A stretch of DNA of 51,792 nucleotides, from the IMG/VR virus record IMGVR_UViG_3300035659_000022, positions 1 through 51,792 of that record; one strand, given 5' to 3'. Shown here in pieces: positions 1-51,792 of the stretch. Origin of the DNA: a virus (lineage: Duplodnaviria; Caudoviricetes). Position 1 is the first letter of the stretch. Each line of letters starts with the position of its first letter. The notes under the pieces were generated by a model. It did no database searches. It worked only from the letters and a program-made list of their open reading frames with translations, and was not told where the DNA came from. The translations under genes and the position numbers were made by a program.

Positions 1-77
1 TCCCCTTAACCACTACGACTTACTAGTGTATACCTCGTCGATTGAACACATGACTCCTGATAGGGGTAAACAGTCAC
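1..77. repeat. Terminal direct repeat (77 bp), left copy; assembly overlap of a circular contig
   Basis: 1-77 is identical to 51716-51792, and the reading frame runs through the junction. Confidence 0.95.
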
Positions 78-421
78 TTGTGGAAGCTCGCAAGGTCGCG
101 AGGAAGGGTGCAACGCTTTTTCTATCCTGCCCCGTCACCCCCGAGGGTCAGGACGGCTACAATACACAATATTCTGCTCATGTGTACGAGTGGAAGAGGT
201 CAGAAATCGAACAAGGGTTGAAAGACACCGATTGGCAACTGGAGGAAGCCTATGGATTACTCGTTAACAAATGTGACCTATTACCCCGTTTGACTAGTGA
301 ACTGCGCCGCGCCTTCGAGAGGCAGGCCGAATATATTCCCTGGGAATGGCTGATGCCCATTTGGGCGAGCCAGTTTCCAGAGGTCGCCAAAGAAGTGGCG
401 TACACTGCAAAAGCATTGTAA
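1..421 (+). CDS. Class I SAM-dependent methyltransferase, C-terminal part
   Basis: SSIEHM...KGATLFLSCP...HVYEW is typical of the C-terminal half of a Methyltransf_11/25-type fold; in frame with 51366. Confidence 0.8.
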   Translation, partial: PLNHYDLLVYTSSIEHMTPDRGKQSLVEARKVARKGATLFLSCPVTPEGQDGYNTQYSAHVYEWKRSEIEQGLKDTDWQLEEAYGLLVNKCDLLPRLTSELRRAFERQAEYIPWEWLMPIWASQFPEVAKEVAYTAKAL

Positions 422-431
422 GGAGATCAAA

Positions 432-815
432 ATGCCTACATTCAAGCAAGTAAACCCAGATGAAATTGAGCTGCTACGAGGTAGGGCTAGAGGTCGCGTT
501 TCCTACCCTATTATCAAGGGGTTCTTAGAAACTGGCTTCTACATCGCTCAGGTTGATCTATCCGATACCACGCGGAAGGCGCCGACGATGCATGTACTAT
601 TGAAGTCCTATGTCCAAAACCACGACACACCTGTCAAGCCCCTCCTACGTCGCAATACCCTCTACCTAATGCGCCTCGATGTTGACAAAGAAGGCAATCC
701 AGTTCCGAATTGGCGTGCCATTCGCGATGCGGACATTGAGGGTGAGGTTACGGATGCCGGCGTAACCGAAATAATCGCCAAGCCCGTTGTGGAAAAAGGG
801 GCTAAGGCAAAATGA
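432..815 (+). CDS. Hypothetical protein inside the deazaguanine cluster
   Basis: AGGAG RBS and ATG; overlaps the queE start (ATGA). Confidence 0.7.
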   Translation: MPTFKQVNPDEIELLRGRARGRVSYPIIKGFLETGFYIAQVDLSDTTRKAPTMHVLLKSYVQNHDTPVKPLLRRNTLYLMRLDVDKEGNPVPNWRAIRDADIEGEVTDAGVTEIIAKPVVEKGAKAK

Positions 816-1456
816 GCACTAACTACCAGGTAAACGAGATATTCCAAAGCATCCAAGGCGAGGGGGTCCTCGCTGGCATACCCGCAACCTTCATCCGTCT
901 GCAAGGCTGTAATGTTGGCTGCAACTTCTGTGACACCAAGTACACGTGGAAGGCTGGCGGCAAGTCCATGACGGTCGACGAGGTCATCGTCGCATGCAAG
1001 CCCCTTAGACCGTTGGTGGTCGTGACAGGCGGCGAACCTACGTTGTACGACCTCGACGAACTGTTTGTCGAGCTCCGTGACGCAGGTCAGACTCTGTGGA
1101 GCCATGACTTCCGCATCCAACTCGAGACGTCGGGACAGAACTCCTTGAGGGGTGCTCGCACTCCGGACTTCATAACCTGGTCTCCGAAGGCTAACCTCAA
1201 GTATGACGCTCCGAAAGACATCAAGGCCCAGGCCTTTGAGGTTAAGTGGGTTGTGGACGACATTCTCGACCTGCACCTCGTCGAAATAGTCATGCAGGAG
1301 GTCAACGCGGTTTCGGCGCGAAACCCCATATGCGTCTTGATGCCGGAAGGCTGTCCACCTACACAGGAACACGCGCTGAAGGCGGTATCTTGGCTAAGCA
1401 AACACTCAGACTGGCGTTACGGCGACCGCCTACAATTCCGAATTGGGGTAAAGTAA
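812..1456 (+). CDS. queE: 7-carboxy-7-deazaguanine synthase (radical SAM)
   Basis: EIFQSIQGEG, FIRLQGCNVGCNFCDT (CxxxCxxC), TGGEP, ETSG, SPK. Confidence 0.93.
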   Translation: MSTNYQVNEIFQSIQGEGVLAGIPATFIRLQGCNVGCNFCDTKYTWKAGGKSMTVDEVIVACKPLRPLVVVTGGEPTLYDLDELFVELRDAGQTLWSHDFRIQLETSGQNSLRGARTPDFITWSPKANLKYDAPKDIKAQAFEVKWVVDDILDLHLVEIVMQEVNAVSARNPICVLMPEGCPPTQEHALKAVSWLSKHSDWRYGDRLQFRIGVK

Positions 1457-1457
1457 C

Positions 1458-2036
1458 ATGACAACAAAACCAAAACCCCGCACGGACGCCATTGACGAAA
1501 GTGGTATGACGGATATCCTCTCTCGCATATTCGGCGAAAATGTTTGGGACGACGACGTAAGTCAAACCGCAAAGCGCTGGTTGAAAGCAATGCAAGAGTT
1601 CACCCCACAGAAGACTATGCCCTTTAAGTTCACCGTGTTCCCTGCATCCGTCAACCAGTTGATCGTCGTGTGTGGTATCCAATTTGCAAGCCTATGTGCC
1701 CATCACCTATTCCCATTCGTTGGCGAGTGCCATGTGGGATACATCCCAAATAGGAAGCAGGTCGGTCTAAGTAAGATCCCTCGCTTAGTACACTGGTTTG
1801 CGACGCAGCCTCAATCTCAAGAAAAGCTAACGTCAGACATCGCTACCTTTCTCAAGCATGAACTCGAGGCGATGGGAGTCGCGGTTGTTATCGAAGCGAC
1901 TCATACTTGTATGTCAGCTCGCGGTGTACGCGAGCATAACGGTATCATGCGGACTTCCGAAATGCGTGGACTATTTTTAACCGCTTCTGAGGCCCGCAAT
2001 GAATTCCTTACTTTGATCGGGAGGTCAACAAAATGA
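1458..2036 (+). CDS. folE: GTP cyclohydrolase I
   Basis: SLCAHHLFPF, GLSKIPR, QE, HTCMSARG (Zn ligands C/H/C). Confidence 0.95.
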   Translation: MTTKPKPRTDAIDESGMTDILSRIFGENVWDDDVSQTAKRWLKAMQEFTPQKTMPFKFTVFPASVNQLIVVCGIQFASLCAHHLFPFVGECHVGYIPNRKQVGLSKIPRLVHWFATQPQSQEKLTSDIATFLKHELEAMGVAVVIEATHTCMSARGVREHNGIMRTSEMRGLFLTASEARNEFLTLIGRSTK

Positions 2037-2323
2037 CTAAGCCTCTGAGTGTAAGAGCGGCACTACAAACGGTTATGGATCAAGTTGACTACACCTCTGG
2101 CGCTTGCAGAGTAACCGAAATGGTTGGCGCTGTCTTATCCAAAGACGTAATCGAGCTTGCCAAAGAAGCCATTCGGGCAGCGTCCGACAACGCCCTCCAA
2201 GTTTGCCAACTACTACTTCGGTTTGCTGATAGTAAATATGATGAACAGGAAGCCAGCGACGCAGGTGATATCCTTGCCGAGGCTATTAACCTTGCTCGTG
2301 AAGTCTTAAAGGAGCCCAAATGA
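2033..2323 (+). CDS. Hypothetical protein
   Basis: Coupled by ATGA overlaps to folE and to the next gene. Confidence 0.65.
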   Translation: MTKPLSVRAALQTVMDQVDYTSGACRVTEMVGAVLSKDVIELAKEAIRAASDNALQVCQLLLRFADSKYDEQEASDAGDILAEAINLAREVLKEPK

Positions 2324-3057
2324 AACTGATGGTGATAGCACCCCCGAATGCGTTGAGTGTACTGACTACTATGCGGTTGAGCGCACATCTCGTTCTTGCT
2401 CAGCATGTGCAGGATCCTATCTATAGGGCTTTCTACCAATCGGCACAGCGTCGTGGCGCTTTCATTATGCTTGACAACGGCGCAGGGGAGCTAGGCCGCT
2501 CACTCCCAATTGCGGACCTCGTCGAAGCGGCCAATGAGGTGCATGCAGACGAAATCACCTTACCCGACGTACTCGGCGATGCTGATGCTACACTCAGCGC
2601 AACGAGGGCCGCCATGCCTGACGTACCTAGAAAAGCCCGAGCTGTATGCCCTCATGGTACTACCTGGGACGAGTGGGAGGCATGTGCATACGCAATGGTA
2701 CAATGGGGCTGTGCAACCATTTGTATAGGCCGCTACGACAACCTTCCTGGAGGGCGTATCCCAGCACTTGCAATAATCCTTAAAAACAATTGGCAATGGA
2801 CACATCATATTCACTTGTTCGGTTGTTCCGAGCCGCCACTCGCGGAGACTCGTCGTGAGCTTGCAGCCGCACCGTGGATTCGTTCGATGGACACAGGAGC
2901 AGCGGTAGCCTTCGCCCAAGAAGACTGCCTTATTAACGATGGTGCTGGACACGCTTCATTGAAATGGGGGGCACCTTTCAACTCTCGGTATACCGAGCAA
3001 AACATCGACCTGTTACTTGACATCTGTAATGGAGAGCGACCTTGCATGTTACATTGA
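2320..3057 (+). CDS. dpdA: TGT-fold 7-deazaguanine DNA transglycosylase, DpdA-like (divergent)
   Basis: TGT-family motifs in order: IMLDNGA (DSGG-like Asp), LPDVLGD, PHG (QG-like), HIHLFG, RSMDTG (second catalytic Asp); adjacent to folE and queE. Confidence 0.7.
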   Translation: MKLMVIAPPNALSVLTTMRLSAHLVLAQHVQDPIYRAFYQSAQRRGAFIMLDNGAGELGRSLPIADLVEAANEVHADEITLPDVLGDADATLSATRAAMPDVPRKARAVCPHGTTWDEWEACAYAMVQWGCATICIGRYDNLPGGRIPALAIILKNNWQWTHHIHLFGCSEPPLAETRRELAAAPWIRSMDTGAAVAFAQEDCLINDGAGHASLKWGAPFNSRYTEQNIDLLLDICNGERPCMLH

Positions 3058-3281
3058 AAAATCAAACCACGAAAGAAGTCGAAGGTGTCCTTTGTGTTAA
3101 TAGGGAAACACATACCTGCATCATACTACAAGCGGACGTGGATAGGTTGGAAGACTTGGTAGCAATTGCCCGAGCGATGAAAGTTCCTAACGTGCAGCTA
3201 ATAGTACCCAAAGCTGCAGTTAAGGAGCTCGAAGCCTACGGTTGGGCGCCCATACCTGACTTGGTAGTGGTAACAAAATGA
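3042..3281 (+). CDS. Hypothetical protein
   Basis: Fills the operon gap with coupled overlaps; start uncertain. Confidence 0.55.
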   Translation: MHVTLKNQTTKEVEGVLCVNRETHTCIILQADVDRLEDLVAIARAMKVPNVQLIVPKAAVKELEAYGWAPIPDLVVVTK

Positions 3282-3487
3282 AAAAGAAGCCGCCTGTCAC
3301 GAGCGAGAAGGTTAAAAACGCTTATCGTATTATTTGTGCGCATTCAGGAATTACTAAAGCAGCCCTGTGCAAGGAGCTCGGTATTCGCTCGCAAAATTTG
3401 GATGGGCTGCTAGCAGGATTGGAAAGGGCAAACATGCTCGTCTCCGAAGCGTACGGCGCTTACTACAAGTTTGAGGCTAAACCATGA
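3278..3487 (+). CDS. Small winged-helix DNA-binding protein
   Basis: GITKAALCKELGIRSQNLDGLLAGLERANML resembles a MarR/wHTH pattern; coupled to the polymerase. Confidence 0.55.
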   Translation: MKKKPPVTSEKVKNAYRIICAHSGITKAALCKELGIRSQNLDGLLAGLERANMLVSEAYGAYYKFEAKP

Positions 3488-6400
3488 AACCTAAAGCACC
3501 GTTTGCGGAATGCAACCTGTGTACATTGAAGAGTGAGCCCTTTGTGCCTTCTAGCGGTAAGTTCGACGCAGCTCTTGTTTGCGTCGGAGAGGCCCCAGGA
3601 GGTGTGGAAGTAGAACAAGGGAAGCCTTTCGTTGGCCCTAGCGGACAGCTTCTCGACGCGGCCGTAGCACAGGCTCAAGGAAACCCTCTCGATTCTTTTC
3701 GGACAAATGCGGTACTATGTCGTCCGCCGGGTAATCGCGATCCTTCGCAAACGGAGATTGCGTGCTGCAATCAACGGCTAGTACAAGAGCTTCTCCAAAC
3801 CAAGGTACCTATTCTCTTGCTTGGGAAGGTCGCTTGCGAGGCGCTCGGTGTAGATGCTGGTCAGCAAGGTGCGTGGTTACAATGGCAGGGACACTGGGTG
3901 ATACCAGCTTGGCATCCTGCATACGTTTTACGCAAGGCAGACGAAGCATCGGTGTTCCTAAAAGAAGTTGAGTCTGCTATACAAGGCCCGGAAAAAAGGC
4001 GAGAGTTCCACCCTAAAGTCGTTTGGGCAGAGTCCGCCGAGAACTTGAAGGTGCTGTTGGACGAATGTCCCGACGGCGCATGGGTGTCTTTCGACCTAGA
4101 AACCGATCAGGTTCAGTGGTACGATACGCCAGAAGTACCTCGGGACGCGATACTTATGTTGCAGCTCGCTTGGTGTGAGGACTTCGGTATAGTGGTCTCA
4201 GACGAACTACTTTACGACAATCCGAAGGTTCCTGAAATCCTACGGGAGTTCTTTGCTCGGGTGAAGACGGTAGGACAGAATGCAAAATTCGATTGTATAT
4301 TCCTACGAAGCCATTTAGGTATCGCACCGTTCCTAGACTTCGACACGATGCTAGCCCAATATTGCGTATCACCTTTGACCCCGGTACTAAAGACCGACCT
4401 GACTTGGGTGCCTGCGGACTCCTTGGCACCTGGCGACGAACTGGTAGCTTTTCAAGTGCAGGATACCTCTCAGGCCCTACCGGCTGTAGTAGTCGCCACC
4501 AAAAAGCAGGAAGCCGAATGCTACGAAGTTGTAACCACTGAAGGGACGGTAGTATGCAGTAAAGGCCATCGCTGGCCCTGCCATATCAATCATCAAGGTT
4601 ATGTGCACTATCAGACAACAGAGCAGTTAGCACGCTCTAGGGGGCAACGAGACCTAATGTACTTCTGCGCTCCCTGGGAGGTAGACGTTACCTACGAGGG
4701 AGGCTACATTGCAGGCATACTTGATGGTGAGGGCTCCCTGGGCTGCGCCAACGGGGGCAAGAAGGCGGGGACGCAAGCCTACGACGTAAGCATCTCCCAA
4801 AACCCGGGTGTTGTACTTGACCGTGTTTCGGCTATTCTGGAGCGGAAGGGATTCAAAACGCGCCTTAGTAAGCTTGGCGATGGCTTGTGCATGCAGCTCC
4901 ATTTTCGGGGAGCTCGTGAGGGCTTACGAGCTTTGGGTACTTTCCGTCCTGTCCGTCTATTACCGAAGGCTCGGCAACTATGGGAGGGTAGACGTAAACA
5001 CCGAAAAGCTTCTATCCTGGCAATCAACTACCTTGGTATTCGGGAAGTAATCGGTATCGAGACTACTACTGGTACCTTTATCGCGAACGGGTTTTTGAGT
5101 CATAATTGTCTTGATGAGACAATGCCTTTAGGGCTGAAGAAAATGGCAACCCTGGAGTTCGGCATTCCTGATTACGAGCCGGAGCTGGTTACGCAGTATC
5201 TAACCTCCCGGAATGACCGGTATTCAAAAGTCCCTCCCGATAAGTTGGCACAGTATGGGGTTTTAGATGTTGTAGTCACACTTGCACTACGTGAGGTCCT
5301 CGAGAAAAGACTCCGCGACGCGGGGCAGTATGAATCGCCGTTTATGAATATCATTATGCCTGCATCTCGCATGCTCGAGAACGCAGAGCTCCGGGGGTTG
5401 TTAGTAGACAACAACGCACTCGAGACAGCCGGTGAGCGGTTTCAAAAACTCATTGCCGAGAAGGCTGCAGCCCTTAGGGAGTGCGTAGAAGAGCCCGACT
5501 TGAATCCTAATGCTCCAACACAAGTGGCTGCAGTACTCTACGATAAACTAAAGCTCCCGATGCCGCACGGCTACAAGATACAACCTCGGTCGACGGGAGC
5601 TCCCGCTCTCGATCAGCTAAAAGGACTCCACCCGGTGATTCAACTTTTGGAGGAGTATCGTAGAGTTGCGAAGCTGTACTCCTCCTACGTTAAGAATGTT
5701 GTAGCGTTTCGCGATAATCAAGGTCGCGTACATGCCCGCTTTTTGATTCAGGGGACGGAGGTTGGAAGGTTGGCTGTCCGCGATCCTGCTTTGCAAACTA
5801 TCAGTCGCCCGGATGATGAGTATGGTGGAATGGTTCGTAGTATGTACGTTGCAGCTCCCGGAAAGGTACTTGTCATTGCAGACTACAGTCAAGCTGAACT
5901 GCGGGTATTAGCTGCATACAGTAAAGAGCCTTTCCTTCTGGACGTCTATGCTCGCGATCGTGACCTACACGAAGAAGTTGCCTTGGTAATGTTTGGACCC
6001 CAGCGTACCAAGGCGCAGCGGGCGATATGCAAAATGTTCAACTTTGCCTATGTCTACGGCGGCACGATATATTCGTTTGCGGAAGAGTTGGGATTGCCGT
6101 TGGAAACAGCTCGCCAGTTTGTACGCAAGTATGACGAGAATATGCCTGTAGCGCTCGCGTGGAAAAAGGAGCAGTTTGTCAAAGCGCAGGCGGATGGGTA
6201 TGTCGAAACAATCTTTAGGCGGCGTCGGCACTTTCCACTCATAACCAACGACAACATAAAGGATGTGCGAAAGGCTAGTGTACATATGGTGGTTGCGGGA
6301 ACTGCTAGCGATCTCACGCTAAGGTCTTGCATCGAGCTTGAGGCCTTAGGGATACCCGTAGTACTTACGGTACATGATAGCGTTATGGCCGAAGTGGATG

Positions 6401-6585
6401 AGGAGACTGCTAAGGCCGTTGGTGAGCGGATGCACAAAGTGCTGATGGGGATGGGAGAAAGGTATTTGCCGGAGGTGCTGTGGAAAGTGGATGTTGAGAT
6501 CAGGCGTAGGTGGTACGGAGATGATTACTTGACCTTAGAGGATGGAGAGTGGGTGGAGCATGAGACTAAAGGAGTTATTGGATGA
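3484..6585 (+). CDS. polA: Family A DNA polymerase with N-terminal family-4 uracil-DNA glycosylase domain, 3'-5' exonuclease and an intein
   Basis: UDG: CxxC, GEAPG, LCRPPGNR, HPAY. Exo: FDLET, QNAKFD, YGVLD. Pol: ADYSQAELR (motif A), KMFNFAYVYG (motif B), TVHDS (motif C). Confidence 0.93.
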   Translation: MKPKAPFAECNLCTLKSEPFVPSSGKFDAALVCVGEAPGGVEVEQGKPFVGPSGQLLDAAVAQAQGNPLDSFRTNAVLCRPPGNRDPSQTEIACCNQRLVQELLQTKVPILLLGKVACEALGVDAGQQGAWLQWQGHWVIPAWHPAYVLRKADEASVFLKEVESAIQGPEKRREFHPKVVWAESAENLKVLLDECPDGAWVSFDLETDQVQWYDTPEVPRDAILMLQLAWCEDFGIVVSDELLYDNPKVPEILREFFARVKTVGQNAKFDCIFLRSHLGIAPFLDFDTMLAQYCVSPLTPVLKTDLTWVPADSLAPGDELVAFQVQDTSQALPAVVVATKKQEAECYEVVTTEGTVVCSKGHRWPCHINHQGYVHYQTTEQLARSRGQRDLMYFCAPWEVDVTYEGGYIAGILDGEGSLGCANGGKKAGTQAYDVSISQNPGVVLDRVSAILERKGFKTRLSKLGDGLCMQLHFRGAREGLRALGTFRPVRLLPKARQLWEGRRKHRKASILAINYLGIREVIGIETTTGTFIANGFLSHNCLDETMPLGLKKMATLEFGIPDYEPELVTQYLTSRNDRYSKVPPDKLAQYGVLDVVVTLALREVLEKRLRDAGQYESPFMNIIMPASRMLENAELRGLLVDNNALETAGERFQKLIAEKAAALRECVEEPDLNPNAPTQVAAVLYDKLKLPMPHGYKIQPRSTGAPALDQLKGLHPVIQLLEEYRRVAKLYSSYVKNVVAFRDNQGRVHARFLIQGTEVGRLAVRDPALQTISRPDDEYGGMVRSMYVAAPGKVLVIADYSQAELRVLAAYSKEPFLLDVYARDRDLHEEVALVMFGPQRTKAQRAICKMFNFAYVYGGTIYSFAEELGLPLETARQFVRKYDENMPVALAWKKEQFVKAQADGYVETIFRRRRHFPLITNDNIKDVRKASVHMVVAGTASDLTLRSCIELEALGIPVVLTVHDSVMAEVDEETAKAVGERMHKVLMGMGERYLPEVLWKVDVEIRRRWYGDDYLTLEDGEWVEHETKGVIG
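4363..5106 (+). mobile_element. Intein (248 aa) with a LAGLIDADG-type endonuclease motif, inside the polymerase exonuclease domain
   Basis: Begins CVSPLTPV, block B-like CSKGHRW, YIAGILDGEGS, ends FIANGFLSHN followed by Cys; removal restores DTMLAQY-CLDETMPLGLK. Confidence 0.9.
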
Positions 6586-7007
6586 TTACCCTAGAGGAGT
6601 TGGTTGAAGAACGAAAACAAAAGGCGAAGGCTCGTTCAAAGCGCCAGCGGGATAACATGTCCGGGGAGCAGAAGCGGAAGGATCGGGCAACGAAGAAGCG
6701 GTACCTCGCGACACCTAAGGGAAAGGCGGTAGTCCGCACTGCTATGAGGCGACAGCATACCAAGCGAAGGGCCTTCCTACGTGAATACAAAGCAGCCCGA
6801 GGATGTCTGCGGTGTGGTGAGCATAATTGGGTTGTGTTAGAACTGCATCATAGAGACCCCGGTGAGAAAGAGCTTACCAGCACACAGTTTGCTTGTGTGG
6901 GCACTGAGAAATTGGAAAAAGAGCTAGCGAAATGTGATGTCCTTTGTGCTAACTGCCACCTCATTGTTGAAGCCGAAAGGCGTCAAGTTAAGGAAGATGA
7001 AAAGTGA
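6582..7007 (+). CDS. HNH endonuclease
   Basis: CLRCG...LELHHRD...CDVLCANCH; paralog of 47047..47400. Confidence 0.85.
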   Translation: MITLEELVEERKQKAKARSKRQRDNMSGEQKRKDRATKKRYLATPKGKAVVRTAMRRQHTKRRAFLREYKAARGCLRCGEHNWVVLELHHRDPGEKELTSTQFACVGTEKLEKELAKCDVLCANCHLIVEAERRQVKEDEK

Positions 7008-7279
7008 CTAGGCCGGCGCTACGCGATGCTACCGAAATAGTACTTGCACATGGGCGGGCTTATTTGTATCGTGCCAAATACCCACAGCTAGTAGTGTTCA
7101 CTAGGTATGTTTCTGAGCTTGACTTGCTTGTACGTACATTTGGGGGGCACACGTATAAGCACTTAGCTGGGTACGTTTGGCAGCTGAGTGCCAAAGCGGG
7201 GCTTGCTGCACTGCTTGAGAAGGTGAAACCGCACCTACCCTCGGAGACCGGTTTCGAACACGTGTTAGACAAAAAGTGA
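7004..7279 (+). CDS. Possible degenerate LAGLIDADG-like protein
   Basis: FGG...YVWQLS...LLEKVKPHL resembles the C-terminal part of single-motif LAGLIDADG endonucleases, but the catalytic motif is not recognisable. Confidence 0.45.
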   Translation: MTRPALRDATEIVLAHGRAYLYRAKYPQLVVFTRYVSELDLLVRTFGGHTYKHLAGYVWQLSAKAGLAALLEKVKPHLPSETGFEHVLDKK

Positions 7280-7306
7280 CCCCGCACCTCCTCTAAAGTG
7301 CGGGGT
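7279..7306. terminator. Hairpin between the convergent plus and minus arms
   Basis: ACCCCGCAC-N10-GTGCGGGGT. Confidence 0.7.
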
Positions 7307-7324
7307 TGTGTCGATGACGCGAGA

Positions 7325-7675
7325 CTAGCTGAGCTTCTTCCCGAGCAGGGGAATACTGCCTGAGCTCAACGCCTTATGGAATAGCGGAGCAGCGGCAATC
7401 TGTGTAATGAAGCCCAAGATGAACGTCAGGATGGTAGCAATCTTGAGGGCGGCCTCGTTTAGGAATGCGGGGGTCAAGTCTGGTTTGAAGATACCCAGGA
7501 CCGCAACGGTGATGAACATCACCAAGCCAAGGCCTGAGGCCCAGTATGCTGACGCGCCTTCCTTAATCACGCCGAAGACCTTCAGGATGTTCACGATAAC
7601 CGCCACGAGAGCGGCGACTCCCAATAGGGAGACAAACTGGACGGTAAGTCCGACGAGCATGTCTAACATATTCAT
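7325..7675 (-). CDS. Holin-like membrane protein
   Basis: Three hydrophobic segments and a basic C-terminus; last gene of the late operon. Confidence 0.6.
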   Translation of the reverse strand: MNMLDMLVGLTVQFVSLLGVAALVAVIVNILKVFGVIKEGASAYWASGLGLVMFITVAVLGIFKPDLTPAFLNEAALKIATILTFILGFITQIAAAPLFHKALSSGSIPLLGKKLS

Positions 7676-7725
7676 AGTTCTCCTTTCGAACGGCTCTGTT
7701 GAATGACAGAACCGGAGTTACCGTA

Positions 7726-8382
7726 TTACGGCTCGAAGGTCACGTTACCCAAAAACCATGATCTGAGATCTGTTGGCTCTCTGTTAATCTGCCCCGGCGG
7801 TAATTTTGATACTGTCACTCCGTAAACAACAGATGCGCCCCACCGAACGGCTGTGTTGTAATCCACCTCTACCACTATCTTCATGTAGACGACCATGCCA
7901 TATATATCTGCCGGTCGTGCACAGTCCATCACGTAGAAGGGACCCTCATAGTCGCCAAGAGGTCGGCGCAACCAAACAGAGTCTCCAATATCAGCGCAAA
8001 ACATCAGGGCTACAGCCCCAACATACTCACTGCCGTAGTAGCGGCCTGTGTTATCGGCTACAAGCTCCATCATACCGGGACCGTAAGAGTCTGCTACACC
8101 AACAACTAAATCGGGCATTGATAGACTCAGAGTATCATAGGACACCATACCAGGGATCCAATATTTGCCGTGCCAAAAATACCCACCACTTGCAGGGGTT
8201 GGAGACGAAGGTGTCGCTGTCGGTGTTCGGCTAGGAACGGTCGTAGCAGTCGGCGGTTTGTGGGTAGGAGTAGGCGATACCGTAGCCGTAATAACGACTG
8301 GTGTGCCAGTGAGCTGCGTTGGTGTTACTTTTGTACAAGTAGCTAGCAGCAATAGTAGGGCGATTAGCGATGCTCTTCTCAT
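7726..8382 (-). CDS. Exported or lipoprotein with Pro/Thr linker and a putative double-psi beta-barrel (RlpA/expansin-like) domain; candidate lysis enzyme
   Basis: Signal peptide MRRASLIALLLLLATC, TP-rich linker, VAL...IGDSVWL...GPFYVMDC...EVD; located between two membrane proteins. Confidence 0.45.
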   Translation of the reverse strand: MRRASLIALLLLLATCTKVTPTQLTGTPVVITATVSPTPTHKPPTATTVPSRTPTATPSSPTPASGGYFWHGKYWIPGMVSYDTLSLSMPDLVVGVADSYGPGMMELVADNTGRYYGSEYVGAVALMFCADIGDSVWLRRPLGDYEGPFYVMDCARPADIYGMVVYMKIVVEVDYNTAVRWGASVVYGVTVSKLPPGQINREPTDLRSWFLGNVTFEP

Positions 8383-8406
8383 TTTGCCTCGATGGGTCTA
8401 GTCATA

Positions 8407-8676
8407 TTATTGTCGGCTCCCGAACCAGCCAGCGATGCTTGAAAACACCGCTGAAATTATTACGGCAATCGCTCCAACTATTCGGTCAGAACGTCCCAGA
8501 TCTCGACGCAATGTATCGACGCGCTCATTAGATGTTGCCATGTACTTGACAACATCTAATTGCCAGCTAGCAATGCCCTCTTGGTTCGCCACGATCTGAG
8601 CCAGGCGGGAATTAATAGCCCTTAACTCTGCGGCGACTTCTCCAGCCCGGAAACGACTATTTGTTTGCTCAGCCAT
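8407..8676 (-). CDS. Coiled-coil protein with a single C-terminal TM helix (lysis accessory or holin-like)
   Basis: AAGGAG RBS before ATG 8676; C-terminal IVGAIAVIISAVFSSIAGWF. Confidence 0.6.
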   Translation of the reverse strand: MAEQTNSRFRAGEVAAELRAINSRLAQIVANQEGIASWQLDVVKYMATSNERVDTLRRDLGRSDRIVGAIAVIISAVFSSIAGWFGSRQ

Positions 8677-8686
8677 GTTGTCTCCT

Positions 8687-8893
8687 TTAGATGACCTGTA
8701 CCGGGGGACCTTTTCGACCTGGTACCGGCCACGATCCGCGATATTCAACTTGTATCAGCACTTGAGTAATTCTACGAAAGTTAGTAGGGGTTGCGTATTC
8801 GACTCCTGCCAGGACTTGAGTGACACGCCTAACATTAGTAGGGGTTGCGTATTCGACTTCGGTCAGAACCTGTGTAACTCTGCGATCAGCCAT
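8687..8893 (-). CDS. Small tandem-repeat virion protein (3 x RRVTQVLxxVEY)
   Basis: Three 18-aa (54-nt) repeats, also visible at DNA level. Confidence 0.7.
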   Translation of the reverse strand: MADRRVTQVLTEVEYATPTNVRRVTQVLAGVEYATPTNFRRITQVLIQVEYRGSWPVPGRKGPPVQVI

Positions 8894-8894
8894 A

Positions 8895-9905
8895 TTATCT
8901 CACAACCGCTCCCGCTTGCAGGGCATTTACTTTTGCTTCTGTCCAAGTAGGATCCTCGCCCCCTGCAGGGTCTACAAGGTACTCCGCAGATAAATAGCGT
9001 GCATAGGCAAGCGTCAAGGCTTGGTCTGCGCCCTGGGCGTCTGTCGTAGCGCTGCGTAGAAGTGTGGCAATCTTGTCTCCGTCTGCTGCCGTTTCCAGAG
9101 CATCTACCTCTACCCATACTCGAGCAATGGAAGCACCAGACGGCAGTCCAGCAAGATCAGATAAAAGGTAAGTGGACTTTTTGTTCACAGTAGACTCATA
9201 GACGTAGTCGGCATTGGCTGGGATCTCATTCACGCAATCCCAGGCGTTGCCAGTACTAGCAATCAGATCGGCGTATTCAGCCGCGCCAGTAATAGGGACT
9301 AAAGCGGCCAACACCCCACCATCTCCACACCAGGAATTGTCAACCGCGCCGGCGGTATCATTAAAGGCAATATCATCATACCAAGTGGCTTGAGCTGCTT
9401 GAGTACTCCTCAATTGAAACCTATTCATTGCAGCTTGTACATTTGTTGCACCGGACCAATCAAGAACAAGCGCCCCATCAAATTTAACCTGAAAAACTCC
9501 ATTGGGGGCTGCGGCGAGTTTGACATGAACCTCAAATATGTGCCACTCGGTGACAGACATACTGAACACAGAACTTGTTGCCCGCAGTGTCGTACCGTCA
9601 TACATCTCTATAGTTGCTGCGCCCGCGCCGAAGGTTTTGGTTCTTAATGAACCGGCCTCACTCGCATCGTTGAGCCACTCAAAAAAGCGAGCAACCCCCG
9701 CTGCATCAAACGCAACAGCAAAGCGGATATAAAATTCTGTTGTAGAGACAATAGTTCTTTCCGCGTAGGCAATACCAGAAGCGGAATAAATTTGATATGA
9801 ATAAACACCTGTCCTTTTCTTCACACTACTGACCCAACCGCCAGGTGTGGTTGACCACCTCAGCATATCACCACTTTCTGCACCATCTGTAAATAGTCGA
9901 GTCAT
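8895..9905 (-). CDS. Tail-associated or receptor-binding protein with a lectin-like (LamG/ConA) beta domain
   Basis: AGGAG RBS before ATG 9905; W/F-rich beta pattern (EWHIFEVHVK, WYDDIAF); lies in the tail-fibre region. Confidence 0.55.
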   Translation of the reverse strand: MTRLFTDGAESGDMLRWSTTPGGWVSSVKKRTGVYSYQIYSASGIAYAERTIVSTTEFYIRFAVAFDAAGVARFFEWLNDASEAGSLRTKTFGAGAATIEMYDGTTLRATSSVFSMSVTEWHIFEVHVKLAAAPNGVFQVKFDGALVLDWSGATNVQAAMNRFQLRSTQAAQATWYDDIAFNDTAGAVDNSWCGDGGVLAALVPITGAAEYADLIASTGNAWDCVNEIPANADYVYESTVNKKSTYLLSDLAGLPSGASIARVWVEVDALETAADGDKIATLLRSATTDAQGADQALTLAYARYLSAEYLVDPAGGEDPTWTEAKVNALQAGAVVR

Positions 9906-9927
9906 GTTATTCTCCTGTAGGGTAGCA

Positions 9928-10689
9928 TTACCAAAGATTATACTTCGCTCTGAAGTATTCCTCAACAGCAGCCCTTGTTACCGCGTCTGTAGAATGATCA
10001 ACATCGTAAACTGCTATTTCCGCAATGTCTCCTGTTAGGCACCTACTGCTGTCAGCACTCTCTCCAATCGCGAAACCATCATTGCCAGAACCGGCTGCAC
10101 CACCTGCATAAGAATTAATAAGAGTTCCGTTCTTATAAATCTTTGGGGTTGTTGTGGCAGCATCGGTATAAAGGCAGACAAGTACTGCAGCAGTGCCATA
10201 ACCTATGCCCGAGTTGATCCAACGGACGTATTCATAAAGTGCGATCATGTTGTTGCCGTTGCCGTCAAAATCGTTGCCGCCGACACCGAGGGCTATACCG
10301 CCACCGCCCTGACCATTCTTAAGTGTAGTCCCTTTAACCGATGCTGCATACTTAACAACCGTATAATAGGACGCAGTTGCGATTGTAGGCGTTGCCTTCG
10401 CTGGTGCAAGTAAACCCTGCGAGGCCGAGTTATCAAATCTTACAATGGGCAAACCATTTATAATATTAGTCTTAAAAATAGGGCGCTTTGAGTCTGTTGC
10501 TTGAACAGGAGAGTTTCCGATTATCAGTTCGGTCCAGGTTGCGACATGATCGCCATCATTCAGGGTAAGCTTATCAGCTGAGACACGAAACTTCAGATGC
10601 TCTACTGGCGGACCTTCGGCCAATGGCTGTACACCAGGAATGTATCCCAAACTTCGTGTACGCCTGTAGTGAGTCAGATAGTCGGGCAT
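9928..10689 (-). CDS. LamG/ConA-like tail-associated protein
   Basis: ATWTELI...QATDSKRP...NGLPIVRFD...GDIAEIAVYD...EEYFRAKY, a pattern typical of phage LamG-like domains. Confidence 0.6.
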   Translation of the reverse strand: MPDYLTHYRRTRSLGYIPGVQPLAEGPPVEHLKFRVSADKLTLNDGDHVATWTELIIGNSPVQATDSKRPIFKTNIINGLPIVRFDNSASQGLLAPAKATPTIATASYYTVVKYAASVKGTTLKNGQGGGGIALGVGGNDFDGNGNNMIALYEYVRWINSGIGYGTAAVLVCLYTDAATTTPKIYKNGTLINSYAGGAAGSGNDGFAIGESADSSRCLTGDIAEIAVYDVDHSTDAVTRAAVEEYFRAKYNLW

Positions 10690-10693
10690 AGGG

Positions 10694-11053
10694 TTAGTCC
10701 GTTATCGCATTCACAAAACCATGGATCGTTATTACGTTTGCAGCAGCTGCGAAAGCAGTTACTGCACAACCATTCTGTAGAGGGAGACCAGGAACAATCA
10801 ACATCAATCCTGACTGGGATGCAACATTGACCTTAATTGTATCATCAGGCACTGTGACGCCGCCGAATTCTATGGTCAGTAACCGCGTAACAGTATCACT
10901 ATTGTAAGCAAATAACCATATTTCATCATAGGTGCCTGGTGTAGTTCCGGCCACAGCAGTATGAACGGTTGTACCTAGCGTTGCAGTTGCTACAACCTTG
11001 ATCCCTCTTCCGTTTGTCGAACCCGATAGTTTTCTCTTTACGGCAGTTGCCAT
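10694..11053 (-). CDS. Small virion structural protein (tail fibre accessory)
   Basis: GGAG RBS; beta-rich 119 aa; follows the fibre gene. Confidence 0.55.
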   Translation of the reverse strand: MATAVKRKLSGSTNGRGIKVVATATLGTTVHTAVAGTTPGTYDEIWLFAYNSDTVTRLLTIEFGGVTVPDDTIKVNVASQSGLMLIVPGLPLQNGCAVTAFAAAANVITIHGFVNAITD

Positions 11054-11064
11054 ATTATGTCTCC

Positions 11065-13104
11065 TTAACTAAATACTTGAACTACCAAAAAGTCTGCCCC
11101 GCCGCCACCGCCCGGAATTGTCACGAGGGTTTTTGAACTGCCTGGAACATCGGTAACAGTAACTCCCACCCCTGCAAAGTCAAGATTTGGTTCGGCAGCA
11201 AGCGGCGTTCCCTCATCTTGAATAACGTGACCCCCGCCTGCACCCGGCGCACCACCATCTCTTATAAGTTTCCCAGTCGTCGTATCAAAAACAGCCATGT
11301 TCCCATCAACAGCATCTGCTGGACCTACTACATCGCCACCGCCTGCAGGAACTGTACCACCATCCTTGATATGATAACCATCTGTATCGAATACTGCTAG
11401 ATGTTCATCGGTTGCAACAGCATCACCATAAACATCGCCGCCTGCACTAGGTGAACTCACCCAGCCTGCATCTTGTCTCGAGTAGGGCGTGCTATCTATA
11501 GGCGCTTCTTCTATACCTGCTTCGGGGAGATCTTTTGCCTCCCACTGGTCGTTTACGTCAACCCACGTTAAGACTTGTGCATCACCTGGAGTAATATCTG
11601 CATCAACAGTCGTCCCAGCGATTGCGGCTGCGTCATCTACAATGCCATCATCATCAGTGTCATAGATGGACTTAAGCATATCCCCCACCTCCCCCATAGG
11701 AGAGTTAAATGTAGCAATAACGTGAACGGTTAAGTCTTCACCTGCGTAGGTACTTCCAACTTGGTCCATATCAGCTGATAAGTAGTCGCCATCAGCCCAA
11801 GAAGTATCGTCCACAGTTACTGAAAAACCAGTGTGTGCACCATCGGCAATCTGTGGTCGATGTGCCTGGTTCGTGAAGATAGTTGTTCCGTTCTTATGAA
11901 CATCTACAATAATCGCAGCCCCAGTCGGCGCGACAGTAGCTGTAAGATAAACCTGAGAGATGGTTGCCGTTACACCTAGTTTGTTGTATATCCGGATCGT
12001 ACCACCAACAGCAGTTAACCTACCTTCAAAGGTAAAAACAGCTGCACGTGTTGCTATTGGCGCTCCCTCTATCGTAACCATCGTGGCAGCATTGCCTGGA
12101 TCGTTTTCTGCCAAGACACCTGTACCTTTGAAGTTTAGGTTTGGTTGTACCGCTAGTGGAGTACCTTCATCTTGTATTACGTGACCGCCTCCCGGGATTG
12201 TCACCAAAGTCTTAACACTACCTGGAACATCTGTGACTGTTACTCCTGCTCCCGCGAAGTCGAGATTTGGCTCAGCATCAAGAGGTACCCCTTCGTCCTG
12301 GATAACGTGACCACCACCGGTACCGCCACCGGTAGAAACAAATCGTAAGTCTACGAAGTCATTGACGTTGCCGGTACAGCGTAGTGCTGTTTGGCCATAG
12401 TATAGCTTGGCCGCACAAATAGCTCTGTCTCCGTCTTCCAACTCTGGGATGTCAGTTTCTGTTAGCATCATGTATGCTGAGATGAATGGGTCCGCCTGTT
12501 CCGCTACAAGATCGCCATCTCGAACTGCAAAGATCCCATCTATATCAGCAACGATGACGGCGAATCTTGCACAACCCGTAGTAATGGATGTGACACTGTC
12601 TGCTAGACTGACATTAGTTATCTGAGAGTACACCTTCCAACCAGTGGTCGTGCGGTAAGCATTTGGGTAGATATCTACAGTCAATGTACTAACAACAGGG
12701 TAATACATCGAAGGTAGGAACTGTTCGCCTCGAACATAGACAGTATCTCCACTCGGCCACTCATGTTGTTTGTGGTGCCAGACAGGACCAACCCCAGTAC
12801 CAACACCAACACCAACACCAGGAACACCATAGAACGAATCTCGCACTCCCAAAACTTGTAAGGTACCTGGATAGCTACTAGCCGGATCATAACCAATTTT
12901 GACTTCTAGCCCTGATAGATTGGGAACACGAACATTTAGAACATTATCAAGGACTACCCCAGTCTTAAGTGTTACATAGATTATCGACGTCTTACCTGGT
13001 ACTTCTATGATACCCGTCGAGAGATTACCAATAACGCCAAACAAAACGTTGGGCTTCTGTTGGTAAATCTCTAATCGCTTGGTTACAGCATCTTTTATCT
13101 TCAT
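11065..13104 (-). CDS. Tail fibre protein with internal modular repeats
   Basis: GGHVIQDEGxPL...PNL x3, GGDVxGxA..D...AVFDT x2, Gly-rich linkers; likely start ATG 13104. Confidence 0.7.
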   Translation of the reverse strand: MKIKDAVTKRLEIYQQKPNVLFGVIGNLSTGIIEVPGKTSIIYVTLKTGVVLDNVLNVRVPNLSGLEVKIGYDPASSYPGTLQVLGVRDSFYGVPGVGVGVGTGVGPVWHHKQHEWPSGDTVYVRGEQFLPSMYYPVVSTLTVDIYPNAYRTTTGWKVYSQITNVSLADSVTSITTGCARFAVIVADIDGIFAVRDGDLVAEQADPFISAYMMLTETDIPELEDGDRAICAAKLYYGQTALRCTGNVNDFVDLRFVSTGGGTGGGHVIQDEGVPLDAEPNLDFAGAGVTVTDVPGSVKTLVTIPGGGHVIQDEGTPLAVQPNLNFKGTGVLAENDPGNAATMVTIEGAPIATRAAVFTFEGRLTAVGGTIRIYNKLGVTATISQVYLTATVAPTGAAIIVDVHKNGTTIFTNQAHRPQIADGAHTGFSVTVDDTSWADGDYLSADMDQVGSTYAGEDLTVHVIATFNSPMGEVGDMLKSIYDTDDDGIVDDAAAIAGTTVDADITPGDAQVLTWVDVNDQWEAKDLPEAGIEEAPIDSTPYSRQDAGWVSSPSAGGDVYGDAVATDEHLAVFDTDGYHIKDGGTVPAGGGDVVGPADAVDGNMAVFDTTTGKLIRDGGAPGAGGGHVIQDEGTPLAAEPNLDFAGVGVTVTDVPGSSKTLVTIPGGGGGADFLVVQVFS

Positions 13105-13111
13105 AGCTATT

Positions 13112-16100
13112 CTAGACACAAACGTTATATATATTAACAGGGCCAAGACCTGCAGACCAGGGGACGATTACGCTCGCTGCAATTATTTGCAATGCCCCTT
13201 CTTGATGCACGGTAACATCACGAACAGATGGGTTTGGGAGGGCGGTTTGGGCACAACCAGCGTGCCACGTCCCGCCCCACGAATTTACAGGGTCAGGATC
13301 CCCTGCTACGATACCTGTAAAATAGATAAGACCGAAATAATCCCACTGACAAAGGCTTGCTCCATACCCTGGGCCTACAGGAATAAGAGGACCCGCTGAT
13401 CCAATTCCTCCTCCAGCACTAATTTGGATATGACACAAAAATTTAGAAGATAGTCCTGGCTGCAATTTAAGATTTCCTGACACGTAGGGAAACGCTGCAT
13501 AGTACCACCAAATACCAGCACCATAGGTATCGGCTCCCCAGTAAAACAGCAGTTGGTTCGTACCAGGGAAATATAGCTCCTGATGTGTAATTTCACAATG
13601 GGAAGAGCCATAACCGTACGGAGTGGCTTCAGCACCTGACTCCTCTTGAATTATTGGTGGGCCTTCACTATCCCCTCCTGCATCCATCACTAGTTCGTAC
13701 CCAGCTATAGAGGTAGCAGCAGACTGAGCGAAAGTACCTTCCATGGTATAGACATTGCCGTTAATTGAGAGCACAGATAAGTTGCCGACAGCAACTCGTG
13801 TTCCGCTTGCATCGATACCATAAAGGTGTACGTGCGAGTAAGAATTTCCCCTGTTAATAATATTGAATATAAGAACCGTTCGATTAACTGCTGCTCCCGA
13901 GCGGAGAGTACTTGTGTGCCACAAGTATGTGCTATGAGTCCCAGGTGTCGTGAAACTCCCATCTATCCACGGTCTATCCCAATTGGCAAAGAATGGACCG
14001 TTTGCCGGAGAATCATCTAGGCAATCTTCTGACGGCGGTGGGGGAGGAGGAGGCGGCGGTGGCGGTGTCACAATAATCGGAATAATTGGGGGGAATATGG
14101 GGATTGGGTACTCAATAGGCGGAATGTCATCAGGTGGTTCAACGATGATGGGGATATCACCTGTAACCACGTTGACTACTTCAACAGTCTCAGGTTCGCC
14201 ATCGACCTCGATTGATATGCTTTTAGCCTTGTCGTTGAATGCAATGGTCATTCCTCTTACAAATATGTTGTTGCTGATAGTGATCTCTCGGGGATTCATG
14301 TCAGTATCTGTTACCACAAACAGTTGTTGCTGCGGACACACGTCTACCAGTCTCATATTACAGGCTAACTCAATACGCAAGTCGGGATATTCGTTATTAC
14401 GTTGAGCTAGAATGCGTGCAGCTAATTCGTTACAATGATCCTGGTCTGCTACAATTATCTTGTCTATCCCTTCTGTCCTACCATACCTACCCATAACATG
14501 ACCATGAGCTAGCGCTCGTACCGCGTACCCTGTCACACCGTCAAACCAGACACCTGAAAGGTCAATCGTGCTAGTTGGGTCGACAGTCGAGCGCTCAACT
14601 TCTATCTCGCCTATGCGATCATATGCTTCAATGGTCATCACGTTAATGAAGTTTCTTTCGCCAAGTGGGACGTACTGGCCGTTAACTTCTATAAACAATC
14701 GTCCATACCGGTCACAACACGCCGTAGCTAACATCGTGCTGTACGCTTGACCTGTTATTTGTTCCCATAAAGAGCCTACTGACACCGACTCCATAGTGGG
14801 TATCAACTGAGTACTCCCCGTCAGTTTAACATCTATTACCACAGTAGCAGTAGAGCGCCAATGAAGCAGATCCCACAAGCCCTTGTCTACTGTCAGGTCT
14901 AGTACGTAGTTCCACTCTGTTGGGGCAGTCTCACTATGTCGTAGACCGGATATGAAGCCCTCCATTTGGTTGAGCCAGTAGTTAGGGCCGTGAGCGGTGA
15001 ATGAAGCAGTCCCGCCGTCGATATCTAGTTTCAAGTCCTCTTTGTCTATCCAGCCACTGGCTATAATGTTCTCGCATCCGGGGATCTGCCCGATGCTAAG
15101 CTCCGTATGACCATTTAGTATTTGGATGGTTACAGAGGCACCAGCTGATTCGTCTACCAAAGATTCTGCAACAACGAGGTAGGACGAGCCGCTGCCAGAG
15201 AGGACAGTGAAAGTACCACGGTTGTGGGCCGACCCACTTACTTGAATAGTTGATCCTGCGAGGAATATATCTAGTCCCGAAGACTTCTTTATCTTGTGTG
15301 AGGAGGCCTCAAATGATATCGCTGCAGAAGTTAGGTGACTAGTTACATCCCCATACCAGTCTCGTGCAAACAAAATCACCTGTGCTCGGTCACGAACTAA
15401 GTCCAGGTCGGCGTGGCCGTACATAGTCACTTTGAAGTCCCAGCCGCCGCCCTGATAATCTCCGCGGCAGGATGCGAGTTTGAAGTCGCTAACTGGTAGT
15501 GACGTATCGTCATACACTACTGTAACACGACGTCCTGTAAAGCTCTTACCACCGATTGTCACTTCACAAGAAACTCGGTGCGTCCCAGGTGTGTGGAAGT
15601 GGATGGTTGGATTGGCTACAGAAGCGTTATCAATCGTGCCGGTTGCGGCAGTCCACGCATAAGTTTTTGCACCTGATGAACTAAGGCAGTAGGATTCGGA
15701 CGCGTCCATTTGGGTGGAAACACTGTTACCTGGGTGCGCAGCCAAAACACCTTTATAAAACAACACGCGGTCTGGCCCCAGCACTGGCACAGGGTCTAGC
15801 AGTTCGTGCTGATCAGTGTACACAACGTTTCTATCCATGTAGTCAATGTGCTCGTCGCCGGACTGAACATACTTGTGGCGAGGCCATAGTCCATACTCGT
15901 CGATAACAGTCAAATGCATGTCATCAGCGAATTTCACTTCAGATGTTTCGCCGATGTAGAGCAGTGTGTCAGTGGCGGGGACTTCGGCTACACCGTCCTT
16001 ACGTATTCGCGCTATTCCCAAGTCACAGCCTTCCTCCTCAGATCCTACTAACAAGGTCATATCAGGGAGGATATTAGCCCAAGAGCCAGGCACGTCGATG

Positions 16101-16264
16101 GTGTCGTACTCTATACTAGCAATCATATCGTTGTTAATGCTGGCGTTGTTGACTAGAGCCTTGAACACTATCGCAGGTTGGGGGAAAGCTAAATACAACC
16201 GACTGTGCTGCCCGTCGGTTCTCAAGTACGCTTTCTCGACGTCGGAAGCCTCTCTAATAGCCAT
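13112..16264 (-). CDS. Large tail tip / baseplate hub protein
   Basis: 1050 aa, directly after the distal-tail position; PKD-like segment, poly-Pro linker, distinct C-terminal domain. Confidence 0.65.
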   Translation of the reverse strand: MAIREASDVEKAYLRTDGQHSRLYLAFPQPAIVFKALVNNASINNDMIASIEYDTIDVPGSWANILPDMTLLVGSEEEGCDLGIARIRKDGVAEVPATDTLLYIGETSEVKFADDMHLTVIDEYGLWPRHKYVQSGDEHIDYMDRNVVYTDQHELLDPVPVLGPDRVLFYKGVLAAHPGNSVSTQMDASESYCLSSSGAKTYAWTAATGTIDNASVANPTIHFHTPGTHRVSCEVTIGGKSFTGRRVTVVYDDTSLPVSDFKLASCRGDYQGGGWDFKVTMYGHADLDLVRDRAQVILFARDWYGDVTSHLTSAAISFEASSHKIKKSSGLDIFLAGSTIQVSGSAHNRGTFTVLSGSGSSYLVVAESLVDESAGASVTIQILNGHTELSIGQIPGCENIIASGWIDKEDLKLDIDGGTASFTAHGPNYWLNQMEGFISGLRHSETAPTEWNYVLDLTVDKGLWDLLHWRSTATVVIDVKLTGSTQLIPTMESVSVGSLWEQITGQAYSTMLATACCDRYGRLFIEVNGQYVPLGERNFINVMTIEAYDRIGEIEVERSTVDPTSTIDLSGVWFDGVTGYAVRALAHGHVMGRYGRTEGIDKIIVADQDHCNELAARILAQRNNEYPDLRIELACNMRLVDVCPQQQLFVVTDTDMNPREITISNNIFVRGMTIAFNDKAKSISIEVDGEPETVEVVNVVTGDIPIIVEPPDDIPPIEYPIPIFPPIIPIIVTPPPPPPPPPPPSEDCLDDSPANGPFFANWDRPWIDGSFTTPGTHSTYLWHTSTLRSGAAVNRTVLIFNIINRGNSYSHVHLYGIDASGTRVAVGNLSVLSINGNVYTMEGTFAQSAATSIAGYELVMDAGGDSEGPPIIQEESGAEATPYGYGSSHCEITHQELYFPGTNQLLFYWGADTYGAGIWWYYAAFPYVSGNLKLQPGLSSKFLCHIQISAGGGIGSAGPLIPVGPGYGASLCQWDYFGLIYFTGIVAGDPDPVNSWGGTWHAGCAQTALPNPSVRDVTVHQEGALQIIAASVIVPWSAGLGPVNIYNVCV

Positions 16265-16671
16265 TAAGGGTCTTCCTGCAGTTCCAACTGCCTAAATTCA
16301 AGGGTGAAGTCGAGAGCCTTGGTGTTGTCAGTTTCCTCGTCAATCGATGGCCATATCATCTGACACAAAAAGTACTTGGGAGCTCCGGCGTTGTCCTTGG
16401 TATATGTACGTATGTATACTGCCGATGATACTCCCGGGCAGAATTCACGTAGTTTGTCTCTCATGTTCCTTGGGAGGAAACCCCAGTGCCATGATGCAAC
16501 AGGAGCACCAATACCCCGTTTGCTCCCGTCAGCTAATTCTACTATTGATGAGTACAACGAGAACGTAGACTTAGGTGGAATGATAGGGACCGCAAGTTCC
16601 TCTAAGTTGGTTATCGGGTCTGCCCCTCCCGTCATAGTAGTGCCGATCATAAAGAGATATCGAGTAGTCAT
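16264..16671 (-). CDS. Distal tail / minor tail protein
   Basis: Directly after the tape measure gene; size and beta pattern fit. Confidence 0.55.
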   Translation of the reverse strand: MTTRYLFMIGTTMTGGADPITNLEELAVPIIPPKSTFSLYSSIVELADGSKRGIGAPVASWHWGFLPRNMRDKLREFCPGVSSAVYIRTYTKDNAGAPKYFLCQMIWPSIDEETDNTKALDFTLEFRQLELQEDP

Positions 16672-19190
16672 TGTTTCATCGCCTCCGCAACCACCTCATA
16701 TGAAACTTCGTACATATCGCGTCTAATGGCTGCACGATCAGCTTCGGTTACGCCAGTAAACTGTATGGTACGTTGGTCTACATACCTGCCGCCACGGCCG
16801 CCCCCGCCCATCATAGCAGCAAGAATACGCTCTTGAGACAGCTGGCCTCCAATAGCACGTTCTGCTATTTGTGTAGAGCGGTTGTTCAAAACGAACTCTT
16901 TTTTCCGTCCCTCTCCTAACCAGTAAAGGCCGTAATCGGCGTACCCACCGGCCGCTTTGGTGCCGGTAGGAGCTGGCAAGTTTAGTTGAGCGGCCCTAAT
17001 CAACCACGCTCGAAAGCTCGCGACCATTTTAGCCGTGGCAGCTTGAACAGCTGCAAGATCACCCAAGATAGCTGCATCGAGACTTCGCAGCCTATCTTTG
17101 AAAGCCGTCTCCAACGTGGAGATTTGTTCTCTGTAGGAGTCAGCAAGTGCTGCCACTTGGTCGTCATACTCGGCCTTCGCGCGCGCCACAGCATCCGCAT
17201 GGTCAGCGGCCATCTGTTCCATCTCGATCTTGTGTTGTGCCGCGTTGTCGGCTAGTCTCTGTAGAAAGTCGCGCCGCCTTGTAGCACGCTCCTGAGCGAA
17301 CTGTGATTCCATCTCGCGCAAGCGTGCCGCAGTCTCACTACTAAGCCGACTAACTTCTAATGCAAAGTCTTCTTCTTTACGCCGACGTTCCAACTCATAT
17401 TGCTCGTCCTCGCGTATCATTGCCAGCCCGTCACGAGTTTCGAGTAAGTCTCTTTGCCTAATCTCGTGATCTTCCAAATCGCGGGCCATCCCGAGCTGGT
17501 GGTCCTGTTCCATTTCCTGAAGTCTCTTATTGTTGTCCGCCAGAGCTTGTGTTCTACTCGCGTAGTATTGACGCTGTGCGTCCCCCTCGCTTTGTATGTA
17601 GGCACGCCAGTCTCGAGAAACTCCAAGATGGTAACTTGTTTCTGCCGCCGCTCGCTGCTTGGCGTAGTCTGCAGCGGTCTGTGTACGTTGCTTCTCGTAG
17701 GCAACCTCTAAGGCTGCTCGCTGCTTGCCGTAAGACTCAGTAGCAGCAGTTATCTGTTTGTTGTAGTCTATGTACAGTTGGAGGTTTTGCTTTACAAATA
17801 AGTCCATGTAGGCGGCAGTACCTGCTGCAGGCGCCTTCTCGCCTTCAAGTTTGAGGGGCAACCAACTTACAATTTTCCATATGGCCTTGGTAGCGGTATC
17901 TGATAGTACTCCAATTTTCTCTAACCCAAGGAGAGCAGCACCCCAAATACTCGCCGAACCTTTTTCAAAGGTGGCCAGAATGTCTCTGAACCCCTGCTTT
18001 TCGTACTCAGGACCATATATTAACTTCGCGATTGCATTGCCTAGGGATAACCCGACTTCAGCTCCGATGATGAGAGCGGCGGCTGTTATCATGACCGTCC
18101 CTACAGACAGCTTGGTAGCAGTAGCTGCTGCGGTCGGTGCTACAGTTGCTACCGCAGGTGAAACATACCGACCAGTTGCTAAACTATAATATCCGCCGGC
18201 TTTAAGGCCATAACCAGCTGCGAGCGTCGCCTTTGCTGCAGCACTAGCTACAGTAGCAGCAGTAGCAGCTGCAGTAGCGGCAGTACCGGCGGCAGTAGCG
18301 CCAGCAGCCCCCGCTTTCCAGACTGCCGCCTCGGCTAACCTAGCTTTTTCCCAAGCGGCTGCTGTCCCTGTAGCCTGAGCGATCGCCGCTGTCCGCTGAG
18401 CTGTTGCTACTAGCCCTGTAGTTGCAGCTCCTGCAAGAGGTACGCCGGTAACTTGTAGTGTAGCGGCTGCCATATGTATATTGGCTGCTTCAAGGTCTAC
18501 GGCAGCTGCCGCCGCGTTTGTGGCCGATGCTGCTTCCACTGCAGCCGCGGCGGCCACCTGAGCACGTGTTGCTAGCATATAGCCGATGTCGGCGTAAATC
18601 TTGAAGCCCTTAGAGACTGCTATGCCTATAGCAGAGAGAACAGCGACTACGCCCGCTACGTTTACAGCCGCCTTGAGTAAGTCCGGATGCTTCTCAGCAA
18701 ATGTAGCTGCCTTGTCCGCCAACGCAGCAGCCTTTTCAAGCAATGGTAACATCACCCCCGCTAGCACAGCCCCTCCGCGAGTCTGGGAGGTTGCTAGGCT
18801 GTCGGCCGCTACCCGCCACGCTTGAATAACAGGTGTAGAAGCCTTAGCGTTGTTAACAAACTTGGTCGCCCAAGCGGCCGCCCCGACAAATATAGCAGTA
18901 CTAGCAAGGGCTGTAATTTGGAACACTTCCCCCATGGAACGGGCGGTGAATTGTAACCGGCGCCAGGCGGATTGTGTCCGCAGGGCTTCAGTTGCTTGAG
19001 CCTTCAGACCCTTTATGACGTTTTCCTGAGCGGCCTTGGCGGCGGTTTCGTCTGCAGTTTGTTTTCGTATCTTATCGAGCTCTTCACTAATAGAAGATAT
19101 ACCCTGCTCAACTCTTTTTTGAGCAGCCTCATCGAGCTCGAACCGCAGTATTACAGCAACATCAGCGTCTGCCCTACCGAATGCCGTCAT
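16668..19190 (-). CDS. Tape measure protein
   Basis: 840 aa, Ala-rich, coiled coil, hydrophobic segments; follows the chaperone pair. Confidence 0.85.
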   Translation of the reverse strand: MTAFGRADADVAVILRFELDEAAQKRVEQGISSISEELDKIRKQTADETAAKAAQENVIKGLKAQATEALRTQSAWRRLQFTARSMGEVFQITALASTAIFVGAAAWATKFVNNAKASTPVIQAWRVAADSLATSQTRGGAVLAGVMLPLLEKAAALADKAATFAEKHPDLLKAAVNVAGVVAVLSAIGIAVSKGFKIYADIGYMLATRAQVAAAAAVEAASATNAAAAAVDLEAANIHMAAATLQVTGVPLAGAATTGLVATAQRTAAIAQATGTAAAWEKARLAEAAVWKAGAAGATAAGTAATAAATAATVASAAAKATLAAGYGLKAGGYYSLATGRYVSPAVATVAPTAAATATKLSVGTVMITAAALIIGAEVGLSLGNAIAKLIYGPEYEKQGFRDILATFEKGSASIWGAALLGLEKIGVLSDTATKAIWKIVSWLPLKLEGEKAPAAGTAAYMDLFVKQNLQLYIDYNKQITAATESYGKQRAALEVAYEKQRTQTAADYAKQRAAAETSYHLGVSRDWRAYIQSEGDAQRQYYASRTQALADNNKRLQEMEQDHQLGMARDLEDHEIRQRDLLETRDGLAMIREDEQYELERRRKEEDFALEVSRLSSETAARLREMESQFAQERATRRRDFLQRLADNAAQHKIEMEQMAADHADAVARAKAEYDDQVAALADSYREQISTLETAFKDRLRSLDAAILGDLAAVQAATAKMVASFRAWLIRAAQLNLPAPTGTKAAGGYADYGLYWLGEGRKKEFVLNNRSTQIAERAIGGQLSQERILAAMMGGGGRGGRYVDQRTIQFTGVTEADRAAIRRDMYEVSYEVVAEAMKQ

Positions 19191-19479
19191 TTAAGTCACC
19201 GGTTCCTGTTTTCTACGCTTGTCATGTTGAACTTCAATTCGCGTATACAAATCGTCAAGTAACATAACTACGTTCAATATTCTAGAGGGTATGCCCAGCG
19301 AGGCGGCAAAGTCGAGACGCCTGCCAGTTGCTCGCCACAACAGCCACCACCCCCAGTACTTAAAGATCTCCTCTATGGGCAAGTCAAGGTAATCAGGTAA
19401 GTCGCCTACACCGCTTCTACCGCTCTCGAATGCCGCGATCAGTCTTTCGTAGACTTTATCGGCTTCTTCTCTTTTTTTT
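19191..19479 (-). CDS. Tail assembly chaperone, -1 frameshifted extension (gpGT-like)
   Basis: The -1 frame is open from the A8 run (19472-19479): KREEADKVYERLIAAF...DLPIEEIFKYWGWW...EPVT*. Confidence 0.75.
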
Positions 19480-19813
19480 CGAGTGGGGCCTCTCCAGCCT
19501 TAACATCAGTAGCTGGCGGTGCGGAGGGTACAAACCAGTCGGGGTTCATCCTTTTAACGGCAAAGTACCACTTGTCCAACTCCGACGACGGCATGTCTAT
19601 GGCTTCTTGCAGGCTGGGGACTTTACCGGAAGAGCAGGCTAAGAGTTTGGGATACAGGACCAAATTGAAGGTCTGTAGTTTGCTATCCTCAAGGGGGTCC
19701 TTGGTAGCCTGCTCTTCTAGTTCCTGAAGTTTCATAGAGACGGCCCAGTTAGCCTCCGTTACGGTTACCTTAGTTCCATCTCGGAACTTGACAACTTCGC
19801 GGTTGAGTTCCAT
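19439..19813 (-). CDS. Tail assembly chaperone (gpG-like)
   Basis: ATG 19813 immediately after the tail tube stop; ends with GAA AAA AAA GAG slippery site. Confidence 0.75.
   Translation of the reverse strand: MELNREVVKFRDGTKVTVTEANWAVSMKLQELEEQATKDPLEDSKLQTFNLVLYPKLLACSSGKVPSLQEAIDMPSSELDKWYFAVKRMNPDWFVPSAPPATDVKAGEAPLEKKEKKPIKSTKD
19471..19480 (-). other. Programmed -1 ribosomal frameshift site (A AAA AAA G)
   Basis: Slippery heptamer at the canonical position between tail tube and tape measure genes, with an open -1 frame. Confidence 0.75.
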
Positions 19814-19814
19814 A

Positions 19815-20624
19815 TTAGTACTCGTAGATGCAAACGACGATCGCGCCAGTCCCAGGCTTCGGGCTTGGCGTAACTGCGAGAACGGTCTTGGTCCCAGCAT
19901 CCAAAACGCCATTCACGTACACCGCGTGAATCTTGGCGGTGGATACAGCAGGTTTGGCGACTGGGAGAAGGAACTCAACCTCGGTGTTATCGCCCAACCA
20001 GGCTACGATGTTTGGTCGGCCTTCAGCCATGCCTTCGACCACACCAGCTTCCAGACAACCATCATCCGCGATTGTGAAGGCCAGGCCCCACAAGTGCTGG
20101 GTTGTCGGGCTGATAGCGATCTCGTACTTGGTCTCAGCTGGGTTCTCGTTCATGCCAGGAGGGGCCGCGGAGACAACGCACTTCGGGACGACCTGATAGC
20201 GATATCGGCGACTGCGGCTGGTAGCGTCTTTGGCCTGCTGAGCGATGAACAGCGCTACGTCGGGCTCGGAACCTTGCTGGTCGGTATCCTGCGCGAGAAA
20301 CTGGCTCTCGCCCAAAGTCACCACTTTGACGCCAGCAATCATTGCGTCCAGGGTTAAGTCGCGACCCGCAACTGTTAACGTCCCGCCAGCACCTTCAATC
20401 GCCGGCAGGAAGTCGTGAGCCAACACGCGGTCGTTGCCTGAGTGGACGATCTTGCGGACGGCAGGAATATTGAGATCGAAGCTCTTGATGCCTAGGAGCT
20501 CAATACCTTCGTACGGAGTGTGTGCGGGTGCAATAGCCTTTGGGTATCCCAAGGCGTCCAACTCGAACAATATTGCTCGGCGCGCACCAACAGCATACAT
20601 CTCACCAGATACAACGCTAGTCAT
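19815..20624 (-). CDS. Major tail (tube) protein
   Basis: Gene order (before the chaperone and tape measure); 269 aa; GAGG RBS. Confidence 0.75.
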   Translation of the reverse strand: MTSVVSGEMYAVGARRAILFELDALGYPKAIAPAHTPYEGIELLGIKSFDLNIPAVRKIVHSGNDRVLAHDFLPAIEGAGGTLTVAGRDLTLDAMIAGVKVVTLGESQFLAQDTDQQGSEPDVALFIAQQAKDATSRSRRYRYQVVPKCVVSAAPPGMNENPAETKYEIAISPTTQHLWGLAFTIADDGCLEAGVVEGMAEGRPNIVAWLGDNTEVEFLLPVAKPAVSTAKIHAVYVNGVLDAGTKTVLAVTPSPKPGTGAIVVCIYEY

Positions 20625-20802
20625 TTCTCACCTCTTTCTCCTTGACGGACGGATAGGACTTGCCAGTAGAAGCAGGGGCGTCGATCACTGCTACTTTTGA
20701 ACCCCTGCAGGTACAGTACGCTACCTGCCTACCTGGCTTGTCAGGATGCGGCTCAAGTTCAACCATCTTGCCGCAAATGGGACACTTCACTTTGTCTGTC
20801 AT
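20617..20802 (-). CDS. Small zinc-ribbon protein
   Basis: AAAGGAG RBS, ATG 20802; CPICG...CTC. Confidence 0.55.
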   Translation of the reverse strand: MTDKVKCPICGKMVELEPHPDKPGRQVAYCTCRGSKVAVIDAPASTGKSYPSVKEKEVRND

Positions 20803-20818
20803 AACGTCTCCTTTCGAA

Positions 20819-21292
20819 CTAGAATTCACCTTCTGAATAGTGGATGTATTGCGTGATGATAGCTCTGACCGTCTGGATGATAAAATTAGGGGTAGCATCT
20901 GGCGCATCAGAGAACTTCAAGTACTGAGCCCGCTCGTCGCCGGTTAGGTCGGCACGAACAACACCTGGAGTGTCGTTAAGGGTTGGGTGCTCCATTAGCA
21001 AGTTGAATATGGCAGAACGGAATGCTTTGAACTTGTTCCAAGACTCCTTGTAGTCCTTATACGCTACATAAAGGTCCACCACGACTGACCAGTTAACAGT
21101 AGCAAGCTGCTCTGTTTGCCTTGTGAAAGGAAAAGCACCAGGACGGCAGATTGCAAAGTATTCCGCACCCTTCATGAGAACTGAATCATCGTCGGCAACT
21201 TGCCAGTCATGCTTGAAGTACGTGGTTAATGACCTTAGTAAAGTCATTAAGCCCGCTTCGCACTCACAGTAAAAATCTGGCGTTGGGGTCAT
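20819..21292 (-). CDS. Tail terminator / completion protein
   Basis: Gene order and size (157 aa) before the tail tube. Confidence 0.55.
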   Translation of the reverse strand: MTPTPDFYCECEAGLMTLLRSLTTYFKHDWQVADDDSVLMKGAEYFAICRPGAFPFTRQTEQLATVNWSVVVDLYVAYKDYKESWNKFKAFRSAIFNLLMEHPTLNDTPGVVRADLTGDERAQYLKFSDAPDATPNFIIQTVRAIITQYIHYSEGEF

Positions 21293-21798
21293 TCAGTCTC
21301 CGAATCTTCACTTGCCCAGCCTTGCACGCCTCTGGCAACAAACTTCCTCAGGTTCTCTACAACGGCCTTAGGTAACAAGTTCACAACTGCATCGATTGCA
21401 TCTCGGAATAAAGGCCACCTCCCGGCATGAATGCGGGATTGCCCTAGCCCGCTTAAGAGGCCGCCAATGTACTTAGCGGACCACACCGAGTTAATAACGG
21501 TATAGCTTTGAAGGGTGTTTTGGACAACCTTCCAACCGCTTATGTAACGATCCGTCCGCACTGTCGGTATGCCATGACCAAAGCCGCCCGACGCGAAAAA
21601 TGCTTTCTTCTGTTTGTTGCTATCCCATGGAACAGGATAGACGATCGGTTTGCCAGGCACTTGCATCAGGTCTCTCACATCTTCTGCCGCGTGGCGTAAC
21701 CGCTTACGACCAATCTTAGGTATAGCTCCTCTAAGGTGCTCAAGGCCTTGGCGCACTATCGGGATGTTAGTCCTAATGCGAAAAGTTACTTGCGGCAT
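21289..21798 (-). CDS. Neck / tail completion protein (HK97 gp10-like position)
   Basis: Basic 169-aa protein with RTDRY...W...IHAGRW; gene order. Confidence 0.5.
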   Translation of the reverse strand: MPQVTFRIRTNIPIVRQGLEHLRGAIPKIGRKRLRHAAEDVRDLMQVPGKPIVYPVPWDSNKQKKAFFASGGFGHGIPTVRTDRYISGWKVVQNTLQSYTVINSVWSAKYIGGLLSGLGQSRIHAGRWPLFRDAIDAVVNLLPKAVVENLRKFVARGVQGWASEDSETE

Positions 21799-23912
21799 TA
21801 GAGTTGCCTCACTGCAGGTACAGAGAAAGCGACTAGCTCCTCACCTGTTGGCGACCACGGAACACCGAGTTGTTTGAGAGCTGTCGTCCACTCTTTAACC
21901 CAGTTCCCAATTTGTTGGTTGACCAGAATCATTGGAGACAGCCCACGCGCGACTACCTTCTCGGTAAACAGCCGACCGCTTGAATTTGCTGCGTGACAGA
22001 GATCTGCAACAACGGAGGTCACTAACAAGTCAATTGCCCTTGCAGCATCTGCCTGCACGACAGGTGTGCTAAACCCCGCTCCTCGGAGGGCCATATCGAC
22101 CATGGAGGAGATACTATAAAGCCAAGTACTGACTTGTGCCAGCGTAGGGTTGGTACCAGGGACTTCAGGATCCGGGCCTATGGGCGGTACGGTGTTATAC
22201 CACGCCCCGTCCCTTGTCCACATTTTCGCTAATGCCGATACCTCCGCCACAGTTCCGTAATGCGTAACTATTGCTACAGTACCGAAGGCCGCTGCACTAG
22301 GAATCCCAATTAGCGATATGTCAATTGTATGAATGACGTTGGGGTGACCGAAAGCTTCCTTGGTAGCAATCGACACCATGGACATGTAGTAAGTGTATAT
22401 GGCGTGTGCTAGACCGAAAGCTTCTTCACTTTCGATGCCGACTAAGGATAGTCTTGCCTGCGTGCTTGGTGGGCCGAAAGCTTCTTCGCTAGTTATCCCC
22501 GTTACAGATATGCTAGTAGCCAGGTCAGGCGCGCCAAGCGCTTCTTCACTCGTAATCGAGACCGGAGACATGGCAACGGACAATGTGGGGGACCCAAAGG
22601 TCACACCGCTTGCAATTCCGGCCAGAGACATGTCCACGGACGCTGCTGGAGATCCTAAGGCTTCTTCACTTGCAATTCCGGTTACAGACACGCCTGCAGA
22701 CACGACAGGTGTGCCAGAGGCTTCCTCACTTACTATTCCAACCGCGGCTATGTCGACAGCGAGGTCTGGAGAACCGAGCGCTTCCTCGCTTGGTATTCCT
22801 ATCGCGTATACATCAGTAAGATCCGGCTCACCGAAAGCTTCTGCTCCGGCGATCGATACTGCGTCCACTTCTGCGGCTACTTCAGGAGACCCGAGAGCTT
22901 CTTCGCTGGTAATACCTACCACCGACATATCAGTATCGAGGCTCGGAGAACCTAACGCCTCTTCACTAGCGATCCCTGTTACAGATACGGTTGCAGCTAG
23001 TACAGGTTCGCCGATTACTTCTTCGCTAGCGATAGCACCTAAACCTGCTGTATCGACGGTAAGTGCAGGTACGCCGAATGTCGCTCCACTTGCAATCCCG
23101 GTTGGGGACAGATCTACTGCAAGCGCGGGTGAACCAAAAGCCTCTCCGGTAGCAATTCCAGCTGGTGATATAACTTTGGTCACTACAGGTTCACCTACTG
23201 CTTCTTCGCTAGCAATAGCGCCTACGCTGGATATATCAACGGCGAGGTCAGGAGAACCAACCGCTTCTATACTAGCAATACCTGTCAGGAATGTGTCAAC
23301 AGCAAGTGTAGGCGAGCCAAACGCTTCTTCGCTTGCAATTGCCGCTCCAACTAAGTTTACGTCAAGAGGCAGATCAGGCTCGCCTAGCGCCTCTTCACTT
23401 GCAATCCCTGCGAGAGATATGTCTGCGTCAAGCACAGGCTCGCCGATTGCTTCTACACTGGCAATACCTGTGGGAGCAATGTTAGTAGCGAGTGAGGGGG
23501 TGCCGAAAGCTTCAGCACTTGCGATGCTCGTTAGGGATGTGTCGATAGCAAGCGCTGGAGACCCGAATGCTTCTGTACTGGCAATCCCCGCTGGGGACGT
23601 CTCCACAGTAAGTACAGGAGACCCGAATGCTTCTGCACTAGCGATTCCAGTCGCATGTACATCAGTCAAGTCTGGAGAGCCGAATACTTCTTCACTGGTA
23701 ATTGAGGCTACGGATAAATCAATAATAACATCTGGAGAACCCAACGCTTCCACACTGGCTATCCCAACCGCGTGCACATCACGGAGGTCAGGCAAGCCAA
23801 AAGCTTCCGCGCTTACGATCGAAGCAGCGGATAAGTCAATGCTTGCATCAGGAGAACCAAAAGCTTCCGTACTGGCAATCGCTCCGACGTCAGTTAGGTC
23901 GATATCAGCCAT
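21798..23912 (-). CDS. Head-tail connector-like domain fused to 27 tandem ~20-aa acidic repeats (GIASEEAFGSP)
   Basis: Repeats over about residues 10-545; the C-terminal ~155 aa begin YGTVAEV...VDMALRGAGFSTPV, like helical head-tail adaptors. Confidence 0.65.
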   Translation of the reverse strand: MADIDLTDVGAIASTEAFGSPDASIDLSAASIVSAEAFGLPDLRDVHAVGIASVEALGSPDVIIDLSVASITSEEVFGSPDLTDVHATGIASAEAFGSPVLTVETSPAGIASTEAFGSPALAIDTSLTSIASAEAFGTPSLATNIAPTGIASVEAIGEPVLDADISLAGIASEEALGEPDLPLDVNLVGAAIASEEAFGSPTLAVDTFLTGIASIEAVGSPDLAVDISSVGAIASEEAVGEPVVTKVISPAGIATGEAFGSPALAVDLSPTGIASGATFGVPALTVDTAGLGAIASEEVIGEPVLAATVSVTGIASEEALGSPSLDTDMSVVGITSEEALGSPEVAAEVDAVSIAGAEAFGEPDLTDVYAIGIPSEEALGSPDLAVDIAAVGIVSEEASGTPVVSAGVSVTGIASEEALGSPAASVDMSLAGIASGVTFGSPTLSVAMSPVSITSEEALGAPDLATSISVTGITSEEAFGPPSTQARLSLVGIESEEAFGLAHAIYTYYMSMVSIATKEAFGHPNVIHTIDISLIGIPSAAAFGTVAIVTHYGTVAEVSALAKMWTRDGAWYNTVPPIGPDPEVPGTNPTLAQVSTWLYSISSMVDMALRGAGFSTPVVQADAARAIDLLVTSVVADLCHAANSSGRLFTEKVVARGLSPMILVNQQIGNWVKEWTTALKQLGVPWSPTGEELVAFSVPAVRQL

Positions 23913-23928
23913 AGCTATACCTCAAACA

Positions 23929-23958
23929 GGTGGTAGCAGGCCCCCGCCTGCTACCATC
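23929..23958. terminator. Intergenic hairpin
   Basis: GGTGGTAGCAGG-N6-CCTGCTACCATC. Confidence 0.5.
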
Positions 23959-23967
23959 ATCTCGTGG

Positions 23968-24375
23968 TTATAACTTGAAGATCAGGTTCGCGCCGACATC
24001 CCAGGCGATGTTGACGGTCTGTCCGGCCGCAGGCGTGAACGGCAGGCCAGTACCTACGTCGATGTAGGCGATCAGGCGAGCATCGGCATCGGCGGCGGCG
24101 TACTTGTAAATCACAAGCGCGTCGCTAGCCAGGGCGGCCGTGGCAACCAGTGAGGTACCTGCCGCGCCGGCAACACCGTCGGCGACAGTCTTGGTGCCAA
24201 GCGCAGCCGTACGACCGTTGTCGTTCGTGGCTGGGATAAGATCGGCGACGTCGTTGTCGTCCGCGTCGAAGATGTAGGTGTCCAAGACGAGCATGACGCG
24301 GATATCGTCGGTATCCCAGTCAATGCTGCCGTCAAGGAAGCCTTCGCGTCCTTTGTTGTACAATGCACTAGCCAT
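23968..24375 (-). CDS. Virion structural protein
   Basis: AGGAG RBS; MASALYNKGREGFLDGSIDWDTDDIRVML; capsid-like high-expression codon usage. Confidence 0.65.
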   Translation of the reverse strand: MASALYNKGREGFLDGSIDWDTDDIRVMLVLDTYIFDADDNDVADLIPATNDNGRTAALGTKTVADGVAGAAGTSLVATAALASDALVIYKYAAADADARLIAYIDVGTGLPFTPAAGQTVNIAWDVGANLIFKL

Positions 24376-24421
24376 AGTTACTTCTCCTTATGCTTATTCC
24401 AATAGGTAGGCTCAGGCAGTT

Positions 24422-24640
24422 TTACTTCTTAGCCGCCTTTGCCTTTTTAGAGCCAGGAACTTCGCCGACAACTTCCACGGAAACAGTCGGTTGAGCAATA
24501 GCGCTCACCGGCGCGGGAGCCGGGGTTGGCAAGTTCAATACAGTTTGAGCGACTTCGTCCGAAATCGGCTTGCCGTCGGCGTCATGATACTTGCCGTTCG
24601 CGCCCTTGTAGAGGCCACCAGGAATCTTTGCAGTTGCCAT
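24422..24640 (-). CDS. Small head-associated hypothetical protein
   Basis: AGGAG RBS; Pro/Ala linker and Lys tail; after the capsid gene. Confidence 0.6.
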   Translation of the reverse strand: MATAKIPGGLYKGANGKYHDADGKPISDEVAQTVLNLPTPAPAPVSAIAQPTVSVEVVGEVPGSKKAKAAKK

Positions 24641-24646
24641 AGTTGT

Positions 24647-24775
24647 TCATCTCCTTTTCTTGGGCTTCCATCCGGTTTTCCGGAGGGTGCCATAAATGTA
24701 CCGCAAGCGAGCCTTTCCTTTGAGGTGCTTACGCCTTGCTTGTTTTTTGAGCTTACGTTCTAGCACTTTTGGCAT
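24647..24775 (-). CDS. 42-aa highly basic peptide (missing from the ORF track)
   Basis: AAGGAG RBS; MPKVLERKLKKQARRKHLKGKARLRYIYGTLRKTGWKPKKRR*. Confidence 0.65.
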   Translation of the reverse strand: MPKVLERKLKKQARRKHLKGKARLRYIYGTLRKTGWKPKKRR

Positions 24776-24787
24776 CTACATCTCCTT

Positions 24788-24819
24788 GGATGACGGGAGC
24801 TGGAGGTCTCCCGTCATCC
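24788..24819. terminator. Hairpin after the major capsid gene
   Basis: GGATGACGGGAG-N8-CTCCCGTCATCC. Confidence 0.6.
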
Positions 24820-24836
24820 TAACGCGGGAGCGGCGT

Positions 24837-25901
24837 TTACGTGATAGTGGGGCTGGTGTAGCTAGCACCACTGGCGAAGAAGAGCAGGGCGCCGTTGGTA
24901 CGTGTCCAAACACCGAGGCCGAACTCTGCTTCCATGATCCTGGCAAACAAAGGATAGTCGCCATTCTCGGCCGCAATATACAAGCCTGAGAGACCTGCGC
25001 CAGCTCTCTGGCGGAAAGCGAGCGGTTTCTCTGGAGACATTGCGTCCCATGCGAACAAGTAGTTCGCAATGGCCCAGGACTTCACCCACACCTCGGCGCC
25101 ATTGAAGATGCCGATAGCCCGATTGTCCAAGCGGGCGATGTCCAAGGTGGTACCTGGGGTATCCGAAGCCCTATAGATGATGCGGGGATCCGGATAAGGT
25201 ACGAAACCTGTCAGTGGGGCGCGGAACGCAGCCTCATCAGTCTTACTGATCGCCAACTTAACCATCCCCCCGTGGCCGTGTTCGATGACGTCGTTGATGC
25301 AGGCCAAGGCGACCGCCGCGGTCAGAGACGCATTGTAGTCAAAATGCGTGTGGGTCGTGGGGTCATAAATCTCTCCGTTCGGGCCATTCGGAATTGCAAC
25401 GGAGTCCGCGTTCAGGAAGCGCTTGATGGCCAACGCGACGCCGTCCACCAAGTGATCGTTGAACGCATAGTTCGCTGCCCCGTAGACGGCCTTCTTGATC
25501 TCTTTCTCGACCTTGCGCCAGTGAGCCGCTTCGGCTGCGAGTACCATCGTCGCCATATCGGCCGGCGTGTGGTTCTGCAGCCACTTGTACGTCCAACCAA
25601 CGTTGTACTGGAACAACCGTAGCGGGAAGCCAACGGTCGCACCTGGCTGTGAGCGTTGAGTCGGCGCCTTGCCGTACTCATCCACCTCAACCATTTCGCC
25701 ACCAGCGGACGTACCGTAAATGCGTTGGCGGTCGGTAGTGAACTCGCACATCTCGCCAGCCATCTCGGTAACGATGGCGTTATGTGCGTCAATATCGGCT
25801 TGGAGGACCTTCGCGATCGTATCCAGTCCGAACTCGACAGCGCTTGAGAAACGCGCAGCTAACAGATCATTGATATCGTGGGCACCAGTTTGGAGTGGCA
25901 T
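24837..25901 (-). CDS. Major capsid protein
   Basis: 354 aa after scaffold and decoration genes; GAGGTG RBS; strong C-ending codon bias; followed by a hairpin. Confidence 0.8.
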   Translation of the reverse strand: MPLQTGAHDINDLLAARFSSAVEFGLDTIAKVLQADIDAHNAIVTEMAGEMCEFTTDRQRIYGTSAGGEMVEVDEYGKAPTQRSQPGATVGFPLRLFQYNVGWTYKWLQNHTPADMATMVLAAEAAHWRKVEKEIKKAVYGAANYAFNDHLVDGVALAIKRFLNADSVAIPNGPNGEIYDPTTHTHFDYNASLTAAVALACINDVIEHGHGGMVKLAISKTDEAAFRAPLTGFVPYPDPRIIYRASDTPGTTLDIARLDNRAIGIFNGAEVWVKSWAIANYLFAWDAMSPEKPLAFRQRAGAGLSGLYIAAENGDYPLFARIMEAEFGLGVWTRTNGALLFFASGASYTSPTIT

Positions 25902-25913
25902 GTCATCACCTCT

Positions 25914-26804
25914 TTATGCAGACCGGACGCCCAGAATGACGACTTCGACGGCCACATTAAGAGCACCGCCGCCCTTGGCTGCAGAAATCGTAACAGTAGC
26001 ACCAGCAGCAACCAGGAGGTTGGCTGGGACCAATGCGGCAGGCCGGATAACCGCACCGACTGCAGCCGTCTTGGGGGTAGCTGCGAAGATCGAACCAGCG
26101 GTCTGGGCAGCAGCGATAGTATCGGTAGTAGCGTGCGCAGCGACACCGAGGTTACGGAACCAGATGTCGAGGATCTGCGTCTTGTGAGTGAGCACAAGAG
26201 TCGTATCGGCAACTGCATCAGCAATCGCGATACGGTGAACCACTGGAATGCCTCCGATGACGTTGACGTCAGCGACGAACTTGGCCACCAAGCCTGTAAG
26301 CCCTGCGCCTGCAGCGCCTACAGCCAGCTTAGCTTGGGTCACACCAAGATCCGCGAGCTCAGTCTCACCGATGGTGCCTGCACCAACGGTTGCTGAGGTC
26401 AACTTTGGTACGAAGACGCGCATGATCACAATATCCGTTGCAGTCACCGCAACAGCATACCCAAACGCGTCACCGGTTGTGGCAGCGGGGTCAAGGCGAC
26501 CAGCGGTTGCACTCAGGTAAAGGATATCTCCTGGGGTGAGTAGGCTGTCACTATATTTGAATCGGCTGCCCGGGCCGAACAACGTGACAGGCTGGCCAAT
26601 GACGACCGCACGAGGTGTGAAGCCTGCAACTTCAGCAGCTTCGTTCGCAGCGGCGCCAGTAGCCATGTATACTAGACTGTCGGAGCTCTTGATGTAGCAC
26701 GGAGCCACGATGTCTAGGGCCTCGCCAGCAATGAGACCTGCCAGGATTTGGTGCGCTTGGTTGAGGTCCATACTGGCAAGTGTACTACGTACAAATGGTG
26801 CCAT
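25914..26804 (-). CDS. Capsid decoration / head fibre protein
   Basis: N-terminal cement-like domain (AGEALD...GDILYLSATAG) plus Ala/Val-rich extension; between scaffold and capsid. Confidence 0.6.
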   Translation of the reverse strand: MAPFVRSTLASMDLNQAHQILAGLIAGEALDIVAPCYIKSSDSLVYMATGAAANEAAEVAGFTPRAVVIGQPVTLFGPGSRFKYSDSLLTPGDILYLSATAGRLDPAATTGDAFGYAVAVTATDIVIMRVFVPKLTSATVGAGTIGETELADLGVTQAKLAVGAAGAGLTGLVAKFVADVNVIGGIPVVHRIAIADAVADTTLVLTHKTQILDIWFRNLGVAAHATTDTIAAAQTAGSIFAATPKTAAVGAVIRPAALVPANLLVAAGATVTISAAKGGGALNVAVEVVILGVRSA

Positions 26805-26816
26805 GTGTTTCTCCTC

Positions 26817-27539
26817 TTACACCGGATGGTATATACCGCGGGCGCGTTTCTTCTTCATGATTTCTTCTTTGGATGCACCCTTTCGGGGGCCTCCGCGCTC
26901 GCCCGCGTTGAGGTTGAAGTGCCCTACAATAGGCTCTCCAACCAAATGGGGTTTTGCTTTCAGTAACGCCTTCAAGACCGTTTCTACATCGTCCTCATCT
27001 ACGTTCCCATCGTCGTCGATCTCCAACTCATCGATGTCGGTGAAGACAACAGCATCTTGCACGTCTGCGAAGCCCAACTTCGCAGCCACGGCTCTGATGA
27101 CGCCTTTAGCCTTTTCGACTTGCAACCCCTTTTCGAGTACTACAACTTTGGCCTCAGCCGCTTCCTTAGCCGCCTTGACCTTATCTGCCTCACTCGTCGT
27201 GGCTGCTATACGAGCAGCTTCGGCAGTTTCGAGCACAGCAAGCTTCTTCGCGTCACCTTTGTGCGTCTTGTGGAACTCGCGTTCCTTACGAAGTCCTGAT
27301 AGCAACCCCTTGTTGTGTACAAGGTACGCTTTCTTCACTTCAGGTGTCGCGTCTGCGAGGAAATCAGGAACTTCCTCTTCCTCTTCCTCTTCCTCTTCCT
27401 CTTCCTCCGCCGCAGTAGCTTCGGCAGCAAGTCGGGCGGCTTCAGCCGCTAAGGCTGTGTTAGTAGGAGCTGCGTCCGCGGCCGTCTTGGCCGCTAGGGC
27501 TGCAGCTTGCGCTGCAGCAATCTCATCTTGTGTTGCCAT
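26817..27539 (-). CDS. Capsid scaffolding protein
   Basis: Acidic poly-Glu N-terminal region, coiled coil, KAKPHL motif; follows the portal. Confidence 0.75.
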   Translation of the reverse strand: MATQDEIAAAQAAALAAKTAADAAPTNTALAAEAARLAAEATAAEEEEEEEEEEEEVPDFLADATPEVKKAYLVHNKGLLSGLRKEREFHKTHKGDAKKLAVLETAEAARIAATTSEADKVKAAKEAAEAKVVVLEKGLQVEKAKGVIRAVAAKLGFADVQDAVVFTDIDELEIDDDGNVDEDDVETVLKALLKAKPHLVGEPIVGHFNLNAGERGGPRKGASKEEIMKKKRARGIYHPV

Positions 27540-27540
27540 G

Positions 27541-29166
27541 TTACACTTGTCCTTTTGGCTTCTCGCCAGTAGTTACCGGCTTCACGTCGGTAGTTTTGGT
27601 CGCAGGTATGAGCTTCACACCGGCGGTTTGTCGTGTCGGCAGCGTCGGCGCCATAGGCGCAAACAGCCAACTGAATTCTTGCGAAAGAGCGGCTAAGAAA
27701 GTTGCCGCTTCTGGTGTGGTGGATACCATTGGCCACAGCTTCACCAAGAACGCAAGGCGGTACGCGTCTGTCCGCTTCATATTCGTTATCTGCTCTTGAG
27801 TGTAGCCGGCCTCGTTCCAAATAGTCTCCTCGGGGACACCCAGGCCCAACTTCGCCTTAAGGTCATCCAACGTTTCGTTGTTCGACCAAATAGTTGAGAA
27901 CGTAATGAGCTCATCAAAGTTAGTGTTCCCAAACATATTGGCCACTTTACGAGCCATTTCCATACAGGCTTCCCAAGCATCCCCGAACAAAGTACGGCGA
28001 TCCTGAGCCTTCTTTTTCAACTGCGCGTTCTGTTCTTTAAGGGTCTCCGCGGATGCAATTAGTTTTGTCGTAGTAAAGCGTGCAGTAGGCGTACTCGTTA
28101 CCTGTGCTGCCATTAATACAAGATCTTTAAGTGCATCTACCAAGGGCGTCGGGTCACTACCAGTAACAACTTGTAATTTGCCGTCAGGATTCTGCGTGCC
28201 GATCCACTGACCTGCACCAACCTTGAGTAAATTCGACTTGTCGTCCTTTGGCGCCTCGCCGTCTGTGGTCGGGTACCATCCTAAGGCTACAAGCATTTGA
28301 AACGCAGTGAGGTCATTGCTGGCGAGGATGTCTATCAAGGTTTTGTTAATTGCATCCTGAATGGGAATCGCATCCCATGCTTCCGGAGTGAGGTTTACAT
28401 TGCGGAAATGAATTACAGCTATGCCTACGGGTTTACCGTCTCTACCTAACCACGGAATCGGCCACGGCTCCGGGGGGACACTCGGATCCATCGAAGGAGG
28501 CTCTATATACTTCTCCCAAGCAGCTCCTGAGTACGTCCACTTCTCAATGCGATCAGGATAATAAATAGTACGCCGAATGGCCGAAGACGCCTGACCGGTC
28601 TCTTTGTCATAGTCCGTTTGTATCCACTGCTTAACGGCACACCTAGCAGGCTGATTTACATCGTCGTTCTCGTAAAGCATCCAACAGCCTTGCCCATCAC
28701 CTTCTGCATCTAGTGAAGTGTATTTGTAATTGTGGATGAGCCTCGGGCGCAATCTTGCATAATCAAAATCAACAATAATAAAGGTCTCGCGGTCTGAAAG
28801 AGCCGACTCATGCACTTCCGCCTGCACCGCATCCATGCGATTCTTAGTCCAAAGGTCCCAAGCCCAAGCTGCCTGCGCTTTGACACCCCCAGCATCGGCA
28901 ATCTCGCTTGTATTGAAACCGCTCACCGATAGCTCGTCCTTAACAGCAAGCGTTATCGTACGGCAAACATTGAGGTTGAACTTTCTAATTGCTGTGTGAA
29001 GGTCAAGGAACACCTTCACACGGTCTGTCATGTACGTATCTTGATCGCCGTTGTGGTACTTTCGGGCAAGGACTACAATAGCATCGTCATCCTTGACAGC
29101 AGCAATCAACGCGTCAATATAGGACATGTCGACGGTTTCAATGGGTACGGAACTGGCCAATGCCAT
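27541..29166 (-). CDS. Portal protein (SPP1 gp6-like)
   Basis: 541 aa after TerL; YHNGDQ, NVCRTI, IHFRN, IQDAIN, SAETLK. Confidence 0.85.
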   Translation of the reverse strand: MALASSVPIETVDMSYIDALIAAVKDDDAIVVLARKYHNGDQDTYMTDRVKVFLDLHTAIRKFNLNVCRTITLAVKDELSVSGFNTSEIADAGGVKAQAAWAWDLWTKNRMDAVQAEVHESALSDRETFIIVDFDYARLRPRLIHNYKYTSLDAEGDGQGCWMLYENDDVNQPARCAVKQWIQTDYDKETGQASSAIRRTIYYPDRIEKWTYSGAAWEKYIEPPSMDPSVPPEPWPIPWLGRDGKPVGIAVIHFRNVNLTPEAWDAIPIQDAINKTLIDILASNDLTAFQMLVALGWYPTTDGEAPKDDKSNLLKVGAGQWIGTQNPDGKLQVVTGSDPTPLVDALKDLVLMAAQVTSTPTARFTTTKLIASAETLKEQNAQLKKKAQDRRTLFGDAWEACMEMARKVANMFGNTNFDELITFSTIWSNNETLDDLKAKLGLGVPEETIWNEAGYTQEQITNMKRTDAYRLAFLVKLWPMVSTTPEAATFLAALSQEFSWLFAPMAPTLPTRQTAGVKLIPATKTTDVKPVTTGEKPKGQV

Positions 29167-30595
29167 ACGGTTGCCTCTCTACGTAGCTAACTGCAAATGA
29201 ACCTGAAGGATTAGCAGCGGCGCTCGTCAGAGCTAGCATAAAAGCGATTGCATAGTCGTCGTTCTCACCCTCGGGAGCCTTGAGGGTCGCTCCTTCAATA
29301 AGAGATAATTGCGTCCTAGTCTTTGGACAATGAATAACTGCTTTACCGTCACGCAGTAACTCGGCTCCGCTCGAATACATGAGGTCCTTACTCTTACTGG
29401 TGGTTTGCCAGCCAACGTGGCCGTCCCCACCACAAAGTAAGTAGCTCCTGTAGTTATAGACCTCCTCAAGTGCTAACAAAACCGCGTGGCCATGGTTGTT
29501 ACGCTCCACCATCAGTTTTGCACCACCAAAGGTCTTCGAAAGGGCGTGCAAATATCCTGCAAACACCTTCGGTTCTATTTTGCCAGCAAGAACGCAAACC
29601 TCCTCGAGAGTGTCCCGAGCAACTACGTGCGCAACCGAGTCGTTGCTTTCAGGACTGCCTTCTGCAGGGTCCGCACCAATCACGTACTGGTGGGATAACT
29701 GAGGGACCACGTATAATTGCAAAAACGGTAAACTGTACTTATGGTCGGTTATAACCGGCAGCTCGTGAAAGCACTTCAAGATCCACTTGAAAGGTATACG
29801 GCGATCTAACTCCGGAGGTGCTAAAGCTTCCTCATCTGTAGCGGGGTACTGCTGGTGCAAGTCATCGAGACCACCGGTACGAGATAAGATGTCATCCTTC
29901 TGCGTCTGGTACCATACCTCATCGCGACCTGGATGCGCGTACCATGGCAGGAAGATGGACTTCCAGTCGTTCTTGCCGTCCCTTGCTGCCCGGTAGGTTT
30001 GCTTGAAAAGGCTGTTCGGCGTCGTCTTGTCAGCCCGACTCAACAAGGCCATACCGCCACCACCGTCAATAGTTGGTTTCACTGCATTCATCAATGCATC
30101 TAAGTCAGGCACCAAGTCAGCTTCATCAACAAAGGCGTAACTGGCTGTGTAGGAGTCACCTGCCGTGGTAGGGAATCCGTATGCAACGGATCCATTACTT
30201 AGTACCCACTCGTGCGATGCGTCGGTTAGTATTTGACGAACACGCATCCACTTCGGGAGGCGGAGGTAGATACCTCGGAGACGCTGCAATCCCAATAAGT
30301 AGATAGCTTCCGTCTCACGCCGGGAGAACAGAAGTGCGGTAAACGAGGGCCGAAACAGCATACTCCAAAGGACGAAGCACAGTACCAACCAAGTCATGCC
30401 TAACTGGCGTGCTTTGAGAATAACATTCAATCGGTTGTTAAGGAGCAAGTCTAACGCGTCAAGTTGTCTTGGCCATAACGCAAAAGGGATCCACTTACCT
30501 GTCGGAGCGTCGTAAATCTTACAGTAAGTATAAATAAAATATGCAACCGAGGCACTACACTTCAGCCACTCCTCACGGATCCTGGTTTCCGCCAT
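29138..30595 (-). CDS. terL: Terminase large subunit
   Basis: LKARQLGMT (Walker A), FVDEA (Walker B), GADPAEG, ERNNHG, DDYAIA (nuclease). Confidence 0.93.
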   Translation of the reverse strand: MAETRIREEWLKCSASVAYFIYTYCKIYDAPTGKWIPFALWPRQLDALDLLLNNRLNVILKARQLGMTWLVLCFVLWSMLFRPSFTALLFSRRETEAIYLLGLQRLRGIYLRLPKWMRVRQILTDASHEWVLSNGSVAYGFPTTAGDSYTASYAFVDEADLVPDLDALMNAVKPTIDGGGGMALLSRADKTTPNSLFKQTYRAARDGKNDWKSIFLPWYAHPGRDEVWYQTQKDDILSRTGGLDDLHQQYPATDEEALAPPELDRRIPFKWILKCFHELPVITDHKYSLPFLQLYVVPQLSHQYVIGADPAEGSPESNDSVAHVVARDTLEEVCVLAGKIEPKVFAGYLHALSKTFGGAKLMVERNNHGHAVLLALEEVYNYRSYLLCGGDGHVGWQTTSKSKDLMYSSGAELLRDGKAVIHCPKTRTQLSLIEGATLKAPEGENDDYAIAFMLALTSAAANPSGSFAVSYVERQPYGIGQFRTH

Positions 30596-31196
30596 AGGTG
30601 TCTTTCTCCCAAGCGGCTACCTCTTGCTCAGCCTTGTGCAGCTCGTCCGCTGTATACGGTTCAATTCGGCTTACACCGATGTTCGTCGTACCCGGCAACC
30701 CACCACGGTCAAGTATTTCCTTTGCAGCTGACACCTTCAGACGAGGAATGGTTAGCGCGTCGGCCAATGCGTCTGCTGCATCCTCCATGCTCCGCATTAT
30801 CTTATCACGGGCCTTGTCGACAAGAGTAACATACTCTAACAAGTTGAGCCTATCAAAGGCCTCTGCTCGCTGCCTCCACTGCCAGTCATGACACGCATGT
30901 TGCCAACTAACGGCACCCCGGACAGTGTTAGCGGTCTTTTTAAGCCCTACAGCATTCGGACGTTCAGCCGCTAAATAGGCCAAATACGCTCGCGTGAGTG
31001 TCCTACTCGGCCCAAACGGCAAGAAGTATGTCATAAACCGCACATACCACCTTAACGGCTCGTTTGGCATCTGTAGCCAAGGAGTCTCAATTACCGCCGA
31101 GGGCGAGGGTACAACTAGAACGCCGGGCCTGTTGGCAGGGGTAATCGCAAGTTGTGCGTCATCGATCGTTTGCTCAGCCATCGAGTCCTTATTCAA
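30573..31196 (-). CDS. terS: Terminase small subunit (putative)
   Basis: Directly upstream of TerL; W..RAEAFD and AAKEILDRGG motifs. Confidence 0.65.
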   Translation of the reverse strand: MNKDSMAEQTIDDAQLAITPANRPGVLVVPSPSAVIETPWLQMPNEPLRWYVRFMTYFLPFGPSRTLTRAYLAYLAAERPNAVGLKKTANTVRGAVSWQHACHDWQWRQRAEAFDRLNLLEYVTLVDKARDKIMRSMEDAADALADALTIPRLKVSAAKEILDRGGLPGTTNIGVSRIEPYTADELHKAEQEVAAWEKDTYGGNQDP

Positions 31197-31581
31197 ACTG
31201 GTGTAAGTACAAAGCAGCTGCTAAAAGAGACTCTTCACTATCGAAGGCATACCCTAATAACTTGTTGCAGTTAGGACATAGGAGCCCGCGCACGCGGTTA
31301 GTCATGTGGTCGTGGTCGACCTCAAGCCGCTCAGCAAGCTCACTTTGGTGTTTGCCACAAATGGCACAACAACCTGCTTGCGTTGAGAACAATACGCTGT
31401 AGTCGTCGAGGGTAAGGTCATATTTCTGCCGAAGGTGCTGTTCTTGCATGTACGTGCGTTTGCACTCCTTACAGACTCGGCTAAGCCCTCCAATGTTACC
31501 TACCTGAGCGGGAAATTCCTCCACCGGCTTATCCCGGTGACACCTATTGCAAACTCGAGTCAGGGCTACAGACTCACTCAT
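31189..31581 (-). CDS. Recombination endonuclease VII-like nuclease
   Basis: CAICG...LEVDHDH...VRGLLCPNCN; N-terminal CxxC/CxxC; likely start ATG 31581. Confidence 0.85.
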   Translation of the reverse strand: MSESVALTRVCNRCHRDKPVEEFPAQVGNIGGLSRVCKECKRTYMQEQHLRQKYDLTLDDYSVLFSTQAGCCAICGKHQSELAERLEVDHDHMTNRVRGLLCPNCNKLLGYAFDSEESLLAAALYLHQFE

Positions 31582-31620
31582 ATTATAAGTATACCAGAAA
31601 AGAGTCCAAAAAAATCTACC
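31582..31620 (-). promoter_or_regulatory. Leftward (late arm) promoter, possibly leaderless
   Basis: TGgTATACT extended -10 lies 6 nt upstream of ATG 31581. Confidence 0.5.
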
Positions 31621-31665
31621 GTCGGTAAAGGACCTAGGCATACCTTCGAGATCCGTAATAGTCTC

Positions 31666-31695
31666 TAGACAAAAAATCCAAAAACTGATTATAAT
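31666..31695 (+). promoter_or_regulatory. Rightward sigma70-type promoter
   Basis: TAGACA-N18-TATAAT; AAGGAGG RBS downstream. Confidence 0.6.
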
Positions 31696-31733
31696 TGATC
31701 AATGCTCAATAATCGCACAAGGAGGCGACAATC

Positions 31734-32183
31734 ATGGACACAACTAAAGAGGCCGAGATCCTACAAATGCAGGCCGCAGGCATGAAACCAGCCGCCATCG
31801 CTACCGAACTCGAACTAGCCATCACAACTGTCCGGGGGGTGTTAAGGAAACACGTGCCGCAAGTCGTTGCGGTAGTAGACGAAGAGGCAGTTGTGAGCGA
31901 GTACACCAAAAGCGTTCCCGTAGGAGAGATCCTAAGGGAGCACGGCATTAGCTACGCGACTTTGTATCGCATACTCGCAGACCATGATATACCTACACGA
32001 GTAGCGGCAAGCACTGTCGGGAGGCATTTGCAAATGCAGGCCGCTATAGACCTGTATAAAGCTGGAACCCCCTTGTGGCAAATACTTGAAGAAACTGGAG
32101 TCCCACAACCAACGCTTCACAACGAGCTTCACCTACAAGGCATCCCCCTACGCCGTCCGCGCAGGCACCTAGCACAGCCCTAG
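31734..32183 (+). CDS. Tandem-HTH DNA-binding protein
   Basis: Three HTH-like units; paralog of 36643..36939. Confidence 0.7.
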   Translation: MDTTKEAEILQMQAAGMKPAAIATELELAITTVRGVLRKHVPQVVAVVDEEAVVSEYTKSVPVGEILREHGISYATLYRILADHDIPTRVAASTVGRHLQMQAAIDLYKAGTPLWQILEETGVPQPTLHNELHLQGIPLRRPRRHLAQP

Positions 32184-32228
32184 ATATTGCGCGTAGCGCC
32201 CCGTTGATTCTTCGTTCGGAGGTGTAAA

Positions 32229-32507
32229 GTGAAAATGCTTTCTACTGCAGAGAAGCGAGACGTTACCAAACTTAGGCGTATTGTTGCACTAGCAGACGAG
32301 ATACTATCCCTTACGGGCGACGATGGGTTGTTCCTGACTGTGTTAGGGGGAGAGATGAGCATTATACAGGACTCTGCTCTTAAGGTTCGAGTTGCCGCCG
32401 CGAACGCTTTGGTAGTCGGTTTCGAAGATACTTCAGCGGTGATGAAAGACCCGCCGCACCAGGTTGACCGGAGTCATGTAGAGGTGTCACATGTCCAAAG
32501 CAAGTGA
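32229..32507 (+). CDS. Hypothetical protein
   Basis: GGAGGT RBS. Confidence 0.55.
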   Translation: MKMLSTAEKRDVTKLRRIVALADEILSLTGDDGLFLTVLGGEMSIIQDSALKVRVAAANALVVGFEDTSAVMKDPPHQVDRSHVEVSHVQSK

Positions 32508-32736
32508 TCCCCAACCACGCCCGGTAAAAGGCTTTGGTGCGCAGGTTGTTTTTGAAATAGTAATCGAAGACGTTCGGGAGCGCTCGGAGGTAGGTAGGGT
32601 GCGGTACGGTACTCCTCTTATGACGTTTAACGGCCGAGATGCTTTGTGGGATGCCTATCAGGAGGCCATAGATTTAGTGATGTATCTCCGCCAAGTAATT
32701 TTGGAGCGGGAAGCTACTCCTCATGACCACGGGTAA
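32491..32736 (+). CDS. Small all-alpha NTP pyrophosphohydrolase-like protein
   Basis: R..G..RYGTPL...DAYQEAIDLVMYL (ExxD metal-binding pattern of the MazG-like superfamily). Confidence 0.5.
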   Translation: MSKASDPQPRPVKGFGAQVVFEIVIEDVRERSEVGRVRYGTPLMTFNGRDALWDAYQEAIDLVMYLRQVILEREATPHDHG

Positions 32737-32871
32737 AATACGACACCCCCTTTAGTTTGATGTCTATGGGCCGGAAAATGGGCTACTCTTGAAATTCAGT
32801 CGGAGGGTTTTACCCCCCAAAAAATACCCGGTTAAGTTCCCTTAACAATTAAGGCCCTTTAACTATTGAAT

Positions 32872-32907
32872 AACCTTAACAACCTTAACAACCTTAACAA
32901 CCTTAAC
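32872..32907 (+). repeat. Tandem repeat (AACCTTAAC)x4 in an AT-rich island
   Basis: Four perfect copies; a further partial CCTTAACAATT at 32840. Confidence 0.9.
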
Positions 32908-33109
32908 AATTTTATTAAGTCATAAACTCATATAAACTTCTAATGTAATTCAAATACTAAGGTTATATACTAAATATAACCAAGTAGGGAGGTGGGAGGG
33001 AAATATAAAACAATTTTAGGGGTTGTCGAACCTTTATAATAAAATAAACTACCAATCAATAACAAAAGAGGTTATTGGATCCAAATCATCCAACATAAAA
33101 GAGGATAAA

Positions 33110-33442
33110 GTGGATACAGAAAAGTTACTTTCTATCAAAGACATCTGTCGGTTATATGGTCTTAGTGATATGCGGGTTAGAGCCGCTATCCGGAAGGGTC
33201 AATTCAAAACTACCTTAGGGTTAGTTTCCGGGACTAAAACCCCTAAGCACTATGCCAAGCCGGTAGATGTTGAAAATTGGAGGAAAGCTTCCACTACTCA
33301 TACCAAACGGATGGATGGTCGGAATAAGTATTCCATCTACGCAACAAAAGAAGAGAAAGAGGTGTTGGACAGACTGCTTTCGGAAAATAAGTTGAGTCTT
33401 CCACTCAACTTTGCTAACCGGAAAAAAGTTGAAGTAGAATAA
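33110..33442 (+). CDS. Excisionase/MerR-like HTH protein, paralog 1 (AT-rich copy)
   Basis: GAGGA RBS and GTG 33110; GLSDMRVRAAIRKG...HTKRMDGRNKYSIYAT; TATAAT at 33035. Confidence 0.75.
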   Translation: MDTEKLLSIKDICRLYGLSDMRVRAAIRKGQFKTTLGLVSGTKTPKHYAKPVDVENWRKASTTHTKRMDGRNKYSIYATKEEKEVLDRLLSENKLSLPLNFANRKKVEVE

Positions 33443-33444
33443 CT

Positions 33445-33483
33445 AAAAGAGAGGTTAGTTGACAAACTAACCTCTCTTTTTTT
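33445..33483. terminator. Bidirectional intrinsic terminator
   Basis: Perfect 16-bp stem AAAAGAGAGGTTAGTT-GACA-AACTAACCTCTCTTTT plus T tail. Confidence 0.85.
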
Positions 33484-33548
33484 GTTAGGATATACACGTA
33501 ACATACGTCGAATACGTCTATATTATATGAAGGGTTAGGAGGCCCCCG

Positions 33549-33672
33549 TGGAAAGAGTGGAACCCATGGAAACGGGGGGGCGCCTATGGAACATGGAAGC
33601 GGGGCCCCGGATGGAAATGTAACGCCCGTGGAAGTCCCTTGGAACGCGGGGGGCCATAGGACTTGTTTGGAA
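33549..33672 (+). repeat. TGGAA array 1 (9 copies)
   Basis: TGGAA at 33549, 33558, 33567, 33587, 33594, 33612, 33629, 33640 and 33668, all on the plus strand. Confidence 0.8.
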
Positions 33673-33698
33673 CAGTACCCCATGCGCGTCCAAACAAC

Positions 33699-33729
33699 AA
33701 AAGAGAAACCGCCCCCCTCGGTTTCTCTT
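33699..33729 (-). terminator. Intrinsic terminator for the leftward early genes
   Basis: AAGAGAAACCG-N7-CGGTTTCTCTT with an A-tract on the left. Confidence 0.65.
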
Positions 33730-33747
33730 GCGCATCACGCTTGGCGG

Positions 33748-33984
33748 TTACTCGTGAGCAGTAACCGCATGCCGGCGATAGCTGCCCTCGCGGGAGCTGT
33801 GGCCGTCGGTATCTATTGAAAACTCGATGCCATATTCCTCAACGGTATCGGTGAGATTGCGCTCAGTAGTTTCTACTGAGGAGATCGCTCTCGCAACGAT
33901 CTCGAGGAGCCCTGCCTCACTTAGGAGGTTGTCGAGCGCCTCATCCAACGCTTCATGCAGTTGCTTTCTCGTTTCTGTTCTCAT
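33748..33984 (-). CDS. Hypothetical protein
   Basis: AAGGAGAG RBS; own promoter at 34037-34080. Confidence 0.6.
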   Translation of the reverse strand: MRTETRKQLHEALDEALDNLLSEAGLLEIVARAISSVETTERNLTDTVEEYGIEFSIDTDGHSSREGSYRRHAVTAHE

Positions 33985-34036
33985 GCTATCTCTCCTTCAT
34001 GTTTTCGAAGCCGGCGGCTTCGATTCCTCATTATTA

Positions 34037-34080
34037 TAATTATAAGTAGTCCACAGGGCACATTTCAAGTATGCTCTTTT
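34037..34080 (-). promoter_or_regulatory. Early promoter, AAAGAG-class
   Basis: Minus strand AAAGAG..TTGAAA-N18-TATAAT. Confidence 0.7.
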
Positions 34081-34144
34081 GTAACGGGGGTACGCCCTAT
34101 GCCCAGCAGGATACCTAGGGGCCTCCTGACTCCTAAGTTCCTTG

Positions 34145-34552
34145 TTATTGCTTGGCTGCGAAGTATCTACCTAACTCGATGGCGGGGCCGGGCTCTCCAA
34201 TCCAATCTTCAATCCAATCCCCAAAGCGGTTTATCAGCGACTCCTGCAGCGCTCTCTCCTCTTTGGAAACCTCTTCGGTTGGGTCCCACTTGAAATCTCC
34301 TCTCGCGTAGTAGTTCATCGCAAGTTGGCCAACAACCTCGAGCTCGCGGTCGCTGAGGCCGTAGGAGAGATCTTCTTTGGCCTCTTCCACCATATGAGGA
34401 TCGAGGTCCACGAAGATCCTCATCGGCGTACCCTCAATAGTAACGTCGACGAAGAATAGCTTCGGGTTACCTTTGGGGTCGAACTGCCTCATAGGGACTT
34501 CGGCCGCCGGCTGGTCCTTGTCCTTGGCGTAGACGATCAATTTCGGTTCCAT
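34145..34552 (-). CDS. Hypothetical acidic protein
   Basis: AAAGGAG RBS; 135 aa. Confidence 0.7.
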   Translation of the reverse strand: MEPKLIVYAKDKDQPAAEVPMRQFDPKGNPKLFFVDVTIEGTPMRIFVDLDPHMVEEAKEDLSYGLSDRELEVVGQLAMNYYARGDFKWDPTEEVSKEERALQESLINRFGDWIEDWIGEPGPAIELGRYFAAKQ

Positions 34553-34565
34553 GTCATCTCTCCTT

Positions 34566-34793
34566 TCAAGCTACAGGCCCATACATCACTTCATAGGCCT
34601 CTTCCAAAAGGTGACCAAGTCGTACCATGGTCTCCTTAGGGGTATCATCAGGATAACTCTCCGGCTCGGTCCCAAGCCCGTACTCGCCTGGGAACAAGAT
34701 CATATGCATCCTCCGGAGGATCTTTTGAAGCTCTTGCTCTTTCGTTTCATCCATGCCATTACTCCTTTTTATTTTTGAGGCCCACGGCCTCAA
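34566..34793 (-). CDS. Hypothetical protein
   Basis: An AAGGAG RBS suggests a true start near 34759/34754; behind the promoter at 34811. Confidence 0.55.
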   Translation of the reverse strand: MRPWASKIKRSNGMDETKEQELQKILRRMHMILFPGEYGLGTEPESYPDDTPKETMVRLGHLLEEAYEVMYGPVA

Positions 34794-34810
34794 TTCTTTA
34801 TGATACTATA

Positions 34811-34850
34811 ATTATAATGCATTTTGGGGAATCTTACCAGAATACTCTTT
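34811..34850 (-). promoter_or_regulatory. Early promoter, AAAGAG-class
   Basis: Minus strand AAAGAG..TGGTAA-N17-TATAAT(TATAGTA). Confidence 0.7.
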
Positions 34851-34974
34851 TGGATTTAGGAAGGGGGTCGCGCATGGCACTTCTCTTCTGCCTATCGCGC
34901 TGCCAAGTGACAAGGGGGCCCGCTGGCGTCCAAGGAACTAGGGTAAGGGGAAGGGATGAACCCATACAGACCCA

Positions 34975-35047
34975 TGGAACAGATGGAAAGTACGCCGGGG
35001 GTGTCTTTGGAACAAGTGGAACGGGGGCCCCATGGAACCCGATGGAA
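34975..35047 (+). repeat. TGGAA array 2 (6 copies in 3 pairs) between divergent promoters
   Basis: TGGAA at 34975/34984, 35008/35017 and 35033/35043. Confidence 0.8.
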
Positions 35048-35067
35048 CACTGCTCGCGCGCGTACCA

Positions 35068-35107
35068 AAAGAGGTAACTTGTAAATTCCCAGTAGTGCTG
35101 GTATAAT
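35068..35107 (+). promoter_or_regulatory. Early promoter, AAAGAG-class
   Basis: AAAGAG..TTGTAA-N17-TATAAT with TG extension. Confidence 0.8.
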
Positions 35108-35162
35108 ATATGCATAATAAAGGATCCCGCTAGGGCTCCCCCACCCAAGAAGGAGTAACGCA

Positions 35163-35522
35163 ATGTCTCAGAAAGGTTCCACCCAGTCCTTCACTTTGAA
35201 GGAAGCCGCTCATGAAGTCGGCCTATCCGACTTCCGCGTCCGGAGCGCCATCCGTAAGGGTGACCTCAAGACGACCCTCGAGCCTATCAAGGAAGGCTCC
35301 AAGACCAACCGCCACGTGATCACGGAGGCGGATCTCAAGGCTTGGCGCGCCGTAACCGGCAGCCATACCAGGCGCGCCGACGGCCGCAACAAGTACTCTA
35401 TGTACGCGACCGCCGAAGAGTACGAGGCGGTGATGAAGCTTCTGGCCGAACAGAAGCTGGCGCTCCCGATCGTCCGCGCGAATGTCAAAAAGGCCGTTGA
35501 GGCCGAGCCCGCAGCCGAGTAA
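35163..35522 (+). CDS. Excisionase/MerR-like HTH protein, paralog 2
   Basis: AAGGAG RBS; FTLKEAAHEVGLSDFRVRSAIRKGDL...HTRRADGRNKYSMYAT; high-expression codon bias. Confidence 0.85.
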   Translation: MSQKGSTQSFTLKEAAHEVGLSDFRVRSAIRKGDLKTTLEPIKEGSKTNRHVITEADLKAWRAVTGSHTRRADGRNKYSMYATAEEYEAVMKLLAEQKLALPIVRANVKKAVEAEPAAE

Positions 35523-35542
35523 CCCCAAGCCAAGCAACAATA

Positions 35543-35574
35543 GGAAAGCCGCCAGTAGGCATAGGCGGCTTTCC
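35543..35574 (+). terminator. Hairpin after paralog 2
   Basis: GGAAAGCCGCC-N10-GGCGGCTTTCC. Confidence 0.6.
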
Positions 35575-35600
35575 GCCATCCCTTACTAAGGAGACGAATC

Positions 35601-35915
35601 ATGAACGAGCATAAGCTTGAAGTCATGACCGCAGAGAACATCGAGAAGTTCGCTGTCATGGGCAGTTGGCCATCGGCCGCCAGGATGCGGGTGGACCTTG
35701 GGTTTGATGAATCCGCGACCGACGCACTCATAGGTTGCTATACGGACCTAGAGGGCGTTGTTAACTTCAGTCGAGAGGCCCCCGAGGGCCCCGTGCGTAA
35801 GGGCCACGGATTCTCGATCATCCACGGACGCCTATACCTGCGGCCCGTCGAAGGAGTCGAAACAGAGCCTGGGGTCCTCTGGGTCACGGAGGAGCAGTAC
35901 CGCCAACTCTTTTAG
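35601..35915 (+). CDS. Hypothetical protein
   Basis: AAGGAG RBS. Confidence 0.7.
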   Translation: MNEHKLEVMTAENIEKFAVMGSWPSAARMRVDLGFDESATDALIGCYTDLEGVVNFSREAPEGPVRKGHGFSIIHGRLYLRPVEGVETEPGVLWVTEEQYRQLF

Positions 35916-35924
35916 GAGGCCAGA

Positions 35925-36083
35925 ATGCTAAAAGTGTATTTTAGCCTACTCACAGAAAACTGGTGGGTGGTGCTCTGCAATAAGGTTAGTGGAGAAGTAG
36001 AACGGTTCGTAGCCGGCCCATTCGTCGGCGGTGAGCTGGTAGCCCAAGCGTGGGCTGACGAGCATCAAGGCTCCTACACCTAA
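35925..36083 (+). CDS. 52-aa hypothetical protein (missing from the ORF track)
   Basis: AGGAGG RBS; MLKVYFSLLTENWWVV...GSYT*. Confidence 0.6.
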   Translation: MLKVYFSLLTENWWVVLCNKVSGEVERFVAGPFVGGELVAQAWADEHQGSYT

Positions 36084-36091
36084 ACAAGATG

Positions 36092-36122
36092 GCACGCTGG
36101 AAGGGGGCCGGCGTGCTTTTTT
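36092..36122 (+). terminator. Intrinsic terminator
   Basis: GCACGCTGG-N7-CCGGCGTGC-T6. Confidence 0.75.
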
Positions 36123-36642
36123 GTTACCCTAAGGCGGGGCCATAGGACACAACCCCTAAGCACAGTCCTCGTGGAATGCCGTCGATTCGGTGGCACGCGT
36201 GGAACTAAGTGCGTATGGGTTAGCAAGTGGGTTGTTGGACAGATGGCCCTGGAAAAAAAGAGAAGACATCGCCCAAACCAAATGCCCCATACGCTAACCC
36301 ACCAGTAACATCGTATGCGCGACCCGGCACCAGCACGCACCCTAGCGCACATAAATAATAATAATAATAATAAATAAACAGCAGATGACAATTATAATAT
36401 AATAATACAATTCCCAAGGCGTACGTCCAGTCTAAAGCATTAGTGATACCGGGTGTAAGATCAAGAAGAACTTTTATGTACATCTTCATCTTCCTACACC
36501 CTAGACTTCATATGCTGGGGATCCAAAGGCCGCCCTCAGGCAATGTTTTTATTTTTTGCTTATCAAACAAGAAGGGCCTCAATCCTAGCTATACAAAAAA
36601 GTTGTACTCGGTATATAATTTATAGAAGAAAAGGAGGTAGAC

Positions 36643-36939
36643 ATGACCAGCGAAGTCGATACCGTTGTGGAGTTCCTCCAAGGTGCCCCTATTACTGACA
36701 TCCTCGAGAGGCATCAGCTCACTCTCGAAGCCTTCCATGTCCTCATTAACTCGGAAGACCTTGCACTCAAACCGCAAGTGCGAGACGAGTTAAGACGGAG
36801 GGCATACAATATTGCTGTACAAATGTACATCGACGGTAAGCACCTTTGGGAGATTGAACTAGCAACTAGTGTGCAGTCAGCTTACTTGTACAAAAAGCTA
36901 CGGCAACGAGGCGTGCCGCTTAGGAATCGAAAATTGTAA
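36643..36939 (+). CDS. Tandem-HTH protein, paralog of 31734..32183
   Basis: AAGGAGG RBS; ILERHQL...AVQMYIDGKHLWEIELATSV...LRQRGVPLR. Confidence 0.7.
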   Translation: MTSEVDTVVEFLQGAPITDILERHQLTLEAFHVLINSEDLALKPQVRDELRRRAYNIAVQMYIDGKHLWEIELATSVQSAYLYKKLRQRGVPLRNRKL

Positions 36940-36977
36940 AAGAGCTCCTTCCGAAAATCCTAAAGATACGTTATAAT
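36939..36977 (+). promoter_or_regulatory. Early promoter, AAAGAG-class
   Basis: AAAGAG..TTCCGA-N17-TATAAT. Confidence 0.75.
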
Positions 36978-37005
36978 TACTATAACCTAAAAGGAAAGGA
37001 GCATC

Positions 37006-37359
37006 ATGTCCAAACCCCCCAAGCTCACCGTAACAGACGTTATCCAAATAGCGATGCGCGATAACGGAGATCCTGCTGCAGCTGTCCTGCAGTACATGCA
37101 GCGTACTGACTCAGGCGCGACCTTCCGAGATGCGATACTCGCCGTTTGGACCTACTTGCAGCAGTCTAACACTCCACCTCACGGCAGTGTAGCGTGTTCA
37201 AAATGTTACCACGTCGTTGAAGAAATCGAGGCCAGGTTCGGTCACTTCCACCCCCTAGCCCTACTGGAACCGTATTGCGTGGATTGCGCGAGCGACCCAA
37301 ACTTCCTAGACGAGTCGGACAACGTGTTTCTCTTCGGCCGTCCCCGCCATCGCCCATGA
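37006..37359 (+). CDS. Hypothetical protein with two CxxC pairs
   Basis: AAGGAG RBS; CSKC...CVDC. Confidence 0.65.
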   Translation: MSKPPKLTVTDVIQIAMRDNGDPAAAVLQYMQRTDSGATFRDAILAVWTYLQQSNTPPHGSVACSKCYHVVEEIEARFGHFHPLALLEPYCVDCASDPNFLDESDNVFLFGRPRHRP

Positions 37360-37366
37360 TGTAACA

Positions 37367-37405
37367 TAAGAGCCTCTTCAAAGAAGCTCCAAGGTATGTT
37401 ATAAT
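37367..37405 (+). promoter_or_regulatory. Early promoter, AAAGAG-class
   Basis: TAAGAG..TTCAAA-N17-TATAATTATAGTAAC. Confidence 0.75.
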
Positions 37406-37462
37406 TATAGTAACCTTAAGTACCCACCTAAATCCCTACCCCAAGAAAGGAAAGGAAGCACC

Positions 37463-37639
37463 ATGCCCCCAAACCAAGATGTAATGGCCAAGATGGAAGC
37501 CGCAGCAGCGGAAGCTGCTAAAGAGCTCCCAACCACTGGCACAGCCCAGCAGCTTGCTGACTGGATCGCGAAGTGGTATATGCAAGCCGGTTACAAGCGC
37601 CTATGTCGGCTGATCCTACAAGCGTTCGGTCATCGCTAG
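37463..37639 (+). CDS. 58-aa hypothetical protein (missing from the ORF track)
   Basis: AAGGA RBS; MPPNQDVMAKMEAAA...WIAKWYMQAGYKRLCRLIL. Confidence 0.7.
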   Translation: MPPNQDVMAKMEAAAAEAAKELPTTGTAQQLADWIAKWYMQAGYKRLCRLILQAFGHR

Positions 37640-37641
37640 CC

Positions 37642-38007
37642 ATGGACCCCAAATTCGCAGCGGTACTCCAAGCCCGACGTGAGCGCAGAACGCAACCTAA
37701 GCATTACTTTGCGACCCTGCGCGTTGTCGGAGACGATGACAAGCTCCACAGAACCGCCCGCACTGAAGACTTCATGACACTCGGTGAAGCTCGCACAAAC
37801 CTCGATGCGATGATGTCCAGCGCAGACGGTAAACAGGAAGGTTCTGTTGGAACAATCTTCCGCGTTGGCCCCAACGGAACCGAGACGATTGAGCACGCGG
37901 TTACCGTCAACGGCGAAGTCCGTCAAGCTTACCGTTCCAAGCCGAAATGGTACCTCATCGTCGCACCCTTTATCCGCACCAGCCTGTTCTACCACAAGAC
38001 CCCGTGA
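37642..38007 (+). CDS. Hypothetical protein
   Basis: ATG 37642 immediately after the previous stop. Confidence 0.6.
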   Translation: MDPKFAAVLQARRERRTQPKHYFATLRVVGDDDKLHRTARTEDFMTLGEARTNLDAMMSSADGKQEGSVGTIFRVGPNGTETIEHAVTVNGEVRQAYRSKPKWYLIVAPFIRTSLFYHKTP

Positions 38008-38276
38008 CACCGACCTATTGTTCCCACCCGCAACCGTTCACTCGTGAAGAGCGGATCCAGTCGAACTATGAGTTTGCGCTCGGCCTTGGACGCTACGATC
38101 TCAACCGGCTTGACAACGCAAAACAACTTGCTCTCGATCCCGAAAAGTTCCACCTAAAGATAGCCCAGTACGAAACAACTATATGGCGTTGTTTATGTAT
38201 GGATCACGCGTACCGAACCAACATTACTTGTAAACACCAACTAGCGCGTATGCTAGAATCTTGCATCTTTGTGTAG
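38004..38276 (+). CDS. SWIM-type zinc finger protein
   Basis: CLCMD...CKH (CxC-xn-CxH); GTGA overlap. Confidence 0.6.
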   Translation: MTPTYCSHPQPFTREERIQSNYEFALGLGRYDLNRLDNAKQLALDPEKFHLKIAQYETTIWRCLCMDHAYRTNITCKHQLARMLESCIFV

Positions 38277-38336
38277 AACCGACGCCGGCCGAGTCACCTG
38301 ATGGAAAGCGCAATGTGATATCTGACATGCGGAACA

Positions 38337-38376
38337 AAAGAGCCCCCTTCCAAAAAGCCCCAAGATACGGTATAAT
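38337..38376 (+). promoter_or_regulatory. Early promoter, AAAGAG-class
   Basis: AAAGAG..TTCCAA-N17-TATAATTATAGTAAC. Confidence 0.75.
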
Positions 38377-38424
38377 TATAGTAACATGAAAAATCCAAAC
38401 AGCCACCTGGAAAAGAGGATACCC

Positions 38425-38751
38425 ATGACGATTGCACATAAGATTAAGAACGTGCCTGACGCCACCTGCGAGAAGTGTCCGATGCAGTGGGAGGGCGAGT
38501 GTAGAGCGTTTAGTACCCCTCACAGCCAGGAAGAGCGTCAACAACGGTCCAACCTCGCGCCGCTATGCGACCCGCCAAAGAACACCTGGAAATGTACACG
38601 ATGCGGACGACGGCTGCCTACAGGCGGTAGCGTCTGGTCCTGGCGGCGGAGCAAACACACGCAAGGGGAACCGAGCGGCTATTTGTGTGACCCTTGCGCA
38701 GACGCACGCGAGGCTGGAATAGACTGGATACCCCATAACCAGGATACGTAA
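38425..38751 (+). CDS. Cys-rich zinc-binding protein
   Basis: GAGGA RBS; CEKC, CTRC, CDPC. Confidence 0.6.
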   Translation: MTIAHKIKNVPDATCEKCPMQWEGECRAFSTPHSQEERQQRSNLAPLCDPPKNTWKCTRCGRRLPTGGSVWSWRRSKHTQGEPSGYLCDPCADAREAGIDWIPHNQDT

Positions 38752-38764
38752 GGATTCGTCCATA

Positions 38765-38974
38765 ATGGATAGTGTCGCAGCCAAGTTACGTAAGGATGCA
38801 AAGCTCATTAGCCACTTGGTAGCAGTTCTAAGGCGGATGACTAGAATGCTACAATTATGGCAAGAGAGATTTGCCGAAGCCCGGCCGATCGTTAGCCAGT
38901 ATTTCAAGGTAGAGCTGATCCCGCTCTTACAAGAGTGGATAGCCGAATTAGATCCGACTCAACCAAGGAGGTAA
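38765..38974 (+). CDS. Hypothetical protein
   Basis: Fits operon spacing. Confidence 0.5.
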   Translation: MDSVAAKLRKDAKLISHLVAVLRRMTRMLQLWQERFAEARPIVSQYFKVELIPLLQEWIAELDPTQPRR

Positions 38975-38976
38975 CT

Positions 38977-39234
38977 ATGATCAAAAACCCCTACACTATA
39001 CACCCCGACGAAATTCAGCCGGGCGACGTATTCGTACAAACCGTCACCATCCACGTGAATCGAAGGGATTCTCTAGGGCGTGTGCTAGTCCGAGCGTACC
39101 GTTGTGGCTACCCACCCCAAGTCTCGGACGACGGCATTCCTCAAGGCAATCCTATTGCTCCGGAACTCCTCAATGCAATCCTCCAGGCGTTTGCACCTAC
39201 CCTACTGGATGTAAACGCTCAACCGGACCTTTAA
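38977..39234 (+). CDS. Hypothetical protein
   Basis: AAGGAGG RBS before ATG 38977 (MIKNPY...). Confidence 0.65.
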   Translation: MIKNPYTIHPDEIQPGDVFVQTVTIHVNRRDSLGRVLVRAYRCGYPPQVSDDGIPQGNPIAPELLNAILQAFAPTLLDVNAQPDL

Positions 39235-39238
39235 TGCT

Positions 39239-39604
39239 ATGGTCACACCAACTAGCTACGATATTGAAGATGCGGCAACGGAGTTAGGTTTCTCGGCTAT
39301 GTACATTCGGGTGTTAGTTCATAGTGGACGCCTTAACTCTACCATGGAACCTATCACTCCAGGTTCCTTGGTCACCAAGCATGTGATTACGGCCGAAGAG
39401 CTGGAACGCTTCCGGAACGAGGTACCACACAAATCGAAGCGCGCCGACGGACGGAACAAGTTCATCATCTACTTGCTTCCTACCGAAATTGCACCCGCCC
39501 GAAAGGCTTTGGAAAAGGCGGGGCTACCAGAGGTCGCAAGTGGAATCAGGCCATCGAACAGGCTAAAGGGCTACACCCCACCAACCAAGGGGGGTAAAAA
39601 GTGA
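39239..39604 (+). CDS. Excisionase/MerR-like HTH protein, paralog 3
   Basis: YDIEDAATELGFSAMYIRVLVHSGRL...KHVIT...KRADGRNKFIIY. Confidence 0.8.
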   Translation: MVTPTSYDIEDAATELGFSAMYIRVLVHSGRLNSTMEPITPGSLVTKHVITAEELERFRNEVPHKSKRADGRNKFIIYLLPTEIAPARKALEKAGLPEVASGIRPSNRLKGYTPPTKGGKK

Positions 39605-40176
39605 GCCCTTTTCATGTGTATGACTCCTTCACAGGTGAGGAGTTCCCGAAGCACTCCATGGCGGCGGTTTCTTACTCTCCGTTGTGGCAGCTCGTACGCC
39701 TCCGGTGTCACTTCAAGACGTTGGACGCTACACGTGTGGCCGTTGCTACACTAGATGTGTATATAGGGTTGTCAGCTAGTAAAGAGGAGAGGCAATATCG
39801 TGCCTGGCGGGCGGCTAACTTATTGAGGGCAGTACCTCTTGCAACTCCGTCGTCGATTGGCATCCACTATGTTGACCGGGAGGTTGGTAGCTATATGCCC
39901 ACCCAAACCGAAAGGCTCTTCAAACTAACCCAAGAGGTAGGGCTACCGACTTACTGGGACTGGGCGGTCACGCGGAGGGAGGTACTTAGTTTGTGGCAGA
40001 AGACTCCCGAGCTCTTCATGCACTGCATCAAGCAGAAACGAGGGCTCGTAGCTCGCAGGGCACACCAAGGCCCTAAGAATGAACTACGTTACTACCTAAC
40101 GATTTGTCAGGACATTATGGATGAATACATCCCACTCGCATTGTTCAAGGAGACCTATGACCAAAATGCAGAATGA
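39601..40176 (+). CDS. Hypothetical protein
   Basis: 191-aa ORF coupled to its neighbours. Confidence 0.6.
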   Translation: MSPFHVYDSFTGEEFPKHSMAAVSYSPLWQLVRLRCHFKTLDATRVAVATLDVYIGLSASKEERQYRAWRAANLLRAVPLATPSSIGIHYVDREVGSYMPTQTERLFKLTQEVGLPTYWDWAVTRREVLSLWQKTPELFMHCIKQKRGLVARRAHQGPKNELRYYLTICQDIMDEYIPLALFKETYDQNAE

Positions 40177-40429
40177 CCCCCCACAAGCCGTTTCCCCCAA
40201 CGACGACCACGTACCTGACAGGCAGAAGGCCCTAGCACAGGAAAAAGCTAGGCTAACCTTCCACCAGCCTACACGGCAAAAGCATTGGCGCCCCGCTGGT
40301 CATGAGGAGGCCGAGGAGGCCGAGGCCGAGGAGAAGAGGCGGCGTAAGATGGCAAAGGCAAGTACAAAAGCGAACCGACGGCATGCAAACAAGAAACGCA
40401 AAGCGTCAAGGCCCAAGAGGCATAAATGA
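40157..40429 (+). CDS. Hypothetical protein with a very basic C-terminus
   Basis: AAGGAG RBS before ATG 40157; KRRRK...KKRKASRPKRHK. Confidence 0.55.
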   Translation: MTKMQNDPPQAVSPNDDHVPDRQKALAQEKARLTFHQPTRQKHWRPAGHEEAEEAEAEEKRRRKMAKASTKANRRHANKKRKASRPKRHK

Positions 40430-40641
40430 CCGCTCAGACTATAGCCTTTATAGCGTTGGCAGTAGCTTTTGCCATCCAGACCTACATCACCGGCCGAGTC
40501 TTGTTCCGACACCAACGAGTCCTCGAATGGTTTGCCCAACACATCAAGCTGGACTCCCGCAATATACCCGCGGGCATTCCAAAGGACCTACAAGCACTGA
40601 TTAAGGAGGAGGCCAATATCGACGATACGACAAAGTCCTAA
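40426..40641 (+). CDS. Small membrane-anchored protein
   Basis: N-terminal hydrophobic helix IAFIALAVAFAI. Confidence 0.55.
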   Translation: MTAQTIAFIALAVAFAIQTYITGRVLFRHQRVLEWFAQHIKLDSRNIPAGIPKDLQALIKEEANIDDTTKS

Positions 40642-40648
40642 AAAACAC

Positions 40649-40677
40649 TAGCCAAAAACTAAAGAGGCTGTTACAAT
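40649..40677 (+). promoter_or_regulatory. Sigma70-type promoter
   Basis: TAGCCA-N17-TACAAT with TG extension. Confidence 0.6.
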
Positions 40678-40737
40678 TACTTCAACATCAATCAACCAGG
40701 GCGCCATGCCCGCACACAAACCGAAAGGAGCTTTACC

Positions 40738-41184
40738 ATGGCACAACTCGATCTGAGCAACATCAAGTGGCCCGACAAGATGGATCTGCGCACAGCCTCC
40801 ATCTTCCTGGAGCTGTCTGACATGCGTGTGCGTACGCTCGCGCGTGAGGAGACGCTCCCCTCGACGAAGGACGAAGAGGGCAATTGGGTCTTCGCACTGG
40901 CCGACCTCAAGGCCTACAAGTCCACTCCGCACCCCCGCAAGGGTGGTGGTGGCGGTGGACCTCGCGGTGAAGGCAAGACCTGGAAGATCAAGGTCAAATT
41001 CGAGGACGTCGAGAAAGTGAAAGCCGCCCTCGCCCCCTTCGGCATCGTCCTCCAGCCCGCGTACGACGCGGCAAAGATGAAGGAAGGCAATATCCGGCGC
41101 AAGGCAGCGAAAGCGGCTGCTACGGCCAAGTCAACGGCCGGCTATCAGCAGGCCAAGCAGGCCTCCAGCCCCACCAAGAAATAA
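40738..41184 (+). CDS. Excisionase/MerR-like HTH protein, paralog 4, with a Lys/Ala-rich tail
   Basis: AAAGGAG RBS; DLRTASIFLELSDMRVRTLAREETL...ADLKAY; AAKAAA histone-like tail; high-expression codons. Confidence 0.75.
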   Translation: MAQLDLSNIKWPDKMDLRTASIFLELSDMRVRTLAREETLPSTKDEEGNWVFALADLKAYKSTPHPRKGGGGGGPRGEGKTWKIKVKFEDVEKVKAALAPFGIVLQPAYDAAKMKEGNIRRKAAKAAATAKSTAGYQQAKQASSPTKK

Positions 41185-41191
41185 CTCCAAC

Positions 41192-41224
41192 GGAGGTAGG
41201 CTCTCACAAAGGGAGCCTACCTCC
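41192..41224 (+). terminator. Hairpin after paralog 4
   Basis: GGAGGTAGGCTC...GAGCCTACCTCC. Confidence 0.65.
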
Positions 41225-41239
41225 TAAGGACATGATGAG

Positions 41240-41686
41240 ATGATCATACTTGCATTGGATCCAGGAGCAACTACCGGCTATTGCCTAGTCGACGACAGTA
41301 CCGGCTTTGGAGTTGTGAGCGTTGGTGAGATACCGTGGGATTCCCGTCTCGGGTTGCTCACGGCCCTCATCGGCGGCACGTCCGCACACAACGGGCTGCT
41401 GCAGCCCCAGGCCGTGGTCGTTGAAGCATTCCGTTTACGACCTGGCCGAGCGATGGAACAGGTCGGTTCGATATTTCCAAGTGTGCGTATCATAGGCATC
41501 ATCGAGGCGCTGCTCTACCAACGTCCCGACCGTTCGAAAGTACCCCTCGTCTTTCAAGAACCTGGCATTATGGCCCGCGTAGAGGTCCTACCAGAGCACG
41601 CCGACCTCTTCGTAGGCATGCCGCATGCAAAAGACGCCTATAAACACGCCCGCTACTATACCCTAACAACCAGAGAGCACACATGA
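41240..41686 (+). CDS. RuvC-like Holliday junction resolvase
   Basis: ILALDPGATTG, VVVE, HAKDA. Confidence 0.75.
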   Translation: MIILALDPGATTGYCLVDDSTGFGVVSVGEIPWDSRLGLLTALIGGTSAHNGLLQPQAVVVEAFRLRPGRAMEQVGSIFPSVRIIGIIEALLYQRPDRSKVPLVFQEPGIMARVEVLPEHADLFVGMPHAKDAYKHARYYTLTTREHT

Positions 41687-41904
41687 ACAATCAACACCTT
41701 GACGTTATACTAACCGAATGCTGTTGTACCGAAATGGCTCGAGCAAGGACCGTAGGCACCATCGTAGAGTGGTCCACCGGCACCCTTGCTATCCGAAATA
41801 CTCCTCACATGGTCGACGACGGCAACGGCGTTATGGATGACATGTCTGGAGAATGTCCTATCAAATTCTGCCCATTCTGCGGTTCGGAGCTTCCGCACAC
41901 ATGA
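41683..41904 (+). CDS. Small Cys-containing hypothetical protein
   Basis: CC...IKFCPFCG. Confidence 0.55.
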   Translation: MNNQHLDVILTECCCTEMARARTVGTIVEWSTGTLAIRNTPHMVDDGNGVMDDMSGECPIKFCPFCGSELPHT

Positions 41905-42122
41905 GCGCCAACGGAGTATACGTTCACGTAGCATACCTCAAGCGGGTGCTGAGAATTGCCGCAAAAGAGGTTTTCGGGGTGGAAGCCTCTGAGACCCAAA
42001 TTCAACAAAAACTCGACGCTTGGCATAAGGAAGCAAGGCTACCGGTGAACCATGCACTCAAAGAAGAGCGTATCCTCTCAAATCGCGTACCTGTTCAAAC
42101 CGTGGATTGTAAAGCGGCCTAA
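41901..42122 (+). CDS. Hypothetical protein
   Basis: ATGA overlap at 41901. Confidence 0.45.
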   Translation: MSANGVYVHVAYLKRVLRIAAKEVFGVEASETQIQQKLDAWHKEARLPVNHALKEERILSNRVPVQTVDCKAA

Positions 42123-42206
42123 TGGCGGTTGTCAAGTCTTGTTCCCCCTCACAGAACTCGACAAACTCGTCGCGGCGATAATCAAGATAGTGAAAGCAGG
42201 CGAGTC

Positions 42207-42248
42207 ATAAAAACACCTTACCCATTCCAAGTACAGGCCATCCAGGCG
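42207..42248 (+). repeat. Degenerate duplicate of the first 42 nt of the helicase gene
   Basis: 38/42 identical to 42918-42959; ATG changed to ATA. Confidence 0.85.
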
Positions 42249-42253
42249 CAAAA

Positions 42254-42565
42254 ATGATGCTACATTCGATCCCCCCTGCAAATCGCCAGCCCCGGCACCC
42301 CCCTAGTTCCATGCGGGCTGCTGCGAATGCCGGCCTTACTATGGTCGGGAGGCAAAGCCGCCAACCGACTCCCTCCGAAGAAACATTCCGGCCTAAGACT
42401 GTCCGCCCTAACCCTCAAGTCCAGGAACAAAAGGAAGGCTATTACAAAGCCGTTGAATTGCTCGCCAAACAGTTAACCGGACTAGCTGCTGCTGCTACCG
42501 ATCCGAGTGAGATTTTACATTGGCAGCGGGCACTAGACCAGTTGAAGGAGAATACAATATGGTAG
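42254..42565 (+). CDS. Hypothetical protein
   Basis: ORF lying between the direct repeats. Confidence 0.5.
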   Translation: MMLHSIPPANRQPRHPPSSMRAAANAGLTMVGRQSRQPTPSEETFRPKTVRPNPQVQEQKEGYYKAVELLAKQLTGLAAAATDPSEILHWQRALDQLKENTIW

Positions 42566-42921
42566 CCGACGAAAGTGATGTCGTTAACTCTATGATCAGC
42601 GTTCAGACTAGATATTTCCCCGAGCTTCAAGGTACGCTATTTGAGATCGTGTTTGATCAGTCTTTCGATGGCGTGGTAGGCCGTGCGCTCTCCGGGAAAG
42701 TGCCTAAAGTGATCCTACATTACAGCGATATCCGTATTTTGGAGCCAGCGTACCGTATGGGCTTGGTCCCAGTTATCGCCCACGAGCTAGCGCACTTTAT
42801 CGATCCAGTCGATCCCGAACGTATCATGCGTGAACGGCTGCCTGCGCCGATGATGGCACTGTGGGAAGAACTGTTAAAGGAGGGTTACGCTAAATGCTCC
42901 ATGGCACAATCACTACGATGA
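42559..42921 (+). CDS. HEXXH zinc metallopeptidase-like protein
   Basis: AAGGAG RBS; VIAHELAHF. Confidence 0.6.
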   Translation: MVADESDVVNSMISVQTRYFPELQGTLFEIVFDQSFDGVVGRALSGKVPKVILHYSDIRILEPAYRMGLVPVIAHELAHFIDPVDPERIMRERLPAPMMALWEELLKEGYAKCSMAQSLR

Positions 42922-44198
42922 AAACACCTTACCCATTCCAAACACAGGCCATACAGGCGATTACTGAGTCGCCTGGTTTCCTGCTATGTGATGAATGTGG
43001 CTTAGGCAAAACGTTGCAAGCCATCGAGATTGCCAAAGCTACTCGCAAAACAACGGCGGGATGGCAATGCTTGGTTATCACACCACCAGTACTGATCCCC
43101 CAGTGGAAAGCCGAGATTGAGGGTCAAGACCCAGGGCAGCTGATCACCATCGTAAACCGCATGCCCCTAGACTACGCATCGCTAAGCGGGTATATACTAA
43201 TGAGCATTTACGACCTTACATCCGCAATCGTTCGGCAACCCCTGTTCACCCACCTCTTCGACATGACCATCGTCGATGAAGCGCACAGGATCAAAAATCG
43301 GAAGACGAAGACCGCGATGTGGATAAAACAGATCCCTGCGGCCCGCCGGCTTTGCCTGACCGGTACCCCTATGGAAAAAAACCCCGCGGACTTATGGTCG
43401 CTACTCAACTACGTTGCTCCTGACGACTTTCCCGCCTACTGGGGCTTCGTTATGACCCACCTTCAGGTCACCGAAGGGTACTTTGAGAAGTACGTGGTCG
43501 GTGGTGCAAAAAACCCCGCGAGGTTTGGAGAGCTATTACGCCCGTACATGCTCCGGCGTACTAAGGTGCAAGTCGCCCCCCAACTGCCCGAAAGAATCGA
43601 CATATTGCAACAGGTAGCTTTGGGAGAGGAGCAGGGTGCCTTGTACGACGAGGTCCGGCACCAAAAGGATATCTTGGTAACCGCCGGCGGGCAAGAATTT
43701 CTAATTCAAAATGCCCTCGTACTGCTTACCCGCTTACAGCAAATCTCCGCATGGCCCCCATTGTTGGGCTTTGAAGGGGTGCCTTCAGGCAAGCTCGATT
43801 GGCTTCACGAGTTCCTCCTAGATCACCCCGATGACCGAGTTGTTATCTTTACCCGATTCCGCAACCTTGCAATTTACCTAGCTGTGATGTTGGACTGCGA
43901 CATTATCATCGGAGGGCGGAAAGAGATGTCCGCCGAGCCTAAGGTCCTCGTCGGCACCATTGACGCTATGGGTGAAGGACTAAACTTAGGTTGGGCAAAA
44001 CATGCTATCTTTTTAGATTCGCACTGGAGTACCATTCGCATGTCACAAGCCCTCGACCGCATTCACAGGATCGACATCAAGGAGCCCAAGAATGTGTATA
44101 TGCTGTTTTCTACACTCGAAGACAAGCTTGTCTTGGACGCGTTGGCAAATAAGTGGTCGGAAGCGGAATTAGTCTATCACTTTATAGACACTCTATAG
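42918..44198 (+). CDS. SNF2-family (SF2) helicase
   Basis: CGLGKT, DEAH, LTGTP, RRTK, EGLNL, QALDRIHR. Confidence 0.9.
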   Translation: MKTPYPFQTQAIQAITESPGFLLCDECGLGKTLQAIEIAKATRKTTAGWQCLVITPPVLIPQWKAEIEGQDPGQLITIVNRMPLDYASLSGYILMSIYDLTSAIVRQPLFTHLFDMTIVDEAHRIKNRKTKTAMWIKQIPAARRLCLTGTPMEKNPADLWSLLNYVAPDDFPAYWGFVMTHLQVTEGYFEKYVVGGAKNPARFGELLRPYMLRRTKVQVAPQLPERIDILQQVALGEEQGALYDEVRHQKDILVTAGGQEFLIQNALVLLTRLQQISAWPPLLGFEGVPSGKLDWLHEFLLDHPDDRVVIFTRFRNLAIYLAVMLDCDIIIGGRKEMSAEPKVLVGTIDAMGEGLNLGWAKHAIFLDSHWSTIRMSQALDRIHRIDIKEPKNVYMLFSTLEDKLVLDALANKWSEAELVYHFIDTL

Positions 44199-44255
44199 AT
44201 ATAATAACTAGGCCCTTCCTTTTTTCAATCAAAGAAGTTATAATTTTAGACTATT

Positions 44256-44744
44256 ATGGAACCTCTACGATTGTGTACCAAGTGCGGCGAATTCAAGCCC
44301 CTATCGGCGTTTTACAAGCAAACGGCGAGTCCTGACGGCTTGAATAACCATTGTAAGGAGTGTATATATGCATACGTTGATGCACATAGAGAAGTACACA
44401 AAGCACGCCGCGCGGCACGGCGAAAGGCGAGCCAAGAACGCGATGCAGCATATATTGCCCATTACAAAACACGCGATGCCGCATCCATGCGTAAGCGTAA
44501 GTACAACCTTACGACGGAGGGTTACAATGCTTTGGTAGCCGCCCAAGAAGGCAAATGTGCAATCTGTGGCAACCCTCCAGTAGAAGGCAAGGAGTTATTT
44601 GTGGACCACAATCACCTATCCAACAAGGTGCGTGGACTGCTTTGTCACAGGTGTAACCAGGGCTTGATTGATGACATTGCTTGGCACCAGAAGGCTATTG
44701 AATACTTGCAAGAGGCAGGTAGAGATGCAGTCGATCCATATTAG
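44256..44744 (+). CDS. Recombination endonuclease VII-like nuclease
   Basis: CAICG...VDHNH...VRGLLCHRCN; TATAAT at 44239. Confidence 0.85.
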   Translation: MEPLRLCTKCGEFKPLSAFYKQTASPDGLNNHCKECIYAYVDAHREVHKARRAARRKASQERDAAYIAHYKTRDAASMRKRKYNLTTEGYNALVAAQEGKCAICGNPPVEGKELFVDHNHLSNKVRGLLCHRCNQGLIDDIAWHQKAIEYLQEAGRDAVDPY

Positions 44745-45768
44745 CGACGTGAGGATGTTCCGCCAATGTAGACGTAGTTGGAATTGGGCATCTAGGATGA
44801 GAGGCAATTTAGAGCCTACGGTGCCCTACCCGCCATTCTACGTTGGCCGTATTGTCCATACAGCTTTGGAGTTGTATTACCGGGACGGTACCCCTCTGCT
44901 AGATTCGATGGAAGCAAATCTTGATAAGGATGCCCGCAACTTGTGGCCGCAAGAGGTGGTAACCTTCGACGAGCAGGTGGCCCTCATGCATAATATGTTG
45001 CTTCACTATAGTATGTGGACAGCATTAGACAAGAAGGCGTACTCGGATAGTAACCTTGAGTTTGTTTCGCTGGAACAAGAGTTCGAAGTGCCGATGCCTA
45101 CGCCATCAGGCCGACCTTCGCGGAAGTTTTTGCTAGCAGGACGCTTTGATGGTGTAGTGAGGCACAAAGAGACCGGCGAGTATTGGGTGTGGGAAACAAA
45201 GACCACCCGCAGTATCGAGGAACTAGTTAGGTCGTTAGCAAACGACGAGCAGTGCGGCGTCTATATGTACGCGGCGAATAAAATGCTTGGCGTGCCGGTA
45301 GTTGGAGTGCTCTACAATATAGTGAGAAAAAAGGCGCCGACACGCCCTACGGTTCTACAAAGCGGGCTGTTGTCAAAGAATACGAGTGTCGACTGTACCG
45401 CTTTCTTTTATCTAAACTGCATCAAGGAACTATATCCTGATTGGACTAAGGAAACGATTGCGGACTTCTTCGGCGACATTCTAGAGACCCTTGTGCCGAA
45501 CGAGTCAAAGTTCTTTATGCGCTACCCCGTTTACCGTTCCCCGATGGAAATCAAAAACCTAATGCAAGGGCTCTATTACACTGCCTGCGAGATGACTCGT
45601 AAGTCGTTACGTATATATCCTTCACCGAGTTGGTTGAGCTGTAATTTTTGCGTTTTCAAGGGGCCTTGTTTAACAATGAATATGGGGGGCGATTACGAAG
45701 TACTTCTTCGTGAGGAGTATCAGTCCCGCGACCTCGAAACACTATCAAAGGAGAATGGAGATGTCTAA
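44725..45768 (+). CDS. PD-(D/E)XK Cas4-like exonuclease
   Basis: C..R, GRFDG, WETKT, QxxxY, CNFCVFKGPC (Fe-S-type cysteines). Confidence 0.85.
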   Translation: MQSIHISDVRMFRQCRRSWNWASRMRGNLEPTVPYPPFYVGRIVHTALELYYRDGTPLLDSMEANLDKDARNLWPQEVVTFDEQVALMHNMLLHYSMWTALDKKAYSDSNLEFVSLEQEFEVPMPTPSGRPSRKFLLAGRFDGVVRHKETGEYWVWETKTTRSIEELVRSLANDEQCGVYMYAANKMLGVPVVGVLYNIVRKKAPTRPTVLQSGLLSKNTSVDCTAFFYLNCIKELYPDWTKETIADFFGDILETLVPNESKFFMRYPVYRSPMEIKNLMQGLYYTACEMTRKSLRIYPSPSWLSCNFCVFKGPCLTMNMGGDYEVLLREEYQSRDLETLSKENGDV

Positions 45769-46561
45769 ACGTTTTGCAGAAGAGGAAGGGGGACTGAGGG
45801 GCCTCATTTACGGGCAGCCCGGTTGTGGTAAGACTGTCTTAATGGCTACAGCTTGTGATGACGAGCGCTTCGGGCGTGTCCTAGATTTAGATGCCCATGG
45901 CAACCCGGAAGTACTGCGCCGCCGGAAGGACAAGCCCGACATCCTTGCTATGGAGGCCATGGAAGACTTCAATGAGCCCTACCGTTGGCTATCCGACGGG
46001 CAGGAACCGAAGGACGATGTTGCTAGGGAGTTCAAGCTCACTCCTCCTTATAAGACTATCTTCGTCGACAGTACAACCGAAGTGCAGCGGTTCGTTACAT
46101 CTATCATCACTGGTTCACTTAATGCCGCACCAGGAGACATAGTTGGAGGCCTAGATCGACTGGGCTTCGGTAAGTTGTTTGGTACTATGATGCATTGGTC
46201 GACAAAGATGTTTGAGCTCACCAAGCCCCCACACAATCTCAATGTCTTCTTCAATTGCCACGAGGCCTGGAAGCAAGACGAGAAACAGATTTTTCATTAC
46301 GCACCTCTTATCTGGGGTCAGTCAGGACTAGAGTTACCCGGATATGCTTTGCTTGTGATGCGCCTTACTGTAAAATCTCGCGTCGATGGAGACATTAAGG
46401 CATCCGACACCGCAGTGTTCGACGATGGGGTATTCAATGTTGGACAGATACGGGCAACGACGCAATCATACGCCAAAGATCAGTACGGCTGTGGTGTGAC
46501 GCATATTATCAATCCTACAATGGCGAAAATCATGGACCTCATTAGACAGGGTAGCTTATGA
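45761..46561 (+). CDS. Sak4-like AAA ATPase (recombinase)
   Basis: YGQPGCGKT, FVDS, HE, AKD; between the exonuclease and SSB. Confidence 0.75.
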   Translation: MSKRFAEEEGGLRGLIYGQPGCGKTVLMATACDDERFGRVLDLDAHGNPEVLRRRKDKPDILAMEAMEDFNEPYRWLSDGQEPKDDVAREFKLTPPYKTIFVDSTTEVQRFVTSIITGSLNAAPGDIVGGLDRLGFGKLFGTMMHWSTKMFELTKPPHNLNVFFNCHEAWKQDEKQIFHYAPLIWGQSGLELPGYALLVMRLTVKSRVDGDIKASDTAVFDDGVFNVGQIRATTQSYAKDQYGCGVTHIINPTMAKIMDLIRQGSL

Positions 46562-46593
46562 CCGTTCACCATTCACCATTCACCATTCACCAT
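46561..46593 (+). repeat. Tandem 7-mer (ACCATTC)n in the SSB leader
   Basis: ACCGTTC ACCATTC ACCATTC ACCATTC ACCAT. Confidence 0.85.
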
Positions 46594-46609
46594 ACGAAAG
46601 GAAACCAAC

Positions 46610-47005
46610 ATGCCGAGTATCAATTTTGCACAAGTTAAGGGCCTCGAGCCCGTTCCCGTCGGCAATTACACCGCAACTATCATCAAAGCCGAGACCGGGG
46701 TGTCCAAAAAGGGCAACGAGAAGATTGACCTCCAGTGGCGAGTCGAAGGCGGGGCGTTCGATGGCCGCATTATCTTCGACACGCTGACCTTTACCGAGAA
46801 GGCTCTCTTCCGGGTCAAGGCAACCTTGAAAGGTTTGGGATTCCCGGACAACTTCAAAGGTGAGGTCAGGTCCGATATGCTCGTCGGCAAGTCTGCCAAA
46901 CTTACGGTGGACATCCAGATGGGCGAAGGCACGGACGAACAGACCGGCGAGGTCTATCCGCCCCGCAACCGTATCAAGAAGGTTGCCCAGCTCAAGGGCA
47001 AGTAA
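46610..47005 (+). CDS. DUF669-like single-stranded DNA-binding protein
   Basis: PVPVGNYTATI...SKKGNEKI...GRIIFD...LVGK; high-expression codons. Confidence 0.75.
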   Translation: MPSINFAQVKGLEPVPVGNYTATIIKAETGVSKKGNEKIDLQWRVEGGAFDGRIIFDTLTFTEKALFRVKATLKGLGFPDNFKGEVRSDMLVGKSAKLTVDIQMGEGTDEQTGEVYPPRNRIKKVAQLKGK

Positions 47006-47046
47006 GTAAGTACCCATAAGCTACTCTGTCTAATGAGGTTTATGAT

Positions 47047-47400
47047 ATGGATCCTATTCTCGCACAAGCTATTGAAGGACGCAAAGCTGAACAACATGCC
47101 AAATATGTACGGCGCCGGGAAACCCAACTTGCAACGGAGAAAAGACGCTATGACAAGCGAACTACTTTCCTAAACGAGTACAAGGCTTCTCAGGGGTGCT
47201 TGCGTTGTGGTAATCGAAACCCGATTGTATTGGACTTTCACCACCGAGACCGCAATGGGAAGGAACTTACTACTGACCAGTTGCACCATGGGCGCCTAGA
47301 AGTAGTAAGAGCCGAGATTGCAAAGTGCGATGTGCTATGTTCTAACTGTCATCGTATAGTTGAGCACAAAATAAGGGTAGCGTCGCATGACTATGCCTAA
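47047..47400 (+). CDS. HNH endonuclease
   Basis: CLRCG...LDFHHRD...CDVLCSNCH; paralog of 6582..7007. Confidence 0.85.
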   Translation: MDPILAQAIEGRKAEQHAKYVRRRETQLATEKRRYDKRTTFLNEYKASQGCLRCGNRNPIVLDFHHRDRNGKELTTDQLHHGRLEVVRAEIAKCDVLCSNCHRIVEHKIRVASHDYA

Positions 47401-49786
47401 CGAGTTCTTAGCATGTTTCGCATTCGGTGGTTTGTTGGCAGTTGCAGTAGATAAGCCGTTGCCGACCTTTACTAAGTACTATACCCCCGAACAAGTCTCG
47501 TCGCTTGTAATTCCGGAGGGCAAGGACGCTTATTTCGGTCCTGCAATGAGGTCTAACCTAGGGGCTGACAAAACTGATATACTTGGGTCTGTTGCTTTGT
47601 GGGTAGACATAGATAATGTACAAAAGCCGCTAAGCACACTCCTGCCCTCCGCGGTGGTGTTTAGTGGTCACGGTTGGCACCTTTATTGGTTCCTTGACTC
47701 ACCAGTATTGGATATTGAGACTCTCGAGAGCCTTAACAAGGTTATGGAGGGGGACGTACCAACGGCGGACAAGGGCTGCTGGAACGCAAACCGCGTGTTA
47801 AGAATTCCGGGAACGCTCAACCAAAAGGAGAAACTACATGTTCCAGTACGTTTGGAGGGCTATCAGCCTGAACGACGGTACAGCCAAGCCGATATTGCGG
47901 TTATTGCAGGACTGGACAGTAAGACGCGGCATAAGATTCGAACCGGAGACCATCGAGGTTACAGGTCCCGCAGTGAACGTGATTGGGCAATTGTTACCCG
48001 GCTCGTGCAGTGCGGCGCCAGCGACGATCTTATTCGAGCTATTTTTGCGGGGCAACCTTGTGGTGATAAGTCAAGTGAAAATCCTGCCTATTTGGGCCAG
48101 ACTATCGAGCAAGTTAGACTAAAAGCCCCGAGCGTTGCAGCCGTAACCGATGCAAGTGGAATCGAGGAGTCAGAAGATGGATACATCATCCAGACCAAAC
48201 GAGGTCCTAAGCGCCTCAGTACCTTTACGGTTTCCCCTACCGTCTTACTCGATGGCAGTAAATTCGGTGCTGAGGATGCAATTGTCGGCGATGTGCATGC
48301 AGCAGGTTATACCTGGGAAGGTATTACTTTCAGCCGCTCGGCTTTTACATCTGTCAACAAGTTCGACCGTGAGGCTCCTGTTGCCGCGTGGCAGTGGTTG
48401 GCACACGACGACGATTTACGTGCTCTCCTTCCCTTTCTCCTTGACCAATTACGTGCGGCAGGGCTACCGAAAGTTGGAGCTACCTCAGTCCTTGGTCTAC
48501 ACAAGATTCATGACACGTGGCTGTTCCTTGGCAACAAGCAAGTTATTGGCGCGAAGGAAGTCTGGCAAGGACACGACGGTCCAATCTGTTGGCTACCTTC
48601 GCAGAAAGAACATCCAATACTCAACTTGGAAACGAAAGTCTCTAAGGGCGAGCTCAAGACAGTCAGAGAGCTCGTCCCAATGCTAAATGCGGAGTCTACA
48701 ATATGGCCGATGATAGGATGGTACGCTGCAAGTATCTTGAAGCCATGGTTAGAGGAACACCATTACCGTTTCCCCATTCTCAACGTGGCAGGTACAAAAG
48801 GCTCAGGTAAGACGACGTTGATACAGAGGGTGTTCCTGCTGTTGCTGGGCCAGATAGACCCGAAGACGTACGACGCGGGGACGACAAGGTTTGTCACGCT
48901 TGCTTTGCTAGGCTCATCCAACGCCGTTCCTATCGCGTTCAGCGAGTTTCGTTATGAACTTGTAGAGCGACTCTTGCGAACCATACTCCTCGCGTATGAT
49001 ACTGGACACGATCCTCGAGGTAAGGGTGACCAGACAACTGTAGACTACCCATTATCTGCACCCTTCAGCGTTGATGGAGAAGACCTAATTGCAGATCCCG
49101 CAGCTAGAGAGCGTCTTGTAGTTGCCCGATTACACCCCGAGGCCATCGCAGAAGGTTCCGCGGCATATATAGCATTCCACAACCTGAGGGAAGCGATGCC
49201 ACTCAACTTTGGCGGTCACTATGTCCAACAGGTCCTCAAGTTAGAGCCAGAGTGGCAACGGATGCTTGATGAAGCTCGCGAAGCGCTTTTTAAGGCCTAT
49301 CCCACGAAACTTCCCGACCGTGTGAGGGCTAACCACATCGTCGCGTATTTCGGCATAATGCTTTGGTGTGCCGTCACCCAGACAGCGCTACCTGCACCTA
49401 CAATTCTTGAAGAGAGCATTTCGTCCGTGTTTAACTTAAAGAGTGGCCGTGCGATGACGTTAGCGGATTCGATGGTCGAAGATTTGGTCAATGCGGTAGC
49501 ACAAGGTAACGCGTACTTCAATTGCGCTCTCAAAGCTGACGAGGGCCAGCTGTGGTTTCAATTAGCTCCAGCACATGCTTGGTGGGTGTCATCCAGACGT
49601 CGTCAGGGCCGGGGTGCACTCGAGAGGGACGCCATTCGTGCACAACTCAAGGAAGCGCCCTACTCAGTCTCACCTCAAGTCTTGAACGACGTCTGGATGT
49701 ACGGTGTCGACCTACAGAAAGCCGCAGACGCAGGGTTAGACGTTCCTACCAAAATATCGGAACGTGTATTCGTTGTGAGGTTCTAG
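47387..49786 (+). CDS. Primase-helicase (RepB/AEP-type primase plus P-loop helicase)
   Basis: WVDID, SGHGWHLYW, RVLRIPGTLN, SRSERD, GTKGSGKTT. Confidence 0.85.
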   Translation: MTMPNEFLACFAFGGLLAVAVDKPLPTFTKYYTPEQVSSLVIPEGKDAYFGPAMRSNLGADKTDILGSVALWVDIDNVQKPLSTLLPSAVVFSGHGWHLYWFLDSPVLDIETLESLNKVMEGDVPTADKGCWNANRVLRIPGTLNQKEKLHVPVRLEGYQPERRYSQADIAVIAGLDSKTRHKIRTGDHRGYRSRSERDWAIVTRLVQCGASDDLIRAIFAGQPCGDKSSENPAYLGQTIEQVRLKAPSVAAVTDASGIEESEDGYIIQTKRGPKRLSTFTVSPTVLLDGSKFGAEDAIVGDVHAAGYTWEGITFSRSAFTSVNKFDREAPVAAWQWLAHDDDLRALLPFLLDQLRAAGLPKVGATSVLGLHKIHDTWLFLGNKQVIGAKEVWQGHDGPICWLPSQKEHPILNLETKVSKGELKTVRELVPMLNAESTIWPMIGWYAASILKPWLEEHHYRFPILNVAGTKGSGKTTLIQRVFLLLLGQIDPKTYDAGTTRFVTLALLGSSNAVPIAFSEFRYELVERLLRTILLAYDTGHDPRGKGDQTTVDYPLSAPFSVDGEDLIADPAARERLVVARLHPEAIAEGSAAYIAFHNLREAMPLNFGGHYVQQVLKLEPEWQRMLDEAREALFKAYPTKLPDRVRANHIVAYFGIMLWCAVTQTALPAPTILEESISSVFNLKSGRAMTLADSMVEDLVNAVAQGNAYFNCALKADEGQLWFQLAPAHAWWVSSRRRQGRGALERDAIRAQLKEAPYSVSPQVLNDVWMYGVDLQKAADAGLDVPTKISERVFVVRF

Positions 49787-49896
49787 TATGAGCAATAGCG
49801 AAAGTCTCGTGGATTCTCTATCGTTTGCCCTTCTACAGGTTATCCGGGACAATCCGGTCCTGATAGCCATGATACAGGAGTTGAAGTGAGGTTCCG

Positions 49897-50118
49897 ATGG
49901 ATACAGGAAAAGGAAAATTCGAGATTGTCAATGCTAAAATCGAAGATGAACTTAAAGAGGCAATGCAGAGGATGGAGGCAAAGTATCCCCAGCACGGTGG
50001 TTGGTTCCACGTTGGCGAAGTTGTTGAGCTCCGTGGTAGTCGCTTTAGAGTGAAAGCGGTCAAACCCACCGAACTCCGCCTCAAGCTATTACGGCGTAAG
50101 GAATCGATTGGTGCCTAA
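49897..50118 (+). CDS. Hypothetical protein
   Basis: GAGG RBS. Confidence 0.55.
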   Translation: MDTGKGKFEIVNAKIEDELKEAMQRMEAKYPQHGGWFHVGEVVELRGSRFRVKAVKPTELRLKLLRRKESIGA

Positions 50119-50680
50119 TATAGATTTCGTCGCGGTTGATACGCCTCGCTTTACCCGTCCCGAGTTACTACGGCACGGAACAATCCCGCATGCGATGTAT
50201 GGGGTTGCTCCTCGGAACATCAAGGGGGGAGCTTGGTGGGACGTTACCAGACGAGCGGCGTATGAGGCAAACAACATGAGATGTTGGGCGTGTGGAGGCC
50301 CGGGACCTCTTGAGGCTCACGAAGCGTATCAGATTGACTACTACAAGTACCGGATGATATTCATTGAGACTGTGGCGTTATGTAGTTATTGCCACACGTT
50401 CATACATATTGGCCGACTTATTGGAATGTTCGCTCACGGTGAAGTATCGTCTACGGCGACTAAGAGAGTTGTCTTACATGGCTACCAAGTACTTAAAGCC
50501 GCCGGGCTCAAGTGCCCTTGGCAAACCAGAGTCGTCGGCAGCGACCGGCTACCTTGGAAAGGTTCCACTGGGTGGATTCGGAAAGTGCTAACCAACTGTG
50601 ACCCTATTGAGTACTTAGTAGAGGGGACCAGGTGGTGTCTAGTCTTTGAAGGAAAGGAGTATTACCAATATGCCTTATAG
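50108..50680 (+). CDS. HNH-type endonuclease
   Basis: CWACG...LEAHE...LCSYCHTFIH; overlaps the queD start. Confidence 0.7.
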   Translation: MVPNIDFVAVDTPRFTRPELLRHGTIPHAMYGVAPRNIKGGAWWDVTRRAAYEANNMRCWACGGPGPLEAHEAYQIDYYKYRMIFIETVALCSYCHTFIHIGRLIGMFAHGEVSSTATKRVVLHGYQVLKAAGLKCPWQTRVVGSDRLPWKGSTGWIRKVLTNCDPIEYLVEGTRWCLVFEGKEYYQYAL

Positions 50681-51116
50681 CATATCGCGTGCGTATTCTT
50701 TTTGCGCCGCACATAGGATTGAAGGCCATCCTAAATGCGGCCGGCTGCACGGTCACAACTACGAAGTTATTGTCGAGTATGCCCATCCCGCTATCCCACA
50801 AGACGGGATGCTCATCGACTACGGCGAACTCGACAAGATCGTGAAGCCTATCATCGGCCGGATGGACCACCGCTACATTCTATCGTCGAGTAACATCTTG
50901 ATGAATGATCCCTACAGGAAGGTCGCGTTTGAACGCGGTGACGTGTTTGAGTTACCTACGGCTGCATCAACAGCGGAGCTTCTTGCGGAGTTTCTGTGGA
51001 ACGAGGTCTTCCAAGCCCTTCGGCTTGACTATCCTGTCTACCCGCAGAACCTAAGGATCATCGTGAAAGAGACGCCGAAGAGTAGCGCCGCCTACCAAGG
51101 AGAGGTGCCAAAATGA
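50670..51116 (+). CDS. queD: 6-carboxy-5,6,7,8-tetrahydropterin synthase
   Basis: FCAAHR, KCGRLHGHNY, IDYGEL, DHRY, TAE, ETP; AAGGAG RBS before ATG 50670. Confidence 0.93.
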   Translation: MPYSISRAYSFCAAHRIEGHPKCGRLHGHNYEVIVEYAHPAIPQDGMLIDYGELDKIVKPIIGRMDHRYILSSSNILMNDPYRKVAFERGDVFELPTAASTAELLAEFLWNEVFQALRLDYPVYPQNLRIIVKETPKSSAAYQGEVPK

Positions 51117-51373
51117 AAACACTTACAGAAGAGCGACAAGCGGTATACGGGAACGCTAGTACACTAACAGGTCAGATGTGTCGGCTTGTTATTGGCGACC
51201 TCACAATCTTGTGCCTTCACCATCCAGAAATGTTCCACCCTTGGATAAGGATATTGAACAAGTTACTCCGTATACTGTACTCGCCGACTAATGTAGACCA
51301 CTGGGTAGACATCCGGGGCTACACGGAGATCGTTATCCACCATTTGACTGCGGAAGGAAAGGGTAGTGACTGA
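51113..51373 (+). CDS. Small helical protein, DUF6378 / nucleotide pyrophosphohydrolase-like
   Basis: EERQAVYG...K..R...DHWVDIRGY pattern; between queD and the methyltransferase. Confidence 0.5.
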   Translation: MKTLTEERQAVYGNASTLTGQMCRLVIGDLTILCLHHPEMFHPWIRILNKLLRILYSPTNVDHWVDIRGYTEIVIHHLTAEGKGSD

Positions 51374-51792
51374 AGACTCTTGCTCGACGTACCAGATGCG
51401 TAACTTCTACGCGCAGTTCGGCGACGGCTTCTTTACCTCGTTGGATGTTATGAACTATATACAGCATGCGGCTGTCGTGCGTAAAGCTCGAGACGACGAC
51501 AACGTTCTGGACATCTGCTGTGGGCGGGGCCTCTTGCTTCCGTTACTACGTTATCAGAAGAAGACTATAAATTCATACACAGGTGTTGACCTTGAACCAA
51601 ACAATGTGATCTTTCGGACGCGTCGAGTTACAGACGGCAAGCCGGTAGCGCCCGGCTACTACCCCTTCAAGGTATACTTTGCTAAGGTAGATGCAGTCGA
51701 AATGACTAACCTACTTCCCCTTAACCACTACGACTTACTAGTGTATACCTCGTCGATTGAACACATGACTCCTGATAGGGGTAAACAGTCAC
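51366..51792 (+). CDS. Class I SAM-dependent methyltransferase, N-terminal part (continues across the junction to 421; about 256 aa in total)
   Basis: Manual translation from GTG 51366 (alternative ATG 51396): MRNFYAQFGDGFF...NVLDICCGRGLLL...YTGVDLE...DLLVYTSSIEH. Shows motif I (DxxCGxG), the acidic end of strand 2 (GVD) and a post-motif IV IEH. In frame with ORF 26..421. Confidence 0.85.
   Translation, partial: MTEDSCSTYQMRNFYAQFGDGFFTSLDVMNYIQHAAVVRKARDDDNVLDICCGRGLLLPLLRYQKKTINSYTGVDLEPNNVIFRTRRVTDGKPVAPGYYPFKVYFAKVDAVEMTNLLPLNHYDLLVYTSSIEHMTPDRGKQS
51716..51792. repeat. Terminal direct repeat (77 bp), right copy
   Basis: Identical to 1-77. Confidence 0.95.

Follow-up and report, generated by a model that had tools for sequence, protein, structure and literature searches.

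Genome and operon organization

The window, meaning the whole stretch of DNA analyzed here (51,792 nucleotides), is IMG/VR record IMGVR_UViG_3300035659_000022 of an uncultured phage (Duplodnaviria; Caudoviricetes). The genome is circular and complete, with a 77-bp exact end repeat (first 77 bases identical to the last 77) and a CheckV value of 100%. The circular junction is real, because the 77-base ends are identical, IMG/VR classes the record under direct terminal repeats, and a reading frame stays open across it. One plus-strand operon spans the junction in the order HNH endonuclease, QueD, a small protein, a methyltransferase, a 127-aa protein, QueE, FolE, a 96-aa protein, DpdA, two small genes, and PolA (Table 1). 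Adjacent genes overlap by 4-35 nt or are separated by 1-10 nt. An initial annotation, made from the sequence alone, had described this gene order and close spacing, an apparently complete genome, and a methyltransferase split by the assembly junction. The first was confirmed by the ORFs and the Pfam and PHROG matches, the second by the end repeat and CheckV, and the third by the joined frame and its full-length homologues.

Table 1. Genes of the operon that spans the circular junction of the window
Feature	Position	Strand	Evidence
HNH endonuclease, 190 aa	50108..50680	+	phrog_5200 6e-19
QueD (6-carboxy-tetrahydropterin synthase)	50646..51116, likely start ATG at 50670	+	PF01242 6.9e-26; phrog_2389 1e-20
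Small 86-aa protein, weakly DUF6378-like	51113..51373	+	PF19905 3.5e-4, below cut-off
Class I SAM methyltransferase, N-terminal part	51366..51792	+	Methyltransf_23 7.9e-7, 29.4 bits (cut-off 27)
Methyltransferase, C-terminal part	1..421 (new sequence from 78; bases 1-77 are the last 77 of the window)	+	Joined gene 256 aa
127-aa basic protein (pI 9.2)	432..815	+	No Pfam or PHROG match
QueE (CDG synthase, radical SAM)	812..1456	+	phrog_2076 2e-32; Radical_SAM PF04055 7.2e-9; CxxxCxxC visible in translation
FolE (GTP cyclohydrolase I)	1458..2036	+	PF01227 1e-51; phrog_2197 8.5e-52
Acidic 96-aa protein	2033..2323	+	No Pfam or PHROG match
Predicted DpdA3-like DNA guanine transglycosylase (TGT fold)	2320..3057	+	AF2 model, Foldseek, hhalign, tblastn
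Small gene, 79 aa	3042..3281	+	ORF; conserved in L002
Small gene, 69 aa, weakly HTH-like	3278..3487	+	HTH_26 3.5e-3, MarR_2 4.8e-3, both below cut-offs
Family A DNA polymerase PolA, last operon gene	3484..6585	+	PF00476 2.4e-72; PF03167 3e-21; PF01612 2.7e-10

Several of these genes recur in the two closest relatives, which are syntenic with the window and are designated L001 and L002. By tblastn, the HNH homologue of L002 lies at 5601-6122 (46%), the 86-aa protein is conserved in both relatives (35-42%), and the 127-aa protein matches both at 57-67%. Conservation of the 127-aa protein after the methyltransferase was seen there only; jackhmmer returned three members (the window, L001, and L002), and the Protein Atlas yielded no family. 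The 96-aa protein had a homologue in 0 of 80 related loci. In PolA, a UDG-superfamily domain occupies the N-terminal region, and an insert of 248 aa looks intein-like by eye; Pfam gave no match for the insert.

The methyltransferase

Joined across the junction (51366-51792 plus 78-421), the methyltransferase gene is an open frame of 256 codons. Its product aligns over residues 2-256 with the intact homologues of L001 and L002 at 59-60% identity (63% to L001 for the N-terminal part), and full-length matches were found in 80 of 80 loci. The L002 homologue scores 45.7 bits against Methyltransf_23. Of 53 columns invariant among 35 family sequences, the window enzyme keeps 51; about 14 N-terminal residues are missing, and Val stands at an otherwise invariant Asn. 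Decay of the enzyme after loss of QueC was considered and rejected, since it departs at 2 of the 53 columns compared to 0-3 for other members in a leave-one-out comparison. The isoelectric point is 5.9 against a family median of 8.7, a value uninformative on DNA binding.

The [DNS]PP[YFW] motif is typical of exocyclic-amine methyltransferases. Neither this motif nor a PC dipeptide occurs in the joined 256-aa protein, in agreement with the initial annotation, and no DNA-methylase Pfam family matched the window enzyme or the L002 homologue. For the phage enzyme DpdM, methylation of the C7 side chain on a 7-deazaguanine within DNA has been demonstrated or suggested, and this is the role proposed here for the window enzyme. 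However, DpdM has the DUF3109 metal-binding fold with a CxxxCxxCC motif and needs the preQ1 branch, whereas the window enzyme belongs to the Rossmann-fold class I and the window phage encodes no preQ1 branch. These comparisons support placing the methyltransferase outside both DpdM and the classical DNA methyltransferases.

An AF2 model of the L002 homologue (pLDDT 95.2) aligned to class I methyltransferases at Z 16.4-17.9 by VIA-align, with neighbors tied and the scores non-discriminating. CmoM, whose target is a carboxyl group of a modified base, was represented among these top neighbors by structures 8joz (Z 17.6) and 4htf (Z 17.2), on a par with many methyltransferases unrelated to it. Assignment of a substrate from structure searches (Foldseek and VIA-align) was rejected, as they returned only tied generic class I enzymes. 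The Protein Atlas placed the enzyme in generic methyltransferase clusters only, including a bacterial Actinomycetota cluster.

Base supply and DpdA in the window phage

FolE, QueD, and QueE are present and intact in the operon, so the phage should be able to make 7-carboxy-7-deazaguanine (CDG) from GTP. The initial annotation had further stated that the genome holds no QueC, QueF, or ArcS and that the phage-encoded route stops at CDG. In six-frame profile searches of the complete genome, QueC (PF06508) had no match at E<=10, the sole QueF (PF14489) match was at 0.0123 and lay inside FolE, and neither the ArcS core (PF17884) nor DpdM (DUF3109, PF11307) had a match. None of these four families was found among the 18 + 60 window ORFs scanned with Pfam. 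With proteins of L002 as tblastn queries, the best E values in the window were 0.47 for QueC and 0.17 for DJ-1. DpdL, a second T-fold protein with LxxxHRHxF, is absent; the 78 scanned ORFs include one PTPS-family protein only, and it bears CxxxHGH, the QueD signature as opposed to the DpdL variant (Cui 2023, PMC10516641). Both statements stood up: because QueC, QueF, and ArcS are absent from the complete genome, the data support a phage-encoded route that ends at CDG.

The window DpdA had no Pfam support, and its assignment to the TGT fold is based on three comparisons. The top Foldseek matches of its AF2 model (pLDDT 94.7) were archaeosine (1iq8, 1.6e-7, probability 1.00) and bacterial TGTs; hhalign matched it to DpdA family A1, which lies beside the methyltransferase elsewhere (87.6%, E 3.5e-6); and that family itself matches the solved DpdA 7ui4 (4.7e-5). 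By tblastn, the window DpdA gave weak, partial matches to phiST gp042 (8e-6, 30% over residues 1-126) and to Campylobacter CP20/CPt10 (7e-6, 26% over residues 33-197), as well as a match to Bacillus BSP7 (5e-6). The position of phiST gp042 is where Cui 2023 (PMC10516641) places CGPG_00065. The window DpdA appears closest to the DpdA3 enzymes of the QueC-less phages phiST and CP20/CPt10. The window has a TGT-fold DpdA and the precursor genes FolE, QueD, and QueE of a DpdA-based 7-deazaguanine system, without the QueC that a preQ0-type phage cluster (FolE, QueD, QueE, and QueC with DpdA) contains. Judged by its predicted proteins, the operon of this complete, uncultured phage encodes a 7-deazaguanine DNA-modification system of the DpdA3-like type.

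Cellulophaga phage phiST, with a DpdA3/DpdL system for dDG (Cui, Hutinet et al. 2023, PMC10516641), is like the window in lacking QueC while having FolE, QueD, and QueE, in placing a distant TGT-fold DpdA just ahead of DNA polymerase genes, and in using CDG as the branch point. In contrast, the window has neither DpdL nor MazG, its operon includes a class I SAM methyltransferase of a family that phiST lacks, and its predicted product is a methylated instead of a decarboxylated base. The Campylobacter CP220-type dADG phages (CP20 and CPt10 were those matched) also have a DpdA3-type enzyme, and their pathway, like that of phiST, stops at CDG (Cui 2023, PMC10516641). They differ in having ~175-kb genomes with complete replacement of G by dADG, and no close member of the window methyltransferase family (~25% identity at best) was found in the phage collection. 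The bacterial Dpd system (DpdA, DpdB, and DpdC; PDB 7ui4; PMC10164549) shares TGT-fold guanine exchange in DNA; it inserts preQ0, which DpdC then turns into dADG, and is not known to include a methyltransferase. The window, for its part, has no DpdB-like or DpdC-like gene.

Distribution of the methyltransferase family and linkage to DpdA

The family comprises 690 protein clusters, and the loci examined cover 80 of the 116 viral contigs with a family member. Across 185,579 species genomes, the family was seen at just 11 loci, of which several are prophages. Faecalibacterium prausnitzii and Gemmiger prophages have members, and one such prophage copy (L090) belongs to a cultured F. prausnitzii strain whose genome is complete. 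The family is highly conserved and almost purely viral. We found no description of it in the literature searched.

The initial annotation had suggested surveying homologues for co-occurrence with deazaguanine genes in the absence of queC. The linkage was found throughout. DpdA lay beside the methyltransferase in 91 of 91 loci examined (89 by tblastn, L096 by Pfam TGT, and L024 as a partial copy), and a deazaguanine source was present in 89, the other 2 being cut at a contig end just after the methyltransferase; homologues unlinked to deazaguanine genes were not encountered. The absence of queC was not universal, and the methyltransferase is not specific to a route stopping at CDG: 4 loci (L001, L002, L095, and L096) have QueC, and 70 have an importer only.

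Searches with tblastn for the N-terminal half of the window enzyme found nothing in cultured phages, and the full-length L002 enzyme had no homologue better than ~25% identity in the phage collection. Those at ~25% were from Stenotrophomonas phage AXL3, Pseudoxanthomonas phage PW916, and two spring-water phages. In the two inspected, AXL3 and MW202621.1, the homologues adjoin thymidylate-synthase-like, dCMP-deaminase, and NTP-pyrophosphohydrolase genes. We rejected these homologues as a guide to function, being too distant. Their pyrimidine-metabolism rather than deazaguanine neighbors, and the generic small-molecule-type families that Pfam returns, would fit a passenger enzyme with a small molecule, RNA, or protein as substrate, simply carried along by the replication module. 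However, each of the 91 loci, in which two DpdA subfamilies and three base-supply types are represented, has DpdA immediately adjacent and often overlapping, and the family is nearly absent from cellular genomes; we consider a passenger very improbable. The methyltransferase is very probably a functional part of the deazaguanine DNA system.

Base supply across the family

The 91 loci fell into importer contexts (70), CDG genes without QueC (15), CDG genes with QueC (4), and contig ends (2). QueC was absent from the locus in 15 of the 19 synthesis-type loci, which makes QueC-less CDG clusters the commonest synthesis-type context. A whole-record search of 40 records detected QueC in G001 and G002 only, with one weak match under the cut-off in G033 (7.1e-4); besides the window, the complete (100%) synthesis-type records without QueC were G005, G014, G017, and G018. 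Together with the closeness of the window DpdA to DpdA3 phages, the 15 of 19 loci would count for CDG as the branch point.

Both syntenic relatives carry QueC (L001, 2.9e-47; L002, 1.8e-57) and a DJ-1/PfpI gene. In both, QueC lies between the HNH homologue and QueD (6103-6861 in L002), and DJ-1/PfpI precedes QueE; the window has neither gene nor a remnant at those positions. Since L001 and L002 have QueC and the window nests with them in the methyltransferase tree, the absence of QueC from the window phage is probably a recent loss. These observations raise another scenario. Having recently lost QueC and its DJ-1/PfpI partner, the phage could rely on host QueC, and perhaps host QueF, such that preQ0 or preQ1 enters DNA, CDG is a mere intermediate, and the enzyme, for example, N-methylates dPreQ1 as a non-orthologous analogue of DpdM. 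The loss and the tree position are consistent with this, as are mdPreQ1 being a known phage base and the use of QueT or YhhQ, the latter a preQ0 transporter (Hutinet 2019), by the importer-type loci. However, the retention of FolE, QueD, and QueE without QueC in those 15 loci, four complete genomes among them, would be odd if QueC were needed, and DpdA3-type phages without QueC have been described as using CDG-derived bases (Cui 2023, PMC10516641). The Faecalibacterium hosts of the importer type also have no true QueC (best match 5.7e-5, 23.5 bits, compared to 1e-47 to 1e-57 for real ones). We regard completion by the host as unlikely. Retention of the enzyme by L001 and L002 alongside QueC and DJ-1/PfpI argues against a strictly CDG-specific role, and in the window phage a host QueC might make good the loss.

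All 4 QueC-positive loci add a candidate nitrile/amide-handling gene, either DJ-1/PfpI (L001 and L002) or a DUF6884/DpdC-like gene (L095 and L096). In 70 loci a QueT or YhhQ importer is the sole base source; in L003, for which the whole 32-kb record was searched, YhhQ directly follows the methyltransferase. A Cys-bearing T-fold protein resembling QueF-L accompanies 63 of 69 importer loci and is absent from 6 of 69, in four lineages, and from L003. By tblastn, nitrile-handling partners (DJ-1/PfpI, DpdC-like, and QueF-L-like) occurred in 0 of the 15 QueC-less synthesis loci. Where preQ0 is the likely input, then, a candidate nitrile-handling partner is usually present. The salvage-type cassettes of gut prophages (ParB-like gene, DpdA, methyltransferase, and importer) have the same methyltransferase family, to which the window enzyme is 42-47% identical. 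They use a DpdA1-like enzyme, a ParB-like helper, QueT/YhhQ import, and often the QueF-L-like protein, whereas the window pairs a DpdA3-like enzyme with CDG synthesis of its own and lacks both an importer and a ParB-like gene.

Proposed mechanism and alternatives

We propose that DpdA exchanges guanine in phage DNA for CDG and that the methyltransferase works on the DNA alongside it. The methyltransferase would bind the constant guanine-like core and methylate a heteroatom of the carboxyl-type or amino side chain on C7. The product in the window phage would be the methyl ester of dCDG (7-methoxycarbonyl-7-deazaguanine); relatives with QueC and DJ-1/PfpI, QueC and a DpdC-like protein, or an importer and a QueF-L-like protein would form a methylated amidine, amide, or amine derivative. 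For the phage, the probable gain would be additional concealment of its DNA from host nucleases and glycosylases. We give this reading, a DpdA-coupled, DNA-level enzyme that methylates the C7 side chain and here yields the dCDG methyl ester, a probability of about 0.35.

Its parts differ in strength. Action on DNA rather than on the free base is somewhat favored. In five loci (L025, L075, L078, L080, and L077) DpdA and the methyltransferase end in similar tails, which we take to resemble a clamp-binding consensus, and a clamp gene lies next to the cluster in L025, L075, and L095; these features would count for DNA-level action. A predicted complex of L002 DpdA with the L002 methyltransferase, using both alignments, scored 0.00, which speaks neither for nor against binding. 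The C7 side chain as acceptor falls a little short of even odds. The occurrence of nitrile/amide partners with QueC or importers, and in none of the QueC-less synthesis loci, would count for it. Against it, one pocket with 53 invariant residues would have to serve acid, amidine, amide, and amine side chains, which strains plausibility. Amides are poor nucleophiles, and importer loci without the T-fold partner, if they import preQ0, would offer no side-chain acceptor. The CDG methyl ester itself is chemically sensible and one of the possible products, with the acceptor atom inferred; as the actual product in the window phage it is a tentative call at well under even odds.

In the methyltransferase tree, the importer-type clade nests among the synthesis types on short branches, and importer-type and QueC-less enzymes are close relatives. 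This kinship is explained at least equally well by an acceptor that all contexts share. The enzyme could methylate an atom shared by all 7-deazaguanines in DNA (N2, N1, O6, or C8), giving ring-methylated dCDG here, and a single, very conserved enzyme serving CDG-, QueC-, and importer-type loci, along with four importer lineages having no nitrile-handling partner, agrees with that. Such core methylation, however, leaves unexplained why nitrile-handling genes are so frequent in QueC and importer loci, with preQ0 as the likely input, and absent where CDG is the input; the enzyme lacks [DNS]PP[YFW], and the literature searched holds no precedent. We therefore judge it an unlikely explanation.

The best PDB sequence match of the enzyme was a cap guanine-N7 methyltransferase (1ri1, 1.2e-6), and Pfam PF03291 for that activity scored 20.6 and 25.5 bits for the window enzyme and the L002 homologue, near but under the cut-off of 26.6. 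The enzyme might then N7-methylate guanine in DNA, with the cationic m7G serving as a leaving group for DpdA or as a separate second mark. Needing only G and DpdA, this would be consistent with every context, the invariable DpdA pairing, and the clamp-like tails. The similarity to 1ri1, however, is confined to residues 44-112 in the SAM-binding region, phage DpdAs work in E. coli without such a helper (Cui 2023, PMC10516641, Tables 2 and 3; VH7D DpdA2 in queC and queF backgrounds and nt-1 DpdA2 in a queD background, respectively), and the nitrile-handling partners are again left unaccounted for. Priming of the target is quite improbable.

Methylation of the C7 side chain is the reading we prefer. 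In its broadest form, a cap-methyltransferase-like family would have been re-aimed at position 7 of 7-deazaguanines in DNA to write unobserved bases: the CDG methyl ester in the window phage and at least 10 other QueC-less lineages, and methylated amidine or amine in importer-fed Faecalibacterium/gut prophages, with DpdA and the methyltransferase sharing the sliding clamp in several lineages. We hold this broad form to be doubtful.

Significance

To our knowledge, each new 7-deazaguanine base has changed what restriction enzymes, CRISPR nucleases, glycosylase-based defenses, and sequencing chemistries detect. Eight 7-deazaguanine DNA bases are known (Cui 2023, PMC10516641). If the enzyme methylates the inserted base, its product would be a ninth, perhaps joined by further derivatives, and some of these bases would occur in phages abundant in the human gut. 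If the product is a neutral methyl ester, this would also explain how a phage can use CDG while keeping negative charge out of the major groove. The question is directly testable because of the prophage copy in the cultured F. prausnitzii strain. The methyltransferase family is widespread, nearly confined to viruses, and tied to DpdA in every locus examined, and the window phage may produce a so far unobserved methylated base in its DNA.

Organization of the genome and operon

The 77 bases at the start of the window were identical to the 77 at its end, and the virus record has direct terminal repeats with a CheckV completeness of 100%; from this we take the window to be a whole genome, circularly permuted, with a length of 51,715 bp and 51% G+C. 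The junction is crossed by a single plus-strand operon. FolE, QueD, QueE and PolA were identified with Pfam and PHROG scores far beyond chance, and the translated QueD bears a CxxxHGH signature, which Cui et al. (2023, PMC10516641) contrast with LxxxHRHxF in the decarboxylase DpdL. The methyltransferase frame was open for 256 codons across the junction and aligned with intact homologues over residues 2-256; the joined protein contained neither a [DNS]PP[YFW] nor a PC motif.

Six-frame profile searches of the window record found no QueC at E<=10, with controls positive in 14 of 14 genomes, no ArcS core domain, no DUF3109 (the DpdM family) and, for QueF, nothing beyond a 0.0123 match inside FolE. 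Pfam scans of 18 + 60 window ORFs found no QueC, QueF, ArcS, DUF3109, amidotransferase, ParB-like protein or importer, and tblastn gave noise (best E 0.17) for queries taken from related loci (QueC, DJ-1/PfpI, ParB-like, QueT, YhhQ, MetK-like). The initial annotation had described this gene order with a junction-split methyltransferase, the absence of QueC, QueF, ArcS and Gat-QueC, and a lack of DNA methyltransferase motifs; its observation was confirmed in full.

The window PolA has an N-terminal UDG-superfamily domain (PF03167, 3e-21) and a 248-aa insert between its exonuclease and polymerase domains. Because the first residue of the insert is Cys and its end is His-Asn followed by Cys, it resembles an intein that holds the core of a homing endonuclease; a Pfam scan found no family for it. 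Free-standing nuclease genes crowd the window, three of them HNH (phrog_2255, phrog_5200) and two Endonuclease VII (PF02945, 9e-21 and 1.8e-19). Nuclease genes of the two closest, syntenic relatives lie at other sites (Endonuclease VII between QueD and the small protein in L002; LAGLIDADG in L001). Mobile genes of this sort may lie behind the gene losses around QueD.

Features of the window and of related loci (L numbers)
Record	Feature	Coordinates	Strand	Remarks
Window	Primase	47387-49786		Upstream of operon; then a 73-aa ORF, then HNH
Window	HNH	50108-50680	+	Operon
Window	QueD	50646-51116	+	6.9e-26; CxxxHGH
Window	86-aa protein	51113-51373	+	Operon
Window	Methyltransferase	51366-51792 continuing at 78-421	+	Spans junction
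Window	127-aa protein	432-815	+	Operon
Window	QueE	812-1456	+	2e-32
Window	FolE	1458-2036	+	1e-51
Window	96-aa protein	2033-2323	+	Operon
Window	245-aa protein (DpdA3-like)	2320-3057	+	Operon
Window	Two small genes	Between 245-aa protein gene and PolA	+	Operon
Window	PolA	3484-6585	+	2.4e-72
Window	PolA insert	4363-5106		248 aa
Window	Five free-standing nuclease genes	6582-7007, 47047-47400, 50108-50680, 31189-31641, 44256-44744		HNH and Endonuclease VII
L002	QueC	6103-6861		3e-55
L002	DJ-1/PfpI	9151-9795		3.9e-12
L001	DJ-1/PfpI	8041-8508		1.1e-7
L007, L008, L012, L016	~100-aa Cys family	8749-9072; 5335-5640; 8728-9105; 8693-9085		About 60 more loci
L025	Tailed DpdA and methyltransferase	7024-7929 and 7941-8789		Also L078, L080, L077
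L075	Tailed DpdA and methyltransferase	828-1763 and 1779-2633
L005	Extra modification genes	10305-12947 and 5097-5978
L007, L044	~265-aa proteins	9791-10600; 10314-11102		After cluster
L077	119-aa ORF	8847-9206		Directly after methyltransferase
L003	AcrIC5 domain	1708-2256		PF22147, 1.3e-14

The transglycosylase

The 245-aa protein had no Pfam match and belongs to a small family of 14 proteins. Its AF2 model (pLDDT 94.7) gave as top Foldseek matches the archaeosine TGT 1iq8 (1.6e-7) and many bacterial TGT entries, with probability 1.00 throughout. Its profile aligned with that of the DpdA family beside the methyltransferase in other phages (87.6%, E 3.5e-6), with Asp-x-Gly, His-x-x-Gly and Asp-Thr/Ser blocks in register; that family matches the solved DpdA 7ui4 (4.7e-5) and DpdA of phage 9g and relatives. 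The only cultured-phage matches of the 245-aa protein were in Cellulophaga phiST, phi13:1 and phi19:2 (8e-6), Campylobacter CP20 and CPt10 (7e-6), the Bacillus BSP7 group (5e-6) and Weizmannia phage Youna2 (1e-6). The phiST match, gp042, lies at the site that Cui et al. (2023, PMC10516641) give for CGPG_00065, the founding DpdA3, and we therefore file the window protein as DpdA3-like, its similarity being weak and partial. DpdA3 enzymes belong to phages that themselves encode the pathway only as far as 7-carboxy-7-deazaguanine (CDG).

The methyltransferase family

A search with the intact L002 homologue gave 690 protein clusters, about 270 aa long and mostly more than 50% identical, which the source databases name only generically. 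The family occurred in 116 viral contigs versus 11 loci in 185,579 species genomes, the latter including prophages of Faecalibacterium prausnitzii and Gemmiger. When 35 members were aligned, 53 columns were invariant; the window enzyme retains 51, departing by Ile to Leu and by Asn to Val in the conserved CPNTP block, and leave-one-out counting gave 0-3 departures for the other members. The Val (CPVTP, encoded in the 78-421 part) faces Asn in 35 of 35 aligned relatives, and the window N-terminus is about 14 residues shorter than the family's.

AF2 modeled the L002 enzyme (pLDDT 95.2) with a class I fold. By sequence, its best match in the PDB was the cap guanine-N7 methyltransferase 1ri1 (1.2e-6), over the SAM-binding region only, and the match to the Pfam cap-methyltransferase family fell below its cut-off; N7 methylation of the target G, whether to prime it as a leaving group or to add a second mark, seems improbable to us. 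Structural neighbors were tied at Z 16.4-17.9 and include TleD, the vaccinia and Ecm1 cap enzymes, RebM, and CmoM, which methylates the carboxyl group of cmo5U. As modeled, the fold does not name the substrate.

Distant homologues, about 25% identical, were seen in L084 (Stenotrophomonas phage AXL3, AXL3_31) and L085, next to NTP pyrophosphohydrolase, thymidylate-synthase-like and dCMP-deaminase genes; one is annotated 'capping protein'. A sister family may thus act in pyrimidine modification.

Survey of gene context

The survey covered 91 loci, from 80 of the 116 viral contigs and from 11 genome contigs, and sorted them by tblastn, jackhmmer and Pfam. These are not independent, as the 80 viral loci form 21 clusters at 90% identity, one of 52 loci. 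DpdA adjoined the methyltransferase in 89 loci by tblastn and in L096 by Pfam TGT (1.2e-12), with a partial copy in L024. A tie of methyltransferase homologues to deazaguanine genes was thus found everywhere, and an unrelated passenger gene is a very remote explanation.

Base supply was of the importer type (QueT, or YhhQ, which Hutinet et al. (2019, PMC6884629) call the preQ0 transporter) in 70 of the 91 loci and by FolE/QueD/QueE without QueC in 15; four combined synthesis with QueC (L001, L002, L095, L096), and two end at a contig edge just past the methyltransferase. The QueC-less context was the commonest synthesis-type partnership, but is not a rule for the family. In whole-record searches of 40 records, true QueC was confined to G001 and G002, G033 gave a third, weak match under cut-off (7.1e-4), and the complete synthesis-type records G005, G014, G017 and G018 had none. 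In the maximum-likelihood phylogeny, importer-type enzymes group in one derived clade that sits within the synthesis types. QueC presence is scattered over this tree, its 4 rows requiring 4 changes.

Several loci carried further genes. In L005, a complete 98.7-kb phage, a glycosyltransferase precedes the QueC-less cluster, and a sulfotransferase and three more methyltransferases of class I follow; the cluster may belong to a more elaborate modification pathway. The L007 and L044 proteins match the N-terminal domain of S-adenosylmethionine synthetase only (2.8e-9, 9.1e-10) and may be linked to SAM supply. The L077 ORF, with a weak phosphoribosyltransferase match under cut-off (5.8e-6), may point to a route at the level of the nucleotide in L077. 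L003, a complete 32-kb phage with DpdA, methyltransferase and YhhQ, has an anti-CRISPR domain.

QueC-bearing sisters and partner genes

L001 and L002 carry QueC exactly between HNH and QueD, and a DJ-1/PfpI-family gene before QueE. Because the window lacks both genes yet its methyltransferase is nested with theirs on the tree, paired loss in the window lineage would be the simplest history. A host QueC might instead complete the path, the methyltransferase acting on a preQ-type base; we consider this unlikely. Faecalibacterium and other host genomes had tRNA TGT at about 1e-156 and, for QueC, PP-loop noise only (about 23 bits); these hosts rely on salvage, not on synthesis. In phage 9g, a Gat-QueC fusion makes dG+; the separate DJ-1/PfpI and QueC genes of L001 and L002 may be its split counterpart; the window has neither.

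PreQ0 is a nitrile, and a candidate nitrile-handling gene was usually present where preQ0 is the likely input. L095 and L096 have a DUF6884/DpdC-like gene (2.2e-4 and 3.2e-6, both under cut-off), and in L001 and L002 the candidate is DJ-1/PfpI. Between methyltransferase and importer, 63 of 69 importer loci encode a member of a ~100-aa family marked by an invariant Cys and by a Pro-Asp-Tyr block; the family had no significant Pfam match (best E 0.0066, far under cut-offs), and its profile matches T-fold proteins (8evk, 1.1e-4; archaeosine synthase QueF-L 5jyx, 0.073, Cys aligned), making it a candidate enzyme on the preQ0 nitrile. By tblastn, neither this family nor the DUF6884/DpdC-like or DJ-1/PfpI gene occurred in any of the 15 QueC-less synthesis loci; L080 had one partner-gene jackhmmer match, 8 kb off. 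By lineage, these weakly assigned partners accompany roughly 8-9 of 13-14 with preQ0-type input versus 0-1 of 11 with QueC-less synthesis. The pattern suggests that, in loci with the methyltransferase, modification does not end at a bare nitrile. It would be consistent with a side chain of carboxyl or amino type as the methyl acceptor. The pattern has exceptions, since no such partner accompanies four of the importer lineages or L003, and methylation at a ring position shared by all derivatives is a minority alternative.

C-terminal tails

In L025, L075, L078, L080 and L077, DpdA and methyltransferase both have short basic tails ending in similar hydrophobic motifs (basic residues then Leu-Phe, or Gly-Phe-x-Leu). 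These resemble a sliding-clamp-binding consensus and, as putative clamp-binding tails, would speak for action on DNA. Just after the cluster, L025, L075 and L095 each have a clamp gene. An unrelated 171-aa neighbor in L075 ends in a similar tail, and the window DpdA and methyltransferase have none.

Proposed pathway

In the route that we consider most likely (probability about 0.35), FolE, QueD and QueE would make CDG, the DpdA3-like enzyme would exchange G in DNA for it, and the methyltransferase would then methylate the C7 substituent in DNA, giving a dCDG methyl ester in the window phage; substrate, regiochemistry, order of steps and biological benefit are all putative here. Full-text literature searches listed no paper that describes a class I methyltransferase as a DpdA partner, and none on a CDG methyl ester in DNA. 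The earlier idea of methylation at a route stopping at CDG is favored by the deazaguanine linkage, the QueC-less partners and the CDG-associated kind of DpdA, but QueC in the sisters and the importer-fed loci argue against a CDG-stop-specific enzyme. The genes, folds, linkage and absences are shown and the operon feature is real; that interpretation is partly supported, and the methylation chemistry is putative. The window contributes a DpdA3-like, self-synthesizing, QueC-less form and its comparison with QueC-bearing sisters, together with the nitrile-handling partner-gene pattern and the paired C-terminal tails.
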